A stretch of DNA of 64,000 nt from Amphiscolops sp. MND2022 (Eukaryota): contig OZ076409.1 of the NCBI GenBank assembly GCA_964187785.1, positions 70,248,001 through 70,312,000 of the forward strand, given 5' to 3'. Position numbers and translations under genes: made by a program. Positions 1 to 64,000 of this stretch are shown here, one piece after another (within the stretch, counting starts at the first letter, position 1; each line of letters begins with the position of its first letter). The notes beneath the pieces were generated by a model, which was given only the letters and a program-made list of their open reading frames with translations, did no database searches and was not told the origin of the DNA.

Positions 1-359
1 TATAATAATTCAATTATACCTGAGACGAAAAAAAGCAATCACATGGAATCGGACGTTGAAATATCCAATACAATGAAATTATCAGTAATTGGTTATCACT
101 TCTTCCAACTGGTCGTAATTAGTTTTGAATAATACTCATTTGATGCGACACGAAACGTTAGAAAATAGTCTGTTTTGTTTCATTTTGAAATTGGGCTGTT
201 TGTCTCGTACCAGGTGAATAAAAAAAGTTTTAGTTCCATGCTACCAAAGGCTAATGCTAGATAGCAAAACATGCTTTTCTCTAAAGTTTGATAGTTTTGA
301 TTGAAAGTATAGAAAGAAATCATGCTTTGACAAATGAATGTGTTTTTTAGCTTTTCGAA

Positions 360-3300
360 ATGCCCCCTGAAGGCATCGAACAATCTTCAGTTTCTGCACA
401 GAACGTTGCCCATCAATTCGGTCATTCGCCTCCCACAAACCAGCAGTACGCGACCGACAGTTACTTTCTGCAAGATGTCAAGGATCAGTCCCAGTCTATG
501 CATCATTCCACTTTGAGTGGAAACTTCCATTCGAACATGGGTGCCTCTGAGATAGATTCAAAGGATTATTACCGCCATGTGGCACCTGTTGCACCATCGC
601 AAGTAGAATTATCACAAGCTGATCCTAGATACGCTGCTTTGCATGGTACTGGCGATACCTTCACAGCCAGCAACGACAACCAATACTTTCTTTCACATGT
701 GAGTCTGACATTTTTCGTTGTCATTGATGAAATCATCGCAATTTTCAAGTTGAGTTTTTAAGAGCTGATCGCGCTGTTTGGAACTAGCTTTTTAAAATAT
801 CCAAATGTAGTAGTAGTAACAAACAATGCTGACATTGTCGATGCACGTCAGTGAAAAAATGCTTTTCTGGGTCTCTTGAATTGAATGGTGATTCGTTGCA
901 ATGGATCCTGGTCTCAATGAATGACGATCTTTCAACTAATCGGAGAATCTAGATTTTGCATCGCTTTCATTGATTGAACAAAAGCTGCATTTCAGGACCA
1001 TGACCTCCTTTCTTCGACGCCGGATGTCTGCAGCTTCGATGACTCCTCTATGGAGAAGACGACCGCTAGTAATGTAGATTCGGCTTGTCAGCTGGTTCGG
1101 CCCACCAAAGTGGAGGACTCCGAGTTGGAGAACGAAGACATAGCAAACATGTGGGTTTGGTCGCCTTCTGTGGAGCATAGCATAACAAAGTTTCTGTCAT
1201 CGCCAGCAACCTTTTTTCTTGATAGAGAGCAAACCACCATGCCCGGAGTCATCGAAACTGCTCCTGGTTAGTAGTTATTTTCCTGCCGAAGTGTAAAAAA
1301 ACCTTCATCAAAAATTGCTTTTTACACTTGCGATAAGCAAGTGTTATGGGAACGTGCGAATTTTTTTTTCCGGGTGACAACTCTCTCATTTCAGACCGCA
1401 AGTCGCATAATTCAGACTTTTTTGGTCTAGTGGTAAGATGCTTGCTTTTCAACCCAGAGGGCCTGGGTTCGAACCCGTGCCTATGCACTATTTTTTTTAC
1501 AAGCTGTGCTGCTTCCAATACTTGCAATTGTTTTGAAACACTTGCTTTTCAACCCAGAGGGTCTGGGTTCGAACCCGTGCCTATGCACTAATTTTTTTAC
1601 AAGCTGTGCTTCTTCCAATACTTGCAATTGTTTTGAAACACATTTTTTAAATGATCAAGTTGAGTTCATGCATTCATGTAACATGTAATGATGTACCTAG
1701 CAAGGTTTTATTTTTGAGTGTATGAGGTTTACCTGAAAAACGTTCCGGCAAATCTTGGTACAAATCAGCCATAATAAAAAGGTTTGTTAGGCTGAAGATT
1801 GCAGCAGTTGATGTCGACGACGAAATACAAAATTTCAAGAGTTGAGACATGGCGTACCAAAACTGTCGAGTCCGAGATTTTAGCAAGTTGCATGTAGAAG
1901 GGGTGCGAAACTAGCGAGTCCTTCCCGGGCAGGTCGTTCCGGGCCACCCAAGGTTAAACACATGTAACAAAATATGAAACTGAGTTCACCGAATTTAAAA
2001 TTTTTTTAGTATAATTATGGTTCATTTTGTTTTTCGTATTTTCACAATGTGTTTTGGCGGACGTTTTATGTTACATCAGTTTATGGATGTTTTCCTATTG
2101 CGGAATCATTTGATCCCTAAGATGTCATTTTTTTTGGTCCTCAACTGAGCAGAGGTTGCTGGCCTTTTTTTCGGTAATTTAGCTTTTCATATAAAGACTG
2201 AGGAAACTTTTCAGGTTGTTTCAACATTTTTTTCGAACTCAGTTGATCCATTTTTTAATGAAACATTATTCTACCCAAAAATGCCAAATTTAAGTTGCAT
2301 GTAGAAGGGGTGCGAAACTAGCGAGTCTTTCCCGGGCACGTCGTTCCGGGCCACCCAAGGTTAAACACATGTAACAAAATATGAAACTGAGTTCATCGAA
2401 TTAAAAATTTTTTTAGTATAAATATGGTTCACTTGTTTTTCGTATTTTCACAATGTGTTTTGGCGGACATTTTATGTTACATCAGTTTATGGATGTTTTC
2501 CTATTGGGAAATGATTTGATCCCTAAGATGTCATTTTTTGGTCCTCAACTGAGCACATGTTGCTCGCCTTTTTTCGGTAATTCAGCTTTTCATATTAAGA
2601 CTGAGGAAACTTTTCAGGTTGTTTCAACATTTTTTTCGAACTCAGTTGATCCATTTTTTAATGAAACATCATTCTATCCAAAAATGCCAAATTTGAAGCG
2701 ATCGTCCCAATTTTTAACGGACGCCATTCGTGCTTGAATTCACTCAATACGATCTCGAACAGTATCTCTCGATGTTGCTCAGAAGAAAACTTTGTTAAAC
2801 CTAAAATCTGAGACCGCAATGTAACTTAGACGATTCACTGTGCAATGGAAAGATTGCTGTTCTCAAAAAAGTTCAATTAACGAATGGTGAACCAGTCATA
2901 CTTTGGCTCCATTTCGAAAACAGTGATGTTGGCCAACTTCAACGAATAAAGCATCACCGTTTGTATCGTGACGGCATTCAATCGAATTGGGTCCCCATTT
3001 TCAAATTATCTCAAAGCTTCGATGTAACTCATGGAACAACATCAACTAGAGTTACCAGAATTCAGTTTCCTGTCGTTCCTGCATCTGCTATCACCATTCA
3101 TAAATCGCAAGGTGAGCTATTTTTGTTCTTTTCGGGAACGTATATTAGCACTTGTTACTAATCGTTTCAACCTGAAGTGAAACGCTATCTTCCTTTTATA
3201 TTAGATTTCACAACTCCCTGGTTTTTTTCTCGGAGAATGAATCTGTTAATACTTCAGGCGATACCTTCAATGACTTGGAGTGTGACTTCCGTTCTCGACC

Positions 3301-6300
3301 AACAATTCATCATTTGGTGTACACGGCACTGAGTAGAGTCCGAAAGTTGGAAAATTTGTTCATTGTCGATGAATTCCTCTCCAGAAAGATATCTGTTCAC
3401 CCAGAAGTTAGTTCAATCGTTGTCGACCCTGCTTCGGTTTTTGAACTGCTCTACAGCCAATTGTTACTTTCCCTGAGTTGTTTGGTTATACTGAATCCTC
3501 TTGCTCAATATACACTTTTTTCGTTTCAGGTTACGCTGGAGATGGACCGACTTAGACAAGAGGCTGTTTTTCCAACTTTACAATCTCTGTCCAAGTGTTG
3601 CAAAATCCGCCTATTGTTCCAAAATGTACAGTCTTCGAAAAAATTTTTGCATTGCTACCAAGCAACCATTTTTCGACACTGCAACTTTCAACATTTTCTG
3701 TGAAACTTGGTTGATGTCATCAGACACACTTCCATCCACATTCAATGATATGTTCATCACACGACTTGATTTTCCTACGTGTGATTCGAATCAGAGACAC
3801 AGAGGAGGATTTGTAATTTTCTCGAAAGTTCGTCTCGACATAACATCCGAAGTCACGAACAATGTGCAAATAGCATGTTTCGAATTCATGAATCTTCTTT
3901 TCATTTTTGTTCATCGACGACCGTCAGAAACACCAATATCATTGTTCAAAGAATGTCTTTCTCAGAAGTTTCGCCAACAGAAGAAACCAACCATTGTTAT
4001 GGGTGATTTCAATGTAAACTTGAAATGCGATAACAGCTCCTTTTTACGCTTTATGGGGTCAGAAGGTTTCCACTGTCTAATTGATGATACCACCACGAAA
4101 GAGCACACACTTCTTGATCACGTATACTGCAATGAATCGAATCTTCTTCATAAGTTGAACTGTTTTGTGGCCTACAATGTTTATAGTTTCCATGAGCCCA
4201 TTGTTTTAGAAGTTTGTGATTGATTTTGTTTCAGTAGTTTAGCTTGTTTATCTTATCTTGAATTATATCCAGCTGAGATGAGAAATTTCGAAACAAGAAA
4301 AATGATAGCGTATAATGTTTTTTCTCGCTTTTCGATTTTCGGAAATCCAGGCACCATATGTGCAAAGATTTTCGCGCTTAGTCAAAAGCCTACTTCACGT
4401 TGCGAGCCATGATTGCTAACATTTGAGAGAAAGCTTTAGGCCATCTTATCGGGCCGAATGAGTTGCCGGAGTTGTTTTTAAAGAGATTCCACAGTTTGAA
4501 GTTGAAGGCCGGAGGCTCGAGAAGTGAACTCAAGGTTAAAACTCAATATTTCTATTTTCAATTCCAAATTACAACCCAATGATTTTCTCTTTAGAATTAG
4601 TACCCACTTTTGTAGTATGATTTATTAGTGCTAATGAATATGATTTATTTTCAGAGGTGTAAAATGCATTTTCGTTGGTAAAATCTCAAATGTTGCCTGG
4701 CAAATAGCGATGTTACGTGTTGTGCTTTAATAAAAGCGATGTGTTTTGCGCTGTGCTGTTGCCTTCGTCAAGAATGCAGGCTTTTTTTCAGAGGAAATCG
4801 GCCACTCAAGGCATTTTTTGGCTGGTTCCCCCAACAAGCATTTTCATTTCAGGACCTAATTTGTGTCTTTTTGTGCTGTTTTTAAATTGATCAGTAAGTA
4901 AAAAATTGTCTTGCCTTTTAAGCCATGGTCCTTCGTGTGATATTGCTTATGCGGTTTTTTCAAAATTTGCAACTTCGCAAGTGTTTGCGAAGCACGGCTT
5001 CGCCTCTGTGTAAATTTTGTATGGCAAGAGTACTTTTGACATTCGTACTTCTCATTTGATTCAATTAAATGCCTGCTGAAAATTTTGTTCAACGTGTATT
5101 TTAGCTAGGGAGAAGTTGCTTGAATGTCTCTGAAATTTTTTATAATGATTGTAGGAAGCAAATTTATTGTTGTAAAAATCACAACTTTTGATGTTGAGTA
5201 AAACATGCTGGCGAGCGGGAATAACGTCTAAGAAATAACGTCTAAAGCCAAGTCATGCTCATTCTCAATCTTGATACATTGAACTTTAGATGTTATTTCT
5301 CTAGACGTTATTCCCGAAACCGTTTTTGGCGTTATTCCTTAGACGTTATTCGCGCCTCTAAAACATGCTGTGTTCCTTTTTAGCCGATGCAGTGCATGAG
5401 TTACTGAGCAAATACACGAAGGTGACAATCAGGAGACCAATTAACGCAGCTTTCATCTCTCCAGACGAGATTGGACTGCAGACTCTGATGGCAAACGAGA
5501 ACTTCAGAGCCGCTCTTGACCTCACAGAGAGACTGCTGACCTCTCTGGGCCAAGGAAGAGGCACTGCCGGTCACATATCTAAGAACAGTGTGCACAGTCT
5601 CAGGCTCTGGCATGCTCGATTCACACTTTTCGCAAAGGTCAGTTGCATTTTTTCTTCGGTCAGTGTTCAGTCAGCAAAACCTGAAGCCGTGTCTCAAGTC
5701 GAGGTTTTTTTTAAATTTTCTGGCTGTTTTTTGCCCCTGCAATGAAATCTATTTCTTTTATTCAGTTTCTCGTTAATCGTGAGCTAAACAACGCCTATAT
5801 TTCGAAAACTGCAAAGAAAATCATTTTGACTATTCGAAGATTCTAATGATTCTATGTCGAGCTTAATTAATGGACTTCTGACCTTTGTACCTAGTAGTTC
5901 CTTTGATTTACCCAGTATGTGAAAAAACTTCCCAGTATGTAAAAAAAGTATGTGAGTAAACTTCTTTTTCTTGTGAGTTCAGAGATATAGAAAATCTTAC
6001 GGGGCCACTGCCTTTTCAAAAATTAACTCTTCGGTGTCACCGAGTCTTGTTTGATATTTCAGCTGAAAATGTATTCCGCAGCTGAGCAAGAGTTTGAATT
6101 TTTTGGCAACTTCGAGAGAACCGATCTCAGTTTCGAATACTACCCGCATCTGTACCCTGACAAATCGGGAAGCATGGTGCCTTTTGCTTTGCGTATGCTG
6201 TGGGCGGAAAATGCAGCCTTCTTGGGGAAGTACAATGAAAGTTTAGATCGACTCAAATTCTTGCTAACCTCTGTTCAGAAACTTATCCAATGTCTGGAAA

Positions 6301-9300
6301 GAGGCGTCGACCATAACGGACGCAAACTTGACAATGACTCGTTTGGCAGGCAAGCGTTGAAGTATTGGAACAAAAAGCAAAATAGCGTTAGTTCAAGTTA
6401 CTTATTGTATTCAAATGTACTAAAATTAGAATATTGGGAACTGAAATTTCCAAAATTTCGTTATTTATAGACTGGAAGATGTTATTCGCCTGTAACTAAA
6501 GTAGTGTGTATTTGGCGGTGTAACGTGCATATGAATATTAAAGCTTGGAGTTCATCTTGAATGGATGAATTTAGTTTTTTTATATTCTGATTCTTCCGAT
6601 TTCCTAATTCTGATTGTTTCTATTTTAGATCATATATGCCATGGGCAATACATTCCTCTTATGGCTAGACTACAGCTCTGCATTTGAGCAGTTTGAGCTG
6701 CTCATAAATCGAGTGGACAGTCCAGAGGAAAAGGTCCATCTAATCAGTGGCATAGGGAGAAGCAATTTGCAGTTGGGGGATCTAAAGAGAGCCGTGGTCG
6801 CTTTCAAGCAAGTGGAGAGTATCGTGAATGAGTTGAAGGAAGGAGCGTCCTTGGAAAGTCAGGAAATTCTGAAGTTGAGTCATCAGGTGCTAATGAACAA
6901 AGGACTTCTGTTTTTGTGTCAGAACAAATACAAGGATGCAGTGACAGCTTTCGAACAGATCACCAAAGAAGACCCCTATGACGTCACCGGTATGTCAAGA
7001 GATCTGTTTTCAGCTAAAATTTGGGCAACACATCTTCATGTCAATTGGTTTTTGATTGCGGAAAATTCTTGATGGCTTTTCTCTTATTTTTCGTTGGCAC
7101 TATATGAAAACATGAAATGTACCGCGACTATTGTAGTGGCGTTTCGTTTTTTTTCCAATCCTCTCAAAGTGACCAAAATAGTTATACATTTTACTCCTTA
7201 GATCTAAAGCGCATCCAAACACCCTGAAGTGTACTCCTTTTGATGTTTTGTTATGATCTATGAAAACTCTTTAAGACCAATTGAGGTGAAACTTTTGGAA
7301 TTTTTTTTACACCACGAATTTGATTCTCGCTTTGTTTTTAGTCGGCGCTTACGTAGGAAGAGCAGATTTTAGTAGTGACTTTTAAAAAAAAAATTTTAAG
7401 ACCGACGAACTGACAGATTTTATAAGTTTTATGAGCTGTTGCTCAGTAACTTCTAACTTCTACTGCCACTTGGAAGAGGTTAATGAGGATTTTTTGAGGT
7501 GTGAGAAGCAGAAGGAGTGGGTTCGAGTGTCACACTTGACCAAAATTTGTTAACGCTGTTAATTCGGCTTTGAGTTCTTTTTTTAAAAAATATTTTGCAG
7601 CAAATTGGATTTTCAAAAAGCCCCTTTACAATTTTCGACCTTGTGAGATTTTTCGAAATGATTATTTTTCGTCATTTTAGTTAGCTTTTCTCAGCACGCT
7701 ATGTCCGAATTATGTTTTTTTAAGATCGACATTTTTTTTTCAATCTTTTTTCTGAATTGTTTTGAGCGAAACAAAGTGTTTTGCGAGCATAGAGGACTCC
7801 TTATGGTTTTCGGCACTATGCGATTTACCGGAGAGACCTTCAGCAGAAACATTCTTGAAAACATTTAAAAATTGTTTTCGTTTTTTCAGAGGTTTTCTGT
7901 GGAGCAAAATGGGTTTTGTTGTCTCCCTCAGAAGATTTGTCATTCCAGTTTCGTATAGTCTTCCATATAGTAGTCACAAATATGTGATTATGGCATAGGT
8001 GTCACAGCAAAACTGAATATCTATATTGGCATCCCAAGTATCCAACCAATCGGGATGTAGTTATTAATGAAGAGTTCGTCAAAATTCCGCTTCAAATATA
8101 CAACTTTCCCACCACGCGAAATTGACACGGCTCGGTGATATAAGACGTGACAGACAGCAAAGCGAAAAATTCATCGAAAGTTTCTAGCAAAGTACTGCTG
8201 AGCAAACTTTGTTTGGCGTCAGACAAAATTTTGATTGACATTTTTACTTGTTCCTCGGTCAATTTCACTCCATTAGGTTCAGCTATCAAAGTTGTTTGTG
8301 ACGGGAGGCGAGGATAATTGAAGCGACAGTTACCACTTCGTTTCAAGCAAGATTTTGTATGATGGAGACCCTGTAGCTCAAGTAGTTTCTGACGCAGGGG
8401 ATCATCTTGAGCAGGAAGTGGACAAGTGATAAACTGATTCACCAACTTTGTCGTCATCCAGGGTATCACCTTCCATGAATTGTTGCATGAAGGCTTCAGT
8501 TAGCGAGAGACATCCATGCACGTGAACCATTCCACGCAACTGCATTTCTAATTATAAAACTCTACGGGTACAGAGCCATCAAATTTGAAAATTGAAATCC
8601 ATTGATCTCCTGAATCTCTTGATTGAAAATTCAAAGTCAATAATCCTTTGAAATCGTTTCGATGAACAATTGTAGACGTTTGGTAAAAACACCAGTAACT
8701 TGAACGGCGTGTTTCTTAAAAACATCTGGTCTTGCGATTCGATCCGATTTTAAAAACTCTTCGAAAAGCGTACCATCAATAGCAAGCCGGGAACGGCCCA
8801 AGTCGGCGCCACTTCTAAGGCTCCAAAATAGCAAAGCACTTCAAAGTGTCAAGTATCTCTTCTACAGTACCCGCATGAGGAAAAAATTGAAAAATCCGAA
8901 ATTTTTCCGATTTTTCTTTGGTCTCCGGTAAGTCGCATAGTGCCGAAAAATGTGAAAAGGGGGCCCTTTGGGAGTTTTTTTGAACATCCATTCTTTTGCA
9001 AAATAGAAAAAAGAAAGAAAAGGGACCCTTTGGAGACATTTAAAAATTTTGCGAGAAAAAGTCTCACAAAGCCGAAGAAATAACCTGCATAGAAAAATTT
9101 TTCGTGAAGGGCGGGACTCGAACCAGCGTGCTTCTGCTTACCAAACCTCAAAAAATCAGAAGCAGAAGCTACATTAGTGTGGCAGTTAGTGGAAGCCAGC
9201 TTATAAAATCTGTCACTTCGTTGGCCTAAAAAATTCAATACTATCGTCTGCATTTTGCTACGAAAAGCGCCGACTAAAAACTGCAATTTTGCCTCCATTC

Positions 9301-12300
9301 TCTGGCAACTGACTCGTGAAAGTAATTCATGACCGAGACTCTTCAAAATACTGATTGACACTTCCGGCCATCGAACTTCAACGCATGAAAGTGTAAAAAA
9401 GATATGAAAGGGCCCCAACTGTTTTACTTTCGCAAAGATGTCTGATCTTGCGACTTTCCAATACTGACTAGTTCCTATTAATCGTTGGAATACATAAAGA
9501 ACGTCGTTTTGTGTGAGAATATACTCCAGAACGTTGCGTTTCTTCGTTGCCTTTTTTGAAAAATAGATCACATTTTTTTCGAACTATTCTCGATTCGCTG
9601 TTGAGCGGTATAAAGATAAATTGAATCTGAGCTGAAGCGAGAGTCAGAATTCATGTGTCTCTGAGTTAAATACTGCTGGGATAATAAATTAAGCGGCCGG
9701 TCTTCACTCAACGTGTTCCGACCTGGAGGGAAATAGCTAGGAAAAGCTTTAGCTTCGAAGTCCTTATTTTTCAACCAGTTTGTGGTTTCCTTGTTTTCTT
9801 CGGGTGCCAATAGACTTATCCATTAATGTTGATCTCGTGTGAATGTCTTGACATTACAAAAGCAGTTGGGTTTCCTGGAATCAGACAGTTGTCTAACCCT
9901 TCATCAATTTCCAGACCGGACTCTAAATCAAATGCATCTGTTCTTTGTTTGACACTGGCTTCATTTTCAATATGTACCTCCAAATCAGTCAGGGGCGAAC
10001 TGTCGCTTCCAATATCTTTCTAGTTGGGAATTCCCAATTTTTGAATTTTTCCAATGCGTTGATTATAGCACTCGGGGGAACAAGCGATTCGGAGTAAAAA
10101 ATTTCAAAACATTCGTTCTCTTCAGTTTAACATTCACGAAGAAGCTATCAAATGTACCACGAGGTAAAGTATTAGTTGTTGACACGATGTCATCACAAGT
10201 GAGTGGAACATTAATGACGCGATCTTTGATTGCATACATTCTCGTACGGGAAAGACTGAAAAATTCAAGAAACAGTAAATCGGGAACCAATTGGTGTTCT
10301 AAGTCCGTGAGAGTAAAATCATCAGTCATTTCTTCTAGTTCCAGTTTGTTTTTAATTGACCTTGGCGGCGAAGTTTTTCTTCCAAAGCCTTCGTGCAAGT
10401 CCAACAAACGTCGATGGAACTGGGCGAATTTGGATTGAAGAGTTTGGACGGGTTCTTCCACTCCGTCGCCAAAAAATCATTTGGCAGCATGAACAATCGA
10501 ACACCAAACCTGGCAATAATTAGTTACGGAACAAGCAAACCTTTTCTTTGAACGAGAATGACAAACCTCGTTGAAGCGTATACTTTCTTTTCCTTTTGGA
10601 TTTCGTACGGTTTTTTTGATGTGACACAGCATTTTCAACATTTCGGGCTTTCGCATTTTCCTGCAGGCTACGCCATTATTTTACGATTGTTCGATATTTC
10701 TCTTGTTAAGGTTGCTTTAGCTTTTTAAAGTAAGTTTCTTTCAGCCAAAGTTTCAAGACTTCAAGATATTTTTGTCTCAATTCGAATCTGAGATGCATCT
10801 TGTAACACTCCTTGTACCGACGTTTCATCTCAGCCAAACAGTCTTTGTAACGACGTTTCCTTTTTTCAGCCGCCAAACAGTCTTTGAAACTACATTTCAT
10901 TCTTTCAGCGAAATAGTCATCGTAACGAAGTTTCTTTTTTTCAGCTAAACACTCCTTATAGCGACGTTTCATGTTTTCAGCTAAACACACTCATTGTAAT
11001 GACCTTTCATTTTATCCGCTAAATACTCTTCGTACCGACGTTTCATTGTTTCAGCTAAGATTTAATACTGATGTCTTAATCGAGGTGCCAAGAGAGTCCT
11101 AAACTTTTCACCTTTCAGCTGTCTGTTTTTTAAATAATGGGCTCTGTTGATGCGTCTACGACGTTCAAGGTGAGGTATTTTATTATCCAGTTTTTGTTTG
11201 CTCTGACGAATCCAAATGATAAAAGCTGCGTAGTGTAGTTTACACGACTGAAATGATTTCGTGCTGTTTCCTGATCAATGAAAGTTGCATCACAAGAAAC
11301 GCAGAGTCTACTAAGTAGGTCCAAAAAAATGAAGTTGCAAATTCTGACGTCTCTGTGTATTCAACTAATCTTGACGCTTCACAATCAGGACGAGTTTTCT
11401 TGCACGTACGTTGCAAGTGTCGGGCCAGTGGTACTGAGCTGGAAAGTTTTTCGACCGTTCGAGCAACTTTTCGAGACAGCACAGTTCAGTCTGTTTTAGT
11501 TGGTATGTTTTCACCAGAAATGGAGGGAGTCGGAATCCAAGACATTGTGCCTGGGATCTCGGGCAAAGAAGGCTGCGAAGCCCTTTTGTCAAAAATCTTG
11601 AAGGGCATACCTCTGAAAAACACTTCCTGCGTTATCGATTGATACAACTTCACCGAAGAACATTCGGTATGGAACTGCTGATCCGTGTAGGAGTTACATC
11701 TGAGAAAATTTTCGATACTGCTTTTTTTTCAAATTCGATAAAATGTAATATTCCATTTTGCCAAATGGTATTTCTACAACGAAACCTTTGATTCCAGCAA
11801 ACATGAATTTGTCGAACATGTATTGTGTGTGACAATCCACTGAACTAAACCCAACTGGTGTTCCCCTCACATGTGTATCGATCCACCCCAGAACATTTTT
11901 GCCAGCTGTACAGAGTTTGTTAAGGTACACAGAAGTGTCATTTTCGTCGTTTCCTGTGAACACTAAGAAATCAATACCCATAGAATCCCAATGACACTTT
12001 ATGTTGAGGTATTATCTTGGAACAAAATTTGGGAATGAGTTTCTGAAATTAAAAAAATCGCTGTCAATTTTAGTGGTTTGAGATGAAACATTCAACAACT
12101 TATATTGTTTTTCACATGACACGAGGAAGCTGATTGAGTTGGTAAAAAAATGTTAGCGATGATTTCACAAGTGTTACTTTGTGTTCCCAAAAGAAAAGCC
12201 AGAAGTTTAACGTGCTTTTCATCCTGATCCACTGTAACTGAAGACAACCGGAGAAAGAGCTCGAAAAACTTTCGTGAAAAAAATGTAAAAACAGGTCAGA

Positions 12301-15300
12301 AACTGTAAAAATTGAACCAGTGGGAAAAAACGGCGAAAAAGGACAGTCTAATCAAATTGTTCTGATACGAAAAAAAAACAACGGAAAGCCAAACTGTAGT
12401 AAAATGCAATTTCAATTATGACTGAACCAGAGAGAGGTCTAAACGGGCAATCACAAAAAACAAGAATTTCGAACCATTCCAGCGTGTAACTTGATTTGAT
12501 AAGAGCTTTAGAACTAAACGCATCCTAGAAAGTTTACTAGGATCAAATAACTGAAGCGTGTGACGAAAGCAGTACCTGATACGCGGCAAAAATGACAACG
12601 CATTATGTTAAGCTCAGCAAAGCATTGGAATTAACTAGTGGGAAATGTATACACAACAAACTGTCAAATACGCTGACTGATTTGGAACGCTGACAATCAA
12701 AATAATGAAAGAAACATACCAACAACTAACTGAGCACAAGACAAACGTTTTAATCAAAACATGTCTAACATTCCATGGTCACTGTCGCTTGAAAACTTTG
12801 TATAAAAACTCTTTCAGCAAATTGTGGATAGATTTCCGAGGAACATCAACAGCCTGGCTGTGAGCGCTTCTTCGACTTTTTAGTACTCAAAGTCTGCATG
12901 TCCGATTTGAATTCGAATTTGAAAGTTTCGATCGATAGTGGCCCCAAGAATTTCACCTTTAAACCGAGGCTGAACGATGGGTAATTGGTTGAAAGTCTCA
13001 CCGGTGTATCCGCTGGCGTTGGGAGTCGAAAATTCGGCTGAAGGTTCATTGTTTCCGATATGCTCCTCGTCGGGATTTCTCCGGTTTTTCTCCGGATCGC
13101 CAGCGACGAAAGAAACCGGTTCCTTCAATAGCACACGAAGAGCCGAGTTGGAACAGCCTTGGGTGTCATCAAACTCATTGGGAAGTGCAGCAATTACTTC
13201 ATCTACAGAGCTGTTGTTAAATGATATCAAAAAATTTTGTTCGAAAGATACAACTTGCTTTCGCTTCTTTGAAGATGTTTTTTTTCGCTTTCTTGATCTC
13301 TGTATGATCACGTGTGACTGATACTTTCTTGAACAGGTTTCCAGCTGGAGCAGTTGAATCATTTCCTTCAGTCGAGTTCAGACTCCGTTGGAAAAAAGAT
13401 ACTATACCACGACTAGTTTGAGGTTTCTCTGAAGCTGCGTTGTTCAATTTTGGAAGATTCAACTTTTGGCAAAGAAGTCTGTTCTCGAGGATTACTAATT
13501 TTCAAAGGATTAAGGTAATTTTTGTGCTCTCGCTGGGTAGCTTCGTTTCGTGAAGAAAACATTCGATGGTCACGGTTGGTGCCATCAACCGATGCTTTGG
13601 CATGAACCATAGCTCTTCCGATGGCTCCCAACAGAAGTTTTTCACCATCATAAAGAAGTAGATTATCTTTGTAATTGTTGGTCTCTATACCAGCTTGTCC
13701 AAACCTCGATTTTTCAGAGAACAGAATATCGTGGGTAGAGTCCATATCATTGATCAGTTGAGACACGATGGAAGCCTGGTCGGTGTGTTTACTTGTCATT
13801 GCAAGACCTGAAATCAGAAAAACTGGCTGTTTTGGATTAACAACTAGCTTGAACGGTTGTCCCCAATATCGAAACATTTTGTCGCCCGTATAGAAAATCG
13901 GAATTCACCGCCTACTGCAAAATGGGTGAATTGTGAAAAGTCAGCAACCGAGTCACTAATTCCAAAAATAGTTGAACTGTAGTCGTTTTTGTGCAACGAG
14001 GAGACGCAGGAAACAGCCTATTTTAGTTTGATATGTGATATTTGTCTCAGTGGTACTAAAAGATGAATACTATGAAGTTAGGAATCAGTTACCAACCCCC
14101 CCCTAAAAAAAATTCGTGAAACACGGGAGAAGAAGAAGAAGAAGATTTATTATTATTATTTGTTGCCCGCAGGCTTACAAATTTAACGAACTAAACATTG
14201 TTTCAGCTGAGGTGTGTAGAAGCATATCATGGACAGTACCTCATAAAACAGAAAGATTTTTCAAGAGCTTTTTAATATTGGTATTCATCAGCTGGTCATA
14301 CTTGATAACATTCGGGAATGATTGATAAAGTCCGGGTAAAACGATCTTACTTCTATTTTCAAACTTTTTACACACAAACAGGAGATGGTACTCATCTGGA
14401 GTTCCTGGCAGCCCACATAGTGTACCTTCTTCTGCCGGAAGTCCTAGATATCGCGTTATTACTTTGGGGTGTGCTGACGAAGCACACCTGAAGTAAACTA
14501 ATCTCCATTTCGCTGGACCCTTCAGTAATTTCAAGTAAATTTCAAGTTCCAATCGATGTTTATACAGTCGGTAGTTGTCACAGAGTCAGTTATTATGTAT
14601 CATAACTTACCACGATTGAAATGCAAGTTCATTGCATCTGTCTTTCACATACTTCTTGAATTCTGCATCAGCGATATAGCCTTAATACATCTCGGCAAAT
14701 GGTATACCACAGTTGATCAAACGGGAATGAAACGTAAACTTGACTATATTGTAAATATCTAGCTGAAGCGATTGATCATAAGGAATAGAGAAAGATTCAG
14801 TTAAAGGTTCAAAAGTGTAACAAATACAAGTAAAGTGACCATTGAGGATCAGTGCATAATGTATAAACCATAAAAAAGAAAGACAAAAGCATTCAATGAA
14901 CAATCATAGCAGTCAGAAATAATCAGTCACAATCAATCCGTTAAGTCAATCGAGTTTCCCTCTCTGGCTTCGGGCAGAAAACAAGGAACGTACCTAAAAA
15001 AGAATTGGAAGCGGAGAATAATAGAAACATCGTCAAAAATTGAAGGGGGTCCTTCGGTGAGAAAAAATATTTGGAAAAATGTCACAATGCCGAAAAAACT
15101 GAAAGGGGGACACTTTATTGGGAAAAATTTTCGAAAAAAAATAGTCGCACGATGCCGAAACAGAAACTGAAAGGGAGGACCCTTTAGTCTCGGCTGGTAA
15201 TGTATGTTAAGCGGAAACAAAGGAAAATTTTTTGATTCAGTTCGCTAGGCCAAATGGTTCAATTTGACACCATAAAATTTAGTAGAACTTGTAGAACTAT

Positions 15301-16424
15301 TTTGGTCACTTCAGGTGTATCGAAAAAAAATAAATTAAAAAACACTGACGAAAAGCCATGACTATAGTCGACTCTTTTCTCTAGAAAAGCGCAGACTAAA
15401 AAGCGGAAATTGTCTCAAAATTTTTTGATTTTTTTCAGAATTTTATGCTTCGGTAAATCGCATCGTGCCGGAAAAACGGTGGCCCTCTATGCTCGCAAAA
15501 CGCTTTGTTTCCGCTAAAATCAAAGGGGCACTTCGATTGAATAAAATACTTCGGGGGGAAAGTCACAGTGCTGAAAAAAACAGGGGGCCCTTTAGTCTAC
15601 CCTCTAGCTTTGCAAGCATAGAAAAATTTTAGGGCAAAGTTTAATGGGAGACTCGAACACACGTTTTTCTGCTTCTCGGACTTCAGAAAATCCGAGTTAA
15701 CCTCTATGCCAAGTGGCAGTTCGATGATACAAGTTACTTTGAACTTTGATTAAAAATTACACCACGATTTGTGGTTAGAGCGCGCAATTCGTAGGCCAGT
15801 GATGTTTAGAATTTGGCCAACACTGATTTTTGAAACGCCGACTTTTGCCAATCCCGGTTTGTTTAGTTTTGGTCGGAATGGTCTTAGAGTTCCAACCATG
15901 CAACGCATGTGAATTCCTTTTGAAGAAAATGGTCATTGAGGGAAAATTATAATCATTGATTTTTCTAACCAATTCATCTAGCAATAATTCAATGTTCCAA
16001 TATTGCGCCATTCCTGACCCCTGTTGACAACATTATCCTTAATTTTGATGAAGAGTTCATAATTTCCTTGATTTGCTGGTTCCATAAATCAGTGACGAAG
16101 AAGCCGCATTTAAAATAAATTGAAACATGATACGTTGTGATTTCTCGATAAATTACTTGGACTGCTGATTATTTTTCAGCGTGGAATAACTTGGCAGTCA
16201 CAAATGTGTATCTTGGCCGCATGAAGGACGCATCTGCAGCCCTGGACAATATCATCAAACAGCAACCTTCCAGACAAAACAGCAATGAATCATTAATTCA
16301 AAACTTGAGTCTCCTCTTCGGTGACGAAACCCCTAAAAGCCTGGGCAAGAAAATTCTCCTCTTAGAGCACGTTGCCCGTGTTAAAGGCGACTCTTTTTCA
16401 ACCAACTGTCTTCGTTTTCCTTGA
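360..16424 (+). CDS. TRAPPC12: Trafficking protein particle complex subunit 12 (TPR protein, TTC15). Exons 360-698, 996-1266, 5384-5637, 6063-6386, 6629-6989, 16180-16424
   Basis: Frame-consistent GT-AG exon chain. Motifs TMPG, NFRAALDLTERLLTSLGQG..HSLRLWHARFTLFAKL and [40 protein letters not shown] match TRAPPC12, followed by TPRs and WNNLAV..YLG. The low-complexity exon 1 is the least certain. Confidence 0.9.
1422..1640 (+). repeat. tRNA-derived (Glu-like) SINE-type head with a 100-bp tandem duplication (1441-1540 / 1541-1640)
   Basis: A-box TGGTCTAGTGG and B-box GGTTCGAACCC, no acceptor stem; near-identical second copy 100 bp downstream. Confidence 0.6.
1885..2694. repeat. Tandem duplication, about 407 bp x2
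   Basis: AAGTTGCATGTAGAAGGGGTGCGAAAC starts at both 1885 and 2292; the copies align with scattered substitutions. Confidence 0.9.
2820..4223 (+). mobile_element. Helentron (Helitron2) RepHel 3' fragment: Pif1 helicase C-terminus plus AP-like endonuclease; two introns (3112-3257, 3407-3529) and a frameshift near 3633
   Basis: RIQFPVVPASAITIHKSQG|DT and YTALSRVRKLENL are Pif1 motifs; NVQS, CETWL, GDFNVN, TTKEHTLLDHVY and SFHEPI are EEP endonuclease motifs. The Pif1-endonuclease fusion is characteristic of Helentrons. Confidence 0.85.
5211..5358. mobile_element. MITE with imperfect TIRs and a long TSD (Mutator/Foldback-like)
   Basis: Ends GAATAACGTCTAAG ... CTTAGACGTTATTC; direct repeat TAAAACATGCTG at 5199-5210 and 5359-5370. 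Confidence 0.7.
8782..9280 (-). mobile_element. HINE/DINE-1-like non-autonomous element inserted into the Helitron Rep ORF
   Basis: Minus-strand 5' TTTTTAGTCGGCGC ... 3' GGCGCCGACTTGGGCCGTTCCCGGCTTG; interrupts Rep between ...EAKLQ and AIDGTLFEEF. Confidence 0.75.
10700..11060 (-). repeat. Coding tandem repeat (about 36-39 bp; KRRYKECLAE-type peptide units) in the Helitron N-terminal region
   Basis: About 7 degenerate units of plus-strand TCAGC(T/C)AAACA...CGACGTTTC; ORF 10706-10990. Confidence 0.7.
11694..12295 (-). pseudogene. AMSH/STAMBP-like JAMM (MPN) metalloprotease domain remnant
   Basis: SRKFFELFLRLSSVTVDQDEKHVKLLAFLLGTQSNTCEIIANIFLPTQSASSCHV (~12105-12295) followed by VLGWIDTHVRGTPVGFSSVDCHTQY parallels AMSH ...ETCGILCG...ITHVLIPKQ...LGWIHTHP...SSVDLHTH. 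Confidence 0.65.
14128..14800 (-). mobile_element. Non-LTR retrotransposon (LINE) 3' fragment
   Basis: C-terminal FRCASSAHPK...LCG..DEYHLLFVCKKFENR (post-RT Cys/His region); 3' tail (AAT)n(CTT)n on the minus strand at 14128-14160. Confidence 0.7.
14990..15401 (-). mobile_element. HINE-like family copy (5' part)
   Basis: Family terminus CTATAGTCGACTCTTTTCTCTAGAAAAGCGCAGACTAAAAA plus internal GAAAGGGGG..CCTTT subrepeats. Confidence 0.6.
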
Positions 16425-16667
16425 TGCTGTTTCATTTTCAGTCTATATTTTGAAATTTAATTCAATATGGTGCTGAGTTTATATTAATTTTTCAAATTAT
16501 TCATATTGTTGAAATTTAGTATCTGAAAAGAAAAACACTCTGAAGCTGCATTTTGATGGGTCTTCTCTGAAAAGTTGTATTGAGACTTAAGTTGAGATTT
16601 CACATTTGTATTTAAGATTTGTTTTTGATGCCAAATCGGGACTCAACTTTCTGTAACTTTTTGTGTG

Positions 16668-19600
16668 ATGGAAGATTTTTTGAAGAATCATCCGTTTCCT
16701 GACCTAACGAGTTTCCTCCCGAGTGAGGAAGAAGTAAACCGATCGGAAGTTGCTAACTGGGCGCGAAGAACTCCAATTAATACGTCATCTATTCTACCTC
16801 CTGTTGATTTGAATGAAGTGTTTGAAAATGTGGTCGAGAAACGAATCGATTCGTCACAGATGTTCAACTATCAGTTTGATTTTGACGAGAATACAGGACA
16901 CATCAAGGGCGTGGATGTGAAAATCAATACATGTGAGAATACGAAGTGTTTCGAGGACTCGAGTCAGGATTTGTTCACTGTAGATGACAAGTTTGTGAAA
17001 GAAAAGTTGCCGTTTCTAGACGATCTTGAAACGTTTGAAGAGTTTGAGTGTCAGGTGGATGACTTGCCACTTCCTCAAGGGGAGCTGGAGTCATTTGTAC
17101 TGAAGGAGTTGCCAATAAAACGGGAAGATCAACAACAGAATGATGACGCTGGTGACACTTCAAGCACCAAAAGTGCCACGACTAAGCCACCGAAGACTCC
17201 ATTGCCTGGATTCACTCCAGCTATAAAAGAGATCAGTGAGTTTTGTCAAAATTTTCCACAGACTTTGAAGAAAACGTGAATAACTGACTATATTAACATG
17301 GATATAGAAGACGCCTCGTAGGAATATACCAAAATATTTGGTGCCACTTCATACTTTCCACATAATACACACGTAATGTATTTTATCAGTGGTAGGTGAT
17401 CAGAAAAGCATGTCTTCTGCAGTTGCCACTACTTTCAGCACGAAGTGACGTAATTTTTATTATTTCTGCGATAGCAGGAATATTATTGAAATCTGAATTA
17501 TTGAACTTTTTTCAGTTCAATTTTTGTCGTGATAAGGAGTGTCTACTGAAAAATTCAGAGATTTTGTTCGGCAGTTAGTATAAGCGCGAGATTTAAATTT
17601 CTCAAGCTGCCGACAACAATTCTTTTCTCGTGCGATGATGGAAAAAGCGAGTGGTAATTATGCTTTCGTACGCCGAGTTATTGAGATAAAATGAACGAGT
17701 GTTAATTATTCGTTCGCCGAGAGCTTCACCTGCATTCAAATGCGAATGCGAAACTTCGTCTACTCTTAGTAGTTATCTTTTCTTTACTCCCAGAAGAATT
17801 AAAGGTGGTGTAAACTGGTAGAGTGATTAATTGTGCGCTATATAAATGATTAAGATATGCTTCTATTATTGAACATGAAAGCCTAAAATCAGAAATGATA
17901 CTGTGCCCCACAGGGGCCTATTTTGTGAATCTAGGTTTTTGCTGACCTCAAATTTTCATTTTGTAGAGCAAGAATTCGAGTTTGCGAAGTTATTGAAACC
18001 CACCGAGACTTACGAGCCAAAAGAGAAGATAATCAAGTACCCCTTCAACCTGGATTTCTTTCAACGTGCGGCTATTGTCTGCTTGGAGAACCGAGAGCAT
18101 GTGTTCGTGGCTGCGCACACTTCGGCCGGCAAAACTGTAGTCGCTGAGTGGGCAATAATGTTGGCTGTGAGCAATCTGCGCAAAGCTATCTACACTTCAC
18201 CTATAAAAGTTAGGGAAAAGTCACAAAGTTGCATCTGTATCATGAGTGCCTGCAAATCAAAGTTTCCAATCATTTCCAATCTTCTTGTGGTTTTTCAGCA
18301 GATCATACTGGTTTGGGTACATTGTTTGAAATAATTGAAAGTAGTAGAAAACTCAAATGATCATTGAAGTTTTTTGGAAATTAAAAAAAATTACTGTGGA
18401 AAATTTGACGGCAAATAGTTTGAATGTCATGATGTTTGTAGGCTTTGTCCAACCAAAAGTTCAACGACTTCAAGAAAACCTTTGTTGGGCGACCGGATTA
18501 CCCTGACTTCAGTGTAGGCATCCTCACGGGCGACGTGCAGATCAACGGGGACGCGTCTTGTCTGATCATGACGACAGAGATCTTGAGGTCCATGTTGTAT
18601 CTCAACTCGAGTGTCATCTCGGAAGTGGATTTTGTCATTTTCGATGAGGTTCATTACATCAGCGACGAAGAACGGGGAGTTGTGTGGGAGGAAACGCTCA
18701 TCATGCTGCCGCCCTCTGTCACTATTGTCATGCTCAGTGCCACTGTTGGTTAGCTCTCATTGGTTGTGAGTTCTAATGTACTGACTTGCTGCTGCTCGAA
18801 CTAACCAGACAGTTCATTCTTAAATTAGTTTTGTGAAAAGTTATTGAACGTAAGGTGCTATGATTTGAGCTAAAAGCGTGATCACTCTAAAAGCCCTGAA
18901 ACTCGTTAAAAATGAGCCAAATAAAGGTTTTTTGAAATTTCAGGTAGATTAAAATGCTTATTGCTTGAAACCAATGTCGCCAATATAACACGGTTATGAA
19001 AATTTTGTTATGAAATAAAACGCAACTATTATACTGGCGTTTTGTCGTTTTTTTTTCAACCCGCTCGAAGTGACCAACAAAGATCTACTAATATCTACAA
19101 TGTGCCTAAGATCCAAAGAGGGCCAAAATGCTTCAAAGGGTCCTCATTTTGTTGCTTTTTTTTAGAAATAAAAAGCTTATGTGGCTTTTTTGCCCTGTGC
19201 TACTTTATGGAACTTTTTCTAGACATTTAATTGCTTTTGATGTTTTGAGACAGAAAAAAAAAACTTAAGCCCAAATGGCCCTCCTTAGATGAATGTCTGA
19301 GACTTTTGCTGTAACAAAGTGGTTTCTGAGCAGTTTAGATTGAGAGCTCACTTAGATTTTTTTTCTGTATTTGTCACAAACCTGTTGATGAATCAAATTA
19401 AGTCAACTATTTATGACATTTGCATTATACTTTTTTGTGTCATAGAGTTGGTATTCGCCAATTGTTTGTGTTTTTGCGCACTTTTATTGATTTTTTTCTT
19501 TTGTAGGAAATGCGATGCAGTTTGCCAACTGGCTGGGAGGAATCAAGAAGCGACTAGTGAATGTAGTTTTCACTGCTGAACGTCCTGTTCCCCTCACTCA

Positions 19601-22600
19601 CTACCTATACACTGGGTTCAAACTAAAAAACAAGAAAGAAATTGAGTTGGTTCCTTTCATGAATGCCGCTTCCAAGGTCGATGAATTCAGTGTCCGCTCA
19701 GCTGATGCGAGTGTCAAGGCCAATCGAGACAGTGGTCTTTCCAAGTTTGCGAAAATGTTCAACTTGCTCTTCAAACTGAAGAAGGACAATCTTCTGCCAG
19801 TGATAGTCTTCGTCTTTTCCAAAAAGCAAATCGAAGAGATGGCGTGTAAGATGAAGGGAGATTTTGTGGCCGACAAGCATGAATCATGGCACATCAAAAC
19901 GTTCATAAGATCCAAGCTGAAAACTGTGAAAGCCGATTACGTGGAACACAGTCGTCAGGTGAATCAGCTCGAGCCTTTGCTTATCCGTGGTATCGGTAAG
20001 TTAGATGTAATCTTCAAAGTTAACAACTATACTGTGTATTCTTTTCTCAAGCAGAAGTTTGGAACAGTTGTAATTTTATGATTAGCTTTAGGCCCTTTAG
20101 TGATTGAAATTATCCTACTTTCTCTGAATTTTGACCCTCATGCGCTCATTAGAGAAAAAAATTAAGATCATTTTCTGTTTTGTTCTCAGGTGTTCATCAT
20201 AGTGGCATCTTGCCGATTTTGAAGGAGATAGTGGAACTGCTGTTTGCTAATGGCTTTGTCAAAGTGCTCCTCGCTACGGAAACTTTCGCGATGGGAGTAA
20301 ACATGCCTGCAAAGTCAGTAGTCTTCTCTTCAGTGCAGAAGTACGGCAACTTGGACGATGGTGTCAAACTGGGCCGAAGGTTAACATTTTGATACTTTTA
20401 GCCAAATATCAGTCAAAATTTTGTTATCGATAATCGTTGTACAATCTAAACATGCATAATTTGACTTAAATTTGATTGATAATCTTTTCTCAATTTTGCT
20501 TGCCGCGCTTGTGAAGAAAGTTGGATGAATTTGTAGAATTTATTCACACTTGTTCACATTTATTCATCATATCACTCTTTTGTTAATAAAAGTTGAAAGA
20601 CAGTCAGCTTTGTCAGCTCAGCCAGCTTTGTTTGTTTAGTAAACAAACAAATTCTCAAGTACCTTTCAAGGATCGTAGCATCATTTTGGTGGCCATTGAG
20701 AGGCATACACTGCTCTAACTCATAAAGATGACAGATATTGCTCGTCAATACAGACTTCAAAAACGTCATTTGCAACAGCAAATGAAAGAATGGAACGACA
20801 TGAAAACAGATTCAACTACAGTGCATTCACTCAAGGAACTACAAATTCGTTCAGACTTGTTAATTCGTCTGCAAAAGGAACAAAGAACTAAGTGAAAAAT
20901 TGTTGAATCTACTGAAGAAAACTACGATGCCGTTGGCGATGAAATGTTCACATTGGATTGTGACGTACAGCGAATAATAACAGAAATCAATTGGGAATAT
21001 AATCAACTAAGTTCAGCTAACCAATCGAATGTTGTGACAAGCAGTACTCATCCAACTTCAACAATCAACACAGAGAATTCCGTTGCTAAATTACCACAAA
21101 TTGAATTACCTAAATTCAATGGCAATTATTCTGATTGGCTCGCCTTTTACGATCAATTCAGCAGCTCTGTTGATAAAAATCCAAAGTTATCAAACGTTCA
21201 GAAATTGATTTATGTTAAACGTTGTTTAACTGGACCAGCTGAGCGATTAATAAAAAATCTTGAAACAACAGAAGCTAATTATGACAACGCAGTCAAAATA
21301 TTGACTTATCGAAATCAAAACGAATTATTGTTCGTAATTTGCTAACTCGAATTATTGAATTCCGACCTGTACGAACAGAAAATGCTTTCCAATTACGATT
21401 ACTTCATAACACTTTCCACGAAACAGCTCTTGCCTTAGAGTCAATGAATCAACTGGTCGACAACATCATGTGGTATCAATTGGTGTTCTCCAAAATGGAT
21501 CCTGAATCACAGAAGGCATGGGAACTAGCAAATCCTGGAACGAAGTGTCTGGAATACACAAACTTGATGAAATTCCTGGACTTGAGAACCCGCTCCATGG
21601 AAACTTGTCAACCAAAGGAGAATCCAATGAAGATGAAGGAAACCAAGCAACTATTCACAACTGAAACAGAGAGCTTCAACACAGCACTGTCCCGTTCCAA
21701 CTTGCAAAGCTAAGCATGCTATTTGGAAATGCCCCGTATTTCAAGCTCAATCACCTACTGAACGGAAAGAAACTGTCATACAAGGTAAACTTTGCTTCAA
21801 TTGTCTCAGATCAGGCCATGTCCTAGCAAAATGCACGACTTGTCAGTCCAAGCATCATTCCTTTTTGCATGAGAGTAGCAGCAAACCAGTCAATAATTCT
21901 GCCGAAATTCATAGTACGTTAGCTATCGAATCAAATCATGAAAAGTCAGGAAAAATCTCACTTTTACCAACTGCTCAAGTCGAAGTTCTAGATAAAAGAG
22001 GTAATAAGGTGAAACTTAGAGCTCTTCTAGATACTTGTGCTCACATTAGCGCCATTACAACAACTGCTTGTAAAAAGTTAGGCCTGCAAGTTGAAAATTC
22101 CGATGAAAGAATTATCGGAGTGAATCAGACATCTTCGCAACCAGTGGAAGGAAACGTCAAAATTTCTGTTAAACCTAAGCATGGAAAAGTGTTCAACATA
22201 AAATGTGTCGTGTTGAATAATATAACAAAAAGTGAGAATCCGAAATGCAAAATTGCCAATGAAGATGTTGAGCATGCCAAACACTTATGATTTAGCAGAC
22301 CCGACTTTTGATTCTCCAGGTCACGTTGATCTATTACTTGGAATCACTGTATACACACACATACTTCGAGATAAAGCTATCAAAATAGGCACACTTGCCT
22401 TAGTCGAAACAGCATTAGGCTGGACAGTTTCAGGAATAGCTACTCAAGAATCGCCAAATTTCTATCAGGACTCCTAGAGTATCAGTTTTGTGGAAAATGA
22501 TGACAGTAAGTTTGAGAAATTTTGGAAAAAAGAAGATGTCCCAACTTTCCCGGAATCTAAGATGAATTCAGAGGAAATTTCTTGTTCGCAACACTATGAG

Positions 22601-25600
22601 CAAACCACTACATATGGTCACGATGGTAGAGTCATAGTTCGACTTCCTTTCAAGGAATCTCACTTAACAATTGCATCAAATGGGTCAGATTTGGTGCCCG
22701 ATATTGGACATTCAGCATGAAATGCTCTCAGACAATTTATTCGCAATGAAAATAAACTCAAAAATAATGTTATTGCAAAACAGCAATATCATGAATTTTT
22801 CCAAGAAATGATTGACACAGGTCATATTGAACGCGTTCCACCGGATGAGCAGCATCTGGAACCAGGCAAATACTTCATGATGCCTCATCACGCTGTTTGG
22901 AAAGAATCCACAACCACAAAGTGTCGTGCAGTGTTCAATGCATCGGCTAAAACATCAAATGGTAAAAGTTTGAATGATTGTATCATGGTAGGATCCAAGC
23001 AACAACCAGATTTGATTGAAATTCTGATTAGATTACGCTTTTATCCAGTAGTTTTATCAGGAGATGTAACGAAAATGTACAGACAATTGATTTTGAATGA
23101 ATTGGACAGAAATTTGCATCAGTTATATTGGAGATCAGATCCTAGCGAACCAATAACAAAATGGCAATTAACACGAGTAAATTACGGAGTAGCATCAAGT
23201 TCATATCATGCAATACGGGCCTTGTGTGAATCAGTTGATAAAGCTCCAAATCAAACTTGCAGAGACGCAATTTTGAATTCATTTTATGTCGATGATTTTC
23301 TTGGTGGTGCATCATCCCCTGATGAAGCAGTATCACTTTATAAGGACATAACCACCACATTAGCTAGTCGTGGAATGCCTATTCGCCAATGGGCAAGTAA
23401 TTCAAAACAAGTTATGAATGAAATTCCAGTTGAACTACACGAAATCAAAGATTTTTTACTTCTCAAAGATGACCATAGCATCAAGACTCTTGGTCTCAAT
23501 TGGACACCTCAAACGGACGTTTTCTTTTTTCGTGCATTCGAAAAAACCGATTCAGAGCACTCCACAGCCTTGCCCCATGCTGTCAAGACAGAAAATTCCA
23601 CTAAATTCGATGAAAAACACAAAATTCACGATTTCAGTATTTCAGCACAAGGTGATCCAATGGTCAACTTTCAGGATGAAAATGACCAAGTTAAAATTGG
23701 CGCTGAAGGTCAAAAACGGTTTCGTTCGCATCCCCAGGCTTGCCCCTTGCAAACTGGACAACAGAAAAAGCAAAAATACAAAAAATGTAATTTTTCACCA
23801 ATCACGAAAAAAGGACCTATGGTCAACATTCCCATCACTTTTGACAAAGAAAAAGTGAAATTACACACCCAAACCTTCGATAAACCACACGAAAATGGTT
23901 GCCCCATTGATTTGCGACCAAAACAAGCATCATATAGTGACTTAACACAAAATTATGACACGTCCGAAAATCACTCCGATGGTCATCTTCGCACTAACTT
24001 TTCTAACACAAATCAGCAAAATATCGTTGCAAACGATACCCCCACCGCTTCTCCACTTGTGCCCCATGCAAAAACGTCAAAAATAACACGCAGGATCATT
24101 TCCAGTTCCCTTGGAAAGGTCTTTGATCCTCTAGGTTTGGTCACACCATAACATTACTTCCGAAAATTTTATTTCAAAAAACATGGGATGGTACTTTAAA
24201 TTGGGATGATGACGTTGGGGCAACTATAACGAGTCAGTTTTTGTACTGGATGGAATTTATTCGTAGACGCTTCTGAAAAGGCCTACGGAGCAGCCATATA
24301 TGCCCCATCAATTTGGGACTCTACCAGGGGTGGTGGCTTGCTCATAGCAAAAAGTAGACTGGCTCCAAAACGCTCAGTTAGTCTCCCCAGATTAGAATTA
24401 TGTGCAATGGTTCTTGGTGTCAAACTCGTTGAATACGTACTTCAATCACTAGAACGTTTCAATTTGAACATAAGCATTTCAGCATGGAGTGATTCCACCG
24501 TAGCGTTAGCTTGGATACAATCCACACCTAGCAGATTCCAGATATTTATAGCAAATCGAATAGCAAAAGTTCAAAGAGCTTTTCCAGTTGAGAACTGGAA
24601 ATATGTACCTACTTCCGAAAACCCAGCAGACTATTGTACTCGTCCAGTAAGTCCCAATGATCTTTTGTCATTGGACATCTGGTGGCATGGACCCAATTGG
24701 ATCCATGGAGAACCAGTCACACTACCAAAACAACCTCAAATTCTAGAGAATACAGAGTTTCAAAGAGAGATCCGTAAGAAGGAAATTTTAGCCTTAGATT
24801 GTTCGGGCACACCTGCTCGTCAGACCGGGGGGACCCGACCGCGTTCGCTGACACTAGTACTGAAAAAGAAATTGTCAAAGTTGGCCACATGCTCCCTATA
24901 GAAAGATGGGGAACTTTCGAAAAAGCTATCAAAATTACAAAGTTAGTGATAAAATTCATCCACAAGATTCGTAAACAAGTAATAGAGGAAGTAGAATACC
25001 GTAAAATAGCTTTGAATCACCTAATCAGACAAGTGCAACACAGTTATTATAGCCAAGAAATCAAAGACCTCGAAAATAGGCAGTCAGTTGCAAAGGAATC
25101 AAAAATAGTTCAATTATATACTTTCTTAGATGGAAACAAACTTCTGAAGGTTGGCGGAAGGCTACTAGCAGCTGATTGTCTCGCTCAAGAAACAAGTTTT
25201 CCAGTCATAATACCAGGACAAAGTTATTTAGCCAAACTCATCGTACTTGATAGTCACCACAAATTAGCACATTGTGGAACAAATGCAATTAGAGCTAACA
25301 CGAGACAATTCTTTAGGATCACGAAAGTAAGAGCATTAGCACGAAAAACCGTAGCAACTTGTATTAAATGCAATAGATTTAATAGCAGGAACATGCAGCA
25401 ATTAACGGGTGATTTTCCCAGTGAAAGAGTTAATCCATCGCCTCCATTTTCTCCTGTTGGTATAGACTTTGCAGGCCCATTCTTTTATGAACAAAGCACA
25501 ACACGATCGAAATGTTATATTGTAGTTTTCGTTTGCTTCACTACTAAAGCTGTACACTTAGACATAGCGAAATCATTAGACACGCAGGAGTGCATGAAAG

Positions 25601-28600
25601 CAATAAGAAGATTCATAGCTCGAAGAGGTTGCCCTAAAAAGATTTTCTCTGATAACGGAACAAATTTCATTGGATCCCTTGGTGAGCTAATTAAACTCAA
25701 AAAGCTAGTCAGAGAACGCTACAATTGTGACAGTCTACCTCAATCAGTCTTGGATTTGGGCATCAATTGGGCTACAATTCCCGCAAGAGCTTCACATTTC
25801 GGGGGACTATGGGAAGCGGCTATCAAATCAATGAAGTTACACTTCCAAAAGATTGTCGGAAAAGCCACTCGATTGCAATTAGATGAAATGTATACCATTA
25901 CGTGTCATATTGAAGCTATCATGAACCAATGACCAATTACTTTCATTCCTAATGATGCGCTTAATAATTGCCCTCTAACACCTTCAATGCTATTGACTGC
26001 ATTCAAACGAGATTATCTTCCAATTGTTGCTGATGTTCAAGATATGAAACCCGATGAACAATGCCCCATCAAAAGATTCAACTATCTGCAGTCGATGATT
26101 CAACATTTTTGGAATAGATGGTCAAAAGAGTATCTTACAGAATTGCAAGTACGACAAAAGAACAACAAAAAATGTAACTATTTGCAAAAAGGTGATTTAG
26201 TTTATATAACTGATGCTAATATCCCTCCATTGTATTGGCCAATTGGTATTATTGTTGAAACATACACTGGAAAAGATGATTTAGTTCGCGTTGTAAAAGT
26301 CAAACCGGAAAGGAAAAGTTTACAGTTCGTCCTATTGTGGAGTTGAAGAAAATTCAATTGAAATGAAAACTTACTATTATTGGTGATCCTTCTTGTACTG
26401 CCATGCACGCAGGTACCGGCCCTTGCTGTCCTTCGCAACTTTCCTCCTTCGATACCTGCGTACACGGCTGACAGAGACTGGTATACTCTCGAGTGGTCCG
26501 TCGTACAGTTGGTGTTCTCCAGCATACCAGTCCCTGTCCTCTTCTTTGATCTCCTCCTTCACCTCTGCCTTCGGGACAACAACCCTCACCAACCGGAGAG
26601 TCAGGAATCTTCTTCTTTTACACCGGCTGGCAAGGATTTGGTTTAAGGACGGCAGAGGATCCAGAGAAGAAATTTTGCTTGCCGCGCTTGTGAAGAAAGT
26701 TGGATGAATTTGTAGAATTTATTCACACTTGTTCACATTTATTCATCATATCACTCTTTTGTTAATAAAAGTTGAAAGACAGTCAGCTTTGTCAGCTCAG
26801 CCAGCTTTGTTTGTTTAGTAAACAAACAAATTCTCAAGTACCTTTCAAGGATCGTAGCATCAATCGTTTTTATTGTTTCAAATGTCAAGGCTGTAAACCT
26901 TTCTAAGGTTTTGACAAGGCTTCGGGAAGATACGAACATGGTAAAGAATAGGGCATTGGTAATATTGACAGAATCTTCCTAAAAATAGTCTTGAACTGAT
27001 CTTTTTCAGCTTGTTTAGTATGTTTCTTGGAACATATATGACGTTTAATGTAATTTGTTTTATTTAGACTCCTGAAGCCCAGTGAGTACATTCAGATGGC
27101 TGGGAGAGCTGGCAGAAGAGGCAGAGACGACACTGGCACAGTCATCATCTTCTGTGACTCCCACGTGCCAGACAGTCAGGACCTGAGGTCTCTCACCACA
27201 ACCAAGCTGGCCTCCCTAAGGAGTCACTTCCACGTCACTTACTCCATGATTCTCAAGATATTCAGATCCGAAAGCCAGCTCAACATAGAAGACATGATGG
27301 GAAGGTCTTTCTCTGAGATAAGGTGGGCTCTCTTCACAATTCTCAGCCACTTTTTTCGACATAATCCGTGTGTGGGGCAATCTTTAAACATACTCTTGAA
27401 AAAAGTAACTAAAAACGAAACCACAGATTTAATTCGCTGACAAATCCTTGTCCAAAATTTTGCTATTCGAGTTGAGATCTGAATTGGATTGGCTGCTCTC
27501 TATTCGGTTTTTGTAAGCAAACTTTAAACTCGGTCTACAAAAAATACACTCTCTAACCATCTATTGGAATTTCTACTAGATGGTTTTTGGAAATGCATAA
27601 TTCAGCATAAATTTTCAGTATTTATATATACGGGAACCGTTACTGACACTGCAAGGAGGCTCTGCAGCTTGCAGCGATTCAGCACTATCTCATCTTTCAG
27701 TTATAAAATTGCACCTTTGAACTCTGGGCCATCATTCCCGTTGCAGACCAACATAGTTTCGCCTCGCACGGTCCCTTTTTAGCAAAGAGAAAATTATAAT
27801 TCAGCACAAAAATGGAATCGCAAATATTAAAAGAAGCATTTTCTATACGGCCGTTTTTATTAGTCGGCACATTTTAGTAGAAAATGTGCCCGACTCTTAC
27901 AGTGGGTAGTTTTTTTTTACTCGCGTAAGGTCCACTTTTTTGCTCATTTGTTCAGTTTGACCAAAACATACCGCAAACCTTAGAACCTCATCCAAAATTA
28001 TAAAACCGGCTTCCAGAACCTTGAAAACAACTAAGGATCCCCACTTTGGCTATCTGGGTGTTTTTGCACATGACGAAGTCAATGTGCATTGCAGTCCAGC
28101 TAAGAAAGTTTTTTTTCCACAGTAGCCAACTTCATAATAAGCGCCTTTTAGAGAAAAGCCAAAACCCCAGAGAGATTCGAACCTGCAGCCTCCCGATTGC
28201 GCGGCATAAGTGTTAACCACTGTGCCATAAGGACGTTATTGAATGAAGTTGAACTGTTGAATATATACGCATGCGATTAAAATAATATATATACGCATAT
28301 TAAAATAATCGTTGTCTTCGTCATGTGTTGCGAAGCACCGCTTCGCCTCTGTGTTAACTATTTTTTCGGCACTATGAGACTTTTCGAAAATTTTTTGATT
28401 GTACCAAAGGGTCCCCCCTTCAATTTTTTTTGATATTTTGGAACATAATAGATGTTTGAAAATCCCAAAGCGTCCCCCCTTTCAGTTTTTTCGGCACTAT
28501 GAGACTGTTCAAAATTGTCATTTTTCATCTGACATTAGGTTTTCTCAATACATATCCACCAATATTTTTTTCAATACTATCCGAAATTTGAACGTAATAT

Positions 28601-30381
28601 CCGGAGTAAAGTGCTATATTCGAATTTTTCACATTGTTTCCGAAGTATATTCCGTTTCACTGAGGAGGAAGCGGAGGTTCGAAAACAAGTGCTCGCATTT
28701 GTCCCAGCCGCTATATCCGAACTTCGGAAGCGTTTTCCCAGCACGGAAGGCTTCCTTTGGGTGAAACTTTTTGTGAGTTTTTGAGCATATTTTGAAAATT
28801 TTGCACTTTTTGAGCCTTAGATATAGCGCCGACTTTGGCCGTTCTCGGCTTGTTGATGGTTTATTTGGTTTATCAAATTGATTAAATTCATTTTCTCATT
28901 TCAGACGCATATTTATTCACGAGAAATCAGTAGCCGAAGCTGAAAACCTGGAAAGGGCTCTGGAAGAGGAAGGAGACAAGTCCGACTCACTTTGCATCAG
29001 CGACGATTATACCGAAGAAACACTGAACTCTTACATCCTCAACTCTGAAAAGTACTTCAACCTCTACGGAGAAGCTCTGGAGAACTACAGGTTGACAGTT
29101 TTTGCTGAGCACCTAAAAGTTGGCACTCTGGTAGTTATGAATTTCTCATCAATGCACAACACGTTGGGAGTTGTGCTTGAAATTCTCCGAGATAGGTCGC
29201 TGCAAATTTTGACTTCTGTCGACAGTAAATTGCCTTATCACGAAATAACCATGGCTTCCAAAACCGACTTGTTTGCTCAGTTGCCGTTGTTCGGAGAGAA
29301 CCCCAACTTTTGCCAAGACTTCACGCCGTGTCTTGTCAACTGTAGATTTTCGCAGTTGCTGTTAATTACCAAGTTTTCAATTAATTTGAGCCAAGCAAGT
29401 GCGCATTCTATTATCGAAGGGTTTGAAAAACGAGCCAAGTACCAAAGAATCCCATTTCAGTTCTCAAAGTCCGTGTTCGATACTCTAGAATCCGTGCTTG
29501 ACGTTTTCCAGAATGCTAAAGTTAGTAGAGAAATGATGTCGATTGATGTTCTTTCATTGTTTACAAACCGAAACAAAACTCTGAAGCAACACGATCTTTA
29601 TGAGAACATTTTATCTACATTGGATCTACTTTTGCATGGACAAGCACAAAATGATAAATTTTTAGATCAAGCTAAAGTCTACCACAGGAAATTACATAAA
29701 CGCAGAGAGCTTGAAAAGCTACGGGCTAGTTTGAGCAGCGAGACTCTACAGAATTACCGCAACTATCAAGAACGCCGTGAAATCTTACGCAAGAGCAAAT
29801 ATCTGGATGAGTGCGATAAATTAACACTGAAAGGCAAAGTCGCGTGCCAAATTTCGGTGCAAGAAATTCTCATCACAGAAGCTGTTTTCGCCAATTTGTT
29901 CGAAAAATTGACAGCTGCCGAAATTGCTGCGTTTCTGTCCATCTTCGTTTACCAGGGTCCGGCCAGTGAAGAATTGGATGTGGAAAAGTTTGTGGATAAT
30001 ATCCCAGTGAAAAACGCGATTTACAAAATGATGAATGTAAGAGCAGACTTCATGAAACACGTGGGCATCACCGAATTTGGGATCCCCAATTACGGGGATG
30101 TTTGTGTCAATTTAGTGGATACAGTGTTTTTGTTTGCAAGTCAGTCTTCCTATGCGGAGATCATTCAAAGTGTAGATCGAATGGAACAGTTGGGTGCCAA
30201 ACCAGTTTTGGAAGGCGACATTGTAAGATGTTTGCAGCGAGTGGAGTATCTTGTGCGTGAATTGTTGGCCATGACATTCATTATAGGAGACCAGAATTTG
30301 GCTGCCCGTTTCCAGGAGGTTCATCAAGCGTTCAAGTCCGAATTGGTGTTTGTAAACAGTCTTTACCTGCAGAGCAGCTAA
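16668..30381 (+). CDS. SKIV2L: SKI2 subunit of the superkiller complex, DExH RNA helicase. Exons 16668-17235, 17967-18208, 18442-18748, 19507-19995, 20190-20379, 27068-27322, 28905-30381
   Basis: [82 protein letters not shown], and DSHCT-like LKGKVAC...EGDIVRC...SLYL; all splice phases are consistent. Confidence 0.93.
20438..20683 (+). repeat. 5' LTR (246 bp) followed by PBS TGGTGGCC (20687-20694)
   Basis: TGT...TCA bounded by the TSD; last 192 bp repeated at 26671-26862; PBS is complementary to a tRNA 3' end GGCCACCA (Ile-like). Confidence 0.85.
26671..26862 (+). repeat. 3' LTR, missing its first 54 bp
   Basis: No differences from 20492-20683 found by eye; followed by the TSD ATCGT. Confidence 0.9.
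27854..28854 (+). mobile_element. HINE-like element containing a minus-strand tRNA-like segment (~28165-28232)
   Basis: 5' TTAGTCGGCAC..CGACT; 3' GCGCCGACTTTGGCCGTTCTCGGCTTGTT; minus-strand TGGCACAGTGG...GGTTCGAATC. Confidence 0.7.
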
Positions 30382-30884
30382 TTGTGTTCTGTAGTCGTTT
30401 CAACTCGGTCCGAAATGTGGAAAGAGTTGTTCATAAAATTGGTGAACTTTTCGGACAAATCCTTGCATCTCAGAAAACGGATGTTGAATCAAATTACTCG
30501 CGCGTAATGCATAATGAGATTGATGCCGAGTGAGTCCAATTGAAAAAAATATCTGTCTATTTCGCCCAGATATGTTGTACGATTTGAAGTATTGATTGAG
30601 TCGAGAGGCGGCTGCTTATAAACTGAGAAGGAATTGACACCATTTTGATATTTTGCTGATAGATCCGCTTTAAACTGTAGTTAGATTTTAAATTTTAGTT
30701 TTTATATTGCTATTTTTCCACTTCAATATTTTCAATATTTGTAACCGAGCTGCTGCTTCAAACAAGCGTGTATTGATCTTTTCAAAGTGTTTGTCCAAAC
30801 TTTCTGCTCATTTTCAGATTGATTGTGTGCCTTGGCGTAGTGTTATTGGATTGTATTATATTAATATCACAACTCCGTTTGATC

Positions 30885-31800
30885 ATGTCGACCAGTATCG
30901 TGCAAGCTGTCACCAACATGTGGGACGAGTATCACTCCGCCACCCCAAAGAGACTGAAGCTGATTGACTGTTTCCTGGGTTATGTCATGGCAACGGGCAT
31001 CATTCAGTTCGTGTACCAACTCATAGTCGGATCGTTCCCCTTCAACTCGTTCCTCGCAGGGTTCATATCTACTGTCGCTACTTTCATCCTCACTGGTAAG
31101 TTGGAAAGAAAGAAAAACAATTGCTAATAGTCTGTGGCAGCTGACATTTTAGATCGTCTGACGTTTTCTCTGATAATCTGAGACCAGAGTGCACGAGAAA
31201 AGCATGGCATGCTGTAATTAACAATATTGTTAAGATTGGAATAATAAGCAGTTTCATTCAGCCAATTCGTCGTTAAATTCGAAGTCGTTGTGCCATCTAC
31301 CATCTAAAACTTGTAGTGACTTGCGCGTGTCTGGGTAGTTCCGGTATTTTGAGTGGCAAGTGTTTCTCAGAATTTGGACTGTTGATGCTACAAAAAATGC
31401 ACTGTATGTGATTCCGAAGTGGTAATATCTACACATTTAAAGAATTTTTCCTAGGAAGTGATATGATTTCAAAATTAAATTTTACATCTAGGCATCTAGT
31501 TGCTTAGGTTGGGATTCGTTTGACATTAACTCGTTGAGTGTTGTATCGGACCCTTGTCAATATTGCTACTCTCTTCCTCGCCTCTTCTTTTTAATAATAA
31601 TGATTATTTTATTATGAAGAAACCCATGATAATAATGATATCTTCTCTTAAAAAGATTTGTTTTGGTTTCAGTAAGCTTACGTATCCAAGTGAACCCTGA
31701 GAACAAGAAACAGTTTGACGTCACACCTGAGCGCGCGTTTGCCGACTACATATTCGCCCAGGTGATTCTGCATCTGGTGGTGATGAATTTCATTGGCTGA
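30885..31800 (+). CDS. DAD1: Defender against cell death 1 / OST2 oligosaccharyltransferase subunit. Exons 30885-31095, 31673-31800
   Basis: [42 protein letters not shown] joined to [37 protein letters not shown]. Confidence 0.97.
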
Positions 31801-32327
31801 TTTGCGCTGAGAGACGAAGACCGCAGGTCTACAAGAGGTGGCGGGTTCCTTGTGTATTGACTATTGAATATCTTGAACGCTTTCTGCTGACCTTAAATGC
31901 CATAAATTGAAGTGAAAGTTTATGAATATGGTTCTACTTTAAATTATCATTCGGTGTTGATTTGTCACTTCGTCATATTTCTATTTGTATTTGTTATTGA
32001 TGTAACTGCAAGTATTTTGCCGAATACATTGTGTATATCCTCCTTAAAGCCTAATAAATGTTCAAAAGAAAATTTTTATTTGGCGGAGACAACGGATAGG
32101 CTCGATTCTCTGATATTGTAGTCCGTGCTTTTGACAACTTGTTATCGAATATAGACATTAAATTTTGAAAATTTAATGTCTATATTCGATAATTAAAGCT
32201 TCAAAGCGTGCTTGTTTCGAAAACGAGCACTCAAAAACAATTGCGATTCTCTTCAAATGATATTTTTACTCAGTAATTAGGATTGAAAGCTCGACAGCAG
32301 ATTCTCTTGTTTTAATGCCTAAGAGGA

Positions 32328-33039
32328 AACAAGCCGGGACCAGCCCAAGTCATCGCCATATCCAAGGCTCAAAAATAGCAAAAGGACTTCCAAGTGTCAA
32401 ATAACAGTACTCAAAAATCGAAAACCCAAAAAATGGACCGAGTTGCGCGCCGGGCCCGCTAGCGCGAGCCCCTGGCGCGCTAAAAGGGGGACACTTCCGA
32501 AATTGTCATCATTTTTGTCGCAGTTGTAGGGGGACCCTTTGGAGAAAAAACAAATTTTCGAATAAGTCTCGCAATGCCGAAAAACTGAAAGGGGGACCCT
32601 TTGGGATTCTTAAACACCCAATCTGTTGTAAAATATCAAAGAAATTGAAGGGGGACCCTTTGGAGAGAAAAAAAATTAGAAAAAAAAGTTTCACAATGCC
32701 GAAAAACTGAAAGGGAGGACCCTTTGGGGTTTTTCAACATCCATTCTGTCGCAAAACATCAAAAAATTGAAGGGGGACCCTTTGGGGAAATTTTTTTTCC
32801 GAAAAAGTCTCGCAGTGCCGAAACAAATTGAAAGGGGGGACCCGGTATGGTATGTTACGCGGGAAAATAGGAAAAACCTTTTTGGTTCAGTTCGCTAGGC
32901 CAAATGGTGCAATTTGGTGCAACAATATTTTGTAGAACTTTTAAGAACTATTTTGGTCAGTTCGTGTGGATTGAAAAAAAAAGAAAACAAAGAGTCACTA
33001 TAATAGTCGCGTTTCACTTCATGAAGCGTCGACTAAAAA
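32328..33039 (-). mobile_element. HINE-like element with GGGGGACCCTTT subrepeats
   Basis: Both family termini are present (AACAAGCCGGG ... GCGTCGACTAAAAA). Confidence 0.7.
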
Positions 33040-33345
33040 TCCGAATATAGCGTGCTGTACGAGATGGTACATTTCAAGATTTTGGATTCGAAAAAAAACG
33101 ACGAAAAGCCACGATGAAGCGCCGACTAAAAAGGTAATTATGGGGAAAATCTCATCCTGTTAACATTTCAGATGGCAATGACAACTGAGATAATCCGATT
33201 TGTCATATTGTACTATCACTAGCCCTAATTATAGTAAGTAGCCCGCTACAAAGATTATTTTGTCCTGTCAAACAAAGTGATTAAATGGAAATGCTTGTTG
33301 ACACCTTTGTGGGAAATACCAATCAAGGCTTTCGGTTTTTGAGAA

Positions 33346-36300
33346 ATGACAAGCATTACTTCTGTTAGTGTTTGCGATTCCTCCGAATCCATTCAAGATA
33401 ACCCTCCTGAAGAACCTGAACCGGGCCTTTCAGAGGAAGAATTAGTGCTAAGTGACAACCAGTCTTCAATCAGTGAATTTCCAGATACTTCAACTGCACA
33501 CATTTGCCTTGAGCCTTCAAAATCCGTGTTGAACAAAGTGTTCCACAAATCATTATCCTTGATGCGTATCCGCCCTGAGCTTATCTGCATAATCAATTCG
33601 GTTGGTGTATGTTTGGCTATATATTACTTTCCGTCCCCGTATTCCAAATGTGGGAATGCAAAATTACTGACTTAGATGCGTTTTTAGTCGGCGCCTTTTC
33701 CCTCAAGGAAAAAAGCCCGACTATTACAGTGGGTAGTTTTTTTCAGTTCAATATGAATGGTCCACTTTTTTTGTTCATTTGTTCATTTTTTTAGCCGAGG
33801 TATTTTAGTTCGGATATAACGTTTTCAAAATTCGGATATAACGTTCTCAAAGTTCGGATGTAATATTTTCAAAGTTTGGATATAACGTTTTCAAAGTTTG
33901 TATATAACGTTTTCAAAGTTCGAATGTAACGTTTTCAAAGTTCGGATATGACGTTTTCATTTCTCGTATAGCATTATCAATTTTTTCCCAAATTTTACAA
34001 TTTGTTGAGCCTTAGATATGGCGCCGACTTGGGCCGTTCCCGGCTTGTTTTGACTAAATTTGCTGTTCCAGTTATCTACCAAAATGATGATAGTTCTTAT
34101 TCTGAAGTCAACTACCAAGAGATTAGCTTCGTAGCATGTATTTGAGGATCTATTTGAATATTTTGGAAAAGTTCCCGGAAATACCTCGAAATGGTCATAA
34201 ATGCCATTTTTTCGCAAATTTTGGTGAAATTTTTGAACGTTCGCAGACATATTAATTACATACTTGGCATACTTTAAGAGAAATCTGAAATTTTTGATCT
34301 GAAAAATGTACCAAGATACTCAAAAAAAAGATTTTTTGAATTTTTTCTTTTTCGGCCGTTTTACGCAACTTGGGTACTGTGTTTAGCCGGTACATTTTGT
34401 AAGAATATGGGCCCGACTAGAACGAGTAGTTTTTAGTCGGTGCGTACGAAGTAAAAGCCTGCGACAGCTGTGGTTTTTTAAAGAGACGCGAAGTGACAGT
34501 TTTAATTAACAAGCCGGGAACGGAATAAGTCGGCGCCATATCTGATGCTCAAAAAGAGCAAAACGACTCCAAAGTGTCAAGTATTTTACTGTACCTGAAA
34601 ACCCCAAAAGTTAGGGCGAATTGGCGCGCCGTGGACCCGCTAGCGCGAATCCCTTGCGCGCTAAAAGGGGGCCCTTTCGGATTTTTAAACATCCATTGTT
34701 GCAAAACACAAAAAATTGAATGGGGGGACCCTTTGGGGATTTTTTTCGAAAAGTCTCACAATGCCAAAAAAACTGAAAGGGGGACCCTTTAGTCTCGCCC
34801 GGTACTGTGTGTAAAAAAGTCACTATCATAGTTGCGTTTCACTTCATGAAGCGCCTACTAAAAATGATTGATAAGGTAACTTCTAACTGCTGGTAAGCAA
34901 GCATGGCATATCCGAATTTTCGACGTTATATCAGAAGTAAATTGTGTTTTACCCAGGAGAAGACCGAGGTTCAAAAAGCCCTCCTTTTTGTCAGCACGCT
35001 ATTTCCTAATTTATGACGTTATATTCGAAGTAAGTTGCGTTTCACTAAAAAAGAGGTGTGGGTTCGAATACTGCACTATATCCGAATTGTTATATCCGAA
35101 GTAAATTGCGTTTGACCAAAGAGAATGCAGAGGTTCGAAAAAAAACGCTCCCATTTGTGTCAGCACGCTATTTCCAAACTCATGATGTTATATCCGAAGA
35201 AATTGCGTTTTACTAAGGAGGACGCGGAGGTTCGAAATTATTGCGCTATATTCGAATTTATAACATTATATCCGAAGTAAGTTGTGTTTCACTAAAGAAG
35301 AGGTGAAGGTTCGAAAAGCTTTATCCGAATTTTTTTCTTGACCAGACTGACATTTCTAAACGTTTTTCAATAAGTTAACTTGGTACCATCTAACTTCCAC
35401 TTCGCTCAGGGGTTAACTCAGATATCCAGGCCTCGTGATTGACTCGGAGAAGCAAGAGGGCGTGGGGCGAGTCTCGTGCGAGACCATTTTTAGTCGGCGC
35501 TTTTCTTTAGAAAAGAGTCGACTATAGTCATGGTTTTTCGTTTTTTTTTGTAACTGTCCAAAATAGTCCTACCAAAAGTTCTTCAATTTTGGCAATGTCA
35601 CTTTTGGCAATCTATATACTACATTTGAGCTGTACAAAGTTCCAAGGAGTCCACTTCGACAATATCAATTCATACCGGATTTAACGCAAACCGGAAATTA
35701 CGAATTCCGGATATAACGTTTCTTGGAGAATTTTTCAATGATACAAAAGGATCCCCCTTTTGAATTTTCAGAAATTTGGAGTTGATACAAAATCATTTGA
35801 AGCCAAAGGGTCCCATTTGGATTTTTTCGGTATTGTGAGATTCTTTTTCAACTTTACCGAACAGCTGTTTTATTCTCAAAACTTTATCATACTTTGTTCA
35901 AGCTCTGCGTTTTCCGAAACTTTCAGTTGGTTAAAGGGTACCCTCCCGCTTGCATAGCTGATTCCGGCTTGAGAAAAGGTAGTTGTTCTAGCTGAAAGTT
36001 CGTTTTTCGGTACTATGACTTTTGCGAAAAAATCGATTTTTTTTTCGAAAAATGGATGTTTTGTGTTTCCAGTTGGGAAACATGTGGTTTACGAGTTTTA
36101 TGTGTATCCTTAGGGGTATTTTCGGCATTGAGAAAGTGATAAAAGTTTAAAAGCAATGTCCTTTGCATATTCAAGAGACTTGAGCGGCGCACCGACTTGG
36201 GCCGGTCCCTGTTTGTTTATATTTGCAACTGTAGAGGAAAACCAGAGGGTCTTCTTTGGGATTTTTTCCGGCACTGTGACTTTCTTCCAGAAGTTTTTCC

Positions 36301-39300
36301 ATCCGTTTTTTCAACAAAAAGTAATAATTAAGAACTTTTCGACAAACTTTCAAACTGTAATTGAAGCTTTCGCAACGAAAAATGAACGTACATTTTTTGA
36401 ACTGAGTGCAAATTTCAAACTCTTTGAATTAATTTTCACGAGGCGCTTAGTCGACCAGAAACATTTTCGTTGAATAGATCTGACATAAATATTGACATCG
36501 GGATATTTCTCCGAAAATGTTTGAATTTTACTACTTTGTTATAACTCAATATTTAGTCGGCGCTTTCTGTAGAAAAGAGTCGACTATAGTCATGGCGTTT
36601 CGTCATTTTTTCGATACCCCTGGACTAGCCAAAATGATTCTACAAAAGTTCTTCAGTTTTGACAGTAGCTTCTCACTGCCACCTGGTGGTTAACGCAGAT
36701 TTCCTGTCCTGGTCCTGGAGACGTGGGTTCGAATCTCGCACTAAACCATTTTTTTGTTTGCCAAAGTATAATGGCATTGTATATGAATGGCAAAGTATAA
36801 AAGGCCCCCATTGGAATTTTTCGGCACTGTGACTTTTTCTCAATTTTCTTCAATCGAAGTGATTTGATTTTTAGCAGGAATAGCGATTTGCAAGCATAAA
36901 GATTCTGTTTCTTTTACACAGTGCGACTTTCCAAAGTTTTTTCAAAAAATGTTTTTTTTGTAAGGAAACCCTTTTCCTGGTTCTAAGGTTGACCTCGTTG
37001 TTTATTTTTTGTTCCTGTGGAACTGATGAAAGTTTTCTCCGTAATTGTGAAGAATTTGGTATTTTTTGGCAGTATGCCACTTGCGAATCCCTTCGTGATG
37101 TTTCCCGCACTGTAAAGTTGATAATAATAGTGTCCTTTGCATATTCACGAAACTTTTTTAAAAAACTGGGGCGCGGTTCCGACTTGGGCCGTTCCAGTCT
37201 TTTTTTTCGTAAGACCGCAGTGAATGCGAATCGTCCTTTTTTCAACATAAGGTTTGTTCAGACCGTCCGTTTATTCACGAAGCCTGCAAGCAGAAGACAG
37301 TCGGTTCGAAATCTTCCTAGGACTAAATATTTTTGTTTGCATTTGGGTTTCTTCGGCCTTGTGCGATTTTTTTCATCCATTTGATGGTTTTAATATTTTC
37401 ATTCAAAGAAAACGTTTCTCCGGGACGCAGGTCGCCCCCTTCGGGCATTTTACCACTCTGAAAGTTGGAAAATCCGCACTGAAGATTTCTTTGAGGCTTT
37501 ACACCTTTTGGGCTTTAAGGGGGGCACTGACGTTCGACGGTACCGTCTTTTTTCATTTTAGTGGGTTTGAAAAATGAAAGAGTTCGACGTCACAACATAT
37601 ACTTTAGCATACCTTCTAAGGAAGAAGTTTCAATGAAAATTGCCAAAAAAGGGGCAAAAGTTTTAAAGAGGACAGCTACGCTGGAGCCTAAAGAATATAT
37701 CATCGCTAAAATTAATCAGGACCGAAAATCTCATAGTGCTCAACACGATTCTTGTTAATATTGCTGATTAATATATTGACACGTTCAGTCCTGAGGTTGC
37801 AGCACTGAGAACTGTTTAGGTTTGCATTTCATAAGATTCTATCTGGAAAACATGTGGAATTGTATTTGTATTTACAGTTTTTGACTTTTTCCAGTTTTTT
37901 TCACATGCAGAAGTATTACTAATATCGGACTGGGTTTTTGGTCAGCGCTTTCTTGAAAAAAAGCGCAACTCTGAAAGTGGCTTTTCGCTTTTTCAACCCA
38001 CTGACCAAAATAGTTCTACAAAATCTTAAAATAGTGAAATGTACCATTTGACTCAGCACGCTATATCAGAATTTTTGACGTTATATCCGATAAATTGTGT
38101 TTTACTAAGGAGGAGGTGGATGCTCGAAAATATTGCGCTATATACGAATTTTTGACGTTATATCCGAACTATATTGCGTTTTACTAAGGAGGATGCGGAT
38201 GTTAGAAAAAAAACGCTCCCGTGTAGCCCAGCGCGCTATATCCGAAGTGAATTGCGTTTTATTAAGTCGGAAGCGGGGGTTCGAAATTGTTGCGCTATAT
38301 CCGAATTTTGATGTTATATCCGAAGTAAATAGCGTTTTACTGAGGCAGAGACGGAGGTTCGAAAGAAGCGCTCCCATGTGGCCCAGCATGTCATATTCAA
38401 ACGTCTGAAGCATTTTCGAGCACGAAAGGCACGCTGTGGGTGTTTCGAAACTTTTTGTGAGTTTCCCATAAAAACGTGCTGAGCATATTTTTAAAACTTT
38501 TTTTGAGCCTTAAGTATAGCGCCGACTTGAGATTCCCGTCTTGTTGATTACTAGTAATTGGCATTTTTTTAAAATAAGATGTCCCATTTGGGCAAGTAAT
38601 TTTCTTCAACAAACATTGTGGTGTTCTTCTTTAGGTGCTAGTTCCTTTGTTCATATCATCTCTTGTAGAACTGAAGCCTGCTGACTCTAAGAAGCTTTAC
38701 GCTGCCTATGATGAAGGACCTTTCTTCCGGCAAAGTCAGCAGAATAAGACCTGGAATTTTCACGACATACACGATTCGTCTTTAGGTTAGCATCAATTCC
38801 ATTTTTGGTTTTCTTTCAATATTATGGTGTCCCATACATGAACTTAATACCATATGTCGTTTTTTCTCCAAATTGTTCCTGTAGTTTACAAACTATCAAG
38901 TTTCATTAAATATCGAATATCTGATTGTACTTACTTTATTATTGTATCCATTCCATTCTTCATCACAACACATATTTCGTATTTATGCTAACTGCCTACG
39001 TATCAATGGATATTTACATGTTTTCTTTTTCAGATTTTTTCCTACTGTCTCACTTTCTTTGGAAGATAATATTCTTATCATTCTCAATCCTTAAAAGTAG
39101 CCTCGAGTTTTTACTTCTCGGTCAGTTGCCAAATTTAGTCAAATTAACGAAAACTGTGTTGACGTTGAAACAATTTAAAGTTTAAATTGACATTTTAAAG
39201 CAGGTTGATTACCAGCGTGTCATGATTCACATCATGTACACTATCTCAAAATTTCGTTTAAGTGTTCAGGAAGCAGGACGTGGACCAATAGAAGACCTCA

Positions 39301-42300
39301 GCCAATCACAGCGACGACGATGGGATTGACTGAGGTCTTATATTGGTCCACGTCCTGCTTCCTGAACACTTGAACGAAATTTTGAGATAGTGTACATGAT
39401 GTGAATCATGACACAGCGCTTCTCGACGTTTAATCGAAATGCTGTTAGATTAAATAACTTCTGGTAAAATATTTTGGTTTTTGTTGTTCAGACGCGCTGG
39501 ACGCAGTGATAACTTCATCTAAAGCCACAGTGGTTCTGTCTTATGCCCACTGGTCTGTCAACAGTTTAGATTCCAGAGACATTTTTCTCAACCTAGCCGC
39601 TCATTTCTCTTCGCACAGCAGTGAAACTGAGGATGGTGTTCATTTCGTAGCCATTGATTGTTGGCTTCCTAGTGGAAAATGTCGAAATCAGTCAAGAGGG
39701 CTTTCGTCTTTTCCCAGAATTTCAATCATTGTCCCAGAGGTTGGCATCAAAGTGCGCTATAATGGACCCTTGAGCTTTCAATTGCTGAAACAAGAAATAG
39801 GTTTGTCTTTTTTTTTCTAAAACTTCCATTATTGATCTTCATTTCTCCTGCAGCTGGAATAACATGAAAACCGGTGCTACAGTTTTTCCAGTGTAATTTG
39901 AATATTTTGAACGACTCCGCTTGACTTGGTTTTGCTCAGTTTTTCTCATTCGCTTCACATCGGATGGTCCAAAAAGACATCGCCATCTATTTCATTCAGC
40001 AAAAAGGCTCGAAGTCTGAATTTCTAAACGACCATGCAGAAAAATGACAAAAGATCGCGCGTAACGAAACCGAGATTTGGTGAGAGAGAATATTTTGCGT
40101 CCTTATTGCGAGGAGGGCGTGTTTGCGAAAAGAGTGGAGGGTAATTTATAAATTAGGACAATGTATCACAACTTTTGAATCAACAGAAAAATGTATTTTC
40201 TCCATTCATGCCGATATCTGAGAGATATTTGGTCAAAAAAAGGTATTATAAAATGAAAGCTGAGTTTTTTCAGTTATATTAAATAAATATGAAATTGTCT
40301 TAGGTTTATCAATTTTGATGAGTATCAATGCTTAGTAAAATCGAGAATTTGGTTATTTTGTGCAGAAAGTTTTCACCTTGTCGAATCTGTTAACCAATTA
40401 GCATTAGCATTTTTTGTTTTAGAAAGTCTACTGCAACCCTACATAGTAGTGCGTAGTCTGGAACACCTTAGGTCTGCCCTGACTGGCTCTGCTTTTTCCA
40501 TGGTTATACTTGAAAGTGAAACGAACTCTCACATCCTCAGTGGTCTCTACCAATTGAGAGCCAAGCTGTCTGTAGGAACTTTTCCCTCGCCCTGGTCCAA
40601 ACCCACTCTCATGGTATCCACTTCCAAAGTACTCAATTCATACATGTGCAACATGGATTGTGGACTGAGCTCTCTGCAAGTTAGTTGTATCACGTGCTAC
40701 TTCCGTCAAAGATAGAAATACAGTTATTCTAAGTTACACATCCCATGCACGCTAAGTGCGTCAATATTCATGAAACATCCCTTCAACTGATTACTTTCAA
40801 AATCACTTTCTTACAAAAGATTTTTTTGCCTATTGGGGGAAGCAGCACAAAACCGCAGATTTTGTAAGTACAATTGGTACAAAATAGCCGATTGTTTCTT
40901 GTCATCACGTGCGCGCATTAAACGAAGCTAATTCCAGTTGAATCTGCCTAAATTGTATCGCTAGGGATTGAACAAAACAGTACCAATAATGAAAAACACA
41001 AATTAACCGGATGATACTTTGGCCGTCGCGAAGTGGAGTCTCATTTTGTACGAATAAGAACATGTTTCAGTGCTTGCAATTCGTCGAACTGAAGCAACGA
41101 ATCGTGTTGATCTACAAAGGTCAGAAGGTGGCTAAAGTTTTCATACTGAATAATGGTCCTACTTCCACTGTACAACAGCTTTGGGAAACTATCCAAACCC
41201 TTTATGCACCTGAAAGTGCCCAAAATGCCTGGATCGAAGCCCTCAAGTCTGACCGAGTTCGCTTGCCCAGAACTCAAATGGAAATGGTTGACTCCAGAAT
41301 CATATCGTCTATGACTGAAGTCATCAGCAAGAAATTTGACTTTACCTTTATATTACATTCTTTCGACGAGAATCTTGTCCTTGATTTTTTGGCTCTTAAA
41401 CGGAGTTTAGATTCTTGTAAGAAAAATTACAAAAAGCTTTATTGTTCCACATTGAATCCGGAATTATGTGGTCTTTTGGAAAATAACTGCAGTTTTTGTC
41501 AGTTTTGCTCGAAATATGACAATCTACCTTCAGTGATGCCATTTTTATTGGCCGAAATGAGCAGCCACGGAGACGATGTTAAAAAACAGTTCTTGGAAAC
41601 AATTTTCCGGAAAAGTGTACAGCTCTTTTGCTATTTTTCGATTGAAAATTTGCTTGAAACTCAAAATCTTATCCACAAAGATATCAACATGCAGAAGTCT
41701 TTTTCCGTATGGAGAAGTGCTATTTTTGCAGAGAGCATTGAGAAAAACATTGTTGTTCATAAAATTGTTCCGCTTTCCAGATGTCGACAAAATAGTACCA
41801 TACAGTTTGCTTTTTCGACGTCTTCTGATATCACCCCTTCGCATTCTACCGAAAATGGGCGTAACGAATTTCCTCAGCATGAAAAAAGGACGGACTTTAT
41901 CGACATCTTCGCATACAACACAAAACAGGTGTTCAGAATCAATATCACATCAATTGACGATGCTTTGTCTATCATGGAAGACTTTGTAACTGAAACGTTC
42001 AATATGGCTTCATCTGACAGTCTTTTATTGTACGAATATCCTCCACATTTTATCCACAAGGGGTTGAAACCACTGTCTGACAAGCAAGAAGAAAAAATAG
42101 AAGATACAGAACTCAGTTCAGATAATGTATCTGACAAGTCCTCTTTGGCGAAAAGAGCTGAAATAGTGGTTTCACGCTGTGATACTCAGAAAGTATGGCA
42201 AGGTAACAATTCCATGAATTGTCTGGTGCTCCATTACACAAGCTGGTGTGGTTTCTGCAAAACAGTTCTACATGTATTCCACACAGTGTCTCGTCTGATG

Positions 42301-42567
42301 ACGTCAAAGTTTCCCAACGTCACCGAGTTTGTTCAGATCAACTCTGCAATTGATCACGTGCCTTGGCAACACTCTGTGTCGAAACTTCCGGCCATTGTGT
42401 TTTACCCTGCCGCTTCTTCGGCTGCCGTTCAGAACTCGAACCGGCGAGACTCGCCGTCAAATAAGGGCTCCCGGGTCAATAACTTCACTTATGTTTACCC
42501 TGCTGATGTCGCTATCACAGTTCCAAACTTATACGGCTTCGTGAGGCTTCATTCTGGTGTATATTGA
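33346..42567 (+). CDS. TXNDC11: Thioredoxin domain-containing protein 11-like (EFP1). Exons 33346-33606, 38635-38785, 39492-39800, 40423-40679, 41071-42567
   Basis: MRIRPELIC plus hydrophobic anchor; first Trx-like domain YAHWS...FVAIDCWLPSGKCR...FP...YNGP; C-terminal Trx HYTSWCGFC...VPWQHSVSKLPAIVFYPA; splice phases are consistent. Confidence 0.82.
33681..34049 (+). mobile_element. HINE-like element carrying a 22-bp minisatellite (about 7 copies, 33808-33957)
   Basis: Both family termini; repeat unit TTCGGATATAACGTTTTCAAAG. Confidence 0.8.
34508..34864 (-). mobile_element. HINE-like element (shorter relative of 32328-33039)
   Basis: AACAAGCCGGGAACGG..AAGTCGGCGCC ... GCGCCTACTAAAAA. Confidence 0.7.
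34905..35332 (+). repeat. Degenerate 65-95 bp tandem repeat (TTATATCCGAAGTAAATTGCGTTTTACTAAGGAGG..GGTTCGAA)
   Basis: About 5 units; the same units occur at ~28590-28730, 38060-38370 and inverted at ~53200-53380. Confidence 0.75.
35487..38545 (+). mobile_element. Cluster of HINE-like copies (~35487-36215, 36552-37202, 37935-38545) in TXNDC11 intron 1
   Basis: Repeated 5' TTTAGTCGGCGC...AGAGTCGACTATAGT and 3' CCGACTT(G)GGCC..CTTGTT-type termini. Confidence 0.6.
39218..39413. mobile_element. Fold-back MITE (near-perfect 196-bp hairpin) with TGT...ACA ends and 5-bp TSD CAGCG
   Basis: Arms of about 90 bp are reverse complements with few mismatches; CAGCG at 39213-17 and 39414-18. Confidence 0.85.
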
Positions 42568-43666
42568 TATCAATCTTGACTAGTATTGTTTTTGCTGAGG
42601 TTTGTCTGAGTGTCCAATTCTTATTTTATTGTATTCTCATCAGATTTATGTAGTTATTTATATACTTGAACTTCAGATTATTTATGTCAACTGCACAGTT
42701 TAAAATCAAAAAGGTGCTAGTTTTCCAATTAAATTTAAAACTCAACTTTTTTCATAGTGTAGAGATTTTAGCACTTCATAAAACTGCAGAATCTTTTGAC
42801 TAGTCTTTTTTTCCTGTGTAAACGCTTTGTCGTAAATTTTTGATTTCATTTGTCATTAGCAAAGGCGTTTTAACGCGTTTTCGGACCATATTTCTTTTTA
42901 AAATTTTAAAAATTAATCAGTGATAATGTATTACTAAAGAAAACATCTGACAAGAGATTTCTCATGGTCTGCAAATTATGACCATGTACTGTGTCAGTCC
43001 CTGTTACACTGATGGCACGTAATGGTTAGTTTGTACAACATGATGGTAAGAAACATTGGTTTGAGAAAACATCTTGAATCTCTTGAATATTCTGCGTAGG
43101 CTGGAAAAACACTAAAATTTATCTTACTAAAACTAAAAAAAGTCCCGAACGTCTAAATCCTTTCTTCACTCGCACTCCAAGCAGCTGGTGAGATAAATGC
43201 CATTTACAGAAAGCCAGTGATTATCGATTATTCACTAATATATAGTTCACTGGGAGCTTCGATTACATGCAACGAAACTAATGCAAAAGGTCATTACCGC
43301 TCACTTCAAGTGCAGAGGTGTATTCTCTTTGCAAGTAACTTATAGTACAAGATTTGGACGCTTTTAGTTACACTTAGGGTTCACTGTTTTTTGCTGAATT
43401 CTGAAGTAGGGTTACTCAAAAAGTCTGTCAAGAATTAAAGTTTTACTTCTGTAAATTTCTATGAAAGTTCAATTCCCAAAATATAAGCAAATATTTAGAT
43501 TTTTGTTGAAAACGAGAGCAATCGACATAATTTGATTCTCTAATTGATCCCATAGAAGGCAGGGTTTTGTAAAATTTTGCAGAGCAACGAAAGATTTACG
43601 GAAAAAGCCTTGCGATTTTGTGAATTCGTCATTCGTTTACAGAAGCTGATCAATTTCAGATCGGAG

Positions 43667-46600
43667 ATGATGCTGGCGAGACTTCTTCAACGCACTCCGA
43701 CCTTCACTTCCGTGAAAAGCTTCTGTGCACCTAACACACTGAAAAGTAAGTATAGTGTGCTTTAGTATCTTTTACAGGGCGGTAGAATCTACCAATGTCA
43801 CCGAGAAAAGTTTGTTTCCGTGTTTTTTCGGGAAGTTTTCAAGAATCAAACAAGTTTCCGGCCATAGATTTCAAACCTGCTTCATGATAAGTATCTTTAT
43901 TTTCCAAGAAGAGCGTTTTGGTTGTCGTTTATTTACAGACAGAAACATGTCTTATTAGTGCTGTTTATGAAGGAATACTTTGGAAAGTGTCACGAAATGT
44001 GTCTTTATTTTTGAAGGCTTTAGCGCAAAAAATATGCTGAAGCCATATTTGCAGATGACGTGCTGGAATTACTTTCGCGATCTCATTCACTTCAGTTTAT
44101 TTTATACGCTACAGTTTCTCTGTGAATCCCTTGTTGCAAAAGAGAGGTATACAATTTTTTCCTCAAAGGGTCTTTGCAACAGCTAACGAAAAATACCTCA
44201 GTGCCACTACACCTCTTCAATTTTTAATAACTGTGCCTTTTAGTTTTTCTCTAGACATTTAGACTTTTTCAGGCAAATTTTATAAAGTTTTTGAATGTTT
44301 TCATTGCATTCAATAATCACAGAGCTCATCCACAAGGTTTTTAATTCTTCAGCATATTTTATAATGGACAAGTTTAAAAGATTTCCAAAATGGGCTAAAA
44401 AGTAGTGTTTCAATTTTTTGATGTTTCTGTGCTAGTTTTGAACGTTTTCATGGGTATACGTTTATTGGCTACGCTCGGTCCTTGAAAGTATGTTGTTGGA
44501 TTTCAGCAGTTTTGACTCGAGATATGGGCGGTGGTGGCGGTCAATCGAGATTCGTAATCAGAACTTCTTGGTATCATCGCATCCGATTCGCTCGATCATT
44601 CGTGAGTTTTCTTTCTATTATGTATGTATTTGTCCGTATTTGATTTTCGATTTTGATTTGAATTGAAAATTTTATTGCTGCTTGGTACTTCCTGTACTTT
44701 TTCCAATACTGGTTGGCTGTTTCAGGTTTTTTTCTCATCTTTGACTGGTGTTCCAGTTGCACTGACAATTTATTGGGCAAACACCAGAATAGGTTAGCTA
44801 GACGTTTTGATTCTTCTCAATTCGGAAAGTCTTTCACGTCGATAAACAATTCCGATGCCAAATTATTACAAAACTCATTAGTGAATGACAAACATTTTGA
44901 TTTTTATAGTGAGACTAGCACTATTTTCCTCTCCATGCTGACCGACTAGTTCCTCCAGAAGACTTGAAACACTAGTCATGTATGTATGTAGTAAAGTGGT
45001 ATCGAAAGTGGCAATAAATATCACTTTTGGATAGTTCAAAGATAGTTTTTCTCGAAATTGACAAACTCAATTCCTTTAAAATAGAGCTCAATCAGAAGCT
45101 CGTGACATGTAGCTTCTTTCAAGTGAACCAGGTACGTGATATTTGAGTTCAATAGTAAGGTATCTTTTAAACGATGTTCCGTAACCTCGCTAGTGATTTT
45201 GTCCTCAAATGAGGACAGCGATTTTTTTCACAATCAATAAAAAATTACGAAACGCAAAAAGCGTATAGGAAAACGAAAGTCTGTCTTATCAACAATCTAT
45301 TGGATTATTTGGGGCGAGTTGTTAATTGTGTCAATATAGTTTGTTTTTCGAACCACCGGCAAAAAAGTAACTGGAAAAAAGTGAAAATTTGCAAAAAAAT
45401 ACTTTTCAGAAAATTAGCCTTTTCTCAATAACACAGCAACTGTTTGCTAAGTTACTGTCACACTCTAGTAACTCAGTTTGCCACCAATGAAAACGCATAT
45501 ATAATTTTTTTTTCGACGAAGCTTCATGTAAAAGTTCGACCGGCATTTGAAAGGCCCTGCTATACCGGGTCCGCACCGCCGGGGTGGCGCTCTCACCCCA
45601 AAAAGTGGCGCCAACTCCCAGTTTAATTAGTGTGCATTTGAAAGCTTAGGTAAAAGGCTTTCAGGAGCAGAAAACCGATTTGAGCTGTAGAGAAATTAAG
45701 CATTAAAAGAAATGTTGCCAGTTATTTGTCAATTTTTTGACTTCTCGGGGTGCTGACGAGGTTAAAAAGAAAATTTCCGAAGCGCCGTCTTTTGAGGCAA
45801 CAACTTTCTGGTTAGCAGTCAATGGCTTTGGTAAACAATCAGTTGTCCACAAATTAGATCCCTCAAAAACACTATTAATAGCATCGGCTCGGAATATAAT
45901 GTAGATGTTGTCCTCCAATTTTCGCTGCCTAATAAAGCAGATCAGAAATCTATGAAAGGTTTTGATAACAGGAAAAACTTGCTCGCATCCTCCTAAAAAC
46001 ATTCTCTGCAGTTTGTGAAATGTGAAAAATACAGCTTCGCAAATTTCATGTAAAAATGCACCGAAGTCTAAGATAATAACTGGAGAATTTCGAAGTCAGT
46101 GATTAGAAAAAACGCCTTGCCTCTCCCGTTCGGCTGAAACAGCTGGAACTGATGCCACGTCAGAACGACTAAGTAGCTCCCAAAAACCTAGTAAATTTGA
46201 CACTTTAACTTTGCAACCTATAAAAACATGTATAAAGGTCCGAGCACTTTCAATTGGGGCATGGAGCTATTCGACATCTGAAATTGTCAACTTGCTTTGC
46301 CATGAAATGTCAATACGGGCGAAATCCATACATTGTCCACTGATTTTATATTTTGAATGGCCTAGTAGCCAAAGAAAACATTTAGACTTTCATAGTCTTG
46401 ATCAATTGTTTTCATCAGACGAAAGAGCTAACATTTCATTTCAGGACAGGCGGAATTGGTCGACATCCCAGAAGGCTACGAGCCTGAATATTATGAATAT
46501 TATGCGGTTAGTTGATGTAACTTTCTAATAACTTTGATAGAGGTAGGGTTGATAATCTGACGCATTTTGAAAGGACAGAGTTCCCCTTGAAAGATTTTCA

Positions 46601-47999
46601 ACCGTATTCCCAAAAAAAATTCTGCTTAAACACTGCAAATTGTTGCTGTCGTATAAATAATTTTTGCTGCTCGCAATCAATTTTGTGTTTTCTGATCATC
46701 ATCTGGATCATATGTACAAATTTGATACAAATATGCATCATTACTGTACTTAGTTTGTCTGATGATTGTACCGGTGTTCATAGAATCCCATCACTCGTTT
46801 CTTCGCCAAGCACTTTTGCAGCCACCCCCAGAGGAACTACGAGCGAGCCATGGCTAAGTACGACAAAATGAAGACACAGGTTATCCACAGGTGAGCCGCT
46901 TTTCAAGATGGAATGATCGCTTCACGCGTTCTATTGGAGGAAGTATGTGCCTTAGATTGAAATCTTGCTTTAGAAGTAGTCCTTTGCCATGGAACCCGAT
47001 TAATGAGAGCTTCTCGTTGAGAATCTGTAGAGAAATCCAAAGTTTCCCTGGAATTAAAATAATACTTCTGATGCCATAAGACAAGTACTTGGTTTTTCAG
47101 ACTCGAAACCATTTCAAATTGAATTAGGATAAATTTTCCGTAATCATGTACAAATGTGACGTATTTTAGTGGGCTAGATTTATATTGTTTTGTTAGGGGC
47201 AATTTCTACTTTTGTTTTGACGGACAGTGTTTGAATTTATTCTATAATTTTTATATGATCGCAAGAAGCTGCTATTAAAAATGCAAGAAAACGTTTGCGG
47301 TAAAGTGTTAACATTTTTCCGGTATCGCAATTCATGGATTTGTTGTGTAATTTGACACAGCAGTTCTCAAATTGATTTCACTTCTAGTCAGTATGTCTGT
47401 GGTTGAGAAAAATACTACGACGGAATAGAATGAGGTTTCGTTTTATGGCACAGTGAATAGCATGCATGTATTCGTCAGCATCGAGACGAGATGCAATAGG
47501 AAATCGCCATCTTTTTCCTCAAATCGCCACTTCAAGCAAGTTGGCAGACAGATTCCCAACGCGAGGACCTTTTCAGTTAACACAATAGAAAGCTCAGGAA
47601 CCCGTCATTGTGTGAACAGTGTGGCAAGGGTTTAATCTTTTGCACGTCCGAACAAACGCTAAGCAAGTTTTAGTTTTTAATTGCTTGTTCTTTTATTTTC
47701 GTCCGTCATTTAAGCAACTGTTTGTTGCCTAAATGACGGACGAAAATTCTGTTGATCAAAAAGTAGGAGAAACTGTTAGCAATTGAATTTTGTCTTTTTT
47801 CAGGATGAAGCAGCGAAGAGCAGAAGCTATCAACAGGCGAACTAGTGACTCCATGGATCTCAATACGAAGCCCATCTACAACAGATACCAAAGGGGGCAT
47901 CATTTGTTCGAAATGATGCAGTTCATTCAGTCGCCCAACTACATGTACAATGCAGACAACGTTCTTCCCAACCCTTTCATGGACCAGCCCCCGCACTGA
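43667..47999 (+). CDS. NDUFB5: NADH:ubiquinone oxidoreductase subunit B5 (SGDH). Exons 43667-43745, 44507(or 44510)-44601, 44726-44792, 46445-46506, 46784-46890, 47804-47999
   Basis: Presequence-like MMLARLLQR..., RFVIRTSWYHRIRF, TM segment LTGVPVALTIYWANTRIG, then [41 protein letters not shown]; mostly missed by the ORF track because the exons are small. Confidence 0.88.
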
Positions 48000-49361
48000 A
48001 CAGAATGATTTGATCGCATGATCAATCACATTGAACTCTGAAAATGAACTTGACGTGTATAATAAATTCTAAATTAGTTTGTGGAATTAACACATTTGAG
48101 AACATACATTTCTTGAAGTTTCAGAGAAATATTGAATTAGAAAAGTCACGGGGAGCTAAATTGAATGTGAATTAGAAATTGTCAGGGATGCCCATGTAGC
48201 ACTAGAATAATTTCCTCCGATATTTTCTAGTAGCTCCAATGTTTTTTTTGTTGTCAGCGAATCTGTTGGTACTAATGGAATAATGACTCGCAAAGTCAAA
48301 ATAAATGCTCAAAACAGTGTTTTAGAATTCATACGGGTGATAAATAACATGATGGTGACAAGGTTCATGTGGCTTAGGATAATTTTATGAACATCAATTT
48401 TTTGATCGAGGTGAATGCAAAGAAAAAATGAGTGGAAAATCTCTTCACATTGAAAGTGGAAGCCGAAGCACATATAGAACAATATTTAGGTTTCACTCCC
48501 CGATGCACATTTTGCCGGTCACTGAGGAGGTAGCCTGAGAAGCGCGCATATACCTTGGCCAAAACAAATCCTATAAGCTGCAGTTTATTTCACTAACAAT
48601 TGAAAAGACTGTGATGAAAGTTCAAAAAGCTACCATTTGAACAAATGAGCCGAAAACGTTTCTCCAATTTGATGAGAGCTGAATGTCTGATTACTCTCAA
48701 AGGTTGTTTCAAAATGATTTTCAGCTATTTCTAGTCTTCAAACTATTCTTTCCAATGAAGCTATTCCTTCCTTTACTAGGGCTCCTTTACTTCCTTTCCA
48801 AATTTAAAGTTTTTGTATTAGAACCTAGCGCGTTGAAGACGAAACATTTCATTCCAAAACAAAGGGCACAAAATTTTAGTAGCACTGCATTATTTCATAT
48901 ACTTTATCCAAAATGATCTGAAGAAGGAGTCCCAGTGGTATTGCGATATTTTTCGTATACCCTTACAATACGATTTATGAGGGGCCTCTTTCAGGGTAAA
49001 GAAAACTTTTTCATAAAACAAAAAAAAACGATTCTGTGGCTTTTTTCTCGAGAAGAGAAAGAAATTAATTTCCCCATTACCGCGGGGTGGACGCCGAATA
49101 AGCAGTTCTGCTTTTCTAAGTCGGCGCCCTTTCGCATACTATCTCCCCATAGCAAGCTATGGTACCATATTTGCAGCCAAGTGGTCAAGTAATGGTGGAC
49201 TTGAAGCTGTGGTTTCAAAGTAACTTGCTCAAGGTCACAAAGGTCTGACTACTCACAGTTGCTCTTTTTGTTTTGCTTTTCTCCGCCAAATGCGTTATTT
49301 TTTGTCATTGACCATACCACTAAGCTAGGGATGAAGGACATGCTTAAGAACCAACAATGGT

Positions 49362-49434
49362 GAGTTGAGAGAGATTCGAACCTGATACCGCCCCTGTACA
49401 GGCCGAATGCTCTAACCACTACGTCATGCTCCCC
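49362..49434 (-). repeat. tRNA-derived SINE-like head
   Basis: Minus-strand GGGGAGCATGACGTAGTGGTTAGAGCA...GGTTCGAATCTC (A and B boxes) without a proper acceptor stem. Confidence 0.5.
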
Positions 49435-49948
49435 GTATGCCCGTAATCGTTCGGGTTTGTTGTGAACTCCCACTGGGAAGTATATTGTGAGAAACAATTT
49501 CAACAAAGCCGTAGGAAGATGAAAACATTTTGAGATGAACTTTTCAGAGTAAAAATGACATTTTCCCAACTAAGTATCAAAAAACGTAAAATGTTCAATG
49601 AAAGTCAGAGAAAATCGCTTCGTGTCATAATCACTCAAAGGTGTAACATTTTTGGCTCGAAAAACGCATTTTGGGGAAAAATCGTAAAAAGTCGCGCAGG
49701 CCAAAAAACCGTAGGTTTTTTCCACAAGTATTGCTAAAAATCGCATCAGACTGTCATTTTGAAGGTAGAAGGAAGAAATTTTTGGATTTTTTCTTCACTG
49801 ATTGGAAATAAGAAGCATTTGGTGTTGCTTGATAGTGTAAGACGTGAACACTCGGAATGCGAGACATGATGTTCGCAGAATGATCCTAAGAAAGAACCTC
49901 CGTTCGACTTTTGGAGCATTTTTTGTATAACTTGAAAAGCGTTACTTG

Positions 49949-51409
49949 TAGTGTTGGGATCCCGGGATTTACACCGCGGGGTTCCGGGATTGCTGACAAC
50001 TTGTAAAATTAGTTACAACCTGGGTATATTTCAGATATGAGTGTATCTGTATACTGGGCGCATTACGAGCGACTGGACAGGGAGACCGCAAAGTGTTCAC
50101 ACTGTGCGGAGCAGGTAAAAACGCTTGGAGGTAGCACAAAAGGGTTAATGGCGCATCTCCAGGCAAAGTACGGTGCAGCATTTGAGGCATTGACAGCATT
50201 GAGGGAGAGCGGTCCGTCAGCGTCACCGTCATCCAGCGCACCGAAGAGAAAGAAACTCCAAGCTACAATTCCTGAGTCGTTTGAGCGAGATACACTTCCT
50301 CTTGTATGTAAACAACATATCATCTGGTCATCCATTAGCTCGACTAATGACACGCACAATTTGGAAGATTTCTACGTCATAAAAAGCAGATGATATTGTG
50401 TTTCCAGGTCCTCTCTCGCATGGCTGCTAAAGATGACATTTCGCTCCATACGATTGCTACATCCCACGACATTCGCCAAGGCTTGGTCGCACGTGGTTTT
50501 AAGAAAATTCCAACTGAGCATCATACTATGCGACAGTACTTTCTATCATTTCGAGCAACCGTGCAACATGATCTCAAAAGACTATACGATCAAAGGTCAA
50601 CGACAGTGAAAAGTTTTCTGTCAGCTTTGACGAGTGGACGTCGGTTCGTAATCAGTCCTAGACCCTGTCGCTGCAGTATTTCACAAATTGAGTGAGCGTG
50701 ATTGCAGTCTCTATATTGCCCACGAGAACTGCCAGATGCTGGTTTTTGAGCTTTAGGGATTAGCGGACTCACATGGCAAGAACAATATGGTAGCTAAACT
50801 CTCACAACGGATTAGCGAAAGGCGATGAGTTCTGTGGAATGTATGTAAATTTTTGAAGACATCCGACATCGATGGAGGTACTACCAGCCGAACGGACGTG
50901 AGATTGTACACGCGATTGAGAAGTTGTGGGACAGCCTCCGCATCCCGGAGTCACAGACAGAGATTATTGCAGCAGGACAAGAACATGAGGCACTGCCGGA
51001 GATGTCGTTTAAATAAAGCTCCACGTGATCGGGAAGCCGACAAGTCGACCCGTTCCATGTCTCCTAGTGGAGAGTACGTCTCTGGGCAAAGTTAAACGAG
51101 AGGTAAATTTCTTTATTACCAATGGCACGAAAGGGGTTCTTCTCACAAAAGTTGAGGGGTGGATCGACTCCGTCCAGCCGGCATCAGTGGAAGCTGAGCG
51201 ATACTTTTTCGCTACAAAGCTGAGATCGCGCATGGGCGACGAGCTGCTCTCTGCATTGCAGGAGCTGATGACATATTTCAACGCTAAAACCAAGTGACTA
51301 CCATATCAGTGACACCCGGGTTTCATAAAATCCCGGGATATCCCGGGATCGGTGCGGCAAAAGTCCCGAATCCCTGGATTGCAAAAATGAGCGGGATTTC
51401 CCAACACTA
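49949..51409 (+). mobile_element. hAT DNA transposon, internally deleted (BED finger plus dimerization domain)
   Basis: TIRs TAGTGTTGGGA / TCCCAACACTA; 8-bp TSD GTTACTTG vs GGTACTTG; BED finger YWAHY..AKCSHC...GSTKGLMAHL; PASVEAERYF..KLRSRMGD; subterminal CCGGGAT repeats. Confidence 0.9.
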
Positions 51410-52747
51410 GGTACTTGTGAACAGTTCCTTTTTACACCATAGCACCAATACTTCCCTATTGGTTTTTCTATAGCCGCTTTTCGTAACAAAAAAATCGCAT
51501 AATGGGAAGTTTTTTGCCAGACCGCAGAAAATTGATATTCCGTCACCATAACTTGGTTTGGTGGTTAGCATGTGTATTTTGCATTTAGTGACTTGTAAAC
51601 TCCGCGCAGGTCAAAACCTTTTTCATGTTTGCAAACCTCGTTGGAATCAGAAGGCCCCCTTTCGTGTGTTTTACCCACTGTCCATTTTTTAAAAAAAAAC
51701 TTCCTTTCACTAATTTGAGTTTTTGGATATTTCCCGTTAAAAGGAGGCGTTTGCGGTGTCAAAAACTCCATCATTTACCTTTTGTCACTCTGCTAGTTTT
51801 TCAAAGGGCGCCGACTAGATTGTTCCTGCGTCTCAGGTGATATGAGCAGCTTGCAAAACATGAATGGTAGAAACAGCAACCTTACAGTGTATGCAACACT
51901 GACGAGAAAACGTCAGCACGCCGGGAATGATAGTCGGCGCCCCATTTATAGCTCAAAAAAGTAAAACACTTTAAAGTGTCAGAGACTTTGTTGAAAAAAT
52001 CTCAATCTCAGTGGTGAAACAAAAACTAGAAAACTGATCCATTAGGCTCAGAAAAAATTAGAATATTGTTTCAAATGTGCTAAAAGGCTGTTCTCATGCG
52101 AATTCGTAATGTTACGTCAAAATATTTGTGCTTTTTCCTCACTGAAAACACATTTAAACACTGAAAAAAATTCACTCCGAAAATTGACTTTCCCGAAAAA
52201 AATTGCGTGCAACTGAAAGATCTAAAACGGGACCCTTTGGCTTGTAAAGGTTTTTTCTTTAACCACTTTTGTCATTAGGCTAAAGTCGAACCCTTGTAGA
52301 AATCCGGTAAGTTCTGCTAAGAAAACTTGCTCATTTCCAAAAATCAACACCTAAATTTATTTTTAAATCCATATAAATAGGTCAGAATTAAAGAAGAATG
52401 TGTACAAATTCTGTTGAAAACAACGTCAATTCGACAGGATTGAAAAACTGCCGAAAAACAATTGGAATTTTGGAATTGTCACGCTTGATTCCAATAAACA
52501 GATCAAGATGGGCAATGGATAGATAAATTCTTCGTATACAGCTAGAGACGCATTTAGAAAACATTCCGGTAACGGCCCAAGTCGGCGCCCGCTAAAGGTT
52601 CAAAAATGTAAAGTCTTTCAAATTGCAAAAGGACACTATTGTTAAAATTTCATCAATTTTACACTACCAAAAATACACGAAAGGATACGCATGAGAATCA
52701 AAATCCACTTTTTCCCCAACTGGAAACAACAAAAAACGAAAACCTCT

Positions 52748-53042
52748 TGTAATGGAAATCTTTGAATAATTTGCCACGTGCCATTATTAATCATTATCAA
52801 TATTGAATAAAGTGATTCATCAACGTCAAGAGTTTCGACCCCCATTTAAAGTAAGATCATTCCAATTTTCTTCTACATTTTTGGTGACCCCACCAGTTAT
52901 GTCCCCTGGAGTGTAATGGAAATCTTTGAATAATTTGCCACGTGCCATTATTAATCATTGTCAATATTGAATAAAGTGATTCATCAACGTCAAGAGTTTT
53001 GACCCCCATTTAAAGTAAGATCATTCCAATTTTCTTCTACAC
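52748..53042. repeat. Direct repeat, about 129 bp x2, with a ~35-bp spacer
   Basis: TGTAATGGAAATCTTTGAATAATTTGCC...TTTTCTTCTACA at 52748 and 52912. Confidence 0.85.
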
Positions 53043-53386
53043 CTCTCGAAAAACAAAGATTGAGAAAAATGTCTCCGGTAAGTCGCATAGCGCCGAAAAC
53101 CCTGAAGAACACTCTATGCTTTGATTTCTAATAAATAACAAAATTCTAGTAGCATAGTACCGAAACAACGCCGGTCTCGAAAACAAACACAATTCGGATC
53201 CAGCGCAATTTTTTGATAAAGCGCTCCCTCCGCTTCTTATTTAGTGGAACGTAATTAACTTCGCAAATAACGTCTAACGTTTGCATATAGGCGACATTGA
53301 AATCCTTTTTTTCGAACCTCAGAGTCATCTTTAGTTAATCGCTAGTTACTTCGGATATAACGTCAAAATTCGGATCTAGCGCATTA

Positions 53387-53935
53387 TTTTTAGTCGGCGC
53401 ATTTTAGTAGAAAATGTGCTCGACTATTACAGTGGGTAGTTTTTTTTAGACACGAAAGGTCCACTTTTTTGTTCATTTGTTCAACAACCTCAAACCTCAA
53501 CAACTTCAAACCTCAACAACTCCAACCTCAGAAGCGCGTCCAAAACGACAAGAAAAAACAAAACAGACGTCCACAACCTCGAAAACACACTAAAGTTCCC
53601 ACCTTAGCCCCACTTTTTTTCGGCACAATGCGACTTTTTTTGAAGTTTTTTGGATTGCACCAGGGGGTCCCTCCTTCGTTTCGATATTTTACAACACAAT
53701 GGATGTCAAAAAAATCGCAAAGGGTCCCCTTTTACATTTTTCGGCACTCTGACACTGTTCAAAAATCTCATTAAAAAATTTTTTTGGGAAGTTTTTTCAT
53801 GTCTACCAAAGGGTCCCCCCTTCATTTTTTCAAACTTTTTTTGCAACCAGCTGGAGTTTCACAAAGCCCGAAGGGTCCCCCTTTTAAATTTTGAGCCTTA
53901 GATATGGCGCCGACTTTGGCCGTTCTCGGCTTGTT
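53387..53935 (+). mobile_element. HINE-like element
   Basis: TTTTTAGTCGGCGC...CGACTA and GGCGCCGACTTTGGCCGTTCTCGGCTTGTT; related to the 27854 copy. Confidence 0.75.
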
Positions 53936-55150
53936 GATCTTTAATAACCTCTTCAATGTGACTTCTTTAATGTAACGCAACTTCGGATATGACGTCAAAT
54001 GTTTGGATACAGCGTGCTGGTCCACTGAGACAATCAAATTTCAAGATTTAAAATACTCATTTTGAAAATTTCACAGTGCCGAAAATTGTGAAAGGGGAAC
54101 CCTTTGGGCTTTTTAAAAATCCAGTTCGTTACAAAATATCAAAAAATGGAAGAAGGACTCTTTGGAGTTATTAAAAAAATCGGATAAGGACCAAAAATGA
54201 GATTTTTGAACAGTCTCAAAGTACCGAAAAATACGAAAGGGGGACCCTTCGGGCTTTTTCAACATCAATTCTTTTGCAAAATATCCAAAAAAGGGACAAT
54301 ATTTGAAAAACGTCTCACTGAGTCGAAACAAATCGAACGAGGGAACAACAAGTGCAACTGATTGCGCTTAGCTGACGAACAAACTAGCGACTGTGAGATC
54401 AATAGCAGTGATATTTTAGGACCAGCTTTTTGTGTGATTTCTTTGGGCTTTTCCAAAAAATAAAAATTTTCTCTTTTCCAAAAAATTACACCTAGCAATT
54501 ATCTCGGATTTCCTAAAGAAGCGATCTGATAAACATGAGGAGTAAGTGGGTTCGAGTCTCGAAGTAAACCGAAATTTTTATGCTTGCAAATGTAAAACGG
54601 TGAGCAAAGGGTCCCACTTTTGGGGTTTTCTCAGCACAATGCGATCTTTTTACCAAAATTTTCGAACCGAAGTGCCTCGTTCAAGTTTTAGCAGAAATGA
54701 AGTGTTTTGTAAGCATAGAGGGTCACCATAGGTATTTCCCATACAATGTGATATAACGAAATGTTTCAAATTCTCGAAAAAATCGTATCTTTCTATTTTG
54801 AGGCTTTCTGAGGTTTTCCTAGTACTAAGGGAAACCTCATTGATAGTGTTTTGGTCCTGTGGAACTCATGATAGTTTTCTCAATTTTTGTGGAAAAGATA
54901 GACGGTTTTTCGGCATTGTGCACTCCGAAAAAAATTAGTTTGCTCAAATTTGCCCCTCACTACCATAAATAGTTTCGGGTTGAAAAAAGCGTTTATTCAT
55001 TGCTAGACACGTTTTCTCTGAAAACAGTTATCAAAAGATTCAAAAGTTAGACACTGGGTAGGTCCAGCGTACTTCCTACTAAGATTTATCGAAATTCGTA
55101 TTGAGCGTCATCAATTTGGACATCACTGTCTTTTCTGAATCGATACATAT

Positions 55151-55550
55151 AATTGACAACCGGTCGGTAGATGCAGAATGAATCCTGGACGATCATGTGG
55201 TGAAAATGAAATCACAAAAGGTATAGACGTTTTTCAAAAAACAATCGGAAAATTACAAAGTTACCATGAAGTGGTCCCTTCAGTCTCAAAAACTAATTGA
55301 CAACCGATCGGTAGATGCAGAATGAATCCTGGACGATCATGTGGTGAAAATGAAATCACAAAAGGTATAGACGTTTTTCAAAAAACAATCGGAAAATTAC
55401 AAAGTTACCATGAAGTGGTCCCTTCAGTCTCAAAAACTAATTGACAACCGATCGGTAGATGCAGAATGAATCCTGGACGATCATGTGGTGAAAATCAAAT
55501 CAGAAAAGGTATAGACGTTTTTCAAAAAACAATCGGAAAGTTTAAAGTTA
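55151..55550. repeat. 144-bp tandem repeat, about 2.8 copies
   Basis: AATTGACAACCG(G/A)TCGGTAGATGCAG at 55151, 55295 and 55439. Confidence 0.92.
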
Positions 55551-56096
55551 TTCCCTCCCTATACCACAACGGGCAAAATTGACAACATCAAAAATTTTGC
55601 TCACCATAACACAACAGATCAAACTGAGAACATCGAAAACTTTCGCCATAATTGAGAATATCAAAATCTTTCTCGGACGAAACACTTTCCTGTTCTCAAT
55701 TTCAGCTCATGTAAGGATAGAATTCTCTCTTGTAGTCATCAAAAAATTTGAAAGTAAAAACATCAGTTGTTTGATCTGAAGCGGCATTAACAATGAAACA
55801 AGGTCAAAGACACAAATATCAAAGAAAAATACCAGGTACCAGCTAGCTAATACCAGCAAGTTTGATACAGTACAGGTTACTATAAGTACATACTACAGTA
55901 TCTGAAAAAACCATTTATGGAAAGGTTTTAATCCTAATCTTAATACAGACAAATTCAAGTTCATGGGGAAAATATAATTTGGTCAATGTCTCATCGAGAA
56001 AGGTTTTTTGAACGTCAAAAACAAAGGTGTAGATAATCAAACACAAATTTGTGAGGGTCTTTGTAAACTGAACAATCTTGAGTTTCCAACTAAAAA

Positions 56097-56465
56097 GTGA
56101 ACTATTCATCATGCAAATATGTCTCATTCAACGAATTTTTTACTAAATGTGGATTAGGAAACTCAGAAACTTTTAATGTGAAAATGAAAGAAATCTTAGA
56201 AAAATTCAATTTGAGCACACATATTCCTTGTGGAATATATATGAGAGATGATAAGTTTACAATTACGACCGGAATAGTTAATTTACATCCAACTAAAGGA
56301 ACATACTGCGTTATGTATTAAAATATATAATACTTTGATTCATATGACTGCCCTCCTCCACTAAGTATAATGAATGACATTAGCTGAGGTATATATTCAG
56401 AATGAAGACAAATTCAGAAAAATGATAGTTATTGTGCAGCGTATTGTTTTTGTTTTATATCTTAC
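56097..56465 (+). pseudogene. Adenain-like cysteine protease remnant
   Basis: GIVNLHPTKGTYCVMY*..YFDSYDCPPP...IQKNDSYCAAYC follows the GTHW / YFDS / Q..CG.YC adenain pattern, with stops. Confidence 0.7.
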
Positions 56466-57579
56466 ACCATTACGATACACGTACCGGTAAGCTGCCTTTA
56501 GTCAAGCAGCGTAATCTGAGTAAAATGGTAAAATGGTCATTCAGCGTAACTTAGTCAAGACGGTCTATGCTTCAACGGTGTAGCAAAATCAACGCGCGTA
56601 ATGGAAAATTGTGTAAGTTAGTCAAAACACGTAATTAGAAAAAAGCGGAAGTTAGTCCAAAAATACTCTTTTTCGTAAGTCAGTCAAAACGTTGACTAAC
56701 TTCCACTTTTTGCAAATTGAGGGACTCCTATACTTCCGAAAAGTGGAATGTGGTCAAAGTTTTGACTAACTTACACCATGTTTATATGCATTCAAAACTC
56801 AGTGTTCATTTTAATTCTAATTCATACCACAGCATCATAAACCAGTCAAAGTAAACAATGATTCAATAAATAATTAGTTATCATTACTGAGCTCTACCGT
56901 GCATAGTACGTATAAACTGCATTCAATGCAAGTTGCACACGTGAACACGTGTGTTTCATCCACGCATTTACGTGCAAATAAAATACCATGTAGCTTCTAA
57001 TTAGTACAATTGATTGATCTGTCAACAGGTTTCCTATTTTAACAAAACAATTTTAAAGCAGCCCTCATTAATAGTTGCCTAACTAATTTTAATTTTGGTC
57101 CCTGTCGTGAGCACAGTCACCGGAATGATTGGTTAACTTGTTATTTTGGTCTGGGTATTTTGAGCCAGGGTATTGGCAAGGATCTATTTTGATCCCTGTC
57201 GTGAGCAACATCAAGAAAAGTTGTAACAAATAATCTATACGAAGTTGAAACTTTATCAAACCGAAAACAGTAGTTTATGGAATACCGATCTTGAATTATT
57301 GACAGCTAATAGAATTTAACAATGCAGTTTTAATTTTGTATTATCAGACTTTTGCCAACAATACGTGAAGAGAACTACCTATTCAGCTCAATTTAAAATC
57401 ATCTCAGAACATTAAAATCAAAGTCAAAATCATCCGAATGAGTAGGATGAAAATGTGTCCGCAAATCATTCGAACCATGAAAATCAAAATCGATAAAATC
57501 CAAGGGGGAAAAATTATCGAAAGACAAGAGTTTAAAAACAACATAGCCGCCAGTAGATTTAAAGAAAACTTTGCTCAAT

Positions 57580-58610
57580 AAATGCATCTATCGAACTTTG
57601 TGATTTAAGATAAAAAAGAATCACTTTCGCTAAGTATAGCAAAATCTAACCAAGAAATTGTTGAAAATACTTATTATAAACCACAAGAAACGTTAGAATA
57701 TAAAATGAACAAACAAAGCTAATTTTGTTCTTTCGATGTTCTCCTACATTTAAACGAAACATGTTTGATGGGAGTAACAAGGTAGCAAATCTCCAACAAT
57801 GTTTATATTACAACACCCACCAACAATAAACTTCAGGATCTTCTCAAATTTGAACAACTCGATATACATGAACTTGATACTGGGGTAGTGCCGAATGTTA
57901 AAAAACTGTTTAAATGCTATGATTTAGACAACTGTAGGCTGTTTTACGAATTTACAAATAAAGCTAATATGTTTTCAACTACTAGTTATAATAAGAAAAA
58001 ACCTACTAGAAAAGATTTCGGCACATTATCTGGGATGAATGGGAACCTTGACCAACAACCCAACTTCTTCCCGAAATTGATATTCAGGATGCTTTTATTG
58101 AAATAGAATTACCAGAGTATATGAAATAGTCGAAATAAATAACACCATCAAGCAAAAATTATGTCTGGTTATGGATCAGTTGATACGAGGCAATCTATCA
58201 ACCCAGTATTTTCAAGTTCTAGTTTTGAACTCACCATAGAAGCAGATACAAAATCAAATAAATCCTTTTTAACATCATCAAACCAGATATTTTTTTACTT
58301 CAGAATTACATAAACTTCCAGGTTTCACATCTGTAGTGTATGAAGCAGGATCTCACAAATAAGACAAACCAGTTATGATTATATGAATAGAAAAAGTTCA
58401 ACTGAAGTGGGATTGTGTAGATGGCAATGTTTCATCTTAATGCTCCACCAAGATATAAAGTTACAAAAGAGCAACCACTATTTTATACAAAAAGATAAAC
58501 AAAACACGTAGAGACAACATCCAATTTTTCTTCGAAGACTCGAGGCATAACCCAGTAGATTTCAACAACGAGACACTCACTTCCACATTTCAAATCATCA
58601 AGATTTAATT
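57580..58610 (+). pseudogene. Minor capsid (penton)-like protein remnant
   Basis: KPQETLEYKM at the N-terminus; C-terminal DKPVMI..IEKVQLKWDCVDG...YKKINK...IQFFFED..NPVDFNNETLT resembles Polinton-type minor capsid proteins. Confidence 0.5.
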
Positions 58611-60748
58611 TATATAAATATTGAGCTTCAATAAACTTAAAAGTAGTTCATATTGTGTTGGTGGCAAACACGTTCCTGCCGCGAATAATATTCAAAAAAG
58701 AAAATACTCAAATAAAAGAAAGCATGAACACACAGTAAATTTTCAAGAGGTGTATGTGAAACATGTAAAAGCAATAAATCACTCCTTGTATCAGACCAAA
58801 CTCTCGAAAAAATATTCAAAGAATCCTGGTAGAGCATTAGAAATAGCTGCAAAAATGGTACAGCAGCAGCGAAAAATAGAAAAACTAATTACTGCAACTG
58901 CTCTCGATTATAATATTTGTTCCTCAAGGGAAGTGTCAAAGTGTCGATGTGTGTAAAGTCAAATAATGAATATGTCTATAGACATATTCATCAATTCATG
59001 AAAGATTCATGGAAAAAACATAAATTTATATAATTTAATTAGGTATTTTTTTTTATTCATGAAATTAAGAAACATGTTCATGAAGATGTCTGAGTTTTAC
59101 TCAAAATTGAATATTACCAAATGTATTCAATTCATATTCGTGATGATTTAAAAAAGCTAAAAAATTGCAAGAAACAAAAAAAATACTAAAAGTAGAAAAA
59201 ATATAAGAAAAACATGGGAATCTAGACTTTCATTACTATATGGAAGACAGTTTTGAGCCCGTCACCGAAAACCAGAAACAAAACCAACTTTAACTAGAGG
59301 CTTTTTCAGTAAAACAAATACAAGCCCTACGTGATTCTAGTATAAGTTCGACATAAGCAGTCTTTATTATTTCTCAAGATAAGACTAAAGTAAGACAAGA
59401 ATCCAAAAACGTTTTGAAAAAAATATGCAAAACTGTTTTAGAGGAGGACTACAGAGCTTGCGGATAGAACATTACATATTTTGAACTAGATTCATCACAG
59501 ATTTTATATTACTTTTGTTTTTTTTTCTTCTAGCCTCTATATTGATAAAAAGTGGCTTTTTCCTTTCCATGCCTCACTAAAGAGTTGTTTGAGTCCGTCC
59601 TAAGACATATCAAAACCAGTAATGTCTCTGTAAATGTGTTCTACATCTTTCAATGTTTGTTGAAAGAAAATCATAGTGCTAGAATTATTTCATATGGTTT
59701 GTTTAGGTAAATCGAATTAGCTTTGTGATAAAAAACAAACATCACAATCAGGTTGTCTTCCTCTAGTGAAAAAGAACCTATTAATTTCTGACTAGTGTCC
59801 AGCATATCATTTAACACGTCACATGCATTGTGACAGTCTTGTATATCTCCCACGTTTTCCGAAATTCAAATATCAAAATACAGATTTCCGTATTGTTCGA
59901 AAGATTTAGTTACGAAATGTTTTTGTTCTTTATTATCGCACAATTTCATCAATTTTAATTTATTCAATGCCAAGCAGAACTTGCCACAAAAAGAAGGACT
60001 ATGAATGTTCCATTTAAATCATGATCTTGTATATTTGAATGATTTTTAATTTCATCTCAGTGATTTGTAGTAATAATATTATCAATCATTGTATGAATGT
60101 TTTCATATGATTTGATAGATATGTTGTCTTGAATTCGCAATCACAGTATTCACATTTTAGATTGATTTATCTAAAACGTTCCCTGCATTTGTTATGCAAT
60201 TTGTTGTTCTTATAATTGAAGAATTCTAATTTCAAATAATTACACTTCTTGCTCCTCTTTTTATTTTTACAATTGGCACAAACTGGCTTTTCACAACCTT
60301 GGGCACAAATTAGATACTCCATTATTCAGTGGAAAAAATCACTGAGAATACTATGAAAAACACTAAAAGCCCCATTTTGAGCGCTAAGGCCCCCACCTAG
60401 TAGTGGAAAAAAAATACGTACTTAGTGCTCTTACTGACATCAAGCTTACTACGCACTAAGAGCCTTAGTTTTGCTGATTTGATTACTTGTGATTGATAAA
60501 ATAGATTGCTTGGGTAAAGTTTATATTCTTGAATTCCTATTAGAGTTGCAGTGATACTAAGGATTGCTGCATACGTTCAACATAACTTTCTATTTTAGTT
60601 TCATCAACTTTGTAATTATTTAGTTTACAAATTGCAACAAAAAGTTTGCTACGTTTAATGGATTTATCTCTCAAAGACGGGTTACTTCTCATAGGTTCAA
60701 GACTTCAGGACTCCACGTATTACGGGTAGTATAATCATATATTAGTAA

Positions 60749-61340
60749 TTACTTCTCCTTTAGGATTTTGTATTTTCGTGATTTTGTATAAAAATCAATA
60801 ATTCCAAAATCTAACTGATCACGGTAATGTTTCCATTTGTGCAGTGCATCTTCTATTGAATATGTGTGTACAAGTGGTTCAAAGAAACTATCCGGGTTGT
60901 TAATTGTCATAAACACTTCAATACAAATGCCCCTCGCTGCAGAGAGAACATTCTTTGCGTAGTGGGCCAAACATTTTACTTGTTTTTTTATATGTCTCCC
61001 GAAGAGAATGATTTATATATGTACTTTTTATATATCCGAAGAAATCTTCTACTTTTGTTTTTGGTTGTTTGAATGCACCAGCATTGCCCAGTATTACTGT
61101 TTTATTATCTAGTTGATCTCTATCTACTTTTCGAATTGTAGAAAATGTAGGAACCTCTGTTCATGGACCTCGGTCGAGTCCCTGCCAAATACTATGGAAT
61201 TTGATTTGGTTTCAGCAAAATAGTACTTTAAAATAATGGTTTTGACCGAACCTGTCCTGCCATATACCAAAACAGGACATTTTGTTTTCCTGATCGGCAG
61301 GGTAAGTTGTTGTTCTTCGCAATTAGTAGTTTAATGAGAA
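60749..61340 (-). pseudogene. A32/FtsK-like genome-packaging ATPase remnant
   Basis: Walker A-like VLVYGRTGSVKT (~61235-61275), Walker B-like KTVILGNAG, then LAHYAKNVLSAARGICIEVF. Confidence 0.55.
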
Positions 61341-64000
61341 CACTTAATTCCTTCAAATTGTTTCTTTAGTTTATATAATTTTTATGATGCCTTGGGCGAA
61401 TATACGATCAAAAAATTCAAAATATTACAGAGTATAATACAAAATGTACTAATTTAGAAGAAATATTTAGAGATAGTTTTTCTCGTTCGGAAATAATCTT
61501 CGATGATCAGTTGCGGACATCCTTTATCAATAAAAAGTTCTCAGAAAAAAATAAATCTGTTCCCGATTTAAAAAATAAATCTTTTCCGAAAAATGAACTT
61601 GAAAAAATTCATTTTATTTCTAAATTGCTCTAAAATTAAATGTGAATAAGGAATTTTACTCAGTTTGCAATTCTGAATGTGAATCCAATCTGATCATCTA
61701 AAGTCGGTAAAACAGCTCGATAAATTGGAGCAATTTACATGTTAAAAATGTAATTTTTATATACCATCATCAGATAAAAAAATCACATCTAAATTCTGAT
61801 GAACATAAATTTGAACAACAACACGAATGAAATCAAAAATTAATTACAACAGGTTTAGTTTTCATTAAAGCAACATAAGTCAAGTACAAAATCATACCGA
61901 ATCAACCGAAAATGGAAGAACAATCAAACCAAATTTTATCACAAAACGTATTTCCTATATTCAAAAGTCAAGTAAGTTGTCCAGCCAAATTTGATGAATT
62001 TGAAAACAATGCCGAATTCTTCAGAAGATGAGTAAAGTATAATATGATTTATAACTACGATTCAAAAGACATGCATCCACAACCTATGCAATGTGTAGAC
62101 AACGAAAAACTAGTAGGATCAGGTTTCCAATAGACAATCTAAGTTAAGCTTTTAAACCATTTTGACAAGATAAACCAAAAATTGCATTTAATTGGTTACT
62201 GGTTCATTTGTTCTTAGTTTTATTACAGGCGAACAAGGCTTGGTAGAGTTCTTACATCAAAACAAAGACGATCTTGATTGTAGTGAAGTAGACCAAAACC
62301 ATATACTCAATAGCACTAGCAATGAAAACAGTTGAAGGAAAAGCGAAATCGAAACTAGTCCAAATTTGGTGATAAATAGCCTTTTAGCCTTACGATCAAA
62401 GTCATAAATTTTCTCATATTCGAATAATACAATACAAACAGCAAAACCAAAAAGGAAAACAACATACATCAAACTACAAAGACAACAATCGGTGTTTGTT
62501 TAATTCCGAAACAAAATATTTCATTAGATATTCAATGCGGCTGAACCTACACGACCTTACTGTACAATGCTAGAGCAAAGTAACCTTGATTTGATATGAC
62601 TACTAGACGGATGTATATGAATCGTATGGAAGTTTATCATGAGATATACATACTCAGAAAATAGATTGTCCATGTTTGTTGTGTATAAAATTGATAGGAT
62701 TGTATTCCAAAGAAATAACTCAAAACAAAACAGTTGAAGAAAATTTAGGAGTGTATGGTATGAGAAGGGACAAAGTTTGCAAGAAACAAAATTTTACTAA
62801 AAGTAGAAAAAGAAAAAAAAACTTGAAAGCTAGACTGTAATTACAATATGGAAGACGTTTTTAAATCCGTCAATGAAAACCAGCAACAAAATCAATTTAA
62901 ACTAGAGGACTTTTCAGTGAAACAAATACAAGCCCTACGTGATTCTAGTATAAGTTCAACACAAGCAGTCATGATTTTGTCTCAAGACAAGACTAAAGTA
63001 AGAAAAGAATTCAAAAACGTTTTGAAGCAAAATATGCAAAACTATTTTAAAAGGGGACTACAAGAGTTTGATGAACATACCATGTGGTATTCAAATTATT
63101 CACGGTCTTGTTAGTTCTAGCACAGTTTCCGCGAGTATTTTTGAAACAGTTTCTAACCTCCTCAATTCCCTAGATCAATTTAGACAAGAACCTTTTGGAT
63201 CAAATCCAAATAGATTCACAAAAATTCCTACTAATCCTCAACAAGTACTACCCAAACACACTTCAATGACTTTCTTGAGTAATGGTAAAACATACGTTCT
63301 AAATTACCCAGATTTTTTATTTTTTAAATAATGAACAACTAGACAAAGAAATACAAAAAACGAATTTAATTTAAAGTTTCTTGAGCGACATGAATTATGG
63401 TAAAAACTATGGGGATGGACAATCAATTAGATTTTGTTTATTTGCAGATCTGAATAATCAAAATATGAATCAAAATTATCATTTGGGGAGTGGATTGCAC
63501 ACCGAACCGGTTGAATTTGTCTTTCTTCCATTTGATCCAGATGAACTTGTAGATCAACTAAAAATGCTTGATTAAGAAAAAGTAGGAGGATTGATTACCC
63601 TATTATAATTGAACAAATCATCAAAGTTTGTGATAAACTACTTGAATATGAATGTAAAACAACAAATCAACCCCAAAATATTGTCTCAGCGTTCAATCAG
63701 ACATAAAAATGATGAATCGTCAGATTCATTTAAAAAGATCCGTTTGCGGATAGATGATTACATATTTTGGATTACATTCATCACAGATTTTATATAACTT
63801 TTGCTTTTTTCTTCTAGCCTCTATCTTGATAAATTGTTACTTTGCCTTTCCATGCCTCCCTAGAGAGTTGTTTGAATTCGTCATAAGACATATCAAATCC
63901 AGCTATGTCTCGATAAATAAGTTCTACATCTTTCAATGTTTGTTTCAACCAGGTTGTCTTCCTCTAGTTAAAAAGGATTTCTTAATTTTTGACTAGTGTC

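Follow-up and report, generated by a model that had tools for sequence, protein, structure and literature searches.

The proteases found reported in Helitrons, as far as the accessible text of the sources goes, are all papain-fold cysteine enzymes, namely OTU, VTD/Herpes_teg_N, UCH/USP and Ulp1 (PMC4067079, PMC9741609, PMC11417382). The VTD domains of zebrafish Helentrons are active deubiquitinases (DUBs) which cut K48 and K63 chains, two of them also cutting NEDD8, and their authors propose protection from proteasomal degradation, OTU being mentioned as well in the available part of that article (PMC9741609). The Helitron cargo in the available part of the HELIANO study includes OTU, UCH, Peptidase_C48 (Ulp1) and Herpes_teg_N, and JAB/MPN is absent from its Table S11 (PMC11417382). 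JAB is treated solely in prokaryotic operons in the accessible part of PMC3417536, and the term was not found in the accessible parts of PMC13085455, PMC8788227 and PMC11934779. No report of JAMM in Helitrons was found in the literature searched, Repbase and Dfam lying outside the search, where a database annotation may exist. The JAMM-bearing Helentrons are considered a distinct lineage. In addition, the excerpts available describe the JAMM motif as ExnHxHx7Sx2D and, in AMSH-LP, a second zinc that holds the Ins-2 segment, on which the K63 choice depends (PMC9313428); they characterize Helentrons by subterminal repeats, a 5' inverted repeat and a 3' palindrome, a Ser in Rep motif 2 being diagnostic "in most cases" (PMC4067079).

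This article discusses a window, that is, a stretch of 64,000 nucleotides of the Amphiscolops sp. MND2022 genome (contig OZ076409.1, positions 70,248,001 to 70,312,000). Our main reading, with a probability of about 0.6, is that it contains a dead copy of a Helentron lineage carrying an AMSH-derived JAMM, whose predicted zinc isopeptidase would protect the DNA-bound transposase or transposition intermediates from ubiquitin-driven removal. In this lineage JAMM and transposase are fused in one frame with JAMM at the N-terminus, the catalytic and second-zinc residues are intact, and JAMM has been inherited together with Rep/helicase.

The decayed copy in the window

The features of the element, from its 5' end, are as follows.

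15389..15402 (-): probable 5' terminus, with the subterminal repeat TAGTCTGCGC, which differs from the family core at one base, and then a short inverted repeat
13500..13823 (-): upstream ORF remnant (tblastn E 9e-14, 34%)
12104..12286 (-): JAMM exon 1, decayed, without acceptor or start codon; Glu is Lys at 12208-12206
11954..12103 (-): intron within the JAMM domain; donor GT lost in the window copy
11560..11953 (-): JAMM exon 2, decayed, W-I-D-T-H-x8-S-x2-D-x-H; first His is Asp at 11879-11877
11240..11485 (-): remnants of two CxxC-x12-H-x5-C zinc fingers, read from the sequence; fingers intact in copies L051 and L040
10804..11058 (-): 36-bp tandem repeat, seven units, Lys/Arg/Tyr-rich; basic helical linker (tblastn)
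10102..10560 (-): Cys-rich region and DUF6570 remnant (tblastn 43%)
9280..9905 (-): Rep (HUH), N-terminal part, frameshifted (tblastn, Pfam)
8780..9279 (-): nested non-autonomous Helentron, HINE-like, about 500 bp, inside Rep
7857..8779 (-): Rep C-terminal part with decayed HUH and Tyr motifs; beyond it no similarity to relatives

The sequence-only reading had seen an MPN/JAMM-like domain in two minus-strand peptides collinear with and upstream of Rep, and both are present as described: the frame 12295-12095 reads HVKLLAFLLG...IANIFLPTQSASS, the frame 12011-11697 reads LGWIDTHVRGTPVGFSSVDCHTQY, and on the same strand these are followed by Cys/His finger pieces (11485-11240), the peptide repeats (10804-11058) and DUF6570 and Rep pieces (10395-7857), among which the frame 9583-8852 matches Pfam Helitron_like_N at E 3.9e-08. 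The JAMM domain as a whole covers 12286-11560, and the gap between its two pieces is an intron (donor about 12103, acceptor 11954) which sibling copies have too; this intron occurs in subfamilies H and I and in the window's own, but not in A-G. Taken alone, the second piece matches Pfam JAB at 17.8 bits (E 0.003; cut-off 22.5) and the first has no match in Pfam; the window sequence by itself is thus suggestive, a hint of JAMM and not a proof.

The Lys and Asp in place of the catalytic Glu and first His had been put down to decay, and the alignments agree: the codon AAA (12208-12206) is GAA in three of three aligned relatives, GAT (11879-11877) is a His codon in three of three, and an 80%-identical sibling has Glu and His at these sites, so both changes are judged from the aligned sequences to be copy-specific decay. 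The window copy, compared with three relatives, also has neither the splice acceptor nor the ATG any more; the donor of the intron is gone, as in one sibling, a +1 frameshift lies near 11730, and at the second zinc site a Cys has become Phe with HxxC kept. Its collinearity with the intact transposase begins in the upstream ORF (13823), runs through Rep and stops near 7857, helicase and endonuclease missing. Over 5.8 kb it shares 80-81% identity with its nearest sibling, and the sibling at C12:29341242 aligns from 15402. The nested HINE-like element, absent from the sibling at this place, has the same subterminal repeats and 3' palindrome as its host element. The locus is a decayed, 3'-truncated Helentron copy, and it is dead.

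A stretch at 2822-4475 (+) was considered as the missing 3' half of the window copy and ruled out, because this helicase end plus endonuclease belongs to another Helentron family, being 99.5% identical to L145; full copies of the L145 family carry USP/UCH, which makes it a second young DUB-bearing family in the window. At 14160-14947 (-) is an insertion of about 0.8 kb which the sibling does not have; it contains a 114-aa frame and a simple-repeat tail, gives no Pfam match and is presumably a LINE 3' fragment.

Intact copies, the identity of the domain and its relatives

The genome (1.07 Gb) gave at least 45 matches to the second JAMM exon (53 candidates scored) and at least 62 to the intact JAMM domain, and 43 regions covering all 45 second-exon matches were fetched. 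The linkage of JAMM to Rep holds in most of them: Rep follows downstream on the same strand in 39 of the 43, and DUF6570, Rep, helicase or endonuclease in 40. Moreover, JAMM and Rep do share one open frame with E/HxH/S/D in intact copies. Two of ten loci read at 20 kb have a stop-free frame of 2304 aa from JAMM to endonuclease, in the order JAMM, zinc fingers, repeats, DUF6570, Rep, PIF1 and endonuclease, and Pfam finds JAB, DUF6570 (E 1.9e-13), Helitron_like_N, PIF1 and Exo_endo_phos in that order. This frame runs through a short in-frame helicase intron, where other subfamilies have stops or shifts. Four more copies are 98.4-99.7% identical to the intact locus over about 11 kb, and from these sequences the subfamily of about 11 kb seems young, its copies apparently intact. 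In a loose motif tally of the 43 regions, Glu is present in 34 and the first His in 33, this position having another residue in five (Asp in one other decayed copy) and being unreadable in five. Several copies (L035/L036, L037/L038, L056 and others) have internal tandem duplications of 2-3.4 kb in the transposase gene.

A conserved Met stands 0-4 nt past the splice acceptor in all 11 copies examined and an in-frame stop just before it in three, so JAMM is taken as the N-terminus of the protein and the upstream ORF as likely separate. The latter has 376 aa in the intact subfamily, with no match in Pfam or in the metagenome loci described below.

Among pairs of seven subfamily representatives, dN/dS is 0.087-0.134 for JAMM in the five of 21 with measurable dS, the other 16 being saturated at synonymous sites, and it is 0.061-0.100 for DUF6570 (three of 21) and 0.076-0.083 for helicase (two of 21). 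JAMM is therefore shown, by codon comparison, as kept under purifying selection like the helicase. That JAMM is a chance neighbour or a passive fragment of the host AMSH gene might be read from the 3/43 regions without a downstream Helentron domain; one of these three, however, is a sibling of the window copy, truncated and with 82% identity to it, and the open frame common to JAMM and transposase, the dN/dS of about 0.1 and an intact host AMSH at a separate locus, for which a forced grouping with the transposon JAMMs of this genome is rejected (p-AU 2e-08), leave this explanation refuted and with next to no probability. The element-borne, selected JAMM of the main reading is the one considered below.

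The MPN/JAMM-like identity stands as well. A profile of 18 pieces from the genome copies matches AMSH/AMSH-LP at E 2e-13, Rpn11 at E 3e-06 and CSN5 at E 0.004; a single intact JAMM sequence matches AMSH-LP at E 3e-06, and the intact domain alone reaches 25 bits against Pfam JAB (cut-off 22.5). An AF2 model built from 61 sequences (pLDDT 94.9; a single-sequence model was poor, pLDDT 62, and left unused) finds AMSH-LP as the best Foldseek match (E 6e-15) and, with VIA, AMSH as the best (Z 20.1, rmsd 2.4 A, 169 residues), the Prp8 MPN domain reaching Z 17.7; on this model the transposon JAMM is predicted to have the MPN fold. Copy L051 has E28, H91, H93, S102 and D105 as catalytic residues, where the window copy has K and D for the first two. 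The spacing is not the canonical one, the transposon group having x8 and not x7: HxH-x8-SxxD is found in 80 of 86 transposon-type matches of the protein scan described below, and Glu in 31 of the 36 which cover it. Their second zinc site has His in 86/86, Cys in 74/77, His in 72/75 and Cys in 73/74; in L051, H107, C148 and H160 align with the second-zinc (Ins-2) positions of AMSH, and C163 is likely, from its sequence, the fourth ligand.

Compared with AMSH, AMSH-LP and Sst2 (PDB 3rzv, 2znr, 2znv, 4jxe), the transposon JAMM has in common the MPN+ fold with Glu, HxH, Ser and Asp, the Ins-1 hairpin region and the second zinc site of Ins-2. It differs in its identity of only about 25%, the x8 spacer, longer Ins-1 and Ins-2, HTHV(R/Q)G for the HTHP of AMSH, the His/Cys/His/Cys second site, the fusion to a transposase and its own branch in the trees. 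Because the USP8_dimer (MIT) domain was absent from the intact protein in Pfam and the branch is separate (SH-aLRT 95 and 99), the domain is, on sequence grounds, AMSH-like and not an AMSH orthologue. Rpn11, CSN5 and prokaryotic JAB peptidases have the same catalytic motif, but their similarity is far weaker (E 3e-06 to 0.007); the prokaryotic JABs of mobile ubiquitin-like operons are likewise on mobile DNA, as the part available of PMC3417536 describes.

Two rival readings of the enzyme are weighed on these data. If JAMM cleaved a ubiquitin-like modifier (NEDD8, SUMO) or the element's own polyprotein, this would accord with the deneddylase CSN5 being a JAMM enzyme, with the two NEDD8-cutting Helentron VTDs (PMC9741609) and with Ulp1 in the HELIANO cargo (PMC11417382), each in the part of the article available; it is nevertheless quite improbable, since AMSH (E 2e-13) is far closer than CSN5 (E 0.004) and Pfam finds no ubiquitin-like domain in the intact protein. 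A shade less probable again is a non-catalytic ubiquitin- or zinc-binding module, an MPN-like scaffold, with which the spacer one residue longer than canonical would fit, but MPN- proteins lose the catalytic positions, and here all five are among the most conserved columns across relatives 25-35% identical. A catalytic ubiquitin isopeptidase, as in the main reading, is preferred to both.

The fusion is not confined to this genome. A HMMER scan of 1.84 billion proteins gave 140 matches, that is, 28 AMSH-type, 87 transposon-type and 25 without readable core motif (Pfam was run on 42 of the 140). Removal of seven transposon-type matches near-identical to the genome's own copies left 80, of which ten run at least 400 aa past the motif, eight with DUF6570, its Cys-rich leader or Rep and two with C2H2 arrays only. 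P0025, of 2152 aa and 34% identical in the JAMM domain, has the full architecture in Pfam. A metagenome scan gave 30 loci (11 transposon-type, 12 AMSH-type, seven without motif); DUF6570/Rep lies downstream in eight of the 11, the other three contigs ending within 1.2 kb, and in four loci a single frame of 1746-1968 aa stays open from JAMM as far as the helicase. In public proteins and metagenome contigs the JAMM-Helentron fusion is about 25-38% identical to that of this genome, and this divergence, with no such sequences among the genome's matches, points to other species as their source. The divergent JAMM family comprises dozens of 50%-identity clusters. A full-length search with region 1-200 of a 2283-aa protein gave 458 candidates and none at E<=0.001, its word index missing relatives found by HMMER; pattern scans of viral contigs and prokaryote genomes, which are insensitive, gave no relatives. 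P0018, P0057 and P0059 were dropped as ankyrin/fibronectin repeat artefacts. P0026 has a DUF6570 piece ahead of JAMM, suggesting a tandem or rearranged element. In P0031 and P0035 a JAMM of transposon type, its motif intact, is joined to an array of C2H2 zinc fingers without Rep, and six of the seven members of the P0035 cluster are of 601-602 aa; they are possibly domesticated genes.

In quick JAMM trees, from which short-coverage matches were left out, all transposon-type JAMMs are set apart by a single branch (42 of 74 rows, SH-aLRT 95; 14 of 29 rows, SH-aLRT 99). In a likewise quick Rep/helicase tree, whose columns were anchored on one JAMM-bearing reference, which favours their grouping, 21 of 21 JAMM-bearing sequences are on one side (21 of 31 rows, SH-aLRT 99). 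Within the genome, intron-bearing and intron-less subfamilies split alike in both trees. AMSH as one clade has p-AU 0.585, so the transposon JAMMs may be nested in AMSH or sister to it. The simplest reading, in which direction and date are presumed, is that an AMSH-like gene was captured once, long ago, and passed on together with the transposase. The proposal that this lineage convergently acquired a metallo-DUB is supported, DUB activity being a prediction, with the correction that the capture dates far back and is common to elements of other organisms, not particular to this host.

The Helentron class and other proteases in the same slot

In the intact subfamily, Helitron_like_N (E 5e-17) and PIF1 (E 3e-25) are in one protein, of which the window copy has Rep only, and the C-terminal AP endonuclease matches Exo_endo_phos at E 0.005 in L051, with its motifs, and at E 9e-11 in L109. 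The ends bear a subterminal repeat with a 10-bp core (AGTCGGCGCC / GGCGCCGACT), a 5' hairpin of -11.1 kcal/mol and a short 3' palindrome; as for insertion, expected in T-rich sites without target duplication, five copies begin with TTTT and end with GTT, and two have inserted into the T-run of a non-autonomous relative, where at these occupied sites no duplication is seen. Mite Helentrons have, in the part available of PMC4067079, a core of 12-15 bp and a 3' distance of 38-60 bp, against 10 bp and about 20 nt here. Rep motif 2 of the JAMM Helentrons is RVEMQLRGMAHIHG, RGMAHIH against GSPH, and the diagnostic Ser is missing; because of the endonuclease, DUF6570 and the termini they are filed as a variant HLE2 lineage. 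HLE2 elements with cysteine DUBs have the same Rep-PIF1-AP endonuclease, DUF6570, subterminal repeats and 3' palindrome, and their protease is likewise upstream of Rep, VTD being within the transposase frame; the JAMM elements differ from them in having a zinc metalloprotease of MPN fold, unrelated to the papain-fold enzymes. The Helentron subterminal core TAGTCGGCGC has 22 sites in the window against 0.76 expected, so non-autonomous copies are abundant.

A Rep search of the genome gave 103 matches, and 18 further loci (20 stretches) were fetched. They contain JAMM in two, UCH/USP in three (L145, L146, L147) and OTU in one (L144), the UCH/USP and OTU domains being upstream of DUF6570, in the same slot as JAMM; no recognised protease was found in the remaining loci, including three close Rep relatives which are decayed or internally deleted. 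L147 (G000:C8:60656001-60666000), USP-carrying, branches beside the JAMM group and matches the upstream ORF weakly (30%); it may mark a lineage in which the protease was swapped. The Helentrons L142, L157 and L159 have no recognised protease upstream, and by eye a Cys-rich, PHD-like N-terminal segment without Pfam match. Helitrons proper, to our knowledge, mostly have no protease either, so a protease is not needed for transposition as such.

Proposed function

In the proposed mechanism the JAMM at the transposase N-terminus, a predicted active zinc isopeptidase, would strip ubiquitin chains from the DNA-bound transposase or adjacent proteins, and this stripping would spare transposition intermediates from host ubiquitin-driven removal. 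Catalytic activity is probable, and ubiquitin is probably the substrate; however, the x8 spacer against the published x7 could mean an altered active site, and at about 25% identity to AMSH the ubiquitin-contact surfaces may differ. That it acts in cis, on the Rep covalently joined to DNA, would be a somewhat less than even bet; this is suggested because HUH enzymes become linked to DNA through a 5'-phosphotyrosine, and in cells such protein-DNA adducts are removed by proteolysis that depends on ubiquitin and SUMO. P0031 and P0035, in which JAMM with C2H2 arrays occurs without Rep, count against the protection of the transposase.

The strongest competitor, though unlikely, is an active K63-selective DUB which edits host signalling chains in trans, at DNA-damage foci, PCNA or chromatin marks, and so steers donor or target repair instead of protecting the transposase. 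AMSH is K63-specific, and this together with the retained second zinc site suits the editing of signals more than a rescue from K48 degradation; the nearest structures are the K63-specific AMSH, AMSH-LP and Sst2, and the fusion tethers JAMM to DNA. The zinc site that shapes Ins-2 and the K63 choice, according to the accessible part of PMC9313428, is conserved, but the Ins-2 loop is longer and the last ligand is Cys, not His. Furthermore, the USP, OTU and VTD of other lineages are not K63-only, VTDs cutting K48 and K63 in the part of PMC9741609 available. Protection of transposase and intermediates remains the preferred reading.

More broadly, and rather tentatively, these elements may represent a widespread JAMM metallo-DUB subfamily on eukaryotic rolling-circle transposons in the cysteine-protease slot, the convergence reflecting a general host defence by ubiquitin-dependent removal of the covalent transposase-DNA intermediates, with some JAMM-C2H2 forms domesticated. 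That the cysteine-protease slot contains, under purifying selection, a metalloprotease whose fold is unrelated argues strongly, by comparison, for ubiquitin removal itself as the selected trait, and not for one particular domain. As JAMM-, USP- and OTU-bearing Helentrons occur in one genome with young, apparently intact JAMM copies, why Helentrons need a DUB becomes testable. With this family, a DUB class of which few eukaryotic members are known gains a divergent single-domain JAMM, and surveys may have overlooked it because its scores lie close to or under the Pfam cut-off.

Some other observations concern the surroundings. Rpn11 occurs twice in the genome, 3 kb apart (G000:C8:26923273 and 26926381), as a tandem duplicate or an assembly artefact. 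The window contains intron-bearing genes. A Ski2-like helicase gene (DEAD at 18442, DSHCT at 28882) holds an LTR retrotransposon remnant at 20896-26346 (+) with RVT_1, rve and Integrase_H2C2, which we take to be BEL/Pao-like by gene order, and host TPR, DAD-family and thioredoxin-domain genes and a BED-finger transposon fragment are found at 5362-7072, 30777-31127, 40993-42567 and 50013-50393.
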